Source: Vulcanimicrobiota bacterium (GTDB taxonomy: Bacteria; Vulcanimicrobiota; Xenobia; Xenobiales; JADMJV01). Taken from it: a stretch of DNA of 64,000 bases. Of this stretch, positions 1 through 64,000 are shown piece after piece. The notes under the pieces are model-generated. The model searched no databases. It worked only from the letters and a program-made list of their open reading frames with translations, and was not told the origin of the DNA. The stretch is from assembly GCA_019637395.1 (NCBI GenBank), contig JAHBVR010000012.1:129842-193841 (forward strand), given 5' to 3'. The translations under genes and the position numbers were made by a program. How positions within the stretch are numbered: the stretch's first letter is position 1; every line of letters starts with the position of its first letter.

Positions 1-382
1 TGACGCTCTGGCCGACATTGGCTCCCGTGCCGGCCTGGCCGTGAAAGAAACTGCGAATCTGGCGGTGCTGCTCGCTGATCTCCTGATGGATGCCGTCCAC
101 ATAGATGACCACGCGGCCGTCGGCGTTCACGGCCGAGTCGGGGATATCGGCCGGCAGCTCGGGTTTGGTCTGGCCCGACAGCTTGAGAACGTTAATCTCA
201 CCATTCTGCCTCTGCTCGTAGACGATGCCCTTATGGTCAATCGGCTCTTCCTCGGTGCTCTCGCGCGCCTGAATATAGTCGGCGCTGAGGGCGATGTCCT
301 CGGGCAGGTCCGGCTTGACCGGCGGTGGAGCTTTCGGCCTGGAGAAAAGCTGGGGAGCGGGAGCCTGTAATTTCACCCCCAT
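1..382 (-). CDS. hypothetical protein, N-terminal part only (gene runs off the window edge)
   Basis: Unlisted minus-strand reading frame with ATG at 382-380 (MGVKLQAPAPQLFSRPKAPP...GRVVIYVDGIHQEISEQHRQIRSFFHGQAG...) open to position 1; GC3-rich codons. The listed ORFs 41..370(+) and 237..428(-) look like out-of-frame shadows of this gene. Confidence 0.5.
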   Translation of the reverse strand, partial: MGVKLQAPAPQLFSRPKAPPPVKPDLPEDIALSADYIQARESTEEEPIDHKGIVYEQRQNGEINVLKLSGQTKPELPADIPDSAVNADGRVVIYVDGIHQEISEQHRQIRSFFHGQAGTGANVGQSV

Positions 383-469
383 AGCATGAAGCATCGGCCC
401 GGCCGGCGTCAGGCATGATTTGTAACAACTTGGGAAGGCTCCACGCCTTGGAAACAGGAAGTCCAGTCG

Positions 470-1420
470 ATGTCCCTGGCCCAGCTCCCCTTTGTGGAAG
501 CCCTCCAGCCTTGCCAGCGCATTCTCATCGCCGGTGCCGGCGGCGGTTTTGACGTGGTGGCGGGACTGCCGCTCTACGAATATCTGATGGCCCAGGGCAA
601 ACAGGTATGGCTGGCCAGTCTGTCTTTTTCCGAGCTGACCAGGGCCCGGGGGCGCAAACTGGGAGCCTACATCGTGGAAGTCGACGCCGACTCGGGCGGA
701 GACGACGATTATTTCCCCGAGCGTTACCTCAGTGAATGGCTGGGAGTGGGCGGAGAATATGTTCCTGTCTACTCCTACAAAGCGGTCGGGCCGATGGTCA
801 TGCTGGAAATCTACCAGCAACTGGCCAAAGAGTTCGAGTTGGACACCCTGATCCTGGTCGATGGCGGCACCGACATCTTGATGCGCGGCGACGAGCCGGC
901 CCTGGGCACTCCCATGGAGGATATGTGCAGTCTGGCCGCCGCCGATATGCTGGAAGTGCCCCATAAATTCGTGGTCTGTCTGGGTTTCGGCGTGGACGTC
1001 TTTCACGAGGTCTGTCATCACTATGTGCTCGAGGCCATCGCCGACCTGACCCGTCACGGGGAATATCTCGGGGCCTTCTCGTTGACGGCCGATATGCCCG
1101 AGTTTCAAGCTCTGGTGGAGGCCGTCGACTACATCTGCAGGCGCACTCCCGGCAAGGAGTCCATCGTCATGACCTCGGTGGTGGCGGCCGGACGCGGCTG
1201 CTTTGGCGACTTTCACCCTACCGAACGCACCAGGGACAACAAGTTATTCCTCAATCCGCTGATGTCGATGTATTTTTGTTTTCAACTGAGCGGACTGGCG
1301 CGGCGCTGCTTGTACCTGGATTATCTGAAAGACAAATATGGTCGCTGGGAAGTACACCGGGGCATCTGCAATTTTCTCAGCACAATTACTCCTAGAGAAT
1401 GGAAGCGTTTACCGTTGTGA
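470..1420 (+). CDS. uncharacterised protein with N-terminal glycine-rich GxGGGxD loop (possibly DUF1152-like)
   Basis: 316-aa ORF. Motifs RILIAGAGGGFDVVAGLP and LILVDGGTDILMRGDE suggest a phosphate/nucleotide-binding fold. Its stop overlaps the next gene (TGATG at 1418-1422). Family assignment from memory only, low certainty. Confidence 0.6.
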   Translation: MSLAQLPFVEALQPCQRILIAGAGGGFDVVAGLPLYEYLMAQGKQVWLASLSFSELTRARGRKLGAYIVEVDADSGGDDDYFPERYLSEWLGVGGEYVPVYSYKAVGPMVMLEIYQQLAKEFELDTLILVDGGTDILMRGDEPALGTPMEDMCSLAAADMLEVPHKFVVCLGFGVDVFHEVCHHYVLEAIADLTRHGEYLGAFSLTADMPEFQALVEAVDYICRRTPGKESIVMTSVVAAGRGCFGDFHPTERTRDNKLFLNPLMSMYFCFQLSGLARRCLYLDYLKDKYGRWEVHRGICNFLSTITPREWKRLPL

Positions 1421-1437
1421 TGGAGAAGGCCCCGCCC

Positions 1438-2805
1438 ATGTCGGCCCCCCAACTTGAATTCTACTCCTCGATCGTGGTCCTCACCGGTTCCGGCCTGTCC
1501 GCCCGCTCAGGCGTGCCCGTCGACCCGGACCTGGGCCAAGACGGCGATTGGTCTTCGCTTTACCCCGTTCACATGTTGGCTTTGCAGGCCCAGCCGAACG
1601 ACTGCCACCTGGCCCTGGCCGAATGGGAAAAACGCGTGCTCGAACGGCGCGGCCAGTTCACCCTGCTCACTCACAACACCGACGGCCTGCATCAGCGCGC
1701 CGGTAGCCAAAACGTGGTGGAATTGAATGGCTCCATGCACCGCCTGCGCTGCGCGGAGTGCGATTGGAACGAAGACCGCTTCTGGGAACTCCCGCTACCC
1801 GGATGCCCCCATTGCGGCGGCCAGACCCGCCCCGACGTGGCCGGGTTCGGCCGGGCCGCTCCCAGTCAGGCCGAATGGTCGGCCCAGCGAGCCCTGCGCC
1901 GCTGCGATCTTTTTCTGGCCCTGGCCGTCAGCGAGAATACTCCGCGCGTCAGCGATTTTGCCCATCTGGCGCACTTTGCCAAAGCCCGCAACGTGCTGGT
2001 CAGCCTGGACCATACCCCCCTGCTGGCCGAGGAATTCGACGAGGTCCACGATGCCTCGGCGGAAGATTTCGTGGAGGAAATCTGGAAGAGCGCTCAAGCC
2101 CTTAAACAGCCCAACCGACTGATGCCCCTCAGTCCTCCCGATAGCCCCAACGCACCCCAGGAAATCGCCGATCTGAAGCCGTTGCAGAAATCCTTCACTT
2201 CCGGCTACCTGGCCATCTACGATATCGCCGACTTCAAGACACGTAACCATCTGCTGGGGCACGCCCAGGGCGATCAGGATCTGGAAGAATTTTCCCAGGT
2301 GGCCGCGGCCGTGGGGGTGCAGGCCTGCATGCGCTATTCTCAAGACCAGTTCGTGGTCCTCAGCCCCCGGCTGGAAACTCTGGAGGCGCTCCAGGTGACT
2401 TATGCCAAAGAACAGGAAGTGCGTTCGGGTTATCGGGCCCTGGCCTGCCGCGCCGGCCATCTGCGCAGCCAGGTCATCACTCACAATCTGCGCCTGCGCC
2501 GAGGGGTGCGCGTTGCCTATGTGATGGTCTTCCGGGGTCAGGCGCTGGATGACGCCGCCGCCCAGGTGGCCGAGCGCATCAAACTGGCTCCCATCGACCA
2601 GCTGGTGCCCCTGAACGAGATCCAGGAATCCCCCTACCGGCCCTTCTCCGCCTTGATCGGCGAGTTCTCGGTGCTGCAGTGCCCTTTCTGCGAAGGCACC
2701 GAATTCGAATGGAACTCCGAAGACGTGGCCCACTTCGGACGCGAGGGCAAGTGCCGCCACTGCGGTAGCGACGTGGAATTCGAGAACTTCACGGAAAGCG
2801 CGTGA
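1438..2805 (+). CDS. sirtuin (SIR2)-family domain fused to degenerate GGDEF-like domain and C-terminal Cys4 zinc ribbon
   Basis: Sirtuin motifs VVLTGSGLSARSGVP (GAGIS-like), THNTDGLHQRAGS (TQNIDxLH), zinc tetrad RCAEC...CPHCGG, RPDVAGFG, but the ELHG catalytic His reads ELNG. Followed by YDIADFKTRNHLLGHAQGD...RYSQDQFVVL (GGDEF fold with GGDEF->SQDQF) and CPFCEG...CRHCGS. Start chosen at ATG 1438 (GGAGAAGG SD 8 nt upstream); alternative in-frame starts at 1399/1420. Confidence 0.8.
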   Translation: MSAPQLEFYSSIVVLTGSGLSARSGVPVDPDLGQDGDWSSLYPVHMLALQAQPNDCHLALAEWEKRVLERRGQFTLLTHNTDGLHQRAGSQNVVELNGSMHRLRCAECDWNEDRFWELPLPGCPHCGGQTRPDVAGFGRAAPSQAEWSAQRALRRCDLFLALAVSENTPRVSDFAHLAHFAKARNVLVSLDHTPLLAEEFDEVHDASAEDFVEEIWKSAQALKQPNRLMPLSPPDSPNAPQEIADLKPLQKSFTSGYLAIYDIADFKTRNHLLGHAQGDQDLEEFSQVAAAVGVQACMRYSQDQFVVLSPRLETLEALQVTYAKEQEVRSGYRALACRAGHLRSQVITHNLRLRRGVRVAYVMVFRGQALDDAAAQVAERIKLAPIDQLVPLNEIQESPYRPFSALIGEFSVLQCPFCEGTEFEWNSEDVAHFGREGKCRHCGSDVEFENFTESA

Positions 2806-3245
2806 AGCTGCTGTTTTTTTTGCTGCTCTGCCACGGCTGCGGTCAGTTTTCCACCCGGCTGGCCCTACCGGCTCTCCGCGACTGGTTTCCCCACCTGAAA
2901 AAACCCGACTGGCACCCGCCCGCCTGGGTCTTTGGTAAGGTCTGGTTGCTCCTCTACACACTCATGGGCGTGGCCGGTTGGCGACTTTATTGCGCGAAAT
3001 CAAGTCTGCTGGTGCTCTGGCTGGCCCAGTTGGGCTTCAACCAGCTCTGGACCTATCTTTTCTTCGTCCTCAGGTCCCCCGGCTTAGCTTTAATCGACAA
3101 TTTCTGCCTGTGGATCACGCTGGGAGTTTATGTGATCCTGTGCTGGCCGCTCGACCCGGTAGCCGCCGTCCTGTTGGTGCCGGAATGGCTTTGGATCGGC
3201 TTCGCCAGCACCGTCAACTACGCCACTTGGAAGCTGAATCGTTAA
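2802..3245 (+). CDS. tspO: TspO/MBR family tryptophan-rich sensory protein
   Basis: 147 aa, 5 predicted TM helices, Trp-rich; motifs LKKPDWHPPAWVFGKVWLLLYTLMGVAGW typical of TspO. GTG start overlaps the upstream stop (GTGA at 2802-2805). Confidence 0.85.
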   Translation: MKLLFFLLLCHGCGQFSTRLALPALRDWFPHLKKPDWHPPAWVFGKVWLLLYTLMGVAGWRLYCAKSSLLVLWLAQLGFNQLWTYLFFVLRSPGLALIDNFCLWITLGVYVILCWPLDPVAAVLLVPEWLWIGFASTVNYATWKLNR

Positions 3246-3282
3246 GAGGTATTCAGGTCCGCTTTCGGAATCTCGGGCATCC

Positions 3283-4209
3283 ATGATTTCATCGGCGGAC
3301 CCGATCGCGGCCACCTTCGAGTTTGTGCCGCTGCAGGAATGCCCGCTGTGCGGCCATCCGGAACGTTCTCCGGCCTATCAGCGCAGCTACCAGGGATTGG
3401 AGATCCGCTGGGAGCGCTGCCGGGCCTGTCGTTTCGTATTTCAAAACCCCAAGTTGAGCCGCGCATCGCTCAATTCCATCTATCGCTCCTCCACCTACTG
3501 GAATGTGCAGAAGATGGAGACGCGTAGCGGCCTGCGGCTGGGCTATAGCGACTACGCCAGGGGGGAAGCCTACCGTCTGCGCCAGTCGCGCTGGCGCCTG
3601 CGTCAGATTCACCGCTTCGTGCCTGCGGGTTCGCGCTGGCTGGACGTGGCCTGCGCCACCGGCTTTTTCGTCAAGACTCTGGTGGACGCCGGCATGCAGG
3701 CCTGGGGCGTGGAGCTTTCGGAGCAGATGGCCAGCTACGGTATCGAGCGCTACGGGGTTGACATCGAAGCCCGCGATTTCGACAGCTACACGCCTCCCGG
3801 CCCGCCCCTGCGAGCTCTCTCCATCTGGGGGGCCGATTCGAACTTTTATGACCCGGTGGAGACTTATCGGCACGCCAACCGAATGCTGGGCCCGGACGGC
3901 TGGCTCTTCTTCAACTTCTGGGACTTCGATCACCTCATCCGGCCGCTGCTGGGCGAATTCAAGATCGGCCTGAACGGGCTCTACCAGTTGAATCGCACGA
4001 ACGTCCACCTGTTGCTGGAAAAATCCGGCTTCCAGGCCGAGCTGGTCAAGATGGAGTGGTCGTTTGCCTCGCTGGAAGCCATCCTCTCCCTGACCGGCCG
4101 CTTCCTGCCCTTGCAATGGCTGGGCCATCTGTCCCTGGCCCGGGCCATCTTCCAGCTGCCCACCTTCAGCGGCTTCCTGGTCGCCGCGCGCAAAATCCGT
4201 GAAGCTTAA
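3283..4209 (+). CDS. class I SAM-dependent methyltransferase with N-terminal Cys4 zinc ribbon
   Basis: CPLCGH...CRAC zinc-ribbon followed by motif I LDVACATGFF and a Rossmann-fold MTase core (Methyltransf_13-like architecture). Confidence 0.75.
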   Translation: MISSADPIAATFEFVPLQECPLCGHPERSPAYQRSYQGLEIRWERCRACRFVFQNPKLSRASLNSIYRSSTYWNVQKMETRSGLRLGYSDYARGEAYRLRQSRWRLRQIHRFVPAGSRWLDVACATGFFVKTLVDAGMQAWGVELSEQMASYGIERYGVDIEARDFDSYTPPGPPLRALSIWGADSNFYDPVETYRHANRMLGPDGWLFFNFWDFDHLIRPLLGEFKIGLNGLYQLNRTNVHLLLEKSGFQAELVKMEWSFASLEAILSLTGRFLPLQWLGHLSLARAIFQLPTFSGFLVAARKIREA

Positions 4210-5473
4210 AGGGCTTGCCGCCGCGCTGCTCTTAGCCACCGGGACGGTCTGGGCCCAACCGCATATCCAGATTCGTTTTGAAGCGGGCTCTCAGCGAGCC
4301 TTTCTGGAGGCCGACCCGCTGCCCACGCGTCTGGCCGCCATGCTCAACCGTCAGATCCAGCTGCCCCGCGATTTGCCCATCGTCTATCGCGACGATCGGG
4401 CCGTCAATGCCTGGTACAGTCCCAACAACCACAGCATCACCGTCAGTTATCGGCTGGCCGAGGTATTACGCGGGCAAATGGAGGCCGAGAGCGCTCGCGG
4501 AGCGATGGACTTTATCCTGATGCACGAACTGGGCCACGCTTTAATCGGCGAACTCGACCTGCCTCAGGTCGGCAGTGAGGAAAATGCCGCCGACGAGTTC
4601 ACCACGCTAGTGTGCGCCCAGGCCCTGGGAGAAGAAGGCCGCCGGGTGGCGCTGGCGGGAGCCCGGGCTTTCTGGTTGTTGGGGGATGGGCAATACAACC
4701 TGGCCGCGCTCCCCTTTTACGATGAGCACCGGTTGGAACGGCAGAGGTTCTATACGATTCTGGCCAATCTGGGGGCAGCTGATCCCGCTCTGCGGCCGTC
4801 CCTCGCTCCAATCGTCCCGTACACCCGGCTGCGCGAGGCTCAAGAGAGTTATCCCGGCAAGGTCGACCGCTGGCAGCGCCTGCTGGCCGGAAGCGTGGAA
4901 ACGGTGGCGCCCGGGTCCGGAAAGCTGAAGATTCAGGCTATCGCGCCGCTGCCATTGGCCCGGCTGGCCGGCATTCTCGAGCGCTCTTATCGCTTACCGC
5001 GCGACTGGGTGGTCGAGCAGCGCGACGCGCGCACCCAATTCCTGCCCCTGAGCGGCTATCTGGTCTATGCGGCGGGGGCGAGTGCCGAGGACTTTCTGCT
5101 GGCCTTCTGTTACGGACTGATTAGCGATCTGAAGCTACCCTACACAGGCGAACTCGGAGATGCGGCCGCCGAACTGGCGGCGGTGCTGATGGCCGGTCGC
5201 TCGGACCTGCGCCCTCTGGCCCGATCCGCGCTGGCCCGTTACGAGCAACTGGGCCGGGCCCACAAGAGCGTGCTGGATGTGCAATATTGGGACGCCACCG
5301 CCCAACCCGAGCAACGCTATTTCCAGATGCTCGGCTACCTCTATTGTCAGGACCCCGCCGGCTACCCGGAAGCCAGAACCCGCATCCCCGCGAAACGCCT
5401 TCGCTCGATAGGCTTCGAATATCCCCGCAAAAAGCGCAACTGGGCCCGTCTTCTAAGTCCTTACCAGCGCTAA
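4199..5473 (+). CDS. secreted putative zinc metallopeptidase (DUF4344-like, HExxH)
   Basis: GTG start; signal peptide MKLKGLAAALLLATGTVWAQP; LMHELGHALIGELD...EENAADEFT (HExxH + downstream E) as in DUF4344 putative metallopeptidases. Overlaps upstream MTase stop by 11 nt. Confidence 0.65.
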   Translation: MKLKGLAAALLLATGTVWAQPHIQIRFEAGSQRAFLEADPLPTRLAAMLNRQIQLPRDLPIVYRDDRAVNAWYSPNNHSITVSYRLAEVLRGQMEAESARGAMDFILMHELGHALIGELDLPQVGSEENAADEFTTLVCAQALGEEGRRVALAGARAFWLLGDGQYNLAALPFYDEHRLERQRFYTILANLGAADPALRPSLAPIVPYTRLREAQESYPGKVDRWQRLLAGSVETVAPGSGKLKIQAIAPLPLARLAGILERSYRLPRDWVVEQRDARTQFLPLSGYLVYAAGASAEDFLLAFCYGLISDLKLPYTGELGDAAAELAAVLMAGRSDLRPLARSALARYEQLGRAHKSVLDVQYWDATAQPEQRYFQMLGYLYCQDPAGYPEARTRIPAKRLRSIGFEYPRKKRNWARLLSPYQR

Positions 5474-6642
5474 GCGGACTTTTTAGCTTCCTCGGCTTCC
5501 CGCTTCATTTGCAAGGCCCGCTTGACGGCTTTGCCCGGGTCGACCAGGCCGGCGCCGCCGAGGATGCCGGGGGTGTCTTTCATGCCTTCGGCGGTCTCGA
5601 TCAGCACCTGCTTGACCTGGGCCGGCGTGAGGTCGGGGTTGGCCTGCATGACCAGAGCGGCGCAGCCGGCCGTGGTCGGCGTGGCCATGCTGGTGCCGGA
5701 GAGCAGGCAGTAGTAAGGCGGCAACTTGGTGACGTCGGCGTCCTGCAGCTCCGAATTGGGCGCCAGGAAGCTGACCATATTGACGCCGGGAGCGGCAATG
5801 TCGGGCTTGACCAGACCGTCGCGGGTGGTGGGACCGCGGCTGGAGAAGAAGGCCATGGTGTCGTCTTCGTGGCCGGGAGTGTTCTTGTCGTCATAAGCAC
5901 CGACCGTCAGCGCATCTTTGGTGATAGCCGGGGTGCCGATGGTCTTAACGCCGGGACCGGAGTTGCCGGCCGCGATGATGGGCATCAAACCGGCCTTGAT
6001 GGCGTCGTTGACGGCCTGGGCGATGACGTCGTGCTGCTCGTGCAGGTTGGCGTTGGCTCCCAGGGACATGCTCAGCACTTTGATGCCCAGGCGATCTTTG
6101 TTGTCGATGCACCAGCGGATGCCGCGCGCGATGTTGGACAGCGAACCACCGCCCTCGCCGCCGAGCACTTTGACGCCGACGATGTTGGCTTCATAAGCCG
6201 GACCCTTGAATTTACCGCCGGCCTTGGTGCCGTCGCCGGCCACCAGGCCCGCGCAGTGACTGCCGTGGCCGTTGTCGTCGTAGGCGTTCTCGACGCCGTC
6301 TTTGCCACCGCAGAAATCCTTGAACTCGATGAGGCGGTCACCCAGGTCCGGGTGCGGAGCCACGCCGGTGTCGATGACGGCCACCGTCACGCCTTTGCCG
6401 GTGATGCCCATGTTCCAGGCATCCTGGACCGTCAACACTTCCTTGATGGAGTCGATGCGGTCGGCCGGGCGGGGCAGCGCGTAGGCCAGCGGAGTCAGCT
6501 CCATCGGGGTATGGATGCCGGCTTCGTAGCTCTGGATGAACACTTCGTCCTTGGGCTCGTGAGCTACCGAGGCGGGAGCGTGGAGCTTCTGGGCGTTCTT
6601 GAGCGCTTGCCACTGAGGCGTCTGGTTGGCCTGAACTTGCAT
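5470..6642 (-). CDS. subtilisin-like serine peptidase (S8 family), no obvious signal peptide
   Basis: Catalytic triad motifs VAVIDTGV (Asp), HGSHCAG (His), GTSMATP (Ser). Start set at ATG 6642 (MQVQANQ...) with GGAGG 5 nt upstream; the longer listed ORF start (6759) lacks an RBS. Confidence 0.85.
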   Translation of the reverse strand: MQVQANQTPQWQALKNAQKLHAPASVAHEPKDEVFIQSYEAGIHTPMELTPLAYALPRPADRIDSIKEVLTVQDAWNMGITGKGVTVAVIDTGVAPHPDLGDRLIEFKDFCGGKDGVENAYDDNGHGSHCAGLVAGDGTKAGGKFKGPAYEANIVGVKVLGGEGGGSLSNIARGIRWCIDNKDRLGIKVLSMSLGANANLHEQHDVIAQAVNDAIKAGLMPIIAAGNSGPGVKTIGTPAITKDALTVGAYDDKNTPGHEDDTMAFFSSRGPTTRDGLVKPDIAAPGVNMVSFLAPNSELQDADVTKLPPYYCLLSGTSMATPTTAGCAALVMQANPDLTPAQVKQVLIETAEGMKDTPGILGGAGLVDPGKAVKRALQMKREAEEAKKSA

Positions 6643-6818
6643 GGGTTCCTCCGAAAATTGTTCCGCCGACACCATAGCAAGACCCCCACTACGGAAATGG
6701 AACCAGAGTGTTAACAAGACGCCACCTGTGAACTTGCTCGCCGTGTAACATCGCGGCAAAACCTATTTCCCGGAGGGAGTCCTATACTGCCATCACATAC
6801 ATAGGAGGCACACCCCTC

Positions 6819-8744
6819 ATGAAGGTCCAGTCCGTCAACTACCAGATCGCCAGCAACAAACCGGTCGCCACCAAGGCGCCCGCCCCCAAGACCGAGTCCA
6901 CCCCGGTTTCCAAAGAACCGATGGATGTCGGCACCATTGCTGAGAAAAAGGACTGGACCGTGCTGGTCTACTTGAATGGCAACAACGCCACCGCCAGCCA
7001 GGCCGTGACCACGATGCGCCAGCTCGAGTTCGTGGGCAGCAACGACAAGATGCATATGGCCGCCCAATTGGCCCGCCCCAAAGCGCTTTTGGACAAGTGG
7101 TCGCACGACTGGAACGGGGTGCGCCGCTATGAGGTCAAGCACAACGGACAGGAATTCAACGCGGGCGCGGTGGTCATCGACGGGCTGACCGGCTTTCTAC
7201 CGGGCAAAACCAAAGGCATTAAATCCGATGTGCTCAAGGATATGGGCGACGTGGACATGGGCAAAGCCCAGACCCTGGCCGAATTCCTCGAGTGGGGTGT
7301 CACAAAATACCCGGCCAAGAATTACATGGTGGTGATGCAGGGCCCCTCGGAAGGCGTCTCCGGCATGATGCACGACGTGCTCCACGACTCGCAGATGAGC
7401 GTGGCCGACCTGGGCGCCGCCTTCAAGCAAGTGCACGAGAAGACCGGCAAGAAAATCGACATTGTGGCCCTCAATGGTTCGGCCACCAATTCCTTGGAGG
7501 TGGCCAACGAACTGAAGGACCACGCCAGGCTGCTGGTCGGCTCGCAGGACATCCAGAGCGGGCAGTCGATGCCCCTGGCCATGGTGATGAACGAAATCGC
7601 CAACGTCAGCAAGGACGGCGAACAGAGCCCGCTGACCGTGGCCCAGTACATGTTGCTGATGAATTCGATGGCTCCCGGCGCGCTCTCCATCGTCGACCTG
7701 GACAAAATCGGGCCGGCCAAAGAAGCCTGGAACGATCTCGCCAAAAATCTAATCTCCGCCGGAGTCAGCCGCGACCAGTTGCACAGCATTCTGGAAAAGA
7801 CTCAGGATTTCCAGGGCGCCTCCAAGAACAGCGCCTATGGTAATAGCCGCGACGCCATTCACTTCGCCAAACTGGTCGGCGAAGAAGTGGCCGACGACAA
7901 AGTCAAAGCCGCCGCCGCCAAGGCCGTGGAAGCTCTGGAAGCCTCACTGGTCGGCGACGTGGCCAACGGCAAGCGCATGGAAGAAGCCAACGGTATCTCC
8001 GTCTTCGCCCCCACCAACTATGGTTTCATGCGCCCCGACGGCACCCCCGTCATCAAAGACTCGCTGCGCGACGCCGAGTATTCCAAGACCAACTTCGCTC
8101 AGGAAACCCAGTGGGACGAGCTGCTCAGCGGCGCCGCCAAAGACGGCAAGCTGAACAACACGCTGAAGAAGTTCGGCCTTTCCGAGAATGGCGTGGACAA
8201 AGCCCACGGCCTTTACCACCAGCACATCGGCAAAGTCAATGCAGCCCTCGGATTCGCCGGCATGGCCGGTTACATGAACGGCATCCAGGCCTGGCGCGGA
8301 GCCGACCCCAACGGCTTTATGCTGCTCGGACCGCAGACGGCCGTCTACGCCGGTGTGGTGGGTGCCGGCAACGAAGCCCTCAAAGGCGTGGGCCGTATCA
8401 TCAACGGCGCGGCCAATCTCAAAGACGGCGGCGAAGTGGCCCAGGGTGCCTTCGACGTGGCTTCGGCGGCCGCCAAGGGCGTGGCTAACCTGGGCTACAT
8501 CGTGCCGGCCCTCAAGCCCTACGCCCAGACGGCCGGCATGCTGATGTTCATGTCGCCCTGGCTGCGCAACATCTACGGCGTCTACGATCAGTACAAATCG
8601 ATCAAGGACGGCGTGGAACTGGGCATCGGTGATAACAAAATGTCCACCACCCAGCAGGTGGCTGCCGCCGCCTCGCAATACTACGGCAAGCAGAATCTGC
8701 AGGACCACGCGGAACGCAGCCTGTGGCAAAAATTCGCCGGTTAG
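6819..8744 (+). CDS. clostripain-like cysteine peptidase (C11 family) with Gly/Ala-rich C-terminal region
   Basis: WTVLVYLNGNN motif and overall C11 organisation (His/Cys dyad region HD...ALNGSATNS); AGGAGG RBS upstream; C-terminal ~170 aa is Gly/Ala-rich and low complexity. Confidence 0.75.
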   Translation: MKVQSVNYQIASNKPVATKAPAPKTESTPVSKEPMDVGTIAEKKDWTVLVYLNGNNATASQAVTTMRQLEFVGSNDKMHMAAQLARPKALLDKWSHDWNGVRRYEVKHNGQEFNAGAVVIDGLTGFLPGKTKGIKSDVLKDMGDVDMGKAQTLAEFLEWGVTKYPAKNYMVVMQGPSEGVSGMMHDVLHDSQMSVADLGAAFKQVHEKTGKKIDIVALNGSATNSLEVANELKDHARLLVGSQDIQSGQSMPLAMVMNEIANVSKDGEQSPLTVAQYMLLMNSMAPGALSIVDLDKIGPAKEAWNDLAKNLISAGVSRDQLHSILEKTQDFQGASKNSAYGNSRDAIHFAKLVGEEVADDKVKAAAAKAVEALEASLVGDVANGKRMEEANGISVFAPTNYGFMRPDGTPVIKDSLRDAEYSKTNFAQETQWDELLSGAAKDGKLNNTLKKFGLSENGVDKAHGLYHQHIGKVNAALGFAGMAGYMNGIQAWRGADPNGFMLLGPQTAVYAGVVGAGNEALKGVGRIINGAANLKDGGEVAQGAFDVASAAAKGVANLGYIVPALKPYAQTAGMLMFMSPWLRNIYGVYDQYKSIKDGVELGIGDNKMSTTQQVAAAASQYYGKQNLQDHAERSLWQKFAG

Positions 8745-18353: not shown

Positions 18354-18974
18354 ATGGCAGTGCAGGCGGTGCTTTTCGACATTGGCGGAGTTCTCATTCA
18401 CGCCAATCTCGAGTCTTATGCCGAACGTGGCGCCAGGGTCTTCAAGTCCAATCCCGAGGCCGTGCGAGCCGCCGTGCAGCCGCGCGTCCCCAAACTGGAA
18501 AAGGGGGAAATCAGCTCGGAAGACTTCTGGAAAGAAGTGGGCGAGGTGCTCTGGTCCAAAGGCCAGGGGGTGCTGCCTGATCCCCACCACTTCAAAGGCT
18601 TGTGGAAGCAGTTGATGGCCGATTCCCTGAAATTGGACAACCAGGTACTCAAGCTGTGCTGGAATCTGCGGGCCAAAGTGATGGTTGGGGCTTTGAGTAA
18701 CACCATCAAAGAACACGCCGAGTATCTGGCTGACCTCGGCTACTACCAGCCCTTCCGACCGTGTGTTCTATCCTGCCTGGTGGGTCAGCGCAAGCCCGAC
18801 AAGTCGATCTATCAACTGGCCGCCAAGCAGACCGGCAAATCCATCGGCAAATGCCTGTTCGTAGACGATTCGGAAGTCAACTGCCAGGCCGCCAAAGCCG
18901 CCGGCATGAAAGTCCATCACTTTACCGGGCTCTATCCACTGGTGACGGAGCTGTCCAAATACAAGTTGTTATAA
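18354..18974 (+). CDS. HAD-superfamily hydrolase (subfamily IA)
   Basis: VLFDIGGVL (motif I DxG), K and DD motifs (CLFVDDSEVN). Confidence 0.75.
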   Translation: MAVQAVLFDIGGVLIHANLESYAERGARVFKSNPEAVRAAVQPRVPKLEKGEISSEDFWKEVGEVLWSKGQGVLPDPHHFKGLWKQLMADSLKLDNQVLKLCWNLRAKVMVGALSNTIKEHAEYLADLGYYQPFRPCVLSCLVGQRKPDKSIYQLAAKQTGKSIGKCLFVDDSEVNCQAAKAAGMKVHHFTGLYPLVTELSKYKLL

Positions 18975-19229
18975 ATGAACCAGTTGGGCGTCCAGCAGCA
19001 GTTCCACCAGGTCGCCGCCGTTTTTTAACTCCAGCTTGCCGTCAAACTGGGGCACCAGCCCGGTCTCTTTGACCTCTTCCTGCAACGCATAGACGACAGT
19101 CTTCTCCTTGACGGGCGTAAAATCCGAAAGTAAACCCTGGCCGAAAACGACCAGGTGAGGTTCTTCGCTGCGAGCCATCCAGGCGGCGTCTTGCGGACGC
19201 AGGCGGCGGGTGAGAATATAGTAGGTCAT
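18969..19229 (-). CDS. DsrH/TusB-family sulfur relay protein
   Basis: ~86 aa, third member of a three-gene DsrE/DsrF/DsrH-like set. Confidence 0.6.
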   Translation of the reverse strand: MTYYILTRRLRPQDAAWMARSEEPHLVVFGQGLLSDFTPVKEKTVVYALQEEVKETGLVPQFDGKLELKNGGDLVELLLDAQLVHL

Positions 19230-19577
19230 TTAGAAACTCAAGTTCAGCGAAGAACCGCTGCGCACTTCCCAAAACTCGTCGCCTGCTTTGACCTGAACCG
19301 AGGCGTGCAACTGGTCGGCCTGCACTCCCAAGGACTCGAGACTGGCCTGATCAGCCCAAAGTTCGACCTTGTGGGCTTTAGCCGAGGTAATGTAGCGATC
19401 GACCCAGGCGGGGTTGCGTTCTTTCAGGGCATGCAGTACGCCTTCGTCACACAACATCACGGTTACGGTCTGGCGCCGATAGGCACTGGCCAGACCGATG
19501 GCCACGCGCAGGGGAGCCACCAGGCTGGGAGTGCTGGGGCTGAAATTGGACAGGGTCACCACCACCGGACGGCTCAT
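19230..19577 (-). CDS. DsrF/TusC-family sulfur relay protein
   Basis: 115 aa DsrE/DsrF-like fold member, contiguous with neighbours. Confidence 0.6.
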   Translation of the reverse strand: MSRPVVVTLSNFSPSTPSLVAPLRVAIGLASAYRRQTVTVMLCDEGVLHALKERNPAWVDRYITSAKAHKVELWADQASLESLGVQADQLHASVQVKAGDEFWEVRSGSSLNLSF

Positions 19578-19936
19578 TAAAGGCAGAGCACCTGGTCAGT
19601 GTGTTCCAAAAGCTGGGCCAGATCGGCCGGATTCCCCATGGTAACCCCCTCGAGCATCGATTCTTTCCCATCCACACCGCGACTGCGGGCGCACAGCTCA
19701 TTGCACACCACGCGCACGCCGCGAGCCAGCAATGCCTGCCACCAACTGGAAGGCGAACCCTCCTCGGAATCAGGCAGATGCTGATTGCGCAGCAACTGGT
19801 AGACCCCCTCCTGATGGGCATAGGCCCACACTTCGTGACCGCGACCCAGCGAACCGACGGCCAGATGGTAGAGAGTGCGCGCACCCGGCGATTCCAGCGG
19901 AGCTTTGTTGAGAATGAAGCCGACTTTTTTGGCCAT
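19577..19936 (-). CDS. DsrE/TusD-family sulfur relay protein
   Basis: 119 aa, MAKKVGFILNKAPLES N-terminus typical of DsrE/TusD, conserved Cys region. Confidence 0.65.
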   Translation of the reverse strand: MAKKVGFILNKAPLESPGARTLYHLAVGSLGRGHEVWAYAHQEGVYQLLRNQHLPDSEEGSPSSWWQALLARGVRVVCNELCARSRGVDGKESMLEGVTMGNPADLAQLLEHTDQVLCL

Positions 19937-19939
19937 TGC

Positions 19940-21205
19940 TCAGACGACAGCCTTCGGTGCGTAGTGGGATTGCACGTAATCCTCCACCATTTCCAGGAAA
20001 CGGCGGGAAATACTCTCGGCGTCCCCCTTCAAGGTAGCCACTTTGTGGCCATCGGCGTAGACCGGAGCAGAAGGATTTTCGCCGGTGCCGGGCAGCGACA
20101 GGCCGATGTTGGCGCCTTTGGCTTCGCCCGGACCATTGACGACGCAACCCATCACGGCCACCTTCATGGTCTCGACCCCCTCAAAGCCGTTCTCTTTCCA
20201 GTAATTCATGCGCTCTTTCAAGCGCGTCTCCACCTGGATGGCCAGTTCTTGAAAAAGAGTGGAAGTAGTGCGGCCGCAGCCGGGACAGGCTGTGACCCGC
20301 GGAGTGAAACTGCGCAGGCCGAGGTTCTGCAGAATCTCGCGGCAGATCTCCACTTCCTGGGTGCGCGGCGCGCCCGGCGCGGGAGTGAGCGAAACGCGGA
20401 TGGTGTCGCCGATGCCTTCGCTGAGCAAAATGCCCAGCGCGAGACTCGAAGAAACGGTGCCTTTGAGGGCCATACCGGCTTCGGTCAAGCCGACGTGCAG
20501 GGCATAGCGGCAACGTTTGGAGAGTTCACGGTAGACGTGGACCACTTCGTTGACTTCACTGATTTTGGTGGAAAGGATGATCTTGTTGGCGGGCTGTCCG
20601 TATTCCTCGGCCATTTTGGCCGAGCGCACGGCGCTTTCCACCATGGTGTCGAGGAAAACCATCTGGGCGCCGCGCGGGCTACCCTTGGCCAGATCTTCGT
20701 CGATTAACTCCTTGAGCAGCGCCTGATCCAGCGAACCGCCGTTGACGCCGATGCGCACCGGCTTGCCGAACTCGACGGCGGCTTCGATCATGGTACGGAA
20801 GTTGTTGTCGTGCTGCTCCCCTACCCCGACGTTGCCTGGATTGATGCGGTATTTGTTGAGCGCCCGGGCCATGGCCGGATGTTTCTTGAGAAGTTTGTGG
20901 CCGTTGTAGTGAAAGTCACCGATCAACGGCACGTGGCCCCAGCCGCACCGCTCCAGCAGACGGGCGATTTCCGGCACGGCCTCGGCGTTCTCGTCGTCCT
21001 TGACGGTGAAACGGACCAGTTCGGAACCGGCTTCGGCCAGATCGATAATTTGTTGCACGGTGCTTTCAACGTCGGCCGTGTCCGTATTGGTCATGGACTG
21101 GACGCGCACCGGGTTGGCGCCGCCCATATTGATATCGCCGACTTTGACTTCGTGGGTTTTGCGCAGGCGTTCCACGTCTGTTCCTTTCGAGTTCGGGGGG
21201 TCCAT
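19940..21205 (-). CDS. ispG: 4-hydroxy-3-methylbut-2-en-1-yl diphosphate synthase (IspG/GcpE)
   Basis: TIM-barrel N-domain plus C-terminal CPGCGRT...GCVVNGPGE [4Fe-4S] motifs. Confidence 0.95.
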
Positions 21206-21288
21206 AGTTTGGGGCCTCGGCTTTTGCTGAAGGCCCGGTTCCCTCCTGCCATACCCTGGTTTGCCGGTGTTATAACGTTTCGACTAGA

Positions 21289-21636
21289 ATGTGCGAAATG
21301 GAATCCGAGGCCTACCAGTTACTGAAACAAGCCTTTCGCGAGAAGCGGGCGGTGGGAGCCGGCTACGATCGGCATCCTCGTATCTTTGTCGTGCACGCCC
21401 TGGGTTGGAGTCGAGACCATCAGGAACGCTGCCATGCCTGGCAGTTCGACGGTACCTCCAGTCAAGGAACGGTGCCGGGCTGGCGCTGCTTCGACGTGCG
21501 CGGATTGGAATCGATTGTGCTGGGCGATCCCGTCGCTAGCTACCCGCAGGCCGTCCTCCCGCACAACGCCGGGCGCCCCCCCATCTGCCTGGCGCGCTTT
21601 GACCGGGAAGTCCCGGTCCGTGGCCGCAGAGTTTGA
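21289..21636 (+). CDS. hypothetical protein
   Basis: 115-aa ORF between divergent ispG and hppD; moderate GC3 bias only. Confidence 0.35.
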   Translation: MCEMESEAYQLLKQAFREKRAVGAGYDRHPRIFVVHALGWSRDHQERCHAWQFDGTSSQGTVPGWRCFDVRGLESIVLGDPVASYPQAVLPHNAGRPPICLARFDREVPVRGRRV

Positions 21637-21690
21637 ATCGGCTCACCATGCGGTATCCAGACCAAGAGATCTTTTTTCAAGGAGTGCGGC

Positions 21691-22794
21691 GTGGAAACGA
21701 TTACTCAGGGCAGCAAGGTCGAGAAGGACAGCCTTCCTCTCAAGCGCATCGACCACATGGAGTTGTGGGTGGGCAACGCCAAGCAAGCCGCCTACTTCTA
21801 CAGGAACGCTCTGGGAATGGACCTGGTGGCCTACAGTGGTCCCGAAACCGGCGTGCGCGAGCGCGCCTCCTACGTGCTCCAACGCGACAAGGTACGGCTG
21901 GTGCTGTCCACCCCCATCCGTAGCGAGCACCCCATGGCCGATCACATCCACCGCCACGGCGACGGCGTCCACGCCATCGCCCTGGAAGTGGATGACGCCC
22001 GCCACTCTTTCAAAGTAACCACCGAGCGGGGCGCTCAACCGGTGCAGGCTCCGGCCGAAGTGGAGGGCGTGGTCACCGCCTCCATAGCCATGTATGGCGA
22101 CACCGTGCTCACCTTCGTGGAGCGCGGCGACTACGCCGGCCCCTTCCTGCCCGGCTATGAAGCGCGCGATGTGAAGGGCCCGGACTTCGGCATCGCGGCC
22201 ATCGACCACATCGTAGGCAACGTCGAATTGGGTAAGATGAACCACTGGGTGGACTTCTTCGCCCGGGTGATGGGCTTTTCGCAGCTCATTCACTTCGACG
22301 ACGCCGACATCTCCACCGAGTATTCCGCCCTGATGTCCAAGGTGATGCAGGACGGAACCGGTAAAATCAAGTTCCCCATCAACGAACCGGCCGATGGCCG
22401 CCGTAAATCCCAGATCGAAGAGTATCTGGAGTTCTACAACGGCCCCGGCGTGCAACATATCGCTCTGCTCACCGGCGATATTATCAAGACGGTCACAGCT
22501 ATGCGCGACGCCGGCATGGAGTTTCTCAAAGTGCCGGGCGCATACTACGACGAGGCTCAAAAGCGAGTAGGCGAGGTCAAAGAGGATTTTAACGCCATTC
22601 GCCAGCTGGGCATCCTGGTCGATCGCGACGACGAGGGCTACCTGCTTCAGATCTTCACCAAACCGGTCGAAGATCGTCCTACCGTGTTTTACGAGGTCAT
22701 TCAACGGCGGGGCAGCCGAGGTTTCGGCAAGGGCAACTTCAAAGCTCTTTTCGAAGCCATTGAGCGCGAGCAAGCGAAAAGAGGGAATTTGTGA
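21691..22794 (+). CDS. hppD: 4-hydroxyphenylpyruvate dioxygenase
   Basis: Two VOC modules; HIAL/HxxxE iron ligands (HIALLTGD, ...LLQIFTKP...FYEVIQR) and C-terminal GFGKGNFKALFEAIE. Confidence 0.9.
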   Translation: METITQGSKVEKDSLPLKRIDHMELWVGNAKQAAYFYRNALGMDLVAYSGPETGVRERASYVLQRDKVRLVLSTPIRSEHPMADHIHRHGDGVHAIALEVDDARHSFKVTTERGAQPVQAPAEVEGVVTASIAMYGDTVLTFVERGDYAGPFLPGYEARDVKGPDFGIAAIDHIVGNVELGKMNHWVDFFARVMGFSQLIHFDDADISTEYSALMSKVMQDGTGKIKFPINEPADGRRKSQIEEYLEFYNGPGVQHIALLTGDIIKTVTAMRDAGMEFLKVPGAYYDEAQKRVGEVKEDFNAIRQLGILVDRDDEGYLLQIFTKPVEDRPTVFYEVIQRRGSRGFGKGNFKALFEAIEREQAKRGNL

Positions 22795-22907
22795 TGACAA
22801 CGCTATTGCAACTCGACCAGAATAGGCTGGAAAACGAGCAGGAGACCCAGTCAGGGAACCGAACGCGGCACCCCATCTCGAGGTCCCGAGGCAAGGAGCG
22901 CAATGGA

Positions 22908-23888
22908 ATGTTGATGCTAGGGGAACAGTCGCAACCGACGTTAGTGGGGGAAAACCTGGTCCTGTTCGCGGGAAACTCCAATCCGCGGCTCTCGCAAGCC
23001 ATCGCGGACTACCTGGAGATCCCCCTCGGGGCTGCCCTGGTAGGCAATTTTACAAATGGCGAAACGCGCGTCCAAATCGATGAAAACGTGCGTGGAGCGG
23101 AAGTCTTCGTGGTCCAGCCCACCTGCGGCAACGTCAACGAGACCTTGATGGAGCTATTGATTATGATCGACGCGCTGCATCGCTCCTCCGCCAAGACCAT
23201 CACCGCCGTCATCCCCTACTACGGCTACGCCCGTCAGGAAAAGAAGACGGCCGGCCGCGAACCCATCACCGCCAAGCTGGTGGCCAACCTGATCACCGTG
23301 GCCGGCGCCGACCGGGTCATCACCGTCGACCTGCACGCGGCCGCCATTCAAGGTTTTTTTGATATTCCGGTGGATAACCTGATGTCGCTGCCCATTCTGG
23401 TGGAATATTTTCAGCGCAAGGGGTTTGACTCCAGCAATCTGGTGGTCGCTTCGCCCGACGCCGGAGGGGTGAACCGCGCCCGACTTTTCGCCGAGCGCCT
23501 CAACGCCGGCCTGGCCATCATCTTCAAAAGGCGCCCGGAGCCCGACAAGGCCGAGGTCATCGACGTGGTCGGCGATGTCGAGGGTAAGACGGTGATCGTG
23601 GTGGATGACATCATCTCCACCGGCCGCACTCTCATCAAGGGTGTGGAGACCATGCTGGCCCGCGGCGCTACCAAGTGCTACGCGGCCGCTACCCACGCCA
23701 TCATGGCCAGTGAGGCCATCGACATGATCAACGCCTCTCCGCTCGAGGAAGTGGTGGTCACGGACACGATTCCGCTGCCCTCCTCCACCCAGCGCGGTAA
23801 GATTACCACTCTTTCGGTGGCCTCGCTGCTGGGCGAGGCCATCCGCCGCAACTACTTCCATCTGTCGGTGTCCAAGCTCTTCGCTTGA
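22908..23888 (+). CDS. prs: ribose-phosphate pyrophosphokinase (PRPP synthetase)
   Basis: LFAGNSNPRLSQAIADYL..., VVDDIISTGRTL PRPP-binding loop. Start at ATG 22908 (AGGAG upstream) rather than 22791. Confidence 0.9.
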   Translation: MLMLGEQSQPTLVGENLVLFAGNSNPRLSQAIADYLEIPLGAALVGNFTNGETRVQIDENVRGAEVFVVQPTCGNVNETLMELLIMIDALHRSSAKTITAVIPYYGYARQEKKTAGREPITAKLVANLITVAGADRVITVDLHAAAIQGFFDIPVDNLMSLPILVEYFQRKGFDSSNLVVASPDAGGVNRARLFAERLNAGLAIIFKRRPEPDKAEVIDVVGDVEGKTVIVVDDIISTGRTLIKGVETMLARGATKCYAAATHAIMASEAIDMINASPLEEVVVTDTIPLPSSTQRGKITTLSVASLLGEAIRRNYFHLSVSKLFA

Positions 23889-24226
23889 GCGCCTTGCTCT
23901 ACTGGTTTGGCGGTGGAGCAGTCACCCTGGCGGTGGGAGGCCTGTTCTATCTACTGGGCGGTCGCCGACCGGCCTTGCGCGTCTCTCGCGGGCTGGCCGC
24001 CATCGCTACCGGACTGCCGCTGGTCATGTTTGCCTGCGCTTTCTTGGCCGGCGATGCCGACGAGGACGGGCGTAGCGCCGGCATGCTGGCGCTGGCTTCC
24101 CTGACCATGCTGCTGGCCAGCCTGAGCTGCTGGGTACCCGTCTGGATTTTTCGTGATCCAGTGGCCGGGTCTGCCCCGTCGGATCCGGGGCTGAATCGAG
24201 AGGGTCCGCCCGGAGCGAACTCGTAG
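23885..24226 (+). CDS. hypothetical membrane protein
   Basis: 113 aa, 3 hydrophobic segments, ATGA overlap with prs stop. Confidence 0.45.
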
Positions 24227-24258
24227 CTACCCTGACCATCATCTCTGAGGAGGCTCGC

Positions 24259-25836
24259 TTGTCCAACTGGCAGCAGTTCACCCGGTTTTTTCTACACTCC
24301 CCGAAGCTGGGGATCAGCCTGGACTTATCGCGCATGGGTCTGGACGACGCCTTCCTCGACAAGCTGCAACCGACCGCCGAGAAGGCCTGGACGGCCATCA
24401 ACGAGCTGGAGCGGGGAGCCATCGCCAATCCCGATGAGAACCGGATGGTGGGGCACTACTGGTTGCGCGACGCGGCCCTCGCCCCCACCCCGGAAATCCG
24501 TGCCGAGATCGAAAAGATGCTGCACGACGTGGTCCATTTCGCCAACCAGGTGCACAGCGGCGCGGTCAAGCCCCCCGGCAAGCCTCGCTTCACACGTGTA
24601 CTCTCGATCGGTATCGGAGGTTCCGCCCTGGGCCCGCAATTCGTAGCCGAAGCACTGGGCCAAAAGGACGACAAACTGAAGCCGGTTTTTCTCGACAACA
24701 CCGACCCGGACGGATTTGACCGGGTCCTCTCGAGCGACCTCTCCGAGACCCTGACCGTGGTGATTTCCAAATCGGGTTCCACCCCGGAGACCCTCAACGG
24801 CATGCTGGAGACAGCCCACGCCTATAAAAAACAAGGACTGGACTTCGCCCGGCAGGCGGTGGCCATCACCGGTGACGGCAGCGTGCTCTTCAAGCAGGCC
24901 AGTAGCGAAGGCTGGCTGAGCATCTTCCCCATGTGGGACTGGGTGGGCGGGCGCACCTCGGTGATGTCGGCCGTCGGTCTGGTGGGCATGGCCCTGCAGG
25001 GGTTGGACGTGCAGAACTTCCTGCTGGGCGCCAAAGAGATGGATGGCTGGACCCGGGCCCAAAACTGGCAGGACAACCCGGCCATGGCGCTGGCCCTGGC
25101 CTGGTACAAGGTGGGCGACGGCCAGGGCCACAAAGACATGGTGGTTCTCCCCTACAAAGACCGTCTCGCCCTTTTCTCCCGCTATTTACAGCAACTGGTG
25201 ATGGAGTCGCTGGGCAAAGAGAAAGACCTGCAGGGCAAAGTAGTGCACCAGGGCATCGCCGTCTACGGCAACAAGGGCAGCACCGACCAGCACGCCTACG
25301 TACAGCAACTGCGCGACGGCCTCAACAACTTCTTCGCCACTTTCATCGTGGTCCTGAAAGACCGGGACGGAGAAGCTTTCGAGGTGGAAACCGGCGTAAC
25401 CGCCGGGGATTTTTTAAACGGTTTCTGGCAAGGCACGCGCCAGGCGCTGAGCGAGAACGGGCGGGCCAACGCCTGTATCACTCTGCCCGAAGTCAACGCC
25501 TATCAGGTGGGTGCCCTGATCGCGCTCTATGAGCGCACCGTCAGCCTGTATGCGCAGTTGGTGGGGATCAACGCTTATGACCAGCCCGGCGTGGAAGCCG
25601 GTAAGAAGGCCGCCAAATCGGTACTGGAGCTGCAGAGTAAGCTGCTGGCCGCTCTGCAAACCGAGCCGGAGCGCTGGTTTAACGCCGAGAGCCTGGCCGA
25701 AAAGCTGGGATCGGATCCGGAAGCGGTGTTCCTGATGATGCGCCACCTGGCGGCCAATCGCACCTCCCTGCAGTTTCGGGGAGAAGGCCTGGGATTGGAG
25801 CTCAACGGCCAGCCCCGCGTGTTTGTGGCCCGCTAG
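24259..25836 (+). CDS. pgi: glucose-6-phosphate isomerase
   Basis: [26 protein letters not shown] signature regions. Confidence 0.9.
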
Positions 25837-26318
25837 TGGAATTCGCCATCGTTTCCGATACCCACTGGCGGGAGGGTGGTCCGGAACTGGACCGGCTGGT
25901 GCATCGCCTGTGCGGCGCCGAATACATTCTGCATGCCGGTGACACCGTCGCCCCGGCCATCATCGAGGCTCTGGAAACTGTGGCCCCCGTGTTGGCCGTG
26001 ATCGGCAACTGCTGCAACGCCGGACTGCGCGCCCGCTTTCCCAGCATGCGCGTCGATGACCTGGACGGCCTCAAAGTGGGCATGACCCACGGCCACCTTA
26101 TCGACCTGCGCGACGGCCGCAGCGTGCTCGACCAGTTCATCCCCGAAGTCAAGCTGGTCATCCACGGCCACACTCATCTGCCCAGGTGCGAAGAACACGG
26201 CGGGCGCTGGGTCTTCAACCCCGGCAGCGTCTCCGAACCCCGCCACGGCACACCTCCCACTTACGGCTGGGGCAGCTGGAAAGACGGAGAGCTCCTGCTC
26301 CAGCACAAGCTGTTCTGA
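25836..26318 (+). CDS. metallophosphoesterase (YfcE/MJ0936 family)
   Basis: SDTH, GD, GNCC, HGH, GHTH metallophosphatase motifs in order. Confidence 0.8.
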   Translation: MEFAIVSDTHWREGGPELDRLVHRLCGAEYILHAGDTVAPAIIEALETVAPVLAVIGNCCNAGLRARFPSMRVDDLDGLKVGMTHGHLIDLRDGRSVLDQFIPEVKLVIHGHTHLPRCEEHGGRWVFNPGSVSEPRHGTPPTYGWGSWKDGELLLQHKLF

Positions 26319-26338
26319 GGCGCGGCCGGGTTCGCGCC
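26319..26338. terminator. GC-rich hairpin between convergent genes (possible bidirectional terminator)
   Basis: GGCGCG-gccgggtt-CGCGCC stem-loop between the yfcE-like stop and the convergent metalloprotease stop; no U-tract. Confidence 0.3.
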
Positions 26339-28881
26339 TAGTCAACCTTGAGGGCGCGGGTCAGGGTCTGGCTGCACTGGGTCAGGTGGGCCCGCGCCTC
26401 CCGACTCAGCTTGCTCTTGTCGGTCTCGTCGATTTGCTTCTTCAGTTCGGCCGCCTGATAGCGCATCAAACTCACGGCGTCACCGGGGGCTTTGCTATCC
26501 GGGGAGAGGAAGGGCAGCATCGACTTGATGTATTCCTTCTGCAAATCGCGGCGCATCTGGGGGATCTCCGTCTTGGCCGGCAACTCCGACCAGATGGCCG
26601 TCTGCAGTCCCTCATACAACTCGGCCAGAGTGAACACCGGCGTGGCCGGATCCATCTTCTCGGGCGAGTCGATCAGACGCTGCGCTATGTCTGGGGCTAA
26701 CAGCCCGTTAAGCACATTGGCCTGGGTGCGCACCACCGCCGAACCCACGTGGATGTTCTGGTCGCCCCAGGTGTCAAAGCGATCCTTGGCCAGGCGGGCC
26801 ACGAACTCGGGCTTGAACTTGAAGCTGTCGGGTGCGAAGAAAGTGGTCAGAATCGACTCCAAAGCGGCGCGCTGCTTATCGGCTGGAACCGGCTCGTAGG
26901 TGGCCTTGTCGGTGCCGGCGTGGTCGCGGTGAATGCTGACTCCGCCGATATAGCGCGTCATCACTCGGCCGGCCCCGGCCAGCTTATTCAAGCCGGAGCT
27001 AAAGGCGCCGGTCAGTTCCTGGTAGGGCGTGCCCTCCGGTAGCACGCGCTCCTGGGCACGCTTCCACAACTCGCGACCCAGCGTCACCTGCTTATTGGCG
27101 AAGGCCAGCGGGTCGCTACCCAGATCGAAGCGATTGACCAGCGGATCCATACCATCGGCGGCTTCATCCGACTCATAGGCCAGCCGGGGGTTCCTGGTGG
27201 TCTGAGCGGCGATGTCGCTGAGCAGATCTTTCTCGCGGGCCGGATCCATCGGTTCATAAGCGTACTTGATGGCCAGGTAGTCATATTCTCCCAAGGAAGA
27301 CTGCACATACTCACCCTGCTTCTCACCAGGAGCGGCCAGGTTGAAGGGATGATAGTCCATCACCGAAGTGCCGATGCCGTTTTCGGCCGTGAAAGCGGCG
27401 TCCTGCAATTGCTCGTTGGTATGGGCCAGCGAGCCCTTGAAGTTGTGGCGCAGGCCCAGCGTGTGCCCGACTTCGTGCATCACCACGTCTTTGATATAGG
27501 CCTGAGCCAGCTTCTGACCGGCCGCGTTGTCACCGCGCGCTTCCAACAGTGCCCGGGCAAACTGCGACTCGGTCCCGGCATGGTGCAGGTAGGCGCAGTG
27601 GTGATCGTGGAGGTGACCGCTATCGGCGGGCGGGTTTTCCACCAGGAACTTCTGAGCGGAACGTCCGAAGACGTCGGCCATACGAATATCAGCGTCAAGA
27701 ATTTCACCGGTGCGGGGATCGACCTGCGAAGGCCCTACCGCCGCGCCCACGTCAGCGGCCGTGTACCAGCGGATGGAAGCGTGGCGAGCGTCCATGGTAT
27801 CGAATTTGTCGGCGTCGGTTTGCTGGTGCACTTCAATGGCATTGGAAAAACCGATCTTTTCGAAGGCTTTATTCCACTCGAGCACGCCTTCTTTTACCGA
27901 TTGACGGTATTTCTCGGGAACATCCTTGGCGATCCAGTAAGTGATGGGTTTCTTGGGCGCGGACAAGGCCGCCTCGGGATCGGCCTTTTCCAGGCGCCAG
28001 CGATTGACGTAGCGGACTTTTCCGTCGCTATCGTCGCCGGTATAATCCTTGCGGGTGGTCACGAAGTGCCCGATGCGATCATCGGCCAGGCGCGGGGTCA
28101 TGGGCTCGTCGGGTAATTTCGCGAAATTGTAGCGGAATTCCGTCAGCAGGCTGCGCGCATCCGGCGTGGTCGAGGGCAGGCTGCCGGTTTTGGGAGGAAT
28201 GGCGGGAGCCTGGAAATGGGCCTGCACGCCGAAGCTGGTCTGCTCCTCGGTGTTGTCCATTTCGGTGAAATGCGTATTTTTGACGTCCAGAGCGAAGGGC
28301 GTCTCGTAGGTGCGCTGCAGGCGCATTTGATAGGCGGGAATGTCGGTGAAGAGCAAGGCATTGGCTTCGACCACGATCTCGCCGTTGGGGCGCTTGCCGG
28401 GAACCTGGGGGGCGCTGGCGATCAGGCTGTCGGAGAAGTCCTCGGCCACGAATTGGGCCTGCGGACTGCCGGTTTCAGCGAAATAGCTGGTGTTCCTGGC
28501 CACCAACTGGACCTGGTTGCCGGCCACGCGGAACTCGGCCAGTTGCGAATCGCCCAACTCAGAACCGACCAGGTGCTTCTCGCCGAGACTCTTGGAGACG
28601 TTGGCGCTGAAGAAGAACGGCTTCTTGAGTTGCTCCGGGGTGATCGAAAGCCAGACTTTTTCACCTTTCTTGAGGATCTTGAAGAAACCAGGAATCTGTT
28701 CCGCGTCCTGGGTGGGGTCGGCGGGCTGAGCGGCGGCCGCCGCTTTGGCTTCAGGAGCGGGGGGCGCGCTGGCTGTAAAGGCGTCTTTTCCGTGACTGGC
28801 CGCCTCGGGGGCGGGCTTCTCTTCAAGGGGCGCAAAAGCGCGGGGCTTGACAACACCGGAAGAAATGGACGAAACGGCCAC
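26338..28881 (-). CDS. zinc-dependent metalloprotease (zincin; DUF5117/DUF4953-like)
   Basis: 847 aa, HEVGHTLGLRHNF zincin motif, N-terminal Ala/Pro-rich region. Confidence 0.8.
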   Translation of the reverse strand: MAVSSISSGVVKPRAFAPLEEKPAPEAASHGKDAFTASAPPAPEAKAAAAAQPADPTQDAEQIPGFFKILKKGEKVWLSITPEQLKKPFFFSANVSKSLGEKHLVGSELGDSQLAEFRVAGNQVQLVARNTSYFAETGSPQAQFVAEDFSDSLIASAPQVPGKRPNGEIVVEANALLFTDIPAYQMRLQRTYETPFALDVKNTHFTEMDNTEEQTSFGVQAHFQAPAIPPKTGSLPSTTPDARSLLTEFRYNFAKLPDEPMTPRLADDRIGHFVTTRKDYTGDDSDGKVRYVNRWRLEKADPEAALSAPKKPITYWIAKDVPEKYRQSVKEGVLEWNKAFEKIGFSNAIEVHQQTDADKFDTMDARHASIRWYTAADVGAAVGPSQVDPRTGEILDADIRMADVFGRSAQKFLVENPPADSGHLHDHHCAYLHHAGTESQFARALLEARGDNAAGQKLAQAYIKDVVMHEVGHTLGLRHNFKGSLAHTNEQLQDAAFTAENGIGTSVMDYHPFNLAAPGEKQGEYVQSSLGEYDYLAIKYAYEPMDPAREKDLLSDIAAQTTRNPRLAYESDEAADGMDPLVNRFDLGSDPLAFANKQVTLGRELWKRAQERVLPEGTPYQELTGAFSSGLNKLAGAGRVMTRYIGGVSIHRDHAGTDKATYEPVPADKQRAALESILTTFFAPDSFKFKPEFVARLAKDRFDTWGDQNIHVGSAVVRTQANVLNGLLAPDIAQRLIDSPEKMDPATPVFTLAELYEGLQTAIWSELPAKTEIPQMRRDLQKEYIKSMLPFLSPDSKAPGDAVSLMRYQAAELKKQIDETDKSKLSREARAHLTQCSQTLTRALKVD

Positions 28882-29028
28882 GGACAGATCCTCTGAATCG
28901 CTTATTTTCCCGGGAGTATGCTCCTCTGGGCCACCCTCAGGTTAGGAGAAAATACTGAAAAAACTATGAAAAGGCCATTGTGGGAAAAATTCCCAGACAG
29001 GTGGCCCGACGCCGACTAACCTGACAGT

Positions 29029-30918
29029 ATGACTGCAACAACTGTCAGTCCTCGTAAAATTCCCCTGGGACCGGGCAGTCTGCTCGGATTCCGCGACGGC
29101 TTCCCGGCTCCCGCCCAACTCACCGGAGAGCACGCGCGCGTCCGCCTGAGCGGTCCCCTGGTGGCCGTGGAAGTGCGCCAGACCTTCCACAATCCCTATC
29201 CGCAGGCGCTGGAATTCTGCTATCTCTTTCCTTGGAGCGAAACGGCCAGTTTGTCGCGTTTCCGCGCTCAGATCGAGGAGCGGATACTGGAGACGCAACC
29301 GGCCGAGGACCTGCCGGAGAGCCATCGCTCGGCCGCTCTGACCCGCTTCTTCGAGGGGGAAACGGCACCGGTCTTCTCCGTGAGCGTGGGCTTGCTGGAA
29401 CCCGGCCAAACCCTTAGCCTGGAGCTATTTTACGCGGAACTGACCGAGGCTTTTTGCTTCCCGCTGGCGGGCTGCGCGCAAGCTCATGTACAACTCTGGC
29501 TGGAGGCGCCGATCCCCCGCTTTGCCTGTAACCTGCCGGCCCGATCGCAACAACTGGCCAACGGGGACCTGCTGCTGGAGCTGACCGGCGGGCCTTTTCT
29601 GGAAGACCTGCGCGTGGACCTGGAGAGCCCGGACCAGCCCCTGTTGCGCCAGTCCGCGCAGCACTTCATGCTGCAGATACCCTCCAGCAGGCAACCAGGC
29701 GACCTGGTCGTGCTGGTGGATATGTCGGAAAATGGGCATTTTACGGAGGCGCAACGCGTGGCGCGCCACTGGCTGGAACAGCTTGGTGAGAAGGAACAGT
29801 TCGCGCTGGTGAGCTTCCACCACCAGATCGAAGGCTTTGAAATGGGGGGTTTTCACCCTCGGGCCAAAATCGAGTCGGCTCTTGGTTGGCTGGCCCGGCG
29901 CCGTCCCGGCGGTCGCGCCGATCTGGCGGTGCTGCTCGAGCGAGTGCTCAGCCTGCCTCGCCATCGTCCTCTGGAGGTGGTGCTGATCGCGGGCGGCCCG
30001 GTGGGCAACGAACCCGAACTCTACGCCCAGGTCTGTTCAACTCCCAATCCGCCGCCCTTTCACACGGTGGCACTGGGCCCGGCCAACGCCGCCTTTCTAC
30101 GCCGCCTGCAGGCCTTCACCCAACCACCGCCGCGCTGGCAGGACCAGGGTTTGGAAGCGCAACCGGCCACCTTAACCAACTCGCGCCCGCAATTGGGGCG
30201 CAAGGCCGGTACCGGCGGCCTGCGCGTCGAAGGGCGGCCAGCCGCCAACTTCGGCTGTCACAACCCGGCTCTACCTATGATCTGGGCCAGTCGAAAGGTA
30301 GCCGAGATGCTCGACGAACTCAAGCTCGTCCAGGGTCCGCGGGCTTCTCAACTACGCCAGGCTTCTCAAAGCCTGTGCCGTGAATATCGTTTGATGACGG
30401 AAATTTCTCCTCAAGCGGTGGCCGGTCAACGCCTGCCCTCGCTCTATCCGGGGCGCTGGCCACGGCCGGCTCCAGTGCCCCGCCCCAAGCTACGCGCTCT
30501 GCCGGCCATCGTTGCCGAACCCCCTAAAGTGCGGGCCGGACTGGTCCCGCCGCAAGGCTCGACTCCTTCTCCAGGGGGATTGAAAGCCAAGTTCACGCAA
30601 GCCATGAAGTACGAAGCCAAACGCAAGCCGGCCAAACCGGTACTCAAGAAATCGGAGCCAGTCGTAGAGGCTCGCCGGCTGCTGAAGTCGGAGCAGAGCC
30701 TGTGGAAAGAGCAACTGCGCGCTCTCTATCGCGGGCGGCGACCCGAACAATTGGCGGTCCTGCTGGTGCACCTGCGCCCTCTACGCGAGAAATCCACGGT
30801 GTTGACTGAGGTCTATCGCCTGGGCGTAGCCTGCTATCAGGGTTTACGCGCCGGTCATCCCAAAGCTGGCGAGCGGACCGCTCAATGGGTGGAAAAATTT
30901 GCTACGCTCTTTAAATAG
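29029..30918 (+). CDS. VIT domain / von Willebrand factor type A domain protein
   Basis: N-terminal VIT-like region followed by vWA core DLVVLVDMSENG (MIDAS-like). Confidence 0.7.
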   Translation: MTATTVSPRKIPLGPGSLLGFRDGFPAPAQLTGEHARVRLSGPLVAVEVRQTFHNPYPQALEFCYLFPWSETASLSRFRAQIEERILETQPAEDLPESHRSAALTRFFEGETAPVFSVSVGLLEPGQTLSLELFYAELTEAFCFPLAGCAQAHVQLWLEAPIPRFACNLPARSQQLANGDLLLELTGGPFLEDLRVDLESPDQPLLRQSAQHFMLQIPSSRQPGDLVVLVDMSENGHFTEAQRVARHWLEQLGEKEQFALVSFHHQIEGFEMGGFHPRAKIESALGWLARRRPGGRADLAVLLERVLSLPRHRPLEVVLIAGGPVGNEPELYAQVCSTPNPPPFHTVALGPANAAFLRRLQAFTQPPPRWQDQGLEAQPATLTNSRPQLGRKAGTGGLRVEGRPAANFGCHNPALPMIWASRKVAEMLDELKLVQGPRASQLRQASQSLCREYRLMTEISPQAVAGQRLPSLYPGRWPRPAPVPRPKLRALPAIVAEPPKVRAGLVPPQGSTPSPGGLKAKFTQAMKYEAKRKPAKPVLKKSEPVVEARRLLKSEQSLWKEQLRALYRGRRPEQLAVLLVHLRPLREKSTVLTEVYRLGVACYQGLRAGHPKAGERTAQWVEKFATLFK

Positions 30919-30964
30919 GGAAGTCCCTACAGGGTGAAGGGCGGGCCGTGGAAAAGGCAGGCGA

Positions 30965-32737
30965 ATGCTCGCGCCGGAAGACGAGGATGCACTTCGTTTC
31001 GAAAGCTACCGAGAATTAGCTCGCACCACTCCTGCCACGGTGCCGGTCTACCCGGCTATGGTAGCCGGCTGCGCTTTGGCCAGTTCCTTCGCCGAGGAGC
31101 ATTTTTGGGCTACTTTACTACTGGTTTCAGCCACCGCTCTGGCCGGACTGGCGCGCTTGTGGTTGGCTCGCCAGTTACTGCGCCAGGTAAATTGCATTCA
31201 TGCCTTCCGCTTGAGCGCCTTGCTGGTGGGTTTGAGCTGGGGGCTTTTCAACGCTTTCTCGGTCTACTGGTATGGCACGGGTTGGGCTTCTCAACTGGCC
31301 ATGGTGGTGACGGTAGGCCTGACAGCCGGAGCCACCAGCACGCTGGCCAGCGACCTGGCTCTTTTCCGAGTCTACACGGTGGTCATGCTGCTCCCGGGCA
31401 GTCTGCTGCTGGCCGGGCTGGAGGGCAAGAACGCCCTCTCCAGCCTGCCCCTCTTCATCTTTATGATCTTTATCGGAGCCACCGGCAGGCAGCATCACCA
31501 CCGCTACTGGAAGTCCATCCGCAGCGAGCACCTTTTGAAGCGGCGCACCGCAGAACTGGAAGAGGCCAATCAGGCCAAGAGCCAGTTTCTGGCCACCATG
31601 AGCCATGAGATCCGCACTCCTATGAACGCCGTCATGGGCATGACCGAACTGCTTATGGACAGCCAACTGGAGCCGGTCCAGCAAGAGTGGGTGAGCGCCC
31701 TGCGCGGCGGTTCGCAGACGCTGCTTTCCATCATCACCGGCATTCTCGACCTTTCCAAAATCGAGTCGGGCCAGTTGGAGCTGGAACGCCAGCCCTACGA
31801 TCTGGCGGCCGGATTGCGCGAAACGGTGGCGCTTTTCTCGGTGGCCGCCCGCCAGAAAGGCCTGGAGCTGCGCACCCATTGGCAGGACGGGCCGGTCTGG
31901 CTGTTGGGAGACAGCCTCCGAGTGCGCCAGATTCTCTCCAACCTGGTCAGCAACGCCTTGAAGTTTACCCAACACGGGCATATCGCGGTGGAACTGCACT
32001 GGCCCGCTCCCGATCAGGCTGAGCTGCGTATCTGCGACAGCGGTGAAGGAGTGGCGCCCGAGAAGCTGGACCGCCTGTTCAAGCCCTTCTCGCAGGCCGA
32101 CGCCTCCATCAGCCGGCGTTATGGAGGCACCGGCTTGGGGTTGGCCATCTGCCACCAGTTGGCCGGACTGCTGGGCGGCGCTATCTGGATGGAAAGTCGA
32201 TCCGGCGTGGCCGGCCAGGCTCCCCCAGGCTGGACCCGTGGCGCCTCCGGCTCCGGTTCGTGCTTCTACTTCCGCTGGCCGGTGGAGCGAGTCCAGGCGC
32301 CGGCTACCGAGGCTCTACAGCACCAGCCCCTGCCGGCCGGACTGCGTATTCTGGTGGCCGAGGACAACGCCGTCAACCGCCGCGTCATCGCCACCATGTT
32401 GGAAAAACTGGGCTATGCGGCCACTCTGGTGGAGGACGGTTCGCAGGCGGTGGAGGCCTGTTCCTCCGGGTCGTTCCAAGTCGTTTTCATGGATCTGCAG
32501 ATGCCGGTGCTGGACGGAGTTTCAGCCACCCGGCGGATTCGCTCGGCGGAGCTGCCCGCCCAGCCCTGGGTCATCGCCCTCACCGCCAACGCCTTCCGCG
32601 AGGATCGCGAAGCCAGTCTGGCCGCGGGAATGGACGACTTCCTGAGCAAGCCCGTGCGCCAGGTCGACGTGGAACAGGCCCTGCGCCGCTTCGCGGGGAC
32701 CGGAACATCGCCGGCCGACGCGGGGCGCCGCTCCTAA
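30965..32737 (+). CDS. hybrid sensor histidine kinase/response regulator (membrane)
   Basis: 5-6 TM N-terminal region, HisKA SHEIRTPMNAV, HATPase G-boxes, C-terminal REC (RILVAEDNAVNRRV...DLQMP...K). Confidence 0.85.
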   Translation: MLAPEDEDALRFESYRELARTTPATVPVYPAMVAGCALASSFAEEHFWATLLLVSATALAGLARLWLARQLLRQVNCIHAFRLSALLVGLSWGLFNAFSVYWYGTGWASQLAMVVTVGLTAGATSTLASDLALFRVYTVVMLLPGSLLLAGLEGKNALSSLPLFIFMIFIGATGRQHHHRYWKSIRSEHLLKRRTAELEEANQAKSQFLATMSHEIRTPMNAVMGMTELLMDSQLEPVQQEWVSALRGGSQTLLSIITGILDLSKIESGQLELERQPYDLAAGLRETVALFSVAARQKGLELRTHWQDGPVWLLGDSLRVRQILSNLVSNALKFTQHGHIAVELHWPAPDQAELRICDSGEGVAPEKLDRLFKPFSQADASISRRYGGTGLGLAICHQLAGLLGGAIWMESRSGVAGQAPPGWTRGASGSGSCFYFRWPVERVQAPATEALQHQPLPAGLRILVAEDNAVNRRVIATMLEKLGYAATLVEDGSQAVEACSSGSFQVVFMDLQMPVLDGVSATRRIRSAELPAQPWVIALTANAFREDREASLAAGMDDFLSKPVRQVDVEQALRRFAGTGTSPADAGRRS

Positions 32738-32840
32738 CGGGTACGCGCGTCCTTCGGAGCTGGGACCGGCTTGCCACGACCGCCGGACCTATCGGTGGTA
32801 GCCTCAAGGTAGAAATCGAGCCAAAGGAGCGCCAAGACAC

Positions 32841-33200
32841 ATGGACAACCAACACAATATCCCCCACACGATCGACAACGAGCTGGAGGGTATGCGTAAC
32901 CGCCGACCCGCCGATATACGCAACGAAGACACCGCCGACGGGTCGGACCTCGACGACCTGGGCATCGTCAGCGACCCGGTCAATAGTGAAGATGGCTCTC
33001 CCGACCAGCTCTCGGCGGTTGAGCAGGTGCAGGCCACCTGGTCTCCCGGAGCCCCGGAAACCGCCTTTGGCGCCGTGCCTCCGGAGAACGATGACGAAAT
33101 CATTACGGCCCGGAGCGTGCGTGCCGAACGCGACCCCGAAGAGTATTCCCAGGATGAAGACCTGGAAGCTCTCGACGCCCATTCCAGTCTCGACGTCTGA
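32841..33200 (+). CDS. hypothetical acidic protein
   Basis: 119-aa Asp/Glu-rich ORF. Confidence 0.4.
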   Translation: MDNQHNIPHTIDNELEGMRNRRPADIRNEDTADGSDLDDLGIVSDPVNSEDGSPDQLSAVEQVQATWSPGAPETAFGAVPPENDDEIITARSVRAERDPEEYSQDEDLEALDAHSSLDV

Positions 33201-33226
33201 ACAGGTCGCTGGTCCCAGCGCCTTCT

Positions 33227-34003
33227 CTAGCGGCCGGCACTCAAGGCTTTGCGCGGCGCCGAAGGACTCAAGTCGAGCTGCGAACCGGCCTGGTAGCCGG
33301 CGCCGTAGGCGTCGGCGTAGACACCGCGCGAGCTGCTACAAGTCCGATAACCCAGCCCTAGCTTGCGTGCGAAGTCACTGCTGGCCTGCTCCTTGCGATC
33401 GAAAAGCTGGAGCGCCCGCGAGGGCAGATTGCGTTGCTTTTGCTCCTGCACGATGCGGTCGCGCTCGCGCGTCACCTGATCGGAAACCCCTCGGCCGGCT
33501 CCCACCTTGAAGTCATTGCGGCGCTTCTGCGTCACCGCGCCATCCCAACTGCGGCTCAGACGCTCGATCTCGAATACACAGAAACGAAAAAGCTGGCGCA
33601 CGTTCTCGATGTCTTTACTGGTGCCGATCAGATGGCGCGTATTGCGGTGGCGCACGCCGGTGGACCACCACTCCGGCTCGCTCCGGGTGTAGGCGATACA
33701 ATGGTGAACCTGAGCCAGACAGGTCAGCAGCGACGTCTGCCAGAGCGGAAAACCGCGATAGGAATTCTCCTGATCGACCTGCTCTTTGAGGACCATGAGA
33801 TCCTGGCCGGGAGCGTCATCGAGCTCGGCCATTTCGATCTCGTATTCCAGCATAATACGCGCCATCGCGGCCGCGGCCATAGCTGTTTCGTTGGCGTTGC
33901 CGGTGGGACAGGCAGAGAGTGCTTTGAGCTTGGCCAGCTTATCCAGCAAGCGCTGCCGGTCTGCTTGCGAAAGTTCCGCGAAAGCGGTTGAAGAGTTTTC
34001 CAT
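33227..34003 (-). CDS. hypothetical protein (DUF2786-like N-terminal helical region)
   Basis: RLLDKLAKLKALSACPTGNANETAMAAAAMARIMLEYEI resembles DUF2786; start at ATG 34003 (MENSS...). Confidence 0.5.
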   Translation of the reverse strand: MENSSTAFAELSQADRQRLLDKLAKLKALSACPTGNANETAMAAAAMARIMLEYEIEMAELDDAPGQDLMVLKEQVDQENSYRGFPLWQTSLLTCLAQVHHCIAYTRSEPEWWSTGVRHRNTRHLIGTSKDIENVRQLFRFCVFEIERLSRSWDGAVTQKRRNDFKVGAGRGVSDQVTRERDRIVQEQKQRNLPSRALQLFDRKEQASSDFARKLGLGYRTCSSSRGVYADAYGAGYQAGSQLDLSPSAPRKALSAGR

Positions 34004-34100
34004 CTTAAGAAATTCAATCCCGGCCCAAAAAACCTGCGGAACACAGGTTCGACGCCTCGACATGCCAAGGAACTGTGCGAACTCCTCGAACACAGGAGGG

Positions 34101-35066
34101 ATGTTCTCTTTCTTTCAAGGGAAACCCGCCGCTCCCAGGGTGATCTATCTACGTGGGGAACCGCGCCGTAACGGTCTGGAGGTGGGCGAGAATCCGGAAA
34201 ACTTAAGCGAACTTCTGGAATCTCTGGCCCCCGCGCCGTTCGTGTTGCGTGCTCCGGCCGGTGTCTCGAGCCTGCTGCTGGAATGGTTGTGGCTGGAGCG
34301 AGGTTACCGGATGCCCGCGGTGCTGGTGGAACCGGGTTTCTCCTTGAGGGTGCTCGATCAGGCCGAGAGCTTCCCAGAACAGCAGCATCCATTCTTTACC
34401 CCGGCGGAGATCATCCAGTTGGAATTGGCCCGGGCCGTGGCCAGCTCGATTCCCCGCTTTGTCCACCGCGACTACGTGCTGGCCCAGGCCCGGGCCGCCG
34501 GTGTGGAACTAGACCCTCGCTTGCTGGGCCGCCTGAGCAAATACCTGAGAAAACTGCTGCAGGCGGGCTGGACCCTGCCCGCGCCGGCCGCATGGGCGGA
34601 GCTGGCTCATACGGCTCCTTTCGACGAAATTGCCCGCGGTTTAGAAAGCCTGCGCTTGCGCACGCCTCTCGAGGGAGCGCGGCGCAGCCAATTGATCTTT
34701 CAAGCGCTGACCGAGGATACGTGCACGCTCGAGACTTTTCAGGCCATTGAGGAGTTCTGGGCGGCCAGCGGCCAGGTCTTTCCTGAATTTCGTCTGGAGC
34801 CTCGAGCTTTATTACGCGACTTGCTGCGCCATCCGCTCCACCAACTGGAGAGGTGGGCCCGCCAAACCCCCGACTTCGAGGAGCGAATTCTGGGAGTCGA
34901 GCGCCTCTCCGCCCCCAGCCTGCCCAGATTGGCACGGCTGGCTTTGCTGGCCCAGGAACTCAATTCGGAGCAGCGCTTGGAACTCGAGTCGTATTTAGGC
35001 CCGCTTCCCCAGCTACTGGCCACTCCGGCCCAGCAAAGACTGGCGCGTCAGCGCCTGGGTCCTTAG
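34101..35066 (+). CDS. hypothetical protein
   Basis: ATG 34101 with AGGAGG RBS 2 nt upstream; 321 aa helical Leu/Arg-rich protein. Confidence 0.5.
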   Translation: MFSFFQGKPAAPRVIYLRGEPRRNGLEVGENPENLSELLESLAPAPFVLRAPAGVSSLLLEWLWLERGYRMPAVLVEPGFSLRVLDQAESFPEQQHPFFTPAEIIQLELARAVASSIPRFVHRDYVLAQARAAGVELDPRLLGRLSKYLRKLLQAGWTLPAPAAWAELAHTAPFDEIARGLESLRLRTPLEGARRSQLIFQALTEDTCTLETFQAIEEFWAASGQVFPEFRLEPRALLRDLLRHPLHQLERWARQTPDFEERILGVERLSAPSLPRLARLALLAQELNSEQRLELESYLGPLPQLLATPAQQRLARQRLGP

Positions 35067-35875
35067 TGGCCTTTCTCCCATCCAGGGTAGGCGGTGGGTT
35101 TGTAGAGCAATTCGCTGGTTCCATCGGGATGAAAAACGCGCCACTCTCCCCCCTTGTCATTCAACTGCGGGCCCCTTCCAGTTCCTAGAACGCGCGAGTC
35201 AACCGGGGCGATCACGTATCTTCCCGTGCGCCGGGAGACGTCCGCGGCCGGCACGATACCTTTCGATTCCGTTCCCGCGTTGCAGACATTGAGGAAAATC
35301 GGAGCGTCATCCCCCGCCTTCAAGTGGGGCCGGAGCAATTCCACGAACTCGGCGGTCGTGCGCAGACCATGCGGCTCGGTCCCATCCCAAAACGGCGTCC
35401 GGTTGCGCTCGGGATTAATCTCTCCGTTTTTCAAAACCGGGCGCACTCCGTGCATCGAAACGGTCACCGAACCCGGCGCGCGATAATTCTCGATGGCCCG
35501 GGTGGCGTCCATGATCTCACCGCTCTTATCCAGCAGAGCGTAACCCTTGGAGCCGTTGGCGAAGCGAGTGCAGGCCCTACGATTCTGGGCGCCGTCGAGA
35601 TAGGTGACCAGATTCTGCTTCAGCTCACCCCAATTCTCAGGCTGCCCCTGCGGCCTGGTGTGGCCTGAGAACCTCACGTCGGAACTTTGCCAGGCCGCCG
35701 AAGCCGGTCCCAGTCCAAGCTTCTTGAGAGCTCGTTGCTGATTTGCCACCTCGCACTCTTTGGAGGCCTCGAAAGTCGCCGCCGGAGCCTCCTCCGACTG
35801 GACCGTGGCCAGAGCCCGGTTGCTGACTTTAACGATCTGGTCGGCTACTCTGGACAGGGTTTGAATGACGCTCAT
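35063..35875 (-). CDS. hypothetical protein (possible His...Cys hydrolase-like motif)
   Basis: Start at MSVIQ with GGAGG upstream; contains SVTVSMHGV ... IFLNVCNAG. Confidence 0.5.
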   Translation of the reverse strand: MSVIQTLSRVADQIVKVSNRALATVQSEEAPAATFEASKECEVANQQRALKKLGLGPASAAWQSSDVRFSGHTRPQGQPENWGELKQNLVTYLDGAQNRRACTRFANGSKGYALLDKSGEIMDATRAIENYRAPGSVTVSMHGVRPVLKNGEINPERNRTPFWDGTEPHGLRTTAEFVELLRPHLKAGDDAPIFLNVCNAGTESKGIVPAADVSRRTGRYVIAPVDSRVLGTGRGPQLNDKGGEWRVFHPDGTSELLYKPTAYPGWEKGH

Positions 35876-36164
35876 ATTGACCTCCACGGTGCTGATGAGT
35901 GGAGATTAACCTGAGCACCGCCACCAGTTCACTACCGACCCGGCTCAATTGTTAACAAACTGTGAGCTCATTGACGGTCGTGTCCACCCACGATCTCTCG
36001 CCGGATGCCCAACTTTGGCGGTGACTCTGGTTCACGCGCCGGCAGTGGTGGTACGACAGAGCTAAATCCTGCCAGTAATTCAGCCAGTTGGACTTGTGTA
36101 TTTTCAGCGGAGTGCTGCCTACCTTTCGGAAGGGGTTGGGAGGGCGTTGGGAAATCCCGCCGGG

Positions 36165-36995
36165 ATGAAGATTCTTGTGACGGTAGACGGTAGCGAGCTG
36201 GCGGAGTCGGTCCTTCCCTGCGCGTCCGGACTGGCTCGCCGCTGGGGAGCCGAACTGGTGGTGGTGCGCGTGGTCGACCCGGTGCTGACCATCAGTCCTG
36301 ACATTCCTCCTAGCCTGACGGAGAAGCTGCGCGACCAGGTACTGGCTGAGGCGCAGGAGTATGCACGGAACCTGCAATCCCGACTGGGTGATTTGCCTCA
36401 GCATACGCGCGTGCCGGTCGGTTCGGCTCCCGACCAGATTGCCCGGACGGCGGCCAGAGAAGGTTGTCAGGCGATTATTATGGCTTCGCACGGACATTCG
36501 GGAGCGGCGCGCTGGTTGCTGGGCAGCGTAGCCGAAAGAGTTTTGCGCCAGGCCCCCTGCCCGGTTCTTTTATTGCGACCGCCTGCACCCCAATTGGCCG
36601 AGTTTCACAATGTTTTGGTGCCGGTGGACGGCTCTGAAGCCTCGCTGCAGGTTGCCGAGCAGGTGCGCCCCTATCTGGCCGAGGGTGCCACAGTGACTCT
36701 GCTTCAGGTAAGCCATCACCTGCCCGGTCTGCCGCACGGTGACGCCGAGTTGGACGACAACCTCCAGGTGGTGGAAGGCCAGCCAGCACCCACCATTATG
36801 AGTTGGGCACAAGAACACCAGTGTGATCTCATCGCTATGGCCTGCCATGGACGTAGCGGTTTCCGCCGTCTCTGGCTGGGTAGTGTGACCGAAAAGGTAG
36901 CCCGCCATTCTCACTGTCCTTTGCTCGTGTTTCCTCATCCTGATCGGGGTTCTCCGGCCTTCATCCGGGAAGGGTGTGATTCGCCTCTGGAGTAG
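36165..36995 (+). CDS. universal stress protein (tandem UspA domains)
   Basis: MKILVTVDGSELAESVL and second copy NVLVPVDGSEASLQVAE; ATP-binding G-x2-G-x9-G(S/T) regions. Confidence 0.8.
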   Translation: MKILVTVDGSELAESVLPCASGLARRWGAELVVVRVVDPVLTISPDIPPSLTEKLRDQVLAEAQEYARNLQSRLGDLPQHTRVPVGSAPDQIARTAAREGCQAIIMASHGHSGAARWLLGSVAERVLRQAPCPVLLLRPPAPQLAEFHNVLVPVDGSEASLQVAEQVRPYLAEGATVTLLQVSHHLPGLPHGDAELDDNLQVVEGQPAPTIMSWAQEHQCDLIAMACHGRSGFRRLWLGSVTEKVARHSHCPLLVFPHPDRGSPAFIREGCDSPLE

Positions 36996-37002
36996 TCCCC
37001 AT

Positions 37003-37078
37003 GAAAGGGGATGGAGTTCCCCAAGACCGCCGCGCCATGGCTGATGACTCCTACCTATCTCTCGGTTAGGATGAAATG
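37003..37078 (+). promoter_or_regulatory. fluoride riboswitch (crcB RNA motif)
   Basis: GGGGAUGGAGUUCCCC...ACCGCCGC...GCUGAUGACUCCUAC matches the crcB-motif consensus (GGCGAUGGnGUUCGCC...AACCGC...CUGAUGACUCCUAC) and lies immediately upstream of crcB. Confidence 0.9.
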
Positions 37079-37080
37079 TT

Positions 37081-37461
37081 GTGAAAATTATAGCCATCAT
37101 GCTCGGCGCTGCTTTGGGAGCGACCGGCCGCTATCTCCTGACCACCTGGGCCACCGCCCGGTGGGGCCCCTCGTTTCCGTTTGGGACGGGTATCATTAAT
37201 GTCTCGGGTAGTTTCCTGATCGGGGTCGTAATGATATTCGCCTTGATACGATTTCCGCATTCCGATGTATTCCGGCTCTTTTGGGTAACCGGAATTCTGG
37301 GCGGATTCACCACTTTCTCCAGCTTCAGCTACGAGGCCATGACCTTGATTGAGGCCGGGCGCTGGCAACTCGCGGTAGTCTATCTCTCAGGAAGTGTCTT
37401 GCTTGGATTGGCCGGCGTCTTTCTAGGCGCATTCCTGGCCCGCGCCCTGCTGGCTAGCTAG
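37081..37461 (+). CDS. crcB: fluoride ion channel CrcB/FluC
   Basis: GTG start; 4 TM helices; GTGIINVSGSFLIG and GILGGFTTFSSF signature regions. Confidence 0.9.
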   Translation: MKIIAIMLGAALGATGRYLLTTWATARWGPSFPFGTGIINVSGSFLIGVVMIFALIRFPHSDVFRLFWVTGILGGFTTFSSFSYEAMTLIEAGRWQLAVVYLSGSVLLGLAGVFLGAFLARALLAS

Positions 37462-37579
37462 CCGGCCTCCGCGTTCCAAACAGGACAGGCGTCCGACCGC
37501 CTGAGGATATTAGAACCTCGTCGCGGTGCCGTTTTTGCGTTAGCCTGAGAGCAGAAACAACGAATGGGAAACCAAGGCT

Positions 37580-37903
37580 ATGCAGAAGATCGCACTTTTC
37601 ATCCTCCTGGCCGTAGGAGCCGCCCAGGCCGCTCCTCCCCCCTGGAACAATCCCCTGCGGCGCACCGAGATGCGCCAGGATGTCCGCGCGGATGGGCGCC
37701 AACCGGACAAGGCCGTCAAGGCTCCGCTCAAGGATACCGTGGAGAGTCACTACTTGATGCGCAATCCCGAGGAGCGCGAACAATATATGTCGCGCCGCAA
37801 GATTGTGGCCAAGCCGTCTCAAGCCAAGGTCCCCATGCGTTCCTCGCGGGACCATGACCCGGACACCGGTACCTACTACTATATCCCCACCATCCGACCT
37901 TAG
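37580..37903 (+). CDS. small hypothetical secreted protein
   Basis: Signal peptide MQKIALFILLAVGAAQA, 107 aa. Confidence 0.5.
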   Translation: MQKIALFILLAVGAAQAAPPPWNNPLRRTEMRQDVRADGRQPDKAVKAPLKDTVESHYLMRNPEEREQYMSRRKIVAKPSQAKVPMRSSRDHDPDTGTYYYIPTIRP

Positions 37904-38355
37904 GCCCCTCCCCCGGATTGACTGCGAATGAGCCCCTCAGCCAGACGGACCAGCTCGCCGGGATGCTCCGACTGAGGGCGACAACACCAGCAGAAACCGG
38001 GAGAAAAGAAAGCGGGCCGGTAGTCACTGCAGGGCGGCCCGGGATGAGTGCCGTTCTCGTCAGCGCGGGGCTCCGGGATGTCCGAGGGGGAGGCGGCGAC
38101 TTGCTCCTGCAGACGCCAGTTCACCACCCCCGTTCCGATCCAGGAGAGCACCCAACCCTCGCCATCCGGGCGGATCAAAGACAGCTCGGCCAGCTTGTGC
38201 AGACGCTGTAAGAAAGCCCGGCGCCTGCGCAGCGGCTGGGCTCGCTCTAAATGCGCGGTGGGCACCCGGGGAAAATGGTAAAGGAGAAATAGCTGCTGAA
38301 AGTCTTGGAGGCCGAGGTGGCGACCCAGCACGGCAAAAGCGTGGTGATATTTCAC
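37900..38355 (-). CDS. hypothetical protein
   Basis: 151-aa ORF overlapping neighbours by 4 nt on both sides. Confidence 0.4.
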   Translation of the reverse strand: MKYHHAFAVLGRHLGLQDFQQLFLLYHFPRVPTAHLERAQPLRRRRAFLQRLHKLAELSLIRPDGEGWVLSWIGTGVVNWRLQEQVAASPSDIPEPRADENGTHPGPPCSDYRPAFFSPGFCWCCRPQSEHPGELVRLAEGLIRSQSGGGA

Positions 38356-38921
38356 AGGCTATAAATCCCGTTGCGTGACTGTGGCAGCGGGGGCAATCGC
38401 CAGCCGCCGTCCAGGATAGGTCCGCGCTGGACTCGCGGCAGAGAAAGCAACTGGATCTGATAACTCAACTGAAAATCCAGCTCGGCCACACGGTCGCGAA
38501 CAGCTTCGAGGTCCTGGCCCCAGGCGAACAGTCCCTCTCCATCGACTAACAGCACTCCCTCCGAACCGGCTACCGAAAACGGTCCGGAGCGGGGAACCAC
38601 GGCAATCTGCAGGCCATCCACCACTCCCGCTTCGTGCCAATAGTGCGCTCCCAACAAGGTCGACACCGACTTCAGAAAAAACACCACCGGCGCCGCCGTA
38701 GCTTTATGCACCGCCCGGTAAACGGAATGCCCCTCGCCTTCACGCGGCAGGGTCAAAATCTGTTTGGGAGCCAACTTCAGTCGACCCGGATGATACTGGA
38801 AGATCCGTAAGTTCTCATCCAGAGCCAGAGAGAGTCCGAAATAATGACCGGAATTCTGGGGTAGACGATTCCAAATCTCCAGGGCCTGGTGCAGGGGATT
38901 GTTGTAGCGTTTGCGTCTCAT
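38352..38921 (-). CDS. hypothetical protein
   Basis: Start taken at MRRKRYNN (38921); ~190 aa. Confidence 0.45.
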   Translation of the reverse strand: MRRKRYNNPLHQALEIWNRLPQNSGHYFGLSLALDENLRIFQYHPGRLKLAPKQILTLPREGEGHSVYRAVHKATAAPVVFFLKSVSTLLGAHYWHEAGVVDGLQIAVVPRSGPFSVAGSEGVLLVDGEGLFAWGQDLEAVRDRVAELDFQLSYQIQLLSLPRVQRGPILDGGWRLPPLPQSRNGIYSL

Positions 38922-39109
38922 AGTAAGTCCTCTCGAGGGTGAATTCCGCCGGGCGAGAGACACAAAAAAACCTCCCGCGCGCGACGGGAGGTTTCCGGGT
39001 CCAGTTTTAGATCGTTAAGCCGGACACGCACCATCCCGAGGGTCCAGGCAACAACACAGGCTCATCGGGATGATCAACACCCCCCGAGTATAGGTTCGGG
39101 AGGAAACAA

Positions 39110-39487
39110 GTGTCAAGACTCCAGAATGAGACGCGTAGTATGACCAGCAGCGAATTTTTCTCGCAACTTAACTGCGCCGCCGAGCATCTCCCCTATGTCG
39201 CCATCACCGAGTCCGGCGAAAAGCTCTTCCGAGCCCTGTTGGCCGGGCAGGAGGTCAACCACTTCTTCGCCGTCATCGAGCGGGTCTTTCAAGAAGGGGA
39301 CGAGGAGACACAGAATCTGTGCGTGGTGGGCTTGTTTGAATACCTGCAAAATAAGAACTATCGGGAAGGCGATCCAGATCTGGTGGAACGCCACCTGGGC
39401 CCGCTGTCCTTGTGCGCCTGGTCCAAGCTTATCGAAGGCTGGACCGGTCCGGGAGTACGCACCATAGCGCAGTGGCGGCGGGAATGA
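39110..39487 (+). CDS. hypothetical protein
   Basis: 125-aa ORF, GGGAGG RBS region upstream. Confidence 0.5.
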   Translation: MSRLQNETRSMTSSEFFSQLNCAAEHLPYVAITESGEKLFRALLAGQEVNHFFAVIERVFQEGDEETQNLCVVGLFEYLQNKNYREGDPDLVERHLGPLSLCAWSKLIEGWTGPGVRTIAQWRRE

Positions 39488-39511
39488 CCTCGCGAGAGGA
39501 GCGCGCGGGTT

Positions 39512-40624
39512 CTAAAAGCTAAGCAGGCGGCGGAGACGTTCTTCGACATCATCGGAGGTAAAGGGGAGGCGCTCCAGCGAGCGCATTGACCGGCCGTCGC
39601 TGCCGGGTTCCCAGAGGATACGGGTGACCTCCAAGGGGTGCTGGGTATAGTAGTCCCATTGCGAGCCCCACCTATCCTGCTCGCTCACCTCTTGCATAAA
39701 GTCGGGGCAGCCGGCTGACTCCAGCACTTCCAGCGAATTCAAGCCCGTATGTAATCGGGCTAATCGCCGCGATCGGTCGGGAATCCTTTGCGGAAAGACT
39801 GGTAGAACCGTGGTTTCTTCCGCTTCCCAGCCAGGCTCGAAAGAATAACAGGCCGGCCCCGGCTCCAGTCCATTCAGGGAAGCCAGCACCAAACACATAG
39901 TGGCCAGCGGCTCCTGGGTGGTTCGATGGAGTTCGGGCAAAGCGTGGCAGGCGGTCGAACTTCCCTCCCTCGATTCCCCGCCGCGCCACAAGGCCTGCAC
40001 CAGCGGAACCAGTCGCTCGATTTTCTGCCGCTGGATGACTCCCAGCACTCCCAAGAAGGTAGAAATATCCTCATAGGGTTCGTCGCTTTTCAGAAAGCTC
40101 TCGGCAAACTGCTGCTCGACCTCTCGAGCGAAGTCCCCCGTGTGAAGCTCACCCCGAGCCAGGTTCAAGGAAAAACGCTCTCCCCAGGCTGGCATCACCG
40201 AGAAATAACGTTCTCCTTGATGGCTGAGAAAAAATGTCAGCGCTGCCTCGGCCCAGGACATACCGGCGGTGGTAAGCTGAGCGGTCGGGGCGAAAACCCC
40301 TGGGGGACCCTCGGGTGGGTCCCCCAGGGGATGCACCACAGAGATACGGACGGATTCGCTCCCTGTTGGAGCCAGGGCGATCAGTTGGCTATGATTCCAC
40401 CCGTGGGTCCGGATCACCAGCCAGCCGTCATCCGCCAGGTAGAGTTCTCTGGGCGAGAGTTCCCCTTCAGGTTGTGCGCGCTCCCAAAGTACCCGCCCCC
40501 GCGAATCCAGCAAGCGGTAACGAAAATTCCGCTGGTGGCCATGTTCGCGGGGGTCGGGAGAGCGAGCCTCAGCCCGATATTCACCGGAGCAAACTTCGAG
40601 GTCAGGATAGTTCACACGGATCAT
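39512..40624 (-). CDS. hypothetical protein
   Basis: 370-aa ORF with GC3 bias. Confidence 0.5.
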   Translation of the reverse strand: MIRVNYPDLEVCSGEYRAEARSPDPREHGHQRNFRYRLLDSRGRVLWERAQPEGELSPRELYLADDGWLVIRTHGWNHSQLIALAPTGSESVRISVVHPLGDPPEGPPGVFAPTAQLTTAGMSWAEAALTFFLSHQGERYFSVMPAWGERFSLNLARGELHTGDFAREVEQQFAESFLKSDEPYEDISTFLGVLGVIQRQKIERLVPLVQALWRGGESREGSSTACHALPELHRTTQEPLATMCLVLASLNGLEPGPACYSFEPGWEAEETTVLPVFPQRIPDRSRRLARLHTGLNSLEVLESAGCPDFMQEVSEQDRWGSQWDYYTQHPLEVTRILWEPGSDGRSMRSLERLPFTSDDVEERLRRLLSF

Positions 40625-40634
40625 AGGGGCGCAG

Positions 40635-41882
40635 CTAGGTCGTGAGGTTCAAGGTGGCCGGACTCAGAGAAAAATGAATGGTGGCTCCTCGATTGACGGC
40701 TCCCTCAGCGTAAATCCTGCCATTATGCCGGTGAATGATACGCCCCACAATAGCCAGGCCGATCCCGGTTCCGGGGAATTCGTCGGCTCGATGCAGCCGC
40801 TGGAACGGTGCAAACAGCTTGGAGGCGTAATCGGGATCAAAGCCCGCGCCGTTGTCGCGGAGTTGAAAGACGCGCTGGCCCCCCTCCTGGCGGGCTTCCA
40901 GGCGAATGTCCGCTGGTTGGACGTCGCGGGTGAACTTCCAGGCGTTGCCCAGCAGGTTCTCCATCACCACCCGCAGCAAACTCTCATCGCCATGGCAAAT
41001 GAGGCGGTCCTGGATGGTCACTTGAACTTGACGCTGGGACTCGCTGTCCCTGGCTCGCAGCTCCTCGACGACTTCGCGAGCCAGTTCCGAGAGGTCGACC
41101 GGCCGGAAATTCAGCTCTGCCCGGGTCACCTGGGAAAGCTTCAGCAGGTCATCGATCAATTCGGACATCCTGTGGGCGGCTCCGCAGATGCGGTCCAGAT
41201 AGGCCCGGCCGTCCAGACCCTCCGGATAGCTTCGCTGCAGGGCCTGGCTGAACCCCAGGATACTCCGCAAAGGGGCACGCAAATCGTGGGACACGGAATA
41301 ACTGAAGGCTTCCAGTTCCTGATTCGCTTCCTTCAATTTCTCCAGGGTCTCCGCCAGTTCCGCCTGGCTTTGTTGCAACTGGCGATTCTTACGCACGGTG
41401 TCCTCGAAAGTAGAAACCAGCAGGCTGAGAATCTGCTCCTTATCCGAAGTGATGGCAAATCTGCGACCCAAAAAGACGATTTCGTTGGCGTCCTGCAGGC
41501 CTCCATTGCGCAGCCTGTGGGTCTCCAAAATATTATTGACCCGCGCAACCAGATCAGCAGCCTCGTAGGGCTTGGTGAGAAAGTGGTCAGCGCCGCTTTC
41601 CAGACCCTGAATGACATCCATCGGATTGGAAAGAGTGGTCAACAAAATAATCGGAACCCGTTTGTGGGCCGGACTCGCCTTCAATTGCCGGCACAGCTCA
41701 TATCCCGTCATGCCCGGCATGATGATGTCCGAGATGACCAGGTCGAAGGATTCAGCCCCAAGGCGCTCCAGGGCCTGCTCCGCGTTGAAGGCGGCGGTGA
41801 CGGCAAACTCCTCTTCCTCGAGAATCAGGCGCAGTTCCTCAGCCTGCGTGGCGCTGTCCTCGACGACCAGAATTTTCGTCAT
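40635..41882 (-). CDS. response-regulator receiver fused to histidine kinase (REC-HisKA-HATPase)
   Basis: N-terminal REC (ILVVEDSATQ...DIIMPGMTG...K), HisKA VSHDLRAPLRSI, HATPase N/G boxes; last gene of the che operon. Confidence 0.85.
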   Translation of the reverse strand: MTKILVVEDSATQAEELRLILEEEEFAVTAAFNAEQALERLGAESFDLVISDIIMPGMTGYELCRQLKASPAHKRVPIILLTTLSNPMDVIQGLESGADHFLTKPYEAADLVARVNNILETHRLRNGGLQDANEIVFLGRRFAITSDKEQILSLLVSTFEDTVRKNRQLQQSQAELAETLEKLKEANQELEAFSYSVSHDLRAPLRSILGFSQALQRSYPEGLDGRAYLDRICGAAHRMSELIDDLLKLSQVTRAELNFRPVDLSELAREVVEELRARDSESQRQVQVTIQDRLICHGDESLLRVVMENLLGNAWKFTRDVQPADIRLEARQEGGQRVFQLRDNGAGFDPDYASKLFAPFQRLHRADEFPGTGIGLAIVGRIIHRHNGRIYAEGAVNRGATIHFSLSPATLNLTT

Positions 41883-42916
41883 CTCTGTTCACCTTCCAGC
41901 ATCATTCTCAATCGCCGAGCCAGGCCGGCGGGGTTCAAGGAGTCATCCACCAGCCCCTCCTTCAAGGCCGCACCGGGCATCCCGAAAACAACCGAAGAAC
42001 TCTCGTCTTGGGCGAGAATCGTCCCGCCGGCCTCGCGAACGGACCGCAATCCTTCTACCCCATCTCGTCCCATACCCGTCAAGATGACGGCCACCACGGA
42101 CCTCCCGAACACTTGAGCCACCGAGTGAAAGAGATAGTTGGCCGAAGGTCGGAATCCCTGAATCAGAGGCGAAGGGTCCAACTGGATGGTCAGGTTGGGG
42201 GCGACGCCCAGGTGAAAGCCTTCGGCAGCGATGTAGACCTGGCCGGCGCGCAGGCTCTCTCCCGCGACCGCCGGCGCCACCGATAGGCAACCGACGGTAT
42301 TGAGCCAGGCAGCAAATCCCTCGGTAAAGCCCGGGGAAATATGCTGGACCACCAGGATGGGAAGGGAGAAGCCAGCTGGCAATTCCGAGAGAATTCGGGC
42401 CAGCACGGCCGGACCGCCGGTGGAAGCCGCCATGGCCACCACCCGCGCCCGCCTGACGGTTGGCCTCCGGGCTGGAGAGGGGGGACGGCGCTCCGAGTGA
42501 TCCCATCGGCGCACGACCTTTACCTGAGACATGGACTTGACGGTATTTACAAATCTGCGGGCCAGCAGTTCAAAGTTTTCAGCCTGCGGCCCCGGGGGTT
42601 TGGCAATCACGGTGAGCGCGCCCACGCCAAGAGCGCGCATAGAAATCTCGACCTCGGAAGTCCGCACGCTGGCCGATACGATCACGATAGGGGTAGCCCG
42701 TTCGGCCATAATCTGGCGAGTGGCCTCGAATCCATCCACTCCCGGCATGCTGAGATCCATGGTGATCACATCGGGTTTTAAAGCCCGGGTCATGGCGACC
42801 GCCTGTGTGCCGTCGGCTGCCTCGCCCACCACCACCAGCTCGGGATCGGAACGGAGTAGCTCCACGATCAACTGGCGGGCGGTAGGAGAATCGTCGGCAA
42901 CCAGGACACGAATCAC
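41879..42916 (-). CDS. cheB: chemotaxis protein-glutamate methylesterase CheB (REC + methylesterase)
   Basis: REC domain then CheB esterase motifs (AIGASTGGP-like MAASTGGPAV, catalytic S/H/D region). GTG start overlaps cheA stop (GTGA). Confidence 0.9.
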   Translation of the reverse strand: MIRVLVADDSPTARQLIVELLRSDPELVVVGEAADGTQAVAMTRALKPDVITMDLSMPGVDGFEATRQIMAERATPIVIVSASVRTSEVEISMRALGVGALTVIAKPPGPQAENFELLARRFVNTVKSMSQVKVVRRWDHSERRPPSPARRPTVRRARVVAMAASTGGPAVLARILSELPAGFSLPILVVQHISPGFTEGFAAWLNTVGCLSVAPAVAGESLRAGQVYIAAEGFHLGVAPNLTIQLDPSPLIQGFRPSANYLFHSVAQVFGRSVVAVILTGMGRDGVEGLRSVREAGGTILAQDESSSVVFGMPGAALKEGLVDDSLNPAGLARRLRMMLEGEQR

Positions 42917-45108
42917 AACAAGCGCGCGACCGTTTCCAGGAGCTGGCTCTGATCGAAGGCCTGCTTGGGCAGGTAGGCATCGGCGCCAGCCTGCAATCCT
43001 CTGGCCTTGTCTTGCTGGCTCTCCAGGGCCGTCACCAGCACAAAAGGTAAATTGCGCCAACGCTTGGATCCACGGATGGCTTCGCACAACGCGATGCCGT
43101 CCATGGCCGGCATTTCCACGTCAGCCACGACCAGGTCAGGCTCGACTTCAGACAGTTTATGCCAGGCGTCCAGGCCATCGGCGGCCACATGGACATCGTA
43201 GCCCGCTGCCTCCAGAATGCTCTTCTCCAGACTGCGGGTGGTCACCGAGTCGTCCACTACCAACAGGCGCCGCCGAGTGACCGAGAACTGGTCGTCCCCG
43301 GCCGGGCGCAGACTTCCCGCCGGCTTGAGACCCAGGGCGGTATGCACCAGGTCGCTGATGCTCAGGATGAGCGCAATATGCCCTGTGGACAGGATGGTGG
43401 CGCCGGCAAAGTGACGCACCCGCCGAAACCGGCTTCCCAAACTCTTGACCACGAACTCTTCCTCAGCCAGCAAAGCATCCACGGCCAGGGCTATCTGTCT
43501 TTCTCCCCAGGCCACCACCACCAGAGACTGCTTGCTCCGCGGAGCGGGGAAGCGTTCCAGGCCCAGGCCCAACACCTCCAGCAAGGAAATGACGGGCACC
43601 GGGGAGCCGTCGTTGAGAAGCACATCGCGCCCCTCCACGGAAGCGAATTCCTCAGGATCGATCCGGAGCATTCGCCGTACGCAAGCGGTGGGCAGAGCGT
43701 AGGACTGTCCCCCGGCTTTTACCAACACAGCCCGAATGGTACTGAGAGTCAGCGGTAAGTTGAGCACAAAACGGCAACCCCGACCCTCCTCGGAAAAGAT
43801 CTGCACACGGCCTCGCAGGGCTTCCACGCGGTTCTTGACCACGTCCAGACCGACGCCGCGTCCGGACAATTCAGTGAGCTTGGGGGCGGTCGAGAATCCG
43901 GGAAGAAAGACCAGCTGGGCCAGTTCCAACGGATCCTCAGGCACCACCAGGCCGCGGCGCCGGGCCTGTTCCCGAATGGCACTCAGACTTAGCCCCCGGC
44001 CGTCATCGGCCACGACCACCTCGACGCCCTCGCCGCGCACGGCGGCCGCGACCGTAACGATGGAGCGCGCCGATTTGCCGAGCGCGAGGCGCTCTTGGGG
44101 AGGCTCCGCGCCATGATCGACGGCGTTGCGCACCAGATGCCAGAGGGGATCTTTCAAACTTTCCAGGATGGATCGGTCCAGTTCCGTGCGCCGACCCCTC
44201 AAAACCAGTTGCACTTCTTTACCAGCGGTGCGGGCCAGGTCACGCACGGTCCGCTCCAGACCCTCACATCCATCTCCAAAGGGAAAGAGCCGAACCCTGC
44301 GGATTTCGGCTTCCAAAGGCTCGGCGGCCTGCTCCAGAAAGCGGTTGTCAGCGGCTGTTCGGGCCGCCAGCTCGTCAATACGCCGTTCGAGCTGTTTGAG
44401 GTAGTCCCGGGTCCGTTCCATCGCTTGAAGCGCGCGCCGAGGCAGCCATTCCTGGGCCGCCGAGGGACCGGTAAACTTGCGCAGAGGCTTCTCCAGGCGG
44501 GTCCACTCGGCGCTGCAATGCTGAATCACTTCTCGCAAAGCCTGCAATTCATCCAGGCGGGAAGCCGAGCGACGGCGGGCCACCAGCAATTCCCCACCGC
44601 GATCCATCAACGCGTCCAATTTATCGGCGGCGACCCTGACGAAGACGTCCTTTCTGGAAAGCGCCGGCGGAGCCGGCGTCTCCGCTGGCGCGGGCTCGGC
44701 CGTAGCCGGCTCCGCCTGCGGCCGGCCCGGCCTGGGCAGCAGGCTTTGCAGGGGGCTGCCACTCAGGGACTGCTGGGAGCGGAGACGCCGGGCGGCCTCC
44801 TGTAGAGCATCGGAGTAGGCGAACAACAACTGGAAGAACTCGGAATCGGGCTGGCGTTTTCCCTCCCGGGCCTGAACCAGCGTGTCTTCCAGAGCATGGC
44901 AGGCCTGCTCCAGGACCGGCTGATTTACGGAACGCGAAGCCCCTTTGAGGCTATGCAAAGTGCGCAAAAGCGTCTGCCAGAGCTCGGCGCGGGATGCCTC
45001 GGGCCCCTTTTCCAGCGCCAGCAGATCCCGCTCAAAAACTCGGGCGTGTTCCTCGAGTTCGGCCACAAAGGTAACCATCAGGCGTTGGATCAGCTTCTCT
45101 TTATCCAC
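42913..45108 (-). CDS. cheA: chemotaxis histidine kinase CheA with C-terminal CheY-like receiver
   Basis: HPt (HSLKGASRSV), dimerisation, HATPase, CheW-like domain, C-terminal REC (LLVVDDSVTTR...DVEMPAMDG...K). Confidence 0.9.
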   Translation of the reverse strand: MDKEKLIQRLMVTFVAELEEHARVFERDLLALEKGPEASRAELWQTLLRTLHSLKGASRSVNQPVLEQACHALEDTLVQAREGKRQPDSEFFQLLFAYSDALQEAARRLRSQQSLSGSPLQSLLPRPGRPQAEPATAEPAPAETPAPPALSRKDVFVRVAADKLDALMDRGGELLVARRRSASRLDELQALREVIQHCSAEWTRLEKPLRKFTGPSAAQEWLPRRALQAMERTRDYLKQLERRIDELAARTAADNRFLEQAAEPLEAEIRRVRLFPFGDGCEGLERTVRDLARTAGKEVQLVLRGRRTELDRSILESLKDPLWHLVRNAVDHGAEPPQERLALGKSARSIVTVAAAVRGEGVEVVVADDGRGLSLSAIREQARRRGLVVPEDPLELAQLVFLPGFSTAPKLTELSGRGVGLDVVKNRVEALRGRVQIFSEEGRGCRFVLNLPLTLSTIRAVLVKAGGQSYALPTACVRRMLRIDPEEFASVEGRDVLLNDGSPVPVISLLEVLGLGLERFPAPRSKQSLVVVAWGERQIALAVDALLAEEEFVVKSLGSRFRRVRHFAGATILSTGHIALILSISDLVHTALGLKPAGSLRPAGDDQFSVTRRRLLVVDDSVTTRSLEKSILEAAGYDVHVAADGLDAWHKLSEVEPDLVVADVEMPAMDGIALCEAIRGSKRWRNLPFVLVTALESQQDKARGLQAGADAYLPKQAFDQSQLLETVARLL

Positions 45109-45113
45109 GGGGC

Positions 45114-46766
45114 CTAGCGTCCATAGCCCGCCAACAACTCTCCCAGCCTGGTCCCGAGCAGGTTCAGATCGCGGGCGGCCCGTTCCGTCTCCTTGGTGGC
45201 GGCCAGATTTTGGGTGGCCACCAGGCTGATGCTCTTCATGGCCTGATGGATTTGCGCCATACCGGCCGCCTGCTGGCCGGCCGAGGCGGCCACCTGAGCG
45301 GCCGACTGAGCGGACTGATTGATGGTATCGGTCAACAGGCGAATGGCTTCGCCCGCCTGGTCGACCACTTTGATGGCGCCGTTAACGCTTTTGGATCCAT
45401 CTTCGGTGGCCATCACCGCACTATTGGTGGCTTTTTGAATGGCGCTCAGAATCTGCCTCACCTGCGAGGTCGCCTTCTTGGACTGCTCGGCCAGCGCCTT
45501 GACCTCGCTGGCCACCACCGAGAATCCTCGTCCGTGTTCTCCCGCTCGAGCGGCCTCGATGGCGGCGTTGAGAGCCAGCAGGTTGGTCTGTTCCGCGATT
45601 TCATTGACGGTGGCAATGATCTCCCCGATTTGCTGAGCCTGCTCCGCCAGCACCAGGATACTCTCGGCCAGGGACTCGACCTGGCCGCGCACCCCTCCCA
45701 TGACCGACACCGCTTCTTCGACCGACTTGCGCCCCACTTCGCCTATCTCAGCGGTCCGCTGCGAGGCATCGGCCACCGCTTTCAAACGGTGGGCGGCCTG
45801 TTCCGAAGTCTGCGTCACCTCGTCCACCGTGGCTACCGTCTGGGACACTCCGGCGGCCTGTTCCTGGGCGCCGGTGGACTGCTGGCTGCTGGCCGCCAGG
45901 ATTTGTTGGGCGGCCGAAGCCAATTCTTGAGAGGTCTCGGTCACCGCTTTCAAGAGCCTGTCTTTGCTCTCTTCCGCCGCTTTGCGCTCGGTGATGTCAA
46001 TAATGGAAGCCAGCACGTGCAGGCCCTCGTCGGTCTTCACCGGATTGAGACCAATCTCTACCGGCACTTCGCGGCCGTCGCGGCGCAACGCGTAAAGCTC
46101 CCGGCCCACTCCCATCGAGCGCTGTTGAGGATTGGCGAAAAAGCCGGCGCGGTGATCCGGGTGGCGGGAACGGAAACGGTCCGGCACCAGCGATTCGATC
46201 GACTTGCCAATCAACTCCCCCCGGCCGTAGCCAAGGATCTGCTCCGTCTGAGCGTTGGCCATGGCGATGATGCCGGCGCGGTCCATCATCAGGATGGCCA
46301 CGGGAGCTGTCTCCAAGGTCAGACGCAGGCGTTCCTCGGCCCGGCGGCGCTCGCTAATGTCGACGATGGAAGCCAGAGTATAAGTTCCGGCTCGGGTGAT
46401 AAGCGGATTGAGACCAATCTCCACCGGCACTTCGCGACCGTCCTTGAGCAGTCCGTAGAGTTCTCTGCCCGCCCCCATGGCTCGGGGAGCCGGGCTGGCA
46501 AAATAGAGGTGCCGGTGTTCCGGATGGCGTGAGCGAAAACGCTCCGGTACAAGCAGTTCAATAGGTCTGCCCAGCAACTCGCGGCGCTCATAGCCGAACA
46601 ATTTTTCCAACAATGCATTTACCTGGACGATCATCCCGGATCCATCCACAGTTAACATCGCCACCGGAATGGCTTCGAGAGCCACTTGCAGTTCCTCGGG
46701 GGAGCCCAGACGCTCGGGACTTCGGCGCGAGCGAGATGGCTTGCTCAAGGATGGGTCGTTGGGCAT
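45114..46766 (-). CDS. cytoplasmic methyl-accepting chemotaxis protein with two PAS domains
   Basis: Two PAS repeats (…[19 protein letters not shown]… x2) followed by MCP signalling domain ([34 protein letters not shown]). No TM segments. Start at 46766 with GGAGG RBS. Confidence 0.85.
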
Positions 46767-46785
46767 AATTTTTCCTCCAATGTTC

Positions 46786-47382
46786 TTATCCACTTTCCTT
46801 TTGATCCACAAAAAGACGGTTGTCGTTCAGCAACTTCGCTCCATCCAGCACCTGCATGGCCTGGCGCGTTACGCCCAGGAGATAACTCCGGGCGGCGGGG
46901 GTTACGCTGGCGGGCGTTTCCAGGATGTCCGCGGCCGGCAGCCAGAAGGCCTCCAGGGCTTCATCGGCCAGAATCCCTAATTCAGGCTGTTCTCGGCCCA
47001 CCACCAGGACGCGGGGCTCTTCGCTGAGGCCTCGACTGGGGAGGCGAAAAATCTTGCGCAGATCCAGAATGCACAAGACCTCGCCTCTCAGATTGGTGAC
47101 TCCGAAAACGAAATCGCCGGCGCCCGGCACCGGAGTAAAGTCGAGCAGACGAATGACTTCGCGCAGGTAGGCGGTGCCGATGGCATAACGTTCGCCTCCC
47201 AAACTGAAGCTGAGCAGGTGATAGTGCTGGCCGCTAGTGGCCTGCGGCAGGGGACGAGCCAGAGCCCGGGCCCGTTCGTCCATGCGGGCCCGGCCCTCGC
47301 CGGCGGGGAGTTCCAAGCTGGCCTCGGCCGCGGCATGGGCTCTGGCCAGGCGCTCGCGCACGGCCTGCCAGTCGATGCTCAT
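46786..47382 (-). CDS. cheW: chemotaxis coupling protein CheW
   Basis: CheW-like domain ([14 protein letters not shown]...[18 protein letters not shown]); ATGA overlap with cheR stop. Confidence 0.85.
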
Positions 47383-48671
47383 AAAGAGGAAAGCTTGCGC
47401 TGACAAGCCTGAACCATAGCTCCGGCACTCCCTCCCTCGCCCCAGCGCAAAGGCTCTTCCGCCGGCAAGACCCGAGCGCAGTCCCGGGCATTGCGAAAAG
47501 CCCGGGCGGCCTCCGCCAGCCGGCCCTGCCCCTCGAGCAGATTGGCCAGTAAAAAGTGAGCAACCACAGCCGATGGGTCGAGGTAGAGAACCCGTTTCAG
47601 AGCCTCCAGCGCCTCTTCCACTTCTCCCTGGTCCAGCCCCAGCATGGCCCTCAAAAAGTGCAGCTCACCGGCCAGGGGGTAACGTTGGCATTGCCGCCGC
47701 GCTTCCGCCAGCAGCTCGGCGGGGGCGCGCTGCTGGAGCAGGCTGCGGAATTGCCGGACTGCCTCCTCCTGAGCCGAAGCAGGCGGGGGGGCCGCCGGCC
47801 TGGGGCGCTTGCGGGGGGCCGGAGGCGCGCTGGGAAGTGAAGGGGCCGGCTGGCTGCGGTGCTGGGGAGACTTGCAGTAGAATACGCCCCATTCTGAGAG
47901 CACGGTGGTGAAAGGAGCCCGCTCGCCCAGGGGAGGGTCGGCCGAACCCGTAACCAACCAGCCGCCCTCGGCCAGCGTCTGGTAAAAGAGTCTGGCCAGT
48001 TGGTCCAAGCAACTACGGTCCAGATAGTAAAGGACGTTGCGGCAGAAGATCAAGTCCACCTTCCGGTTCCAGGGCGGTACTCCGGAAGCCAGACTGTGCC
48101 AGGCAAATCGGGCCCGCCGAACGCGGGGAGACCACAACGAACCGCTACAATGAAACCACTTCTCCAAGACCTGGGGCTCCACCCCGCGCAGAGACCAGGA
48201 ACCATAAGCTCCGCGCTCCGCCTTGCGGAGTGCCTCCCGCGAGATGTCCGTGCCCAATACCGAGCCGGCCAGACCCTCTTCCTCAAGCACGGTCGCCAAC
48301 GAATAGGCTTCCTCGCCCGAAGAGCAACCGGCGCTCCAAACGCTCCACTCATGGCAGCTCCCGCGAGATTTACGCAGTTCCGGGATGATTCGGCTACGCA
48401 GAAATTGAAATTGATTCGGCTCGCGGAAAAAATAAGTCTCTCCCACGGTCAATTCGCCGATCAAATCGTCCAGAGGCAATTCTCCGCTCTCCAGCAGGCG
48501 TTGATACCCCTCGATCTCGGTCACTAAATTTCTTTCCATGGCGCGCCGGATACCGGCTTCGGCCTCCTGGCGCCGGGCTGGAGAGAAAACCAATCGGGTG
48601 TGGTAATTCAAATAAGCCGCCACCTTCTCGAAGGCCGGGTGACTCCAAGCCTGGCTGTCGGTCATGCGCAA
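47379..48671 (-). CDS. cheR: chemotaxis protein methyltransferase CheR with C-terminal TPR-like region
   Basis: CheR SAM-binding core (ETYFFREPNQF..., VWSAGCSSGEEAYSLA) plus ~150-aa helical repeat extension. Confidence 0.9.
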   Translation of the reverse strand: MRMTDSQAWSHPAFEKVAAYLNYHTRLVFSPARRQEAEAGIRRAMERNLVTEIEGYQRLLESGELPLDDLIGELTVGETYFFREPNQFQFLRSRIIPELRKSRGSCHEWSVWSAGCSSGEEAYSLATVLEEEGLAGSVLGTDISREALRKAERGAYGSWSLRGVEPQVLEKWFHCSGSLWSPRVRRARFAWHSLASGVPPWNRKVDLIFCRNVLYYLDRSCLDQLARLFYQTLAEGGWLVTGSADPPLGERAPFTTVLSEWGVFYCKSPQHRSQPAPSLPSAPPAPRKRPRPAAPPPASAQEEAVRQFRSLLQQRAPAELLAEARRQCQRYPLAGELHFLRAMLGLDQGEVEEALEALKRVLYLDPSAVVAHFLLANLLEGQGRLAEAARAFRNARDCARVLPAEEPLRWGEGGSAGAMVQACQRKLSSL

Positions 48672-49108
48672 GTCCGGGAAATGGCCTGCTCCAGACAGTC
48701 GGATTCAGCCTGGGAGAGAAAACGCGCCAAATCATAGATCAAGACCAACCCGTCCGGAAGCCTGGCAATTCCTACGATGACCTCGGCGCCCTGGGCGCAG
48801 CTCTCGATATCCTGCTCCGGGAAGCGGACCAGACCCACAGCCTGATCGGCTCGAATGGCCACCAGGCGGGACCCCGCCCAGGCCAACAAGAGATGATCCG
48901 TGTGGCAGGGTGGGCGCGCCGGCAAGCCAAAGCGGAGCCGAAGATCGAAAACCGGGGCGGTCTGGCCGCGCACGTTCAGCACGCCTTCCACCACAGGGGG
49001 TGAGCCCGGCAGCGGCAGGCTGGAGGCGGAACGGAGAACCTCGCAAACCTGGGCGAGAGGTATTCCGTAGCGGTTTCGATCCAGTTCTATGACGAAGATA
49101 TCTTGCAT
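48662..49108 (-). CDS. cheW: chemotaxis coupling protein CheW
   Basis: 148-aa CheW-like domain; first gene of the operon. Confidence 0.85.
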   Translation of the reverse strand: MQDIFVIELDRNRYGIPLAQVCEVLRSASSLPLPGSPPVVEGVLNVRGQTAPVFDLRLRFGLPARPPCHTDHLLLAWAGSRLVAIRADQAVGLVRFPEQDIESCAQGAEVIVGIARLPDGLVLIYDLARFLSQAESDCLEQAISRTCA

Positions 49109-49282
49109 TTTGCCGCGCCCCTCCGCCCTGAATTCACATTACCAGAGGGCGGAATTAGCCGGCCTGGGAAAAGTCTCCTTCCTCTCTCCATCGACGCCAT
49201 AGCCTATGGAATGGGTTTCGGGCGACCCCGTTAAGTAAAACCTCATCACTTATTCAGACAGTTTTCATCCTGAGCGGATACG

Positions 49283-49576
49283 GTGAGACGCGTGTTGGCG
49301 ATTTTCTTCACATTGGCCGCCGTTGGCGCGCAAACCTTGGCGAATTATGCGTTGCGCGGGGAGCGTTATGGTCCCGGCATAGCCCTTCTGGCCGGCCATT
49401 TCTTCCTCTGGTGCCTCGCCCTGCGCCTGGCTCCGCTGACCCTGCTCATCCCCTGGACGGCCCTTAGCCACGTTCTCAACGCCTTCCTGGCCAGAAAAAT
49501 TCTGCGCGAGAGGGTTACCCGACGGCGCTGGGCCGGCACTCTCCTGATCGCCCTGGGCATCGTGCTATGCAACTGA
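49283..49576 (+). CDS. 4-TM small transporter subunit (DMT superfamily, SMR/ArnE-like)
   Basis: GTG start, 97 aa, four hydrophobic helices; overlaps partner gene. Confidence 0.6.
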   Translation: MRRVLAIFFTLAAVGAQTLANYALRGERYGPGIALLAGHFFLWCLALRLAPLTLLIPWTALSHVLNAFLARKILRERVTRRRWAGTLLIALGIVLCN

Positions 49577-49917
49577 AATCCGGACTGGCGCTGGCCGCCC
49601 TGGCGATTTTCCTGAGCACCGAGGGAGATATCCTGCTGGCGCTGGCCCTACGACAATCCGCCCACTACTCCACACTTTGCCTGGCCGTCGCGCTGCTGGC
49701 GGGCCATTTTCTGGTCTGGCTGCAGGTCATCAAACGCCTGGAACTCTCCCTGGCCGTTCCCCTGACCGCCTCCTCCTATCTGCTCAACGCGCTGTTGGCG
49801 CCGTCCCAGTTGTCGGAAACGCTGAGCCTGAAGGCTCTGGCCGGCTATATACTGGTCACCGTGGGCGTGGTGCTGGTGGTTGCAGGCGAGGAGAGGGTGG
49901 ACAGATGCGATTCCTGA
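49567..49917 (+). CDS. 4-TM small transporter subunit (DMT superfamily, SMR/ArnF-like)
   Basis: 116 aa, four hydrophobic helices, paired with preceding gene. Confidence 0.6.
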   Translation: MQLKSGLALAALAIFLSTEGDILLALALRQSAHYSTLCLAVALLAGHFLVWLQVIKRLELSLAVPLTASSYLLNALLAPSQLSETLSLKALAGYILVTVGVVLVVAGEERVDRCDS

Positions 49918-49931
49918 ATTCGCCGATCACC

Positions 49932-50195
49932 TCAATGAGGCCGATCAGGTTGTCGTTCAACTCTGCCACCTCCGAGGCCGGAATCCACCACCCGGTGGCG
50001 CTCCCCGCCGACCGTCCGCACCGGATAACGATCCATAAATGACTTCTTCACGCGAGCATAGTCCTCGTTGGTAACGGGATAGAAAAAAGGCTGGCCGAGC
50101 AGGCGTGGAGGCCAGCGCCGATAGCCTGATTGGCGAACCAGTTCAAGCTCAGCCGGACCGATCGGACGAAAACACTCTTGCCGCATAACGCGCAT
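49932..50195 (-). CDS. small hypothetical protein
   Basis: 87-aa ORF (…PIGPAELELVRQSGYRRWPPRLLGQPFFYPVTNEDYA…); C-terminal 25 aa low complexity. Confidence 0.4.
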   Translation of the reverse strand: MRVMRQECFRPIGPAELELVRQSGYRRWPPRLLGQPFFYPVTNEDYARVKKSFMDRYPVRTVGGERHRVVDSGLGGGRVERQPDRPH

Positions 50196-50229
50196 TATAG
50201 CACCTCGCTTGGTGCCTGCAGCCCGATGG

Positions 50230-50281
50230 TAACAAAAGAAATAAGTTCGGCATAAGATCGCAAACCTCTGTTTCGATCCGG
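50230..50281 (+). repeat. copy A of a ~55-nt conserved intergenic motif
   Basis: TAACAAAAGAAATAAGTTCGGCATAAGATCGCAAACCTCTGTTTCGATCCGG, ~80 % identical to 54261-54317, same orientation. Confidence 0.5.
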
Positions 50282-50314
50282 AATGCCTATGCTTGGTTCA
50301 TACCAAGGAGGTGG

Positions 50315-50747
50315 ATGATGAAACTTACCCCGCTAGCCAGACAAATCCAGCATTTCGAAAGCCGTCGCGAACTCGAGGGCGCGGAGAAGAAAGAGCTCAC
50401 CAATCCCGAGGATATCCGTAACTGGGTGGACGAATCCTTCGAGAGAACGTGTGCCGAGGACCAGGGCCCCAAGGACTTCGATCCCTTGCCGGGCCGAGTT
50501 TTCAAGACCGGCAAAGGCAGAACTCTAGAAGCCGCCTTCGAGTTGACCGGCCAGCAACGTCATCTGCAGCGCTCGGAGGCGAAATTTCCAGGAGCGCCGC
50601 CTCCTGAAGATACATCAGACGCCGGTGGCGATAGAAGCCTTCTGGTCCTGGTCGCATCCCGACTATCCCCAACTGTTGGAGTGCTTCCGCGTCGATCTGC
50701 AAGACCCCAAAGGTCACTTCTACCAGCGTCTCGAGCTGGGGGTGTAG
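50315..50747 (+). pseudogene. hypothetical gene interrupted by an apparent +1 frameshift
   Basis: Frame 1 (MMKLTPLARQIQHFESRR...) degenerates into Pro/Arg/Ser-rich low complexity after ~50590, while the +1 frame continues protein-like (…FQERRLLKIHQTPVAIEAFWSWSHPDYPQLLECFRVDLQDPKGHFYQRLELGV*) to 50747. Confidence 0.45.
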
Positions 50748-50826
50748 TTCGTAGCCGGCGTCGGAGTCCAACCGCTGGCAGCGGATCTCTGGAGGGGCCC
50801 GGCCTTGCGGCGGGAAGCCCGGAGCC

Positions 50827-51615
50827 ATGACCATCACCCAGAAACGCAAAGAATTTCGGCGTCTTCACGAGTCGGGATGCTTCACTATTCCCAATGCCTG
50901 GGATATTGGTTCAGCACGCTATTTAGAGCATGTTGGATTCAAGGCGCTGGCCACCACCAGCGCCGGCTTCGCCTTCACACGCGGGCGCCTGGACGGGAAG
51001 ATGACGGTGCGGGAAGTAATTACCCATGTTACCGAGCTGGCGGAAGCCAGCCGTCTCCCCCTCAACGTCGACTTCGAAAGCGGCTTCGCGGCCGGCGGCC
51101 AGGAGTTGGCCGACAATCTGCGCCGTTGCGCCGAAGCGGGCGCAGCGGGAATTTCCATCGAGGACAATGCGGGGGAAGATCTCTATGATTTCGAGTCGGC
51201 CGTCGAGCGGATCCGTGTGTCGGTTCGTGCTCTGGAAGGCACGGGCGTAATGCTGGTGGCCCGCAGCGAGGGAATGCTCACCGGCTGGGCCGGTCTGGAC
51301 GAGACGGTGCGGCGGCTGCAGGCCTTCGCCGCGGCTGGCGCCGACTGCCTGTATGCTCCCGGCCTGCGTAGCGAGGAAGAAGTGCGCGCGGTGGTGGCCG
51401 CCTGCGCGCCCAAACCGGTCAACGTGCTGGTCTGGTCTCCCGGATTTACGGTGTCCCAGTTGGCCGCTCTGGAGGTGCGCCGCGTCAGCCTGGGAGCGGC
51501 TCTGGCCAAGGTGGGCTGGGCAGCCGTGATGAACTCGGCTCGCGAAATTTTTGACACTGGCCGATTCGAATCTTTTGGCCAACCCGTAGAGGACATGAGG
51601 AAGTTTCTATGCTGA
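50827..51615 (+). CDS. isocitrate lyase/PEP mutase family protein (methylisocitrate lyase-like)
   Basis: TIM-barrel ICL/PEPM motifs (IPNAWDIGSAR, GISIEDN, KxxxxxAR region). Confidence 0.8.
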   Translation: MTITQKRKEFRRLHESGCFTIPNAWDIGSARYLEHVGFKALATTSAGFAFTRGRLDGKMTVREVITHVTELAEASRLPLNVDFESGFAAGGQELADNLRRCAEAGAAGISIEDNAGEDLYDFESAVERIRVSVRALEGTGVMLVARSEGMLTGWAGLDETVRRLQAFAAAGADCLYAPGLRSEEEVRAVVAACAPKPVNVLVWSPGFTVSQLAALEVRRVSLGAALAKVGWAAVMNSAREIFDTGRFESFGQPVEDMRKFLC

Positions 51616-52424
51616 AGGCCGCACTGGTCTACGATTTCGACGGCACCCTGGCGCGCGGAAACATGCAGGAACATAGCTTCATTCCGGCTCTGCGCCGGGA
51701 GGTTCCGGATTTTTGGGCGCACACCAAGCGCTTCGCCGAAGAACACGACGCCGATGAAGTGCTCACCTACATGCGCTTGATGCTGCAGGAGGCGGAAGCG
51801 CTGGACCAGCCGATTACCCGCGAGTTACTCCAACAACACGGGGCCCGGGTGCCGCTTTTCGAGGGTGTGAGCGATTGGTTCGGGCACATCAATCAATTTG
51901 CGACCCAATTAGGCTTGAGCCTGGACCACTATGTCATCAGCTCCGGCCTGCACGAAATGATCGAAGGATGCGCTATTTTCCGAGAATTCAAGCAGGTTTA
52001 TGCTTCGCGCTATTTATATAACGAAAAGGGTCACGCCAATTGGCCGGCAGTGGCCATCAATTACACCACTAAAACCCAATTTCTCTTTCGCATCAATAAA
52101 GGCATCGAATCAACCTGGGATAACCGCCGCATCAATGAATGGGTTAATCCCGAAATTCGCCCCCTGCCCTTCCAGCATATGATTTTCATCGGCGACGGCG
52201 AAACCGACGTGCCGGCCATGAAAATGGTGCGCCACCAGGGCGGCTATGCGGTGGCCGTCTTCGACCCCGAGAAATTTGCCAAGAACCAGACCACCATCCA
52301 CAAGCTCATTTCAGCCGACCGCTGCAATTACGTGGCTCCGGCTGACTACCGCAAGGCCAGCCAGTTGGATGTGACCATCTGCGGCATCCTGCAGCGCATC
52401 GCCGAGCGCCGAACTACTCCTTGA
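51609..52424 (+). CDS. HAD-like hydrolase
   Basis: VYDFDGTL motif I, FIGDGETD motif IV-like. Confidence 0.7.
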   Translation: MLKAALVYDFDGTLARGNMQEHSFIPALRREVPDFWAHTKRFAEEHDADEVLTYMRLMLQEAEALDQPITRELLQQHGARVPLFEGVSDWFGHINQFATQLGLSLDHYVISSGLHEMIEGCAIFREFKQVYASRYLYNEKGHANWPAVAINYTTKTQFLFRINKGIESTWDNRRINEWVNPEIRPLPFQHMIFIGDGETDVPAMKMVRHQGGYAVAVFDPEKFAKNQTTIHKLISADRCNYVAPADYRKASQLDVTICGILQRIAERRTTP

Positions 52425-53004
52425 GCACCATGTCGATGCACAGTACCGCCCCCAGGATGAGCACGCGAATAGGGTTGTCCGGCGTGACCTCCTCGGAGAT
52501 GGTAACGGCGTAGGTGTCGGCGGTGGTGAACAGCTCTTTGGCCATACCCGCCCACTTCTGCTTCACTTCGGCGTAGACTTTGCCGTCTTTTTCAAATTTG
52601 AACTCGCGGCCACGCCAGGAACCTTTCAAATTACACAGCACCTCATCGTGGGGGCCGAGCACTCCGAAAGAGGCGGTGAGCGAGAAGAACTTCTGTTTGA
52701 AGCCGCCCATGCGGACACCGGCCTCGTTAAAGACATCCACTTTAGAGAGAAACAGGCTGACGCCGCGTTTGACGTTAAGGACCGGCTCGCCCCCCGGCGT
52801 GGTCACGTGAATGTCAAACGGGGTCATGCGCTTGTAGTCACTAAAGCGAAACATTTTGCTGAAGAAGCCCAGATTGGGTTCGCGACAGAGCATAATCGGC
52901 GTTTGTGGATCGTCAGGGTCGAAAATGTCGTAGTTACTGGCCGCCTTGAACAGACCCACATGTTCTTTGACAATAAAGACGTTACGACTGAGGATGTCGT
53001 GCAC
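52414..53004 (-). CDS. LURP-one-related / scramblase-like (tubby C-terminal-like) family protein
   Basis: 196 aa; pattern of short β-strands with FxxK/W repeats typical of LOR/scramblase β-barrel family (assignment tentative). Confidence 0.55.
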   Translation of the reverse strand: MHDILSRNVFIVKEHVGLFKAASNYDIFDPDDPQTPIMLCREPNLGFFSKMFRFSDYKRMTPFDIHVTTPGGEPVLNVKRGVSLFLSKVDVFNEAGVRMGGFKQKFFSLTASFGVLGPHDEVLCNLKGSWRGREFKFEKDGKVYAEVKQKWAGMAKELFTTADTYAVTISEEVTPDNPIRVLILGAVLCIDMVLKE

Positions 53005-53009
53005 AGCGA

Positions 53010-54200
53010 TCAGTTTTCCGCCCGAGGTCCCAGAGAGGACTTGTCGTCAGCCGCCTGGATCCCGGGTGAGCCACCCGCCAGGTAAGGACGATACCATGGC
53101 TGGGGGGAGAGATAGTCGACATTGCAGGAAGCCCTGACCTCATCGGCGGCAATGCGGCCCAGGCGAGCGCCCAGCAAGCCGCCGGCGATTCCGCCGACCG
53201 CCGCGCCCGCTCCCGGCAACAAAGTGCCGATAGCGTAGCCCAAACCTCCGCCTAACGCCGCGCCGCCCACTCGGCAGGCCGGACGCCAGAGGGCGTGCTG
53301 CGACATGGCGGCCAGTTTCTTTTGGCGAGGCGTGGCTTCGGTCTGCGAGCCGGGATAAAGAGTAAGATCGTTGTGAATGAACTGGCTGTTGCCCTCGGCC
53401 AGCAGGCCCTTGTCCTGGAGAGCGGCGCCGCACAGCATGGCGTTGGCGGAAGTCGGCTTCTGCAACAGGTAGGCGAACCATTCCGAGCGCTTGGGAATCT
53501 GTTGCTGGCGGGGAACCACGCTGTTGACCAGGTCGATCACATTACTGTAGCAAGAATTACGCGTGGTATGGTAGGGTGCGTCCGGCCTGGCCAACGAAAC
53601 GTCCAGCGAATTCTCGAGCAGCATTTTCTTTTGCTGGTCGTCGAGTTTGAGTTTGTACATCTGGATGCCCGTACCCAGGCGGCGGCAGGCGCGCTGGACA
53701 CCGTCGGTAAAGCTGCCGAGCTGGAAGACGACGGGGAAATCACCTTTGAAGCCGCGCATGGCGTCCCAGCGCTCGCCTTCGTGCATTTTCGCTTCCACGC
53801 TGAGGACAAGGCGATTGTCTTCGTCGCCGTTAGCGTTGCGCATCGGTCTTTTCTCGTCAAATTCGACAATGAGAAGAGCATGAGCCATGGGAATGCCGGC
53901 CATAAAGGGCGCGCGGGCCAGATACACGTCCTTGACCGCGTTGGTGTCGATGGTTGTGCGCGAGAAACGCGGAGTCCACTCCTTTTTGCTCTGGCTGACT
54001 TCTTCCAGTCCCCACCGCACCCCGTCGATTTCCACGCGCCCGTCGAGATGACGTTTGGCCAGACCGGCGTAACGCGTGGTCGGATCCCAACCTTTGATCT
54101 CCACCTGGTCGGCCGGGGCTTGTTTGTTCTGTTCGGCCGTTCTCGGCTCTTTGTTCTGTAGCGAGCGAACGGGGCTCGGCTGAATGTTGCTGATCCTCAT
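53010..54200 (-). CDS. DUF4105-like protein with C-terminal glycine-zipper membrane segment
   Basis: MAHALLIVEF and YHTTRNSCYSNVIDLV regions resemble DUF4105 (Lnb N-terminal domain); C-terminus GGAALGGGLGYAIGTLLPGAGAAVGGIAGGLLGARLG. Confidence 0.55.
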   Translation of the reverse strand: MRISNIQPSPVRSLQNKEPRTAEQNKQAPADQVEIKGWDPTTRYAGLAKRHLDGRVEIDGVRWGLEEVSQSKKEWTPRFSRTTIDTNAVKDVYLARAPFMAGIPMAHALLIVEFDEKRPMRNANGDEDNRLVLSVEAKMHEGERWDAMRGFKGDFPVVFQLGSFTDGVQRACRRLGTGIQMYKLKLDDQQKKMLLENSLDVSLARPDAPYHTTRNSCYSNVIDLVNSVVPRQQQIPKRSEWFAYLLQKPTSANAMLCGAALQDKGLLAEGNSQFIHNDLTLYPGSQTEATPRQKKLAAMSQHALWRPACRVGGAALGGGLGYAIGTLLPGAGAAVGGIAGGLLGARLGRIAADEVRASCNVDYLSPQPWYRPYLAGGSPGIQAADDKSSLGPRAEN

Positions 54201-54260
54201 GCTTGGGAAACTAAGGGGTCTCCCTCAAACATGTCTGAAAGGGCGCCGGACACCAGCAAG

Positions 54261-54317
54261 TTAACCAAACGAATAAGTTTCGCCTAAGATCGCCAACCTC
54301 ATGTTCGGTTCCACCCG
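54261..54317 (+). repeat. copy B of the ~55-nt conserved intergenic motif
   Basis: TAACCAAACGAATAAGTTTCGCCTAAGATCGCCAACCTCATGTTCGGTTCCACCCGG; see copy A. Confidence 0.5.
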
Positions 54318-54331
54318 GCTATCCTCGAAGA

Positions 54332-54598
54332 ATGAACACAGCTCAACGCCTTCTGGGGCTTGCCGCCCAACTGCACCACTCCCCCGGCCTGACCGTGGAC
54401 GACCTCGACGACTTAAAATTATTGGCCGCCTGTGGTCTGCCGCTACAGGCTCGGCGCGGCCGCTACCGCCTGGGGCTGGAAATCGCCGGCACTCCTCTGG
54501 ATCTGGAGGAAACGCTGGCGGCCACGCTGGCCTTGCTCATGACTTCTTGCGGCCCCGCTGTTGCAACAAAGCGAAATAACGGTATTGTCCCTTCTTGA
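54332..54598 (+). CDS. hypothetical small protein (doubtful)
   Basis: 88-aa ORF immediately after motif copy B; its 3' 62 nt overlap the convergent degP-like gene. Confidence 0.3.
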   Translation: MNTAQRLLGLAAQLHHSPGLTVDDLDDLKLLAACGLPLQARRGRYRLGLEIAGTPLDLEETLAATLALLMTSCGPAVATKRNNGIVPS

Positions 54599-55967
54599 AA
54601 CGCAACAACAGACTGGGCTTGGCGGGAGCGTCGGCCAATCGCTCCACTTGATCAAGGGTTTCGATGGGCCGGTCTTCCCATTCCAACAACAGGTCACCCT
54701 CTTCCACTCCGGCCTCGGAGGCCGGGCTCCCTTCCAGGACCTCCGTAACCACCACGCCGGATTTCTCGGTCAGGCGGAACTGCTGCTGACGAAAGCCGGT
54801 AATTTCAGCCACCCGAAAACCGTAGGGAGTCTCCACCTCGGCGCCCTCCAGGTGCGGCTGCAGTCCGACTTCCACCGGCACAGCCGTAATACCGGATCCG
54901 CGCCGCACCTTGATCTCCACCTTGCCGCCCGGCGTCAAGCGCGAAACCTGCAATGCAAAACGCTGGATTTCATCCTCCTCTTCAGCCTCCACGGCAGTTC
55001 CGTCCAGTTCGGTGATCACGTCCCCGATCTGCATCCCCGAACGGGCGGCCGGGGAGCCGGGGGCAAAATCCGAAATGAGCAGTCCGCGCACATTGGGCAT
55101 ACCCCGGTAAGCCGCCAGAGCGCGCGTAAAAGGCTGAGTGTAGAGACCCAGCCAGCCACGCTCGAGCTGGCCCTGCTGAACCTTGCCCTCCATCACTTCC
55201 CTGACCACCTTGGCGGGAATGGTAAATCCGATTCCTCGCCCGATACCGGAGGAATTGATTCCCACTACCTGCCCCTGCAGATCCACCAGCGGTCCGCCTG
55301 AACTGCCCGAGTCGATGTTAGCGTCGGTCTGCAAAAAGTCGTTGAGCGGAGTCATTCCCTGCTCGCTGCCGGGAATGTAGCGCCCCTTGCCGCTAATAAT
55401 CCCAAAAGATACGGTTCGGTCCAAACCATAGGGATTGCCAACAGCCAGCACCCACTGACCGACCTGAACTTTTTCCGAATCAGCCAGGCTGGCAAAAGGC
55501 AAAGGATGAGGCGCTTTAATCTGCAGAACGGCCAGGTCGGTCAGCTTATCCCGTTGCAGCACCACCGCGTCGTAGCGCGAGCGATCGTCGAGCACCACCT
55601 GGACCTGGTCGGCTTTGTCCACCACGTGATGATTGGTCACGATCTTCCCCTCAGCCGTGACCACCACCCCGGATCCGAGGGCCTTGACCCGTGTGCCGGC
55701 CCGGCGTGACCAGGATTCGATATGCACCACGGTGGGTTTGACCCGATCGCTGACGCTGGTAATGAGCCGCTGCGTCTGCAGCAAAAAGTCCGGAGTTTCG
55801 GCTGGTGGCCGGAGGCCGCCAGCCTCACCAGGATGTGCTAAAAACTGGCCCACAAACAGCACGCGGGAGTGGAGCTCGCTTGCGAGCGACCGACCGCAAG
55901 GTTGGGGCCCGTTTTTAGCCAGGGCGGACGCACTCAACAGTATCAAGGCAAACCAGATTTTCTTCAT
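54537..55967 (-). CDS. HtrA/DegP-family periplasmic serine protease with two PDZ domains
   Basis: Signal peptide MKKIWFALILLSASALA; catalytic H (TNHHVV), D, GNSGGPL; two PDZ regions. Confidence 0.9.
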   Translation of the reverse strand: MKKIWFALILLSASALAKNGPQPCGRSLASELHSRVLFVGQFLAHPGEAGGLRPPAETPDFLLQTQRLITSVSDRVKPTVVHIESWSRRAGTRVKALGSGVVVTAEGKIVTNHHVVDKADQVQVVLDDRSRYDAVVLQRDKLTDLAVLQIKAPHPLPFASLADSEKVQVGQWVLAVGNPYGLDRTVSFGIISGKGRYIPGSEQGMTPLNDFLQTDANIDSGSSGGPLVDLQGQVVGINSSGIGRGIGFTIPAKVVREVMEGKVQQGQLERGWLGLYTQPFTRALAAYRGMPNVRGLLISDFAPGSPAARSGMQIGDVITELDGTAVEAEEEDEIQRFALQVSRLTPGGKVEIKVRRGSGITAVPVEVGLQPHLEGAEVETPYGFRVAEITGFRQQQFRLTEKSGVVVTEVLEGSPASEAGVEEGDLLLEWEDRPIETLDQVERLADAPAKPSLLLRFKKGQYRYFALLQQRGRKKS

Positions 55968-56005
55968 GGCCAGGACTTCGCAGCCCCGATGCAAACCCTT
56001 CCCCG

Positions 56006-56674
56006 GTGAAGAGGCTGCTGCTGGCGTTGCTTTTGACCGGACTGGCCCAGGCGCGCCGCGAGCCGCATCTTTGGAAGTTTCCCCTGGCCCCGCGCGAGCA
56101 CTCGAACTGGTTTTTCGTGCCGCCCCCTTACGTGCCTCCTCCCCCGGAATGGTTCGATATCTTGCGCATAGGCAATCGCCCCTGCCGCATCGCGACCGAA
56201 CGCACCCCCTGGCGCATCAACGTGGGCGATACCCGCTACTGGCCGATTCTGGAGCGAGCCATGCAGACCTGGAACGTGGGCGTGCAGCCGCTGGGCATGA
56301 CCTACCTGTTCCTACCGGCCGACCCGGAACATCCGCCGGATTTGACGTTGAAGTGGTTTGACCCGCAGTTGCCGCGCGACAAGGCGGCGGCCACCTGGTG
56401 GTCGACCGGCCTGGACACGGCCCGGGTGCTGGGCATTTCGCTGGACGGCAGCTTCCGGGTCCCCGAAGGCAACATGGTGCAAATTTTGGCACACGAACTG
56501 GGCCACGTGCTCGGCCTGGGCGAGTCTCAGCAGCCCGGCGACCTGATGTACCACCGCACACCCACCCAACGCCTGAGCCCGGGAGATGTGCGTCTGAGCC
56601 AGCGGGACTTCGAAGCCCTGCGCTGGTTATACGCCCAGGAATACTTCACTCCCATCCGCAGCCCCCGCGACTGA
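56006..56674 (+). CDS. secreted matrixin-like zinc metalloprotease (metzincin)
   Basis: GTG start, signal peptide, HELGHVLGLGE (HExxHxxGxxH) motif. Confidence 0.75.
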   Translation: MKRLLLALLLTGLAQARREPHLWKFPLAPREHSNWFFVPPPYVPPPPEWFDILRIGNRPCRIATERTPWRINVGDTRYWPILERAMQTWNVGVQPLGMTYLFLPADPEHPPDLTLKWFDPQLPRDKAAATWWSTGLDTARVLGISLDGSFRVPEGNMVQILAHELGHVLGLGESQQPGDLMYHRTPTQRLSPGDVRLSQRDFEALRWLYAQEYFTPIRSPRD

Positions 56675-56724
56675 GAGAACTCACGTACACGAAAAGAAGG
56701 CCTGGCGGCCTTCTTTGGCCCGAC

Positions 56725-57030
56725 TTAAATTTCGGGCTGGTAATTTTCGATGGGAACTTCCGAGACAATCTGGGGGCCACAGCGGGGAACCGAGCGGTCC
56801 CGGGGCCCGTGACAACGAACGACGGTGCGCTTCACCGTTCCCACGCCTTTCTTCCAAACCACGACGTCTTCCGAGGATTGCCATCCGGAACAGGTGGGGC
56901 AGACTTTGCCTTTCGTGCGCAGATGATCCGATTCGCCCGGGATGCTTACGTCACCGGGGAACCAGGCGGTGGTGGGGTATACGCGGAGACTGGACGGGAT
57001 GCTGAGGGAATCGGTACGGACTTTAGACAT
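56725..57030 (-). CDS. small Cys-rich hypothetical protein
   Basis: Start at MSKVRTD with AGGAGG RBS 8 nt upstream; CPTCSG...CHGP...PRCGP cysteine pattern. Confidence 0.5.
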   Translation of the reverse strand: MSKVRTDSLSIPSSLRVYPTTAWFPGDVSIPGESDHLRTKGKVCPTCSGWQSSEDVVVWKKGVGTVKRTVVRCHGPRDRSVPRCGPQIVSEVPIENYQPEI

Positions 57031-57183
57031 TTTGTGACCTCCTGGGTGGCGGGCGTTTTTCGACCTATGAAGACCTAACCAGATCACCCCAAGGAAGTTC
57101 CCGATAATGCACAAAATTTTTCAAAAAAATTCCGGCCGGCCAGCAAAGGGGATTTTAGCGCGCCAGTGCTAACCTACCGACCC

Positions 57184-57918
57184 ATGTCCTACACACGAAG
57201 CGGCCGCGCGGCCGAAGAACTCCGCGTTCACAAGATTACTCCCGATTTTGCGCCGGCCGCCGAAGGCTCCGTGCTGATTGAAACAGGCAACACCCGGGTG
57301 CTCTGCACCATCACCGTGGAAGAAAAGGTTCCGAGCTGGCTGGCCGAACAAAACAAAGGCTGGATCACGGCCGAATACGGAATGCTCCCCCGCTCCACCC
57401 AGGTGCGCAGCAAGCGCGACTACCAACGCACCGCCGGGCGCACCCACGAAATTCAGCGCCTGATTGGGCGCAGTCTGCGGGCCGTGACCGACTTGAGCGC
57501 GCTGGGACAGCGTAAAATCATCGTCGACTGCGACGTCATCCAGGCCGACGCGGGCACGCGCACGGCGGCCGTCACCGGATCCTGGCTGGCCCTCGCCTAC
57601 GCCTGCGACAAGCTGTTGCGCTCCGGTAAAGTCGCCCGCTGGCCCCTGCGCGAGCAGGTGGCCGCCGTCTCGCTGGGGCTGCTCAATGATAAGGTGCTGC
57701 TGGATATGGATTACATCGAGGACGCCGCCGCCAGCGTCGACCTCAACCTGGTCATGACCAACAGCGGCCGGCTGATCGAAGTGCAGGGCACCGGCGAGGA
57801 AGCCACCTTCGAGCGCAAGGACCTGGACGCCATGCTCGATCTGGGCTGGCAGGGGCTGCAACCCCTCTTCGAGCTGCAGCGCCAATCGCTGGCCGAAAAA
57901 GGCATCAGTTGGTCCTGA
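57184..57918 (+). CDS. rph: ribonuclease PH
   Basis: RNase PH signature (…EGSVLIETGNTRVLCT…WITAEYGMLPRST…CDVIQADGGTRTA…). Confidence 0.9.
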   Translation: MSYTRSGRAAEELRVHKITPDFAPAAEGSVLIETGNTRVLCTITVEEKVPSWLAEQNKGWITAEYGMLPRSTQVRSKRDYQRTAGRTHEIQRLIGRSLRAVTDLSALGQRKIIVDCDVIQADAGTRTAAVTGSWLALAYACDKLLRSGKVARWPLREQVAAVSLGLLNDKVLLDMDYIEDAAASVDLNLVMTNSGRLIEVQGTGEEATFERKDLDAMLDLGWQGLQPLFELQRQSLAEKGISWS

Positions 57919-58574
57919 GAGTCCTGCTTCTGCTGCTTTTGAGCTCTGGGGCGTGGGCTCAAGGAAACCCGCAGATGGCTCAATTGCGCCAGTTGATTCA
58001 GAACGCGCTGCAGCAGGCCCCGCCTCTGGACCCCGATCGCCAACCGGTCATCGCGCGCCTGGAACTGCTGACCATTCAGGCCGACAATCTCTCGCGCGGC
58101 GCCGGCGACTGGAACGTCTTCTTTCGCTTCTATCAGGAAACACAGGCGGTGATTGCGCGTTCCGGGCCGCTGCCGGGCTCGCTGGGCGCCAACTGGACAC
58201 AAATTCAGCAAGCGGTCAGCGATATCGGACGCCAGCAGGGGCGTTCGCTGGGCATTGTCGGCCAGGCCTATGCGGCTACCGACTCGCTGCACCTCTCTCC
58301 CGAGCTGGTACAGCGAGCCATGGCGGCAGTGCAGGCCATCGAGTCCTCCCTGGGACCCGCGCCCGGCGGAGCCGAGGGTAAGCGCTTCCAGCAGGCCCGC
58401 GCCCAATTGGCGGCCTTGCGCACTCATCTGCAATCGGCGCTGAGTCATCCCAAAAGCCTGGGCCAGATCCTCCACGACCGGCGCCGCTTCCAGGTGATCC
58501 GCAGCGCCCTGCAATTACCCCCGGCCCGGTTTTCGGAACTGGATCAAGCGCTGGATCAACTTCCTGATCCATAA
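57909..58574 (+). CDS. hypothetical secreted protein
   Basis: Signal peptide MVLRVLLLLLLSSGAWAQG; helical Gln/Leu-rich 221 aa. Confidence 0.5.
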   Translation: MVLRVLLLLLLSSGAWAQGNPQMAQLRQLIQNALQQAPPLDPDRQPVIARLELLTIQADNLSRGAGDWNVFFRFYQETQAVIARSGPLPGSLGANWTQIQQAVSDIGRQQGRSLGIVGQAYAATDSLHLSPELVQRAMAAVQAIESSLGPAPGGAEGKRFQQARAQLAALRTHLQSALSHPKSLGQILHDRRRFQVIRSALQLPPARFSELDQALDQLPDP

Positions 58575-58580
58575 GACCGG

Positions 58581-59048
58581 TTAAAAAGCGTTATTGACCT
58601 GATTGCGCACGGTATCACCGGCGATGGAGAAGTTGTTCTGCACGCCGCCGACGATGTCTTGCACGGAAGCACCGAAGTTGCCGGTGAGGGCGTGGGTGGC
58701 GGCGTTGCCGACAGTGGAAAGGTTGTTGGCGGTCAGGCGGGCGGCACCGCGGATGGGCTCGCCCACGAACTTGGCGCCGCTGGTGAGCGTCTCGCCCAGG
58801 CCGCCGGCGGCGCCCTTGACGGCGCTCCATTCATCCTTGGGAATGCCGATTACGTTATCGACCTGCTTGTGAATGCCCTTGCCGAGATCATCGAGGGCCT
58901 TACCGGGTTGCAGGGTGAGCACATCGCCGGTCACTTTCAGTCCGGTTTCCAGACCGGTTCCGACCACCTTGGCCGCGCCTTTGAGGGGAGCCGTGGCAAA
59001 CTTACCTACGTTTTTGGCTACGTCAACAATTCCGCCTAAAATACCCAT
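58581..59048 (-). CDS. hypothetical Gly-rich protein
   Basis: Start at MGILGG (AAGGAGA RBS); 155 aa with repeated GxxxG/K-rich amphipathic segments. Confidence 0.5.
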   Translation of the reverse strand: MGILGGIVDVAKNVGKFATAPLKGAAKVVGTGLETGLKVTGDVLTLQPGKALDDLGKGIHKQVDNVIGIPKDEWSAVKGAAGGLGETLTSGAKFVGEPIRGAARLTANNLSTVGNAATHALTGNFGASVQDIVGGVQNNFSIAGDTVRNQVNNAF

Positions 59049-59155
59049 GGTGTGTGTCTCCTTATGGTGCGTCTGAAAAGATTCTGACACAGACGGGAGA
59101 GTGGGCGGAGTAATCCTAAAGCAGTTTGTGATAGGCCGTTACCAGATTGTTAACA

Positions 59156-64000: not shown

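Follow-up and report, generated by a model that had tools for sequence, protein, structure and literature searches.

Five genes crowd onto the + strand between positions 470 and 5473 of the 64,000-nt stretch of DNA analysed here (the window), which is from an Eremiobacterota (Xenobiales) genome. According to Pfam, their products contain, in order, DUF1152; SIR2 with a partial GGDEF; TspO; a methyltransferase; and DUF4344, with an HExxH motif. A first-pass annotation, made from the sequence, had suggested that the five may form one functional module, and the question addressed here is whether they belong together in that way. The explanation that we favour, and to which we give about an even chance of being right, is a small lineage-specific cassette of the DUF1152 and fusion genes (genes 1 and 2), to which the other genes were added later, rather than a five-gene pathway conserved as a whole.

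Layout of the locus

The open reading frame list and inspection of the sequence agree with the tight, co-directional packing originally described: all five genes are present on the + strand, overlapping or with gaps of no more than 37 nt. The TGA stop codon of gene 1 (1418-1420) shares its last letter with an ATG that starts at 1420, making the reported TGATG (1418-1422). The GTGA at 2802-2805 (gene 2/TspO) and the 11-nt overlap at 4199-4209 (gene 4/gene 5; GTG at 4199, TAA at 4207-4209) were also found as described, but the gap between the TspO stop codon (3243-3245) and the ATG at 3283 is 37 nt and not 38 nt. Gene 2 has candidate starts at ATG 1399, 1420 and 1438. Since its homologues begin M[ST]xxQLEFYSS, and a GGAG lies about 8 nt 5' of ATG 1438, the true gene 1/gene 2 junction may be a 17-nt gap instead of an overlap; at this junction L090 and L091 have a 4-nt overlap. 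A single computation on four of the five genes gave dN/dS values of 0.03-0.19, ie purifying selection.

No promoter-like sites were found on the + strand within the five-gene block, and terminator-like sites are rarer there than in shuffled sequences (4 compared to 6.1). A hairpin and T-run at 2787-2821, where gene 2 meets TspO, were considered as an intrinsic terminator or attenuator. The idea was rejected, since the hairpin lacks conservation and the T-run consists of Leu and Phe codons of TspO helix 1. A search of positions 1-7000 for riboswitches or leader RNAs, such as those responding to c-di-GMP, gave no Rfam match at E ≤ 1.

The block is flanked on the 5' side by the 5' part of a divergent, conserved gene of an uncharacterised family (1..382, - strand, from the minus-strand translation), which is cut by the window edge and lies outside the cassette. 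It encodes about 330 aa in relatives and is 76% identical to 'unk336' of L001. Between its ATG (382, alternatively 394) and ATG 470 is the intergenic region presumed to hold the gene 1 promoter (383..469), where neither an Rfam match nor, on the + strand, a consensus sigma-70 site was seen. On the 3' side the block is bounded by a convergent Peptidase_S8 gene (PF00082; 5470..6759, - strand), a conserved flank that is syntenic in L001, L002, L003, L010, L090 and L091. Bacterial genes on the same strand with gaps of less than 40 nt are usually co-transcribed. As the five genes are genuine and lie close together on one strand, their co-transcription in this genome is plausible.

Gene order in related loci

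Nine distinct loci with the fusion gene, the window included, were compared. DUF1152 immediately precedes the fusion in eight (L005 has the fusion without DUF1152), and TspO comes after the fusion in six, giving the order DUF1152-fusion-TspO in six of the nine. The methyltransferase is found in three loci and DUF4344 in one, the window. The check on gene order proposed in the first-pass annotation therefore upheld the DUF1152-fusion adjacency and, in most loci, TspO, but not the last two genes, and the idea of one five-gene functional module did not survive it. The spacing of DUF1152 and the fusion is kept at -4 to +34 nt despite dS values above 1, and the pair survives replacement of the upstream side in L091 and of the downstream side in L092. 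All conserved instances of the pair lie in one Xenobiales synteny block, and the flanking genes of that block (unk336, S8, C11, unk182 and unk379) are conserved equally well as the pair, with or without TspO. Because there is a single block, flanks included, conservation of the pair is not cleanly separable from shared ancestry, and the adjacency may be inherited rather than selected.

Gene 3 (2802..3245, + strand) encodes a TspO/MBR membrane protein of 147 aa, as had been recognised (TspO_MBR, PF03073, E = 5.5e-37). The match is full-length, with 127 bits against a cut-off of 24 over profile positions 1-144 of 145, while the protein falls below the cut-off of the NCBIfam alphaproteobacterial TspO equivalog (95 compared to 180 bits). 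The known bacterial TspO proteins (Rhodobacter, Bacillus cereus) bind and degrade tetrapyrroles and take part in stress and oxygen signalling. No tetrapyrrole biosynthesis genes adjoin TspO in the stretch examined, and none of the papers searched links TspO with Eremiobacterota. In the closest relative, L010, about 415 nt have been cleanly deleted, removing TspO except for remnants of both ends, and DUF1152, the fusion and the methyltransferase are intact and constrained there. TspO is thus a frequent yet dispensable member of the cassette, which weakens the case for a porphyrin- or redox-sensing role.

Gene 4 (3283..4209, + strand; 308 aa) is a class I SAM-dependent methyltransferase with the N-terminal CxxC...CxxC zinc ribbon already noted on first reading. 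It matches Pfam Methyltransf_23/25/11, with E = 4e-09 and 36.8 bits for Methyltransf_23 (cut-off 27), and its motif I, LDVACATG, was read at 3640-3663. It is a variable accessory gene: among the fusion loci only the window, L010 and L001 carry it, and an unrelated gene of 224 aa occupies the corresponding position in L002. The leader between TspO and the methyltransferase is conserved in L001 and L010.

Gene 5 (4199..5473, + strand; 424 aa) encodes a DUF4344 protein, a putative secreted metallopeptidase. The match to PF14247 ('putative metallopeptidase') has E = 3.7e-48 and 164.6 bits (cut-off 29.6), and the signal peptide and an HExxH motif (HELGH, 4523-4537) bear out its earlier description as a secreted HExxH protein. 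The gene is a window-specific insertion that none of the other eight fusion loci has, and the boundaries of the indel were mapped. A homologue with 70% identity occurs in L093 in an unrelated context and with its own leader. Both GC and GC3 of the gene resemble those of its neighbours, so that composition does not decide on a foreign origin.

The DUF1152 protein

Gene 1 (470..1420, + strand; 316 aa) had been described as possibly DUF1152-like, and a profile search with its product placed it in that family (PF06626, E = 6e-20, 72 bits, cut-off 27), the best stretch being residues 111-295. The family has more than 3,600 homologues, with alignments that span 98-100% of the query, and there are at least 516 matches in GTDB species genomes. 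The family alignment has two best-conserved signatures, both invariant: GAGGGFD (533-553 in gene 1) and DGGTD (860-874), each of them picked out on first reading (the former as GxGGGxD). GFGVDxFHxVCHH (983-1021) is a further signature motif. The dN/dS of gene 1 is 0.03-0.13. DUF1152 is not mentioned in any of the papers searched, and it has no match among PDB sequences.

The AF2 model (pLDDT 90) has a Rossmann-like fold, with invariant Asp, Glu, His and Cys residues clustered at the C-terminal strand ends. This model suggests that DUF1152 may be a metal-dependent, hydrolase-type enzyme remotely like LmbE; hydrolase activity is a guess, because the resemblance is remote and there is no Pfam PIG-L signal (no match to PF02585 at E ≤ 10 among 18 DUF1152 members). 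When compared with the LmbE/PIG-L-like deacetylases MshB, LnmX, Dbv21, diacetylchitobiose deacetylase and TT1542, the model aligned over about 170 of 316 residues at approximately 9% identity and a TM score of 0.3-0.46. The zinc motifs of those enzymes, AHPDD and HxxH, are missing as such, with GAGGGFD and FHxVCHH in their stead. Membership of LmbE/PIG-L, or kinship by sequence with any solved structure, is unsupported, and the likeness is at the level of the fold only. Matches to CARF domains are generic Rossmann matches ranked below those to LmbE.

In other phyla DUF1152 genes are solitary. As no neighbour recurs across about 80 loci, DUF1152 does not need a partner of this kind; among 78 same-strand neighbours in the census, no family was seen in more than two loci. 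An ADP-ribosylglycohydrolase was noted near DUF1152 in 2-3 loci, and PilZ in two related loci, each of which is at most a hint of a partner.

The fusion protein

Gene 2, taken from ATG 1438 (1438..2805, + strand; 455 aa), begins with a Sir2-like domain, continues with a GGDEF-like palm domain and ends in a zinc ribbon (Pfam SIR2 and GGDEF, and alignments), and the proposal of a pseudo-sirtuin/GGDEF fusion was well founded. Full-length homologues are rare, only 13 being found among 5.8 billion proteins. The dN/dS is 0.05-0.19, and the AF2 model is moderate (pLDDT 72, pTM 0.43).

The SIR2 match (PF02146) has E = 2e-22 and 80 bits, compared to a cut-off of 24. Residues 1-228 have their top sequence and fold matches in the CobB-type (class III/U) sirtuin deacylases Sir2Af1, Sir2Tm and E. 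coli CobB (phmmer 1.6e-23, Foldseek 7e-15), which places the domain in the Sir2 fold and sequence family. The domain keeps GxGxS, both the N and the D of QNxD, 'DGLHQRAGS' and a Zn module of four Cys (C105, C108, C123 and C126, all invariant). The general-base His of the xLHG motif (H116 in Sir2Af1/Sir2Tm) is lost: in the alignment to 1m2n/1m2g, HLHGS is replaced by ELNGS, with Asn97 (codon AAT, 1726..1728, + strand) at the catalytic position. All four canonical sirtuins in the alignment have His there, and the 13 fusion homologues have N, A, C, K, Y or R. The cofactor loop GAGxSxxSGIPxFR reads GSGLSARSGVPVDPDLG in gene 2, the FR being missing and the next helical segment, part of the helical small domain, deleted; the sirtuin GTS is AVS. 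Unlike the CobB-type enzymes, the domain is also fused to the palm domain and zinc ribbon. Without the catalytic His and the FR loop, the sirtuin domain is, as judged from its sequence, catalytically degenerate. SIR2-based anti-phage defence (Thoeris ThsA, DSR, SIR2-HerA etc.) was rejected as an identity for the protein: there is no PADLOC match, the domain belongs to the deacylase type, and it lacks the His that NADase activity requires. Its nearest structures in Foldseek are deacylase-type sirtuins, and PADLOC and Rfam returned no match for genes 1-3.

The palm core extends from DIADFKTRNHLLGHAQGD through RYSQDQF (2221..2352, + strand), with SQDQF in place of GGDEF. The match to PF00990 (1.7e-06, 28.3 bits, cut-off 23.8) is partial, with profile positions 31-105 of 161 covering the N-terminal half of the domain. 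A profile of the palm family found the solved diguanylate cyclases (4wxw, DgcB, PleD, WspR, DgcZ) with E values down to 1e-10, and homology to the GGDEF domain, a palm fold, is clear. SQDQF aligns with GGEEF, placing Gln at the fourth position, and the both-acidic GG[D/E]EF motif is absent. The Glu at that position is essential in diguanylate cyclases; it is missing throughout the palm family, in which the motif is xG[DE]xW, and many members have Asn for the first metal-binding Asp. The Asn and Asp that contact guanine have conserved equivalents. Inspection of the translation upstream of the motif gave VGVQ at the place of the I-site, with no RxxD.

The palm family also differs from GGDEF diguanylate cyclases in its divergent C-terminal half (RAxRCxY) and in a four-Cys zinc ribbon that is always appended. 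In gene 2 this is CPFC ... CRHC (2680..2763, + strand), and the Cys residues are invariant in the fusion clade and the standalone family. By these features the palm/zinc-ribbon proteins form a distinct, unnamed subfamily, mostly standalone and of about 220 aa. There is no Pfam model for them, members matching only PF00990 and only partially, and no name or description was found. The other members are anonymous metagenomic proteins of about 220 aa. A metagenome scan gave five loci with standalone relatives, and neither of the two usable ones has DUF1152, Sir2 or TspO nearby.

In E. coli a sirtuin has been described as functionally linked to a GGDEF protein: CobB is bound and inhibited by c-di-GMP, and itself deacetylates DgcZ (YdeH) (bioRxiv 10.1101/362293). 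Gene 2 unites both domain types in one chain, whereas CobB and DgcZ are separately encoded and both active. Since both gene 2 domains are without key catalytic residues, the analogy extends at most to ligand cross-talk.

Interpretation

In the cassette that we favour, the core would be a Xenobiales-specific pair of genes 1 and 2, which very probably share a transcript that starts in the divergent promoter region 5' of 470. Gene 1 would supply a putative DUF1152 hydrolase, remotely LmbE-like, and gene 2 a non-catalytic, ligand-binding adaptor of three parts. The sirtuin part would retain its NAD-ribose contacts (GxGxS, N80 and D82) and Zn module after loss of the catalytic His and FR loop; the palm part would retain guanine recognition through its Asn and Asp, with neither the second acidic residue of GGDEF nor an I-site; the zinc ribbon would be the third. 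Such a protein would act as a sensor of an NAD/ADP-ribose-like nucleotide, a guanine nucleotide or both, and would modulate or target its DUF1152 partner. TspO would have been appended to the pair in the common ancestor, as an optional member. The methyltransferase, and most recently DUF4344, would then have been inserted between TspO and the convergent S8 gene, riding on the transcript of the pair outside any conserved pathway.

A true five-gene operon, in which a nucleotide sensor, TspO, a methyltransferase and a secreted peptidase serve one porphyrin/redox stress pathway, would account for the short gaps, the two overlaps, the lack of internal promoter or terminator signals, the purifying selection and the conserved leader in L001 and L010. 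It is largely refuted by the comparison of gene order, and we regard it as most improbable: DUF4344 has its nearest homologue in a different context and is missing from the eight other fusion loci, six of the nine lack the methyltransferase, L002 has an unrelated gene in its place, and the closest relative deleted TspO while its other three genes stayed intact and constrained. Possible, if doubtful, is that there is no functional link at all, ie that unrelated neighbours were compacted on one strand and that the DUF1152-fusion(-TspO) order reflects vertical inheritance of a synteny block in related Xenobiales. The equally conserved flanks, the solitary DUF1152 genes of other phyla and the L005 fusion without DUF1152 are consistent with this. 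Against it, the pair keeps its overlap or near-abutment at saturated synonymous divergence and outlasts independent indels on both sides (L091, L092, L010 and the window), and gaps this short usually mean co-transcription.

The two remaining readings give the pair a more specific function. Gene 2 could be an active signalling enzyme whose palm uses a non-canonical xxDxF/xGDxW site to make a nucleotide second messenger and is controlled by the NAD-sensing, sirtuin-like part, with a Rossmann/CARF-like DUF1152 as receptor or effector. This is quite unlikely given the family-wide loss of the fourth-position Glu, the frequent Asn at the first metal site, the low rank of the generic CARF matches, the lack of a PADLOC match and the fact that DUF1152 mostly has no palm-domain neighbour. 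Unlikely too is an unrecognised nucleotide-sensing module in which a sirtuin-derived pseudoenzyme that binds NAD/ADP-ribose, fused to the GGDEF-derived palm and zinc ribbon, would tie guanine-nucleotide signalling to the NAD/redox state of the cell and regulate DUF1152 as a hydrolase of LmbE fold, with TspO as an optional membrane input. Were such a module real, it would be the first functional context for DUF1152, a family found in hundreds of species of many phyla.

Because the five-gene pathway does not hold, the practical value of the locus is as a pointer for experiments and not as a discovery in itself. If the favoured DUF1152-fusion pairing is functional, it would open a first way into DUF1152 and the palm/zinc-ribbon proteins, both of them uncharacterised. 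The fusion may be useful for ideas on pseudoenzyme sensors and on the reported cross-talk of CobB and c-di-GMP, and it is a clear natural case of a sirtuin fold kept under strong purifying selection after loss of the catalytic His.

Organisation of the five-gene block

Five consecutive open reading frames are present on the plus strand where the first-pass annotation had placed a translationally coupled operon, and all of its domain calls were confirmed with Pfam. Gene 1 (470-1420) encodes a DUF1152 protein (6e-20), gene 2 (start at 1399, 1420 or 1438, end at 2805) a fusion of SIR2 and partial GGDEF domains (2e-22 and 1.7e-06), gene 3 (2802-3245) a full-length TspO_MBR protein (5.5e-37), gene 4 (3283-4209) a Methyltransf_23 protein (4e-09) and gene 5 (4199-5473) a DUF4344 'putative metallopeptidase' (3.7e-48). 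Every one of the five genes falls in a known Pfam family; the novelty lies in an architecture of gene 2 that is restricted to one clade, and in the stable pairing of that gene with DUF1152. By name, the closest proteins stem from Candidatus Eremiobacteraeota, Vulcanimicrobiota and Xenobiales MAGs.

The TGATG proposed between genes 1 and 2 (TGA at 1418-1420, ATG at 1420), the GTGA at 2802-2805 between gene 2 and TspO, and the 11-nt overlap of genes 4 and 5 (GTG at 4199, TAA at 4207-4209) are all in the sequence, as is the short gap before 3283, which is 37 nt long and not 38 nt. Homologues of gene 2 start M[ST]xxQLEFYSS, and gene callers set its start to match. Because these N-termini, together with a GGAG about 8 nt 5' of the ATG at 1438, favour that codon, the first junction in the window may be a 17-nt gap in place of the overlap. 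In two loci from other genomes, L090 and L091, the two genes share 4 nt.

A divergent gene which runs off the window edge borders the block upstream; downstream lies a convergent Peptidase_S8 gene (5470-6759, minus strand) and after it a Peptidase_C11 gene. No promoter-like sites were found on the plus strand within the five genes, terminator-like sites were rarer there than in shuffled sequence, and positions 1-7000 gave zero matches to Rfam families. The spacing makes it quite likely that this genome would co-transcribe genes 1-3 at a minimum, and probably the entire set.

Gene order across the fusion loci

Nine distinct loci encoding the fusion were recovered, the window included. DUF1152 precedes the fusion gene in eight of these, TspO follows it in six and the methyltransferase is present in three, while DUF4344 occurs in the window only. 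The five genes therefore do not form a conserved unit, and the five-gene porphyrin/redox-sensing module originally put forward was not borne out. L001 has the first four genes in the order of the window. L003 (with a second contig, L004, arranged alike), L090 and L091 have DUF1152, fusion and TspO, and in L002 the same three genes are followed by an unrelated 224-aa ORF (11166-11840), which is without a Pfam match and fills the methyltransferase position of the window, L001 and L010. In L010, whose DUF1152 is 97% identical to that of the window, the fusion gene is followed directly by the methyltransferase; in L092 the DUF1152-fusion pair is followed by unrelated genes, and in L005 the fusion gene, lacking DUF1152, adjoins a DUF1206 gene.

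The absence of TspO from L010 is a clean deletion: about 16 nt stand in place of about 415 nt (window 2817-3231), and both ends of the gene, as well as the methyltransferase leader, are still present. The DUF4344 gene also sits in an indel: where the window has 4199-5492, L001 has 122 nt and L010 has 327 nt. Its nearest non-identical homologue (L093, 70% identical) has its own leader and unrelated genes downstream. The slot between TspO and the S8 gene appears to be a hotspot of gene gain and loss.

The fusion protein

A search of 5.8 billion clustered proteins found only 13 full-length homologues of the gene 2 product, 54-93% identical. Both sequence (phmmer, 1.6e-23 to Sir2Af1) and fold identify the N-terminal half of this product as a deacylase-type sirtuin. 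It retains the GxGxS loop, both N80 and D82 from the QNxD motif, the stretch 'DGLHQRAGS' and the zinc module with its four Cys. The position of the catalytic histidine (H116 in Sir2Af1) is occupied by Asn97 in the window and by N, A, C, K, Y or R in its relatives, whereas the canonical sirtuins in the alignment all retain His; the cofactor loop has lost its 'FR', and the helical segment next in the chain is deleted as well. Mutation of this histidine abolishes deacetylation in studied sirtuins, and the label 'pseudo-sirtuin' in the first-pass annotation is thus well founded. Structures of H116Y and H116A mutant sirtuins were among the structure matches.

The C-terminal 227 residues, searched separately against 1.84 billion representatives, gave 83 matches, about 50 of them standalone proteins of 200-250 aa covering the whole query. 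The 'degenerate GGDEF' of gene 2 is here placed in a coherent, undescribed family with a GGDEF-derived palm, the motifs [ND][ILF]AD[FT]KRRNxHLG[HY], RxxG[DE]xW and RAxRCxY, and a terminal CPFC...CxxC zinc ribbon. The family profile aligns with solved diguanylate cyclases, 'RvaGdkW' lying opposite 'RYGGEEF'. The essential Glu at the fourth position is missing throughout the family, and many members carry Asn in place of the first metal-binding Asp; residues equivalent to the Asn and Asp that contact guanine are conserved. In the Xenobiales fusion the GGDEF site reads SQDQF, and an RxxD I-site is absent. The Sir2 and palm/zinc-ribbon combination has arisen or persisted more than once, because a distant family member, the metagenome protein P0204 (700 aa), is also Sir2-fused, with the sirtuin motifs ELHGN, TQNVDGLH and GTSG intact. 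In this second, distant fusion of Sir2, palm and zinc ribbon (P0204/P0262, 700 aa, Logan metagenome), LPTYR looks intact along with the other three motifs. At the two loci with usable context, none of DUF1152, Sir2 or TspO was found near the standalone palm/zinc-ribbon genes.

The most economical reading of the gene 2 product would be a ligand-binding pseudoenzyme, with NAD or an ADP-ribose-like molecule as the possible ligand of the sirtuin part and a guanine nucleotide as that of the palm part. Cross-talk between a sirtuin and a GGDEF protein is documented in the CobB/c-di-GMP/DgcZ loop of E. coli (bioRxiv 10.1101/362293), where, unlike the putative pseudoenzyme, both partners are active enzymes.

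DUF1152 and its neighbours

The DUF1152 family has more than 3,600 matches in the protein database and at least 516 confirmed matches among GTDB species genomes, covering Myxococcota, Planctomycetota, Actinomycetota, Acidobacteriota, Bacteroidota, methanotrophs and others; no mention of DUF1152 was found in the literature searched. The GAGGGFD and DGGTD motifs picked out in the first reading proved to be its most conserved signatures, and R139, G140, D141, E142, E150, D151, D176, H179, C182 and H183 are also invariant. We infer, as a working view and not as a membership, that DUF1152 is an LmbE-like metal-dependent hydrolase.

DUF1152 is normally solitary, since among 78 immediate same-strand neighbours in other lineages no family occurred more than twice; only in one Xenobiales lineage is it paired with the fusion. 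In closer Eremiobacterota relatives the adjoining gene encodes a PilZ protein (L007, L008), a CheB-CheR-PAS protein (L006) or a PLD protein (L009). The PilZ (c-di-GMP receptor) genes (L007:5542-5910, L008:5549-5971) are on the same strand, immediately 5' of DUF1152, and set within an LpxB/LpxC lipid A cluster on two related Eremiobacterota-like contigs. The MAG containing L001 has a second DUF1152 paralogue, 46% identical (L087, JAFKGI010000043), with no adjoining fusion gene, so that the fusion-linked DUF1152 is a specific paralogue. ADP-ribosylglycohydrolase (PF03747) genes lie two or fewer genes from DUF1152 in L036 (3190-4263), L040 and L076, from Planctomycetota and Verrucomicrobiota; with the Sir2-like partner in Xenobiales, they give a second, faint hint of an NAD/ADP-ribose connection.

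Functional link or common descent

An unknown 336-aa gene, DUF1152, the fusion, TspO, the S8 and C11 genes and two more unknown genes are all syntenic across these genomes, and the conservation of the first three cannot therefore be fully separated from vertical inheritance. That these neighbours were kept purely by descent gains from the flanks being equally part of one syntenic neighbourhood, but we consider it rather unlikely: the spacing of DUF1152 and fusion gene is held at -4 to +34 nt although synonymous divergence exceeds 1, and the pair outlasts independent rearrangements on both sides (L091, L092), which together argue for a real link. TspO was lost jointly with the S8 and C11 genes in L092 and alone in L010. 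Purifying selection acts on all genes (dN/dS 0.03-0.19). Between the window and L010, dS is uneven, 0.81-0.87 for DUF1152, fusion and methyltransferase (470-4209) against 0.34-0.58 for S8 and C11 (5470-8744); recombination or codon-usage constraint are possible causes.

There is about an even chance that DUF1152 and fusion form a functional pair, in which the non-catalytic, nucleotide-binding fusion would regulate or target the DUF1152 enzyme. That gene 2 encodes an active non-canonical cyclase, for which DUF1152 would be the receptor, is improbable in a family which lacks the fourth-position Glu, and a true pathway of all five genes is more improbable still, given the sporadic methyltransferase, the window-specific DUF4344 and the TspO deletion. 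The locus offers a concrete experimental entry point to DUF1152 and to a putative pseudo-sirtuin sensor.

The remaining genes and the flanks

Gene 3 encodes a standard TspO/MBR protein (Pfam), scoring under the alphaproteobacterial equivalog cut-off, and the gene 4 methyltransferase carries a CxxC...CxxC ribbon at its N-terminus, with motif I recognisable in its sequence. PADLOC gave no match for genes 1-3 and weak generic matches only for genes 4 and 5. The DUF4344 product, which matches a protein from a 'Candidatus Eremiobacteraeota bacterium' MAG at 100% identity, has a plausible Sec signal peptide by inspection (MKLKGLAAALLLATGTVWA) and an HELGH motif. In L093 a 20-nt palindrome, GTTTGATTCTAGAATCAGAC (66-85), operator-like in look, lies just 5' of the DUF4344 homologue; the window copy, which overlaps the methyltransferase gene, has no upstream counterpart.

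The DUF4344 gene adjoins two further peptidase genes, S8 and C11 (clostripain-like; 6819-8744, plus strand), and in function it may belong with these more naturally than with genes 1-3. With two unknown genes (8882-9430 and 9490-10635, plus strand) these form a block whose order is kept across Xenobiales loci at 80-96% protein identity, and the window-specific DUF4344 gene is inserted directly beside it. On the other flank, the divergent gene at 1-382 (minus strand) is conserved, and relatives have it at a length of about 330 aa. It has no Pfam match on record and contains a THSGGG-type motif resembling the nucleophile elbow of alpha/beta-hydrolases. Its synteny with the cassette extends to L001, L002, L003, L010 and L090.

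What the first reader, a model, noticed from the sequence alone, without database searches (positions are those of the whole stretch)
1438..2805. Sirtuin domain with Asn replacing the catalytic His, fused to a GGDEF fold with SQDQF signature and a Cys4 zinc ribbon
Seen in the translation: the N-terminal ~230 aa carry every sirtuin landmark, namely the GAGIS-like loop VVLTGSGLS, TQNIDxLH as THNTDGLHQRAGS, the zinc tetrad CAEC...CPHCGG and RPDVAGFG. Where CobB and SIRT1 have (I/V)xxHG with the catalytic His, this protein reads VVELNGS. The alignment is anchored by the flanking NVV and RLRC, so the H->N change is probably real. The following ~150 aa match the diguanylate-cyclase core DIDHFKxxNDxxGHxxGD as DIADFKTRNHLLGHAQGD. 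The GG(D/E)EF signature reads RYSQDQF and there is no RxxD I-site. The protein ends in CPFCEG...CRHCGS. Two classical enzyme folds that both look catalytically disabled, in one polypeptide, suggests a ligand-sensing or scaffolding protein rather than a deacylase or cyclase; it could sense NAD+/ADP-ribose, GTP or c-di-GMP. I am not aware of this architecture being described.
Basis: partly seen in the sequence, partly recalled or inferred. Interest (0 to 1): 0.75.

Follow-up and report, generated by a model that had tools for sequence, protein, structure and literature searches.

The report
Dead sirtuin fused to degenerate GGDEF
This is a real, conserved gene from uncultured Vulcanimicrobiota bacteria in which a sirtuin that has lost its catalytic residues is joined to an unusual GGDEF-type nucleotide-binding domain and a zinc ribbon, so it is most likely a regulatory or sensor protein, not the deacetylase or diguanylate cyclase that databases call it.

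Summary

New here:
- All 13 orthologues (54-93% identity, Vulcanimicrobiota MAGs) lack the His. That column is variable (N/A/C/K/Y/R), and several NAD-contact motifs are also lost.
- Both domains are under strong purifying selection (dN/dS about 0.03-0.1).
- The GGDEF-like plus zinc-ribbon half is a free-standing ~220-aa protein family that I found named in no library or paper searched.
- A distant full-length homologue, P0149, has the same architecture with an intact sirtuin motif set. The fusion is therefore older, and the sirtuin died in this lineage.
- The palm domain keeps both metal-binding Asp residues and the guanine-recognition Asn/Asp pair, so it is not shown to be dead.

Best reading (about 0.5): a non-catalytic sirtuin scaffold or sensor joined to a guanine-nucleotide-binding module, translationally coupled to a DUF1152 gene. 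Main rival (about 0.27): the palm domain is a non-canonical cyclase. Verdict: new variant of known kinds, moderate interest.

The parts
1438..2805 (+). Coding sequence of the sirtuin / GGDEF-like / zinc-ribbon protein (455 aa from ATG 1438). The frame is open from ATG 1399. GTG 1417 and ATG 1420 are alternative starts.
   Evidence: ORF list. GGAGAAGG lies 9 nt upstream of ATG 1438, and the stop is TGA 2803-2805. There are 13 full-length orthologues.
1421..1428 (+). Shine-Dalgarno-like GGAGAAGG ahead of ATG 1438, directly after the DUF1152 stop codon (TGA 1418-1420).
   Evidence: Sequence read.
1450..2094 (+). Sirtuin-derived domain (residues 18-232 of the 468-aa frame): Rossmann core plus zinc module.
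1726..1728 (+). Codon for Asn110, which sits in the catalytic-His column.
   Evidence: Alignment to Sir2-Af1. Column content in 14 sequences: N3 A4 C2 K2 Y2 R1, never His.
1750..1815 (+). Sirtuin zinc tetrad C118, C121, C136, C139 (CAEC...CPHC).
   Evidence: Invariant in 14/14 sequences.
2095..2184 (+). Pro/Ser-rich linker (residues 233-262), predicted to be disordered.
   Evidence: pLDDT <50 for residues 237-253. Least conserved segment, mean pairwise identity 0.53.
2185..2598 (+). GGDEF-family palm domain (residues 263-400), without the N-terminal DxLTGLxNR segment.
2221..2247 (+). DIADFKTRN: the beta1 metal-binding Asp (D275), K280 and the base-recognition Asn (N283).
   Evidence: Invariant in 14/14 sequences. 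Aligned with DLDHFKRIN of SadC.
2338..2352 (+). SQDQF in the GG(D/E)EF column. D316, Q317 and F318 are invariant.
2674..2796 (+). C-terminal Cys4 zinc ribbon (C428, C431, C452, C455).
   Evidence: Invariant in the orthologues and in the 25 aligned free-standing relatives. Weak Lar/TFIIB-type zinc-ribbon hits.
470..1420 (+). Upstream DUF1152 gene. Its stop abuts or overlaps the start region of the fusion gene. It is the conserved operon partner in this lineage.
   Evidence: Pfam DUF1152 E=6e-20. The same order, abutting or overlapping, is seen in L001, L002, L025 and L026.
2802..3245 (+). Downstream TspO/MBR membrane-protein gene. Its GTG start overlaps the fusion gene's TGA (GTGA).
   Evidence: Pfam TspO_MBR E=5.5e-37. 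Junction sequence. Present downstream in L001, L002 and L025 but not in L026 or L003.

Best explanation
The gene encodes a regulatory protein, not an enzyme of either named class.

Its N-terminal half is a sirtuin of the CobB / Sir2-Af1 / SIRT5 type. It has kept its Rossmann core and zinc module but lost the catalytic His and several NAD+ contacts. It cannot run NAD+-dependent deacylation and now serves as a structural scaffold, protein-binding surface or residual small-molecule pocket.

Its C-terminal half is a pre-existing module: a divergent GGDEF palm domain plus a Cys4 zinc ribbon. This module also exists as a free-standing ~220-aa protein in many bacteria. Its family-wide conserved residues are the ones that hold a guanine nucleotide in diguanylate cyclases, namely Lys, the base-recognition Asn and Asp, and the Arg before the hairpin. 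The GG(D/E)EF catalytic hairpin is not conserved. The most likely job of this half is to bind a guanine nucleotide (GTP or a relative).

The ancestral fusion, still seen in P0149, put this nucleotide-binding module next to a sirtuin that retains the full catalytic motif set. In the Vulcanimicrobiota (Xenobia) lineage the sirtuin chemistry was lost, and the output is presumably protein-protein interaction. The translationally coupled DUF1152 product is the obvious candidate partner.

Shown: domain identities, motif states, conservation, purifying selection, the free-standing family, the intact-sirtuin homologue and the operon structure. Inferred: nucleotide binding, lack of catalysis and partnership with DUF1152.
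For: Sirtuin identity and loss of chemistry:
- Domain identity.
- The His column is N/A/C/K/Y/R in 14 sequences.
- The FR of the cofactor loop, GTS and the strand Asn are lost relative to the closest canonical sirtuins.
- The substrate-staple loop 'VxFGE' is variable among orthologues.
- Scores are far below the NCBIfam CobB cut-offs: 120.5 against 243, and 103.2 against 320.

Selection:
- dN/dS is 0.080 (sirtuin), 0.028 (palm) and 0.039 (zinc ribbon) for the least saturated pair.
- Mean pairwise identity is 0.73 / 0.78 / 0.72 for the domains against 0.53 for the linker.

Module family:
- An exhaustive phmmer search found 81 hits, most of them 215-230 aa and covering the palm domain plus zinc ribbon.
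- In 46 members, N is present in 45/46, the base Asp in 44/46, R in 44/46 and K in 40/46. The beta1 metal Asp is Asn in 25/46, and the fourth hairpin position is K, E, R or Q.
- This pattern fits conserved ligand binding better than conserved two-metal catalysis.
- 18 of the 26 sequences in alignment A3 (the window's C-terminal half plus 25 free-standing members) hit Pfam GGDEF.

P0149:
- It aligns collinearly over both domains (E=2e-52).
- It is the reciprocal best non-family hit for each domain.
- It keeps GAGIS, PTYR, TQN, ELHG and GTS.

Operon:
- Junction sequences.
- DUF1152 pairing recurs in L001, L002, L025 and L026.

Precedent for nucleotide control of a sirtuin: c-di-GMP binds and inhibits E. 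coli CobB (bioRxiv 10.1101/362293).
Against: - No ligand binding was tested.
- In this particular orthologue group both metal-binding acids (D275, D316) and K395 are invariant. That is more than pure base recognition needs, and it is what an active palm enzyme would keep.
- Active mCpol cyclases lack the GGDEF motif (PMC12657218).
- N93, D95, G30 and S34 of the sirtuin NAD pocket are invariant, so some NAD-related ligand binding cannot be excluded.
- The DUF1152 link is seen only within one lineage. It is absent from the most distant orthologue (L003) and from P0149's locus, so it may be inherited synteny and not functional coupling.
- I could not inspect model coordinates or the PAE, so interdomain contacts are unknown.
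Confidence: 0.5

Rival explanations
1. Sensor-output enzyme. The palm domain is a working, non-canonical nucleotidyl cyclase or transferase that uses D275 and D316 for two-metal chemistry, as mCpol does. The dead sirtuin is its N-terminal sensory domain, for example for nicotinamide, NAD+, ADP-ribose or an acylated protein. This mirrors the usual 'N-terminal sensor, C-terminal GGDEF' layout.
For: D275, K280, N283, D292, R312, D316 and K395 are invariant in 14/14 sequences. The palm domain has the lowest dN/dS of the protein among the closer pairs (0.028-0.057). OptS/mCpol makes cyclic dinucleotides although the GGDEF motif is nearly absent (PMC12657218). The domain order is that of typical diguanylate cyclases. 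N93 and D95 of the nicotinamide pocket are retained.
Confidence: 0.27
2. The sirtuin half still uses NAD+ without the His, as an ADP-ribosyltransferase or NADase, in the way class M sirtuins (SirTM) do.
Against: In SirTM the His is replaced by an absolutely conserved Gln that pairs with a conserved Arg. Here the column is variable (N/A/C/K/Y/R), so no side chain there is under selection. The FR of the cofactor loop, the GT of GTS and the adenine-ribose Asn are lost. No macrodomain, GcvH-L or LplA2 gene is nearby.
Confidence: 0.08
3. It is part of an anti-phage defence system, with a SIR2 effector and a nucleotide-signalling palm domain.
For: SIR2 domains and palm-domain cyclases both recur in defence systems (PMC12657218). 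The zinc ribbon has weak Lar-like hits. The gene is coupled to a small membrane-protein gene, TspO.
Confidence: 0.04
4. It is a decaying gene, an assembly chimera or a sequencing accident.
For: Both signature motifs are degenerate. All sequences come from metagenomes.
Against: The ORF is intact in the window and in 13 independent clusters from many samples. dN/dS is 0.03-0.13 for the folded domains in the six closest pairs. Many columns are invariant across both domains. The architecture recurs in P0149, a 2-member cluster seen on 4 contigs.
Confidence: 0.01

Closest known systems
Class III/U sirtuins (Sir2-Af1, CobB, SIRT5)
   Different: No catalytic His, and the column is variable. FR, GTS and the strand Asn are lost, TQN reads THN, and the helical module is about 25 residues shorter. 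Scores are far below the CobB equivalog cut-offs. It is fused to a palm domain.
Class M sirtuins (SirTM), His-less ADP-ribosyltransferases (PMC4518038)
   Different: SirTM has an invariant Gln-Arg pair in place of the His and intact NAD binding. Here the position is unconstrained and the NAD contacts are eroded. There is no macrodomain/GcvH-L/LplA2 operon.
Degenerate GGDEF domains that act as nucleotide sensors. From my own knowledge: the GTP-binding GEDEF domain of Caulobacter PdeA/CC3396, and FimX, LapD and PelD/PopA as c-di-GMP receptors.
   Same: GGDEF fold with a non-canonical signature. Substrate-site base-recognition residues are retained, as in the PdeA type.
   Different: No RxxD I-site, so it is not a PelD/PopA-type receptor. 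No EAL partner domain. It carries a C-terminal zinc ribbon, lacks the N-terminal GGDEF segment and is fused to a sirtuin.
mCpol / OptS minimal CRISPR-polymerase palm cyclases (Panoptes, PMC12657218)
   Same: A small palm domain in which the GGDEF motif is nearly absent but one Asp on beta1 and one acid on the hairpin remain. Here these are D275 and D316.
   Different: Sequence and predicted fold place the window domain with true GGDEF domains. There is no 2TM-beta effector partner and no defence context.
E. coli CobB / c-di-GMP / DgcZ (YdeH) loop (bioRxiv 10.1101/362293)
   Same: A functional link between a sirtuin and a GGDEF protein or its nucleotide: c-di-GMP binds and inhibits CobB, and CobB deacetylates the cyclase. 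The P0149-type fusion could be a hard-wired version of this link.
   Different: In E. coli these are two separate, active enzymes. Here there is one polypeptide, the sirtuin is inactive and the GGDEF is non-canonical. The CobB residues implicated (R8, R17, E21) lie in an N-terminal segment that I did not map onto this protein.

Membership tests
Sirtuin / SIR2 (PF02146) | Profile match and sirtuin fold (Rossmann plus zinc-binding small domain) | tested here: met
Sirtuin / SIR2 (PF02146) | Catalytic His in the (I/V)xxHG motif | tested here: not met
   Asn110 aligns with the His of Sir2-Af1. The column reads N3 A4 C2 K2 Y2 R1 in 14 sequences.
Sirtuin / SIR2 (PF02146) | Complete NAD+-binding motif set (GAGxS, xPxFR, TQNxD, GTS, strand Asn) | tested here: not met
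   G..S, N93 and D95 are kept. FR is lost, Q is replaced by H (13/14), GTS reads AVS and the Asn reads Leu.
Sirtuin / SIR2 (PF02146) | NAD+-dependent deacylase activity | not testable with these tools
   Needs a biochemical assay.
CobB equivalog (NCBIfam NF040867 / NF001753) | Score above the curated cut-off | tested here: not met
   103.2 against 320, and 120.5 against 243.
Class M sirtuin (SirTM) | Invariant Gln replacing the His, paired Arg, and an operon with macrodomain/GcvH-L/LplA2 | tested here: not met
   The column is variable. The neighbours are DUF1152 and TspO. Criteria taken from PMC4518038.
GGDEF domain (PF00990 / TIGR00254) | Profile match and fold | tested here: met
Diguanylate cyclase (active GGDEF) | GG(D/E)EF hairpin signature | tested here: not met
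   SQDQF. Column content: S12/A1/H1, Q13/S1, D14, Q14, F14.
Diguanylate cyclase (active GGDEF) | Metal-binding beta1 Asp and third-position acid; guanine-recognition Asn and Asp | tested here: met
   D275, D316, N283 and D292 are invariant in 14/14 sequences. Aligned to SadC, SiaD and PleD.
Diguanylate cyclase (active GGDEF) | c-di-GMP synthesis from GTP | not testable with these tools
   Needs an enzyme assay.
I-site c-di-GMP receptor GGDEF (PelD/PopA type) | RxxD five residues before the signature | tested here: not met
   The equivalent tetrad is VGVQ, with G306 and V307 invariant.
mCpol / Panoptes OptS | Minimal palm domain with two catalytic Asp, linked to a 2TM-beta effector in defence loci | tested here: inconclusive
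Defence-type SIR2 (ThsA, DSR, SIR2-HerA, SIR2-APAZ) | Match to defence SIR2 models and a defence-island context | tested here: not met
Free-standing 'mini-GGDEF + zinc ribbon' family (unnamed; P0122, P0125-P0201) | About 200 residues with [DN]-x-A-D-x-K-R-R-N ... G-x-x-x-D ... R-x-[GA]-G-D-x-W ... CPxC ... CxxC | tested here: met
   Full-length module matches with E down to 5e-20. The aligned Asn and four Cys are invariant. This orthologue group deviates at the hairpin: G is replaced by Q and W by F.

The most novel reading that the evidence does not exclude
A pseudo-sirtuin that has been converted from an enzyme into a sensor pocket for an NAD-related metabolite or an acylated protein. It would gate a non-canonical GGDEF-lineage palm enzyme (D275/D316) that makes a so-far unknown guanine-containing signal. 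The signal would be read by the co-translated DUF1152 and/or TspO proteins. This would make the widespread, uncharacterised 'mini-GGDEF + zinc ribbon' proteins a new class of nucleotide-signal generators or receivers outside both c-di-GMP signalling and phage defence.
Probability: 0.18. Interest if true: 0.8.

Novelty: new variant of a known kind. Interest (0 to 1): 0.5.

Why it matters
- It is a clear bacterial case of a classical zinc-module sirtuin kept under strong purifying selection after losing its catalytic His and much of its NAD site. A relative with an intact motif set (P0149) is available for comparison. This gives a natural before-and-after pair for asking what a sirtuin fold does when it is not an enzyme.
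- It brings to light a ~220-aa GGDEF-like plus zinc-ribbon protein family. The family is scattered across bacteria, has no curated model, no structure and no paper found in the searched library, and its motif pattern points to nucleotide binding.
- Public annotations of the orthologues ('diguanylate cyclase', 'NAD-dependent deacetylase') are probably both wrong. This matters for metabolic and signalling inventories of Vulcanimicrobiota/Eremiobacterota, a phylum known almost entirely from metagenome-assembled genomes.
- The physical sirtuin-GGDEF fusion echoes the reported CobB / c-di-GMP / DgcZ loop and suggests that this link is older and more general.

Tried and rejected
- The first AlphaFold run, on the 14-sequence alignment, was too poor to use (pLDDT 60). 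It was replaced by a 106-sequence alignment (pLDDT 87.9).
- The afdb50 fold library was unavailable, so I could not look for the same architecture among AlphaFold database entries.
- A profile word-indexed search with the module alignment returned only 4 proteins.
Context for the free-standing family therefore rests on 7 members only, with no recurrent neighbour.
- For DUF1152 there is no paper and no PDB relative by sequence or profile. The homologue search shows a large family, much wider than the fusion. It gives no functional clue.
- PADLOC, phage and plasmid searches were negative, so the defence or mobile-element idea was dropped.
- The promoter and terminator scan was not above chance.
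- The kinase-like reading of the long C-terminal extensions in P0138, P0145 and P0199 rests on an E=0.6 hit only and was not pursued.
- I could not access model coordinates or the PAE. Pocket geometry and interdomain contacts were therefore not analysed.
Full report
**1. What is at the coordinates**

The + strand carries an open frame from 1399 to the TGA at 2803-2805. GGAGAAGG (1421-1428) lies 9 nt upstream, and several orthologues begin at the equivalent Met. The upstream DUF1152 gene ends at TGA 1418-1420, inside the possible start region. The downstream TspO gene starts at GTG 2802, overlapping the stop as GTGA. The three genes are therefore packed as a translationally coupled unit. Residue numbers below refer to the 468-aa frame from 1399.

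**2. Domain identities**

- Pfam gives SIR2 at E=2e-22 (residues 52-178).
- Pfam gives GGDEF at E=1.7e-6, 28.3 bits against a gathering score of 23.8. The match covers only profile positions 31-105 of 161.
- phmmer against PDB sequences puts Sir2-Af1 first (E=2.7e-22). It aligns 'sqnvvelNgsmhrlrc' with 'srnvihlHgslrvvrc', so Asn110 is in the catalytic-His column.
- The C-terminal half alone hits SadC, SiaD, DgcB and PleD. 'rysqdqfvvlsp' aligns with 'ryggeefvlllp', so SQDQF is in the GG(D/E)EF column.
- The I-site-equivalent tetrad is VGVQ.
- An AlphaFold2 model from a 106-sequence alignment has pLDDT 87.9 and pTM 0.75, with a disordered linker at residues 237-253.

**3.

Thirteen full-length orthologue clusters (54-93% identity) exist, all from metagenomes. 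The species-representative genomes that carry the gene are labelled Vulcanimicrobiota or simply 'bacterium'. One contig is binned as Xenobiales. Vulcanimicrobiota is a phylum with the classes Vulcanimicrobiia and Candidatus Xenobia.

In the 14-sequence alignment the His column reads N3 A4 C2 K2 Y2 R1 and is never His. It is clearly unconstrained, while the neighbouring Gly is invariant.

Compared with the closest canonical sirtuins (35-42% identity), the family shows these further changes:
- it lacks the Phe-Arg of the 'IPTFR' cofactor loop;
- it has a helical module about 25 residues shorter;
- it reads THN for TQN (13/14);
- it reads AVS for GTS;
- it has Leu for the Asn of the 'INPD' strand.

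The 'VxFGE' loop, which in sirtuins staples the substrate peptide (established sirtuin structural knowledge), varies among orthologues. The family retains G30, S34, N93, D95, the LHxxAGS block and the Cys4 zinc tetrad. NCBIfam CobB models score far below their cut-offs. I conclude that NAD+-dependent deacylation is lost. Some residual pocket for a nicotinamide-ribose-like ligand cannot be excluded.

**4. Not an accident**

Nei-Gojobori dN/dS for the least saturated pair (window against L004, dS 0.7-1.2) is 0.080 for the sirtuin domain, 0.028 for the palm domain and 0.039 for the zinc-ribbon region. The other five close pairs give 0.03-0.13 for the folded domains where dS was computable. The two most distant pairs reach 0.16 and are near saturation. 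Mean pairwise identity is 0.73, 0.78 and 0.72 for the three folded parts against 0.53 for the linker. Both 'disabled' domains are under strong purifying selection.

**5. The C-terminal half is a pre-existing module**

I ran an exhaustive phmmer search with residues 235-468 against 1.84 billion cluster representatives. It found 81 proteins at E<=1e-3, 24 of them at E<=1e-10. Most are 215-230 aa and match across the palm domain and the zinc ribbon. Eighteen of the 26 sequences in alignment A3 (the window's C-terminal half plus 25 free-standing members) hit Pfam GGDEF. No NCBIfam model covers them.

Across 46 free-standing members the column content is as follows:

| Column (window numbering) | Content |
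|---|---|
| beta1 metal site (275) | D 21, N 25 |
| Lys (280) | 40/46 |
| Base-recognition Asn (283) | 45/46 |
| Base-recognition Asp (292) | 44/46 |
| Arg before the hairpin (312) | 44/46 |
| Hairpin | [G/A]-G-[D/N/E]-x-W |
| Fourth hairpin position (317) | K, E, R or Q |
| Zinc-ribbon Cys | four Cys invariant in the 25 aligned members |

The family conserves what holds the base and phosphate of a guanine nucleotide in diguanylate cyclases (role of PleD N335/D344: established knowledge). It does not conserve the two-metal catalytic set. This is the main reason I favour nucleotide binding over catalysis as the module's general function.

The seven free-standing members whose loci I could read have no recurrent neighbour. 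They have no match in the phage or plasmid collections.

**6. A homologue with an intact sirtuin**

P0149 (700 aa; a 2-member cluster on 4 contigs) aligns collinearly with the window protein over both domains (31% identity, E=2e-52). It is the reciprocal best non-family hit for the sirtuin domain and for the module separately. It shares the short helical module but keeps GAGIS, PTYR, TQNVD, ELHG and GTS. Its palm hairpin reads RQDGHF.

The simplest history is one ancestral fusion of a sirtuin with the full catalytic motif set to the module, followed by loss of sirtuin chemistry in the Vulcanimicrobiota lineage. A distant homologue has canonical motifs, but all close ones do not, and the derived state is selected.

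**7. Is the palm domain really dead?**

Within the 14 orthologues D275, K280, N283, D292, R312, D316, Q317, F318 and K395 are invariant. The Panoptes work shows that mCpol/OptS palm domains make cyclic dinucleotides although the GGDEF motif is 'nearly absent', using Asp6 and Asp57 (PMC12657218). SQDQF alone therefore does not prove inactivity.

Several points argue against activity:
- Gln replaces the hairpin Gly that is 45/46 conserved in relatives.
- Gln replaces the fourth-position Glu.
- The N-terminal GGDEF segment is missing.
- No dimerisation element is evident.

I rate an active non-canonical cyclase at about 0.27.

**8. Context**

DUF1152 immediately upstream of the fusion gene, abutting or overlapping it, recurs in L001, L002, L025 and L026, whose orthologues are 68-71% identical to the window protein. 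TspO follows in L001, L002 and L025 but not in L026. Neither gene flanks the 54% orthologue (L003) or P0149.

DUF1152 is a large family (more than 3,600 hits among the scored candidates), far wider than the fusion. It has no PDB relative and no paper in the library. PADLOC finds nothing for the fusion. The operon link is real in this lineage but uninformative about function.

**9. Mechanism proposed**

*Shown:* a sirtuin fold without its catalytic and several NAD-binding residues; a GGDEF-lineage palm domain with retained nucleotide-contact residues; a zinc ribbon; strong selection on all three; modular history; tight coupling to DUF1152.

*Inferred (confidence about 0.5):* the protein is a non-enzymatic regulator. 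The module binds a guanine nucleotide. The sirtuin-derived domain provides a binding surface or residual ligand pocket. The output is protein-protein interaction, possibly with the DUF1152 product. In the P0149-type ancestor the same module would have coupled nucleotide status to deacylase activity. This is conceptually like c-di-GMP inhibition of CobB and CobB deacetylation of the cyclase YdeH/DgcZ in E. coli (bioRxiv 10.1101/362293).

Rivals and their refuting experiments are listed separately.

**10. Novelty and score**

No paper in the searched library describes a sirtuin-GGDEF fusion, a degenerate GGDEF with a zinc ribbon, or DUF1152. Public names for the orthologues conflict: 'diguanylate cyclase' and 'NAD-dependent deacetylase'. 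Both domain folds are well known, and degenerate members of each are known, for example SirTM (PMC4518038) and the sensor-type GGDEF domains recalled from my own knowledge in the closest-known list.

I therefore class this as a new variant of known kinds. Interest is moderate (0.5). It offers a clean natural pseudo-sirtuin with an intact-motif relative for comparison, plus a previously unnamed mini-GGDEF family. But there is no functional read-out, and the host phylum is known almost entirely from metagenome-assembled genomes.

Noticed in passing
window 470-1420 (+): DUF1152 gene whose stop (TGA 1418-1420) abuts or overlaps the start region of the fusion gene. The family is large (more than 3,600 hits), with an invariant GAGGG-D N-terminal motif and DGG-D-LMRGDE and H..CH blocks. 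It has no PDB relative by profile and no paper in the library.
   Followed up: partly
window 2787-2807 and 2802-3245 (+): The TspO/MBR gene starts at a GTG that overlaps the fusion gene's stop (GTGA). A 7-bp hairpin followed by a T-rich run straddles the junction. The terminator-like count in the region is not above chance, so it may mean nothing.
   Followed up: partly
P0122, P0125-P0201 (loci L009-L017, L019-L024): A free-standing ~220-aa 'mini-GGDEF + Cys4 zinc ribbon' family in diverse bacteria (a cyanobacterial-looking locus, a Korobacteraceae MAG, soil metagenomes). The consensus is [DN]xADxKRRN ... R-x-[GA]-G-D-x-W ... CPFC ... CxxCGA. There is no curated family, no recurrent neighbour and no phage or plasmid copies.
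   Followed up: partly
P0149 / locus L018 8001-10103: A 700-aa protein with an extra Cys-rich ~260-aa N-terminal region, a sirtuin with all catalytic motifs intact, and the same palm plus zinc-ribbon module (hairpin RQDGHF; the second Cys pair reads C-x-C). It is probably the ancestral-type active version of the fusion.
   Followed up: partly
P0128, P0138, P0145, P0199: The same module sits at the N-terminus of 458-741-aa proteins with long shared C-terminal extensions of unknown fold. One extension type has only a faint similarity to a protein-kinase C-lobe (E=0.6 to CTR1). The module seems to be combined with different partner domains.
   Followed up: no
L020 6343-7666 and L021 1441-2764: In one lineage the free-standing module gene sits 113 bp downstream of a DksA/TraR-type zinc-finger gene on the same strand. 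This is a single case, noted because DksA-type proteins work with ppGpp.
   Followed up: no
window 3283-4209 (+): SAM-dependent methyltransferase with an N-terminal CxxC...CxxC motif. It has a weak PADLOC hit to mad2 (E=1.2e-8). It follows TspO on the same strand and overlaps the next gene (DUF4344 metallopeptidase, 4199-5473).
   Followed up: no
window 5470-8744; L001 and L025: An S8 peptidase gene (- strand, 5470-6759) and the 641-aa ORF at 6819-8744 occupy the same positions as the Peptidase_S8 and Peptidase_C11 genes that follow the operon in the 68-71% identical loci. Local synteny therefore seems stable, but I did not run either window ORF through a family search.
   Followed up: no
P0009, P0010, P0013 (database names): Orthologues are named 'diguanylate cyclase' by NCBI and 'NAD-dependent (SIR2 family protein) deacetylase' by JGI. 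Given the motif states, both names are probably misleading.
   Followed up: yes

Follow-up and report, generated by a model that had tools for sequence, protein, structure and literature searches.

Two look-alike stretches and the genes between them

Two real look-alike stretches, termed copy A and copy B, lie on the same strand of the window (the whole 64-kb stretch of DNA analyzed), each in a divergent intergenic setting upstream of a + strand open reading frame, as had been described in the initial annotation, and on either side of a block of 4 kb. The genes and repeats of the locus are as follows:

50229..50293, + strand: copy A of the conserved repeat, lying before the 144-aa gene as its upstream module (alignment of 11-13 copies, profile searches)
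50318..50747, + strand: orphan 144-aa-family gene downstream of copy A (three-frame translation against intact orthologues P0001-P0007)
50827-51615, + strand: PEP_mutase (Pfam)
51609-52424, + strand: HAD (Pfam)
52414-53004, - strand: scramblase-like (Pfam)
53010-54200, - strand: Lnb_N/DUF4105 (Pfam)
54261..54325, + strand: copy B of the conserved repeat, lying before the 88-aa gene as its upstream module and ending 6 nt short of its ATG (54332)
54332..54598, + strand: orphan 88-aa gene downstream of copy B (50-75% identity in five other clusters)

The two copies, initially given as approximately 80% identical and in the same orientation, were recovered at those places with 78% identity over 46-51 nt, ungapped. 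When copy A was used to query the window with A masked, copy B was the sole significant match by blastn (E 2.5e-6) and was likewise returned by nhmmer (E 6.6e-5), the next best matches lying at E > 2. The similarity also withstood a shuffled-sequence control, a consensus of 25 specified bases having 0 matches in 100 shuffles. The repeat is slightly longer than the ~55 nt first assigned to it, as similarity between A and B extends over ~65 nt (50229-50293 and 54261-54325) and ends with TATGCT and TATCCT, respectively. The copy number is two within the 64-kb window, and ~45 kb from related loci contains no further copy; scans of public collections for the exact pattern would leave diverged copies undetected. 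The supposed third partial copy at 39007-39021 was missed by two-sequence, six-sequence, A-only and B-only profiles, even at the loosest cutoff used (E up to 100), and a 9-mer allowed one mismatch was not commoner than in shuffles (13 observed versus 9.7 expected). The T-loop-like GTTCGATCC ascribed to the motif was in error, the actual letters being GTTTCGATCC in copy A and GTTCGGTTCC in copy B, and no tRNA was found by ARAGORN anywhere in the window.

Three-frame translation against the intact orthologues bore out the frameshift that had been suspected in the gene after copy A: a 1-nt shift near 50585-50590 takes the 144-aa-family gene from frame 0 to the +1 frame, which runs to TAG at 50745-50747, and the same 170-aa gene call is present in independent assemblies of the same strain. 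Because copy A drives a frameshifted gene here, part of the system may be decaying in this genome. The 88-aa protein has no Pfam or PDB match; its AlphaFold2 model is of low confidence (pLDDT 59.5), and a fold search with that low-confidence model returned only nonsignificant winged-helix-like matches. Comparison of the 144-aa and 88-aa families by hhalign (probability 0.04) indicates that the two downstream proteins are unrelated.

Pfam upheld the gene content given earlier for the block (PEP_mutase, HAD, scramblase and Lnb_N/DUF4105) and detected no integrase or transposase within it. The region 50827..54200 is syntenic with loci L018, L019 and L021. Relatives have both element types, with SNF2 and SWIM genes between them, and in these the 144-aa gene leads an SNF2/SWIM/PEP-mutase/HAD unit. 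This synteny indicates that the block is an ancestral neighborhood, not an insertion or island, and that the present state of the window reflects loss of SNF2/SWIM by deletion. In the comparison of composition suggested in the initial annotation, the block was slightly low in GC (0.593 versus a mean of 0.614, at the 3rd percentile of 4-kb windows) and ordinary in tetranucleotide composition.

Conservation and sub-motifs of the element

All orthologues retrieved for the 144-aa gene (seven other contigs, L007, L008, L009, L010, L022, L023 and L025) have an A-type copy upstream, and all those retrieved for the 88-aa gene (four others, L018, L019/L020, L021 and L024) have a B-type copy there. With those of the window, the full set comprises 13 copies (eight A-type and five B-type), of which 11-13 were taken into the alignments; L025 is cut off upstream of the AAGwTC units. 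The element thus appears before two unrelated small genes in several uncultured Eremiobacterota (Vulcanimicrobiota). An A-only profile recovered all B copies (E 6e-12 to 3e-3) and a B-only profile all A copies (E 3e-14 to 9e-7), while over the 108 kb searched neither gave any other match below E = 1.

Among orthologues, with L008 pairs excluded, the A element shows 73-90% identity (80-90% if one pair is set aside), compared with 62-75% for the coding sequence and ~50% for DNA further upstream, so that the upstream edge of conservation is sharp; pairs involving L008 are 64-72% identical. The greater conservation of the A element than of its coding sequence points to selection on the element, and A-type conservation runs on to the ATG at 50318. 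B copies are more diverged than A copies (60-87% versus 64-90%), and copy B has more in common with the consensus of A-type copies in other genomes than with copy A of the window. Since the + strand gene is constant, whereas the neighbor on the other side differs from locus to locus (an 87-aa remnant, tandem repeats, DUF4105, scramblase or HAD), the strand of the element goes with the + strand gene. Taken together, the alignments indicate that the copies are homologous, ancient and fixed in position and that their sub-motifs and spacings are invariant. Those of the two window copies, all on the + strand, are as follows:

50229..50258, + strand: distal sigma-70-like pair, copy A (GTAACA 50229-50234, 18-nt spacer, TAAGAT 50253-50258)
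50243..50259, + strand: tandem direct units, copy A (AAGTTC 50243-50248 and AAGATC 50254-50259, 11 bp apart), candidate operator
50263..50275, + strand: invariant block AACCTC-N3-TTCG, copy A (AACCnC-N3-TTCG in 13/13 copies)
50288..50293, + strand: proximal -10-like TATGCT, copy A (TAnnCT in 13/13 copies)
50305-50313, + strand: Shine-Dalgarno sequence AAGGAGGTG of the A unit, preceding the ATG at 50318
54261..54290, + strand: distal sigma-70-like pair, copy B (TTAACC 54261-54266, 18-nt spacer, TAAGAT 54285-54290)
54275..54291, + strand: tandem direct units, copy B (AAGTTT 54275-54280 and AAGATC 54286-54291, 11 bp apart)
54295..54307, + strand: invariant block AACCTC-N3-TTCG, copy B (same 13/13 pattern)
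54320..54325, + strand: proximal -10-like TATCCT, copy B, with exactly 6 nt between it and the ATG at 54332

The pattern AACCnC-N3-TTCG-N12-TAnnCT fits all 13 copies, and the base 7 nt downstream of TAnnCT is A throughout. In the A copies this takes the form TAnnCT-N6-A (8/8), and we infer that the invariant A at 50300 is the transcription start of the A unit. In the B copies it takes the form TAnnCT-N6-ATG (5/5), with a 6-nt spacer that is variable in sequence and lacks a Shine-Dalgarno sequence; given that exact spacing, a leaderless mRNA is predicted. TAnnnT-N6-ATG without a Shine-Dalgarno sequence also occurs elsewhere in the window, at 29029 and, on the - strand, at 59749, which are possible leaderless starts. 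No TTGACA-like -35 stands at 17±1 bp from the proximal -10. In 10 of 11 copies, the distal pair is the best match to TTGACA-N16-19-TATAAT over the 200 nt upstream and holds a constant aligned position; T2, A4 and C5 of its first hexamer and T6 of its second are invariant, A2 of the second is found in 10 of 11, and among A copies conservation is lowest at the distal -10 (AAGGAT in L008, GTAGAT in L010). Proximal and distal -10 candidates are both present, and sequence alone does not separate them. The tandem units vary (AAGwTC or AACTTy) and keep their 11-bp phasing in 12 of 13 copies, i.e., in all that cover the stretch.

Origin and function of the repeat

It is most improbable that the copies represent att-like recombination scars or a REP/MITE-type repeat bounding a 4-kb block of mobile or accessory nature. 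The repeats are direct and lie 4 kb apart, they enclose a frameshifted gene and a variable gene content, and GC is slightly low (0.593 versus 0.614, 3rd percentile), all of which would be in keeping with such an origin. In relatives, however, both element types occupy the same gene positions and enclose the same genes or additional ones, and the state of the window stems from the SNF2/SWIM deletion rather than from insertion. The block, moreover, lacks an integrase or transposase and is ordinary in tetranucleotide composition, the copies are just 78% identical, B resembling the consensus of A-type copies in other genomes more than it does the window's A, neither terminal inverted repeats nor a palindrome mark the element, and viral contigs gave no matches. 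The att-like ends of an inserted element, one of three options in the initial annotation, are ruled out by ancestral synteny in relatives, and two copies in 64 kb with none in ~45 kb of related loci do not describe a ubiquitous REP-type element. Homology by descent only, through an old duplication or promoter capture that left two ordinary promoters with no common regulator or regulon, is quite unlikely. Just two contexts are known, and the greater divergence of the B copies (60-87% versus 64-90%) would be compatible with it; against this, AACCnC, TTCG, TAnnCT, the 11-bp phased units and the spacings are invariant in both paralogues, even where coding sequences are only 50-75% identical, and the keeping of the same non-promoter positions in both is not expected of independent drift.

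The second option, a structured cis-regulatory RNA, gained no support: an Rfam search gave no family match even at E up to 10, RNAalifold found 0 consensus pairs in 11 sequences, and the copy A hairpin pairs in 67.9% of cells (67.6% in shuffles) with 1 compensatory change (shuffled mean 1.6), which together indicate that the element has no conserved RNA structure. We consider it unlikely that the conserved sequence acts as RNA in another manner, namely, as a 5′ leader of weak structure or none that is transcribed from the distal promoter or further upstream and whose invariant AACCUC...UUCG would be bound by a protein or small RNA controlling translation or stability of both mRNAs. The distal pair, best scoring in 10/11 copies, would if used place AACCnC-N3-TTCG at ~+5 to +17 of the transcript; A-type conservation reaches the ATG, including a CCUUGG/CCAAGG stem overlapping the Shine-Dalgarno sequence, and ACCUC, as read from the sequence, is complementary to GAGGU of that A-type sequence. 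Yet in the B copies ACCUC would find no Shine-Dalgarno sequence to mask, uncompensated changes disrupt the copy A hairpin in L008, L010 and the B copies, consensus pairs and Rfam matches are absent, and a leaderless start better accounts for the exact TAnnCT-N6-ATG in 5/5 B copies.

A shared promoter or operator, the remaining option, is the best supported of the three on account of the fixed start-codon distance, the sharp upstream edge, the invariant -10/-35-like hexamers, the phased direct repeats and the conservation before two unrelated genes across several genomes. It is proposed that the repeat probably represents two paralogous copies of a ~65-75-bp promoter-plus-operator module which co-regulates two transcription units. 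The module would have been duplicated long ago and retained before two unrelated small orphan genes, of 144 and 88 aa, which flank one conserved neighborhood in a clade of Eremiobacterota (Vulcanimicrobiota). The invariant TAnnCT would serve RNA polymerase as a -10 element, with transcription of the B unit predicted to begin at the A of the ATG, yielding a leaderless mRNA, and that of the A unit at the invariant A ~18 nt before the ATG (24 nt in L008), yielding a short leader with a strong Shine-Dalgarno sequence. What was noticed in the initial annotation is the stretch of ~60 bp that precedes TAnnCT; in it, the invariant AACCnC-N3-TTCG block would fall at ~-37 to -25 and a pair of AAGwTC units, spaced by one helical turn, at ~-57 to -41. 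The sigma-70-like TTAACA-N18-TAAGAT pair, also within it, may be a distal promoter or just contribute to the binding platform. The stretch preceding TAnnCT is envisaged as a docking site for shared trans-acting factor(s) (a repressor, activator or alternative sigma factor), through which the units would be switched together; both genes are most likely switched by one shared regulator. Start points, protein binding and co-regulation of the two units are what we infer from this arrangement.

Comparison with known promoters, operators and repeats

Like REP/BIME and MITE repeats, the element is short, AT-richer and intergenic in a GC-rich genome; unlike them, it occurs just twice in 64 kb, lacks palindromes and terminal inverted repeats, keeps a constant distance from the start codon and shows orthologous conservation across genomes. 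It resembles attL/attR of genomic islands in that direct repeats flank a few kilobases of mixed-function genes, but integrase and tRNA are missing here, the repeats are 78% rather than near-identical, and in relatives both repeats and the intervening genes are ancestral.

Tandem direct-repeat operators with one-helical-turn spacing include the pho box of the PhoB/OmpR family and the alphaproteobacterial LexA box, GTTC-N7-GTTC. The element similarly has two AAGwTC units 11 bp apart, in or adjoining the core promoter, and GTTC-N7-GATC, reminiscent of the LexA box, occurs in six A-type copies (the window's copy A, L007, L009, L010, L022 and L023). In relatives, the A unit heads an operon with an SNF2 helicase, an arrangement that would suit a DNA-damage regulon. 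In contrast to those operators, the units are degenerate, with GTTT, CTTC, CTTT and GATC among their forms, and, unlike the pho box, lie at ~-57 to -41 relative to the proximal -10; the likeness may be taken as a lead, not a test.

Actinobacterial-style housekeeping promoters, such as those of Mycobacterium and Streptomyces, have a -10 of TAnnnT with little or no -35 and drive leaderless mRNAs, and these minimal promoters need no conserved ~60 bp upstream of the -10. The element shares with them an invariant TAnnCT, the lack of a TTGACA-like hexamer 17 bp upstream and, in the B copies, a start codon that follows the hexamer after exactly 6 nt and lacks a Shine-Dalgarno sequence. It differs in being conserved for ~60 bp upstream of the -10 as well, and in the normal, Shine-Dalgarno-bearing leader of the A copy. 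The module is best read as a lineage-specific member of an ordinary kind.

The element and its distribution

Two look-alike stretches flanking a 4-kb gene block had been described in this region and were borne out here, a repeat finder returning a 46-nt pair with 78% identity. Pairwise alignment including the flanks places the beginning of the A/B similarity at (G/T)TAAC, from which it spans approximately 65 nt and ends at TATGCT in copy A and TATCCT in copy B. The limits of the element were set accordingly, and the principal features are as follows:

50229-50293 (+): copy A of the element
50318-50747 (+): gene of the 144-aa family, carrying a 1-nt frameshift
50827-54200: block of genes between the two copies
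54261-54325 (+): copy B of the element
54332 (+): start of the 88-aa-family gene

With copy A as the query and the A-masked window as the target, copy B was the sole significant match (blastn, E 2.5e-6; nhmmer, E 6.6e-5), every other match having an E value above 2, and a profile built from A and B recovered no further copies in the 64 kb. The shuffled-sequence control proposed in the initial annotation left the similarity standing, as the 25-base consensus produced 0 matches in 100 shuffles. A third, partial copy suggested at 39007-39021 was missed by every profile search, and its 9-mer core, with one mismatch allowed, is as frequent in shuffles as in the window; it is therefore discarded. 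Adjoining this rejected site, a GC-rich hairpin with a run of A on one side and a run of T on the other (AAAAAAACCTCCCGCGCGCGACGGGAGGTTT; 38966-38998) resembles a bidirectional terminator.

An exact-pattern scan of GTDB genomes returned, besides one chance match, one true relative, the Vulcanimicrobiota (Eremiobacterota) MAG contig L007, in which a near-identical element lies upstream of an intact orthologue of the 144-aa gene. Pattern scans yielded 7 chance matches and 0 true copies in JGI metagenomes and no matches in viral contigs. The 144-aa family comprises only 7 clusters among 5.8 billion proteins, and the element upstream of it (A-type) is located at a constant distance from the ATG in every fetched contig (L008, L009, L010, L022, L023, and L025). 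The 88-aa family, represented by 6 clusters, the source of one of which is named as a Candidatus Eremiobacteraeota MAG, is directly preceded by the element (B-type) in every fetched contig (L018, L019/L020, L021, and L024). The + strand gene beside the element is constant, while the neighbor on the opposite side varies between relatives.

A profile derived from A-type copies alone recovers all B-type copies (E 6e-12 to 3e-3), and one derived from B-type copies alone recovers all A-type copies (E 3e-14 to 9e-7), with nothing besides the copies detected at E < 1 in the 108 kb searched. The A/B similarity is thus no coincidence of the window. In the alignment, moreover, copy B resembles the consensus of A-type copies from other genomes more closely than it resembles the window's own copy A, and the pair is thus not the product of a recent local duplication. 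The similarity represents an old paralogy which has been kept in several genomes.

Other repeats adjoin the A element in two relatives. In L007, approximately nine tandem copies of a 52- to 59-nt unit (4744-5299), which also show higher-order periodicity at 113 and 169 nt and are absent from the window, lie immediately upstream of it. In L008, two direct repeats of ~60 nt (CCCTGAAGGTCAAGTCCTC..AAAACGCGGCGGC; 7700-7830) separate the element from the EamA-like genes and fall inside a degenerate - strand open reading frame (ORF).

Anatomy of the element and the genes it precedes

The upstream edge of the element is abrupt, falling at a (G/T)T(A/C/T)AC hexamer beyond which the next 90 nt show ~50% identity, the level of unrelated DNA. 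Excluding L008 pairs, A elements are 73 to 90% identical (80 to 90% in all but one pair), compared with 62 to 75% for the coding sequences. The pattern AACCnC-N3-TTCG-N12-TAnnCT fits 13/13 copies, and its -10-like proximal hexamer TAnnCT occupies the same aligned columns in all 13, with T1, A2, and T6 conserved as for a -10 TAnnnT. The invariant AACCnC and TTCG blocks are positioned at about -37 to -25, and two AAGwTC units, at about -57 to -41, are spaced at exactly 11 bp in all copies spanning them, sharing only 5 to 8 of 11 positions with each other (hand count from the alignment).

In the five B copies, TAnnCT is followed by exactly six variable bases and the ATG (5/5), with no Shine-Dalgarno sequence, and protein conservation in the 88-aa family begins at M1, with M1, N2, and T3 invariant. 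This arrangement is that of a leaderless mRNA, of which the first base would be the A of ATG. In A copies, the base 7 nt past TAnnCT is an A in 8/8, after which comes a leader of ~18 nt (24 in L008) containing AAGGAGG. The transcription start is accordingly predicted at 54332 for B and 50300 for A; use of the distal site would move it to ~54297 for B and ~50265 for A. This distal pair, TTAACA-N18-TAAGAT, is the best sigma-70-like site in 10/11 upstream regions, its -35-like hexamer having 4 to 5 of 6 matches at an 18-bp spacer from TAAGAT; however, its second hexamer is the least conserved stretch among A copies. For the proximal TAnnCT, a TTGACA-like -35 at 16 to 18 bp is absent, and the AACCnC block begins 19 bp upstream there. 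Two other promoter classes were considered and rejected: a sigma-54 site, as GG and GC are separated by N9 instead of N10 and the B copies are devoid of any GG, and an ECF-type AAC...CGT promoter, whose spacings are not matched and whose -10 would have to lie in variable columns.

A crude survey of the window identified two further starts of similar layout with no Shine-Dalgarno sequence, TAACCT-N6-ATG at 29029 (29017-29031, +) and TATCAT-N6-ATG at 59749 (59750-59761, -), which hint at the use of leaderless mRNAs in this organism.

The ORFs following copy A (50315/50318) and copy B (54332) belong to no Pfam family, and no homology was found between the 144-aa and 88-aa families, which are unrelated. 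Searches of both proteins against Pfam and PDB sequences gave nothing at E <= 0.01 and only isolated marginal matches above it. AlphaFold2 models reached pLDDT values of 59.5 (88-aa) and 55.1 (144-aa), and Foldseek searches with them returned nothing below E 0.35, with winged-helix proteins scattered in the noise. The 88-aa protein may be considered a candidate autoregulator, its low-confidence model giving non-significant fold matches which include several winged-helix proteins.

The frameshifted gene previously noted within the block proved to be the 144-aa-family gene after copy A. Its first ~90 codons lie in frame 0 and its last ~50 in frame +1, ending in ...FYQRLELGV and a stop, and the switch occurs near 50585-50590. 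Independent assemblies of the same strain contain the identical broken gene call (170 aa; L001), while all seven orthologue clusters of the family are intact.

Alternative readings and the history of the enclosed block

Besides a shared promoter or operator, the initial annotation had offered a small cis-regulatory RNA or leader and att-like remnants as possible identities of the repeat, and had pointed to a tRNA-T-loop-like motif within it. A fold suggested by copy A alone, consisting of an outer stem, a GAUCGcAAAC/GUUUCGAUC helix, and a stem over the Shine-Dalgarno sequence, was tested, and G-U wobbles in copy B at the helix were promising, but L008, L010, and the B orthologues break its pairs without compensation. 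Across the copies, 67.9% of cells of this fold pair, against a shuffled value of 67.6%, and shuffles have on average the higher covariation score. RNAalifold predicted 0 pairs from 11 copies, and single-sequence folds of the element are unremarkable; taken together with the uncompensated breaks, these results leave a structured RNA unsupported. Neither copy has an Rfam covariance-model match at the gathering score, and relaxing the threshold to E <= 10 adds nothing credible: ctRNA matches inside copy A at 14.9 bits, but on its opposite strand, SNORD39 matches at 12.6 bits downstream of that copy, and the surroundings of copy B give no match. A role for ACCUC as an anti-Shine-Dalgarno sequence was rejected, since the B copies lack a Shine-Dalgarno sequence. 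The T-loop-like motif is likewise no tRNA relic: ARAGORN detected 0 tRNA genes in the window, and the flanks of TTCGAT form no 5-bp T-stem in any copy.

The reading as att-like remnants of an integrated element was rejected as well. The GC content of the block (0.593) is at the 3rd percentile of 4-kb windows (mean, 0.614), albeit within the observed range, its tetranucleotide composition is ordinary, and the GC3 of its genes matches that of the flanks. The repeats are 78% identical, Pfam revealed no integrase in the block, and relatives keep both sites together with enclosed genes; the near-identity, internal integrase, and empty sites in relatives that characterize genomic-island att sites are thus all lacking. 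A REP or MITE repeat, a REP-type element having been named initially as the trivial explanation, is similarly disfavored, since there are 2 copies in 64 kb and, among the fetched loci, otherwise orthologous copies only, with no conserved inverted repeat. The sole Rfam match in the window at the gathering score is an unrelated fluoride riboswitch (RF01734; 36998-37060, +; 51.2 bits, E 2.9e-11), directly upstream of a 126-aa ORF (37081-37461) which presumably encodes a fluoride exporter.

The gene content reported for the block was confirmed by Pfam, which assigns PEP_mutase, HAD, Scramblase-like, and Lnb_N/DUF4105 to the genes enclosed by the copies; copy B is followed by an HtrA-type protease. 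On its left side, L008 shares the gene order of the window (EamA-like pair, remnant ORF, A element, and 144-aa gene). Beyond the 144-aa gene, L008 carries an SNF2 helicase (DUF3670) gene and a 231-aa gene, both of which are missing from the window; the latter has no Pfam hit and is presumed, by analogy with SNF2-SWIM gene pairs, to encode a SWIM-type protein. L018 harbors the same SNF2 and "SWIM" genes (70 to 77% tblastx identity to L008), followed by a 39-codon PEP-mutase stump, HAD, scramblase, the B element, the 89-aa gene, HtrA, M10 peptidase, and RNase PH, an order which from the stump rightward is that of the window, with DUF4105 missing. L021 contains HAD, DUF4105, the B element, and the small gene. 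This synteny gives the ancestral order as A, 144-aa gene, (a paralogue), SNF2, SWIM, PEP mutase, HAD, scramblase (-), DUF4105 (-), B, and 89-aa gene. The SNF2/SWIM pair was deleted in the window's lineage (~50750-50830, versus 8420-11673 in L008 and 1-3216 in L018), and other lineages have lost other genes of this neighborhood. For annotation purposes, the block is no island, and the window's genome lacks SNF2/SWIM and has its first gene frameshifted.

Several features adjoin this neighborhood. Upstream of copy B, a second conserved noncoding stretch, CTAAGGGGTCTCCCTCAAACATGTCTGAAAGG (54211-54242), is common to L019 and L021 and probably serves the divergent DUF4105 gene as its leader or promoter; it is kept in L019 although the DUF4105 gene is gone there. 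Divergent from copy A, the ORF at 49932-50195 (-) is conserved with L008 only over its first ~30 codons (M..QECFRPxGPAELELVRQSGxRRWPPR), after which the frame degenerates in both genomes, suggesting that it is what remains of an older gene. Farther left, ~14 kb of the window (~35050-49200) separates two blocks that are adjacent in L008, at a distance of ~0.7 kb; either the lineage of the window acquired an insertion here or L008 underwent a deletion. This stretch holds the fluoride riboswitch, hybrid kinases, and a chemotaxis cluster (42913-49108, -) of CheA-like, MCP with PAS domains, CheW, CheR, and second CheW genes.

Proposed regulatory role

The element belongs among the lineage-specific cis-regulatory DNA motifs, which are familiar as a class, and the shared promoter or operator initially suggested is its best-supported reading. 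We propose that a promoter region, together with adjoining sites for a regulator, was copied to another gene unrelated to the first and maintained in both places, which would imply that both units answer to the same factor; this could repress or activate them or could be an alternative sigma factor. The data establish that the copies are homologous, old, and fixed in position, with invariant spacings, no RNA structure, and conserved synteny; the transcription starts, protein binding, and co-regulation of the two transcription units, which flank the SNF2/SWIM/PEP-mutase/HAD neighborhood, are inferred.

A more specific model can be formulated, which we consider rather unlikely as a whole. The module would be the signal of an undescribed, lineage-specific Eremiobacterota circuit in which one dedicated factor, perhaps a new small DNA-binding protein (the 88-aa product of the predicted leaderless B transcript being one candidate) or else an alternative sigma factor, binds AACCnC-N3-TTCG and the phased AAGwTC units, co-controlling the SNF2-helicase/SWIM cassette and its neighbors; the circuit would be autoregulated, and its promoter copied from gene to gene.

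To our knowledge, transcription signals are almost entirely uncharacterized in Eremiobacterota (WPS-2), of which very few members have been cultured; the literature search turned up no paper dealing with DUF3670, nor anything of relevance to promoters in Eremiobacterota. The element would provide a concrete first promoter model for this nearly uncultured phylum, comprising a -10 TAnnCT, a leaderless start, and a 60-bp upstream platform, together with a candidate two-unit regulon flanking an SNF2/SWIM gene pair. It would also represent a case in which a whole promoter region was apparently duplicated onto an unrelated gene long ago and then long retained.

PhoB/OmpR-type boxes and the alphaproteobacterial LexA box, GTTC-N7-GTTC, are direct-repeat operators. 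The pattern GWTC-N7-GWTC has 5 occurrences in the window, of which only that of copy A is within the element, and is too loose to inform; lexA, recA, and pst, the known regulon members, occur neither there nor in the fetched loci. The phased direct units of the element may be likened to both the PhoB/OmpR-type boxes and the LexA box.
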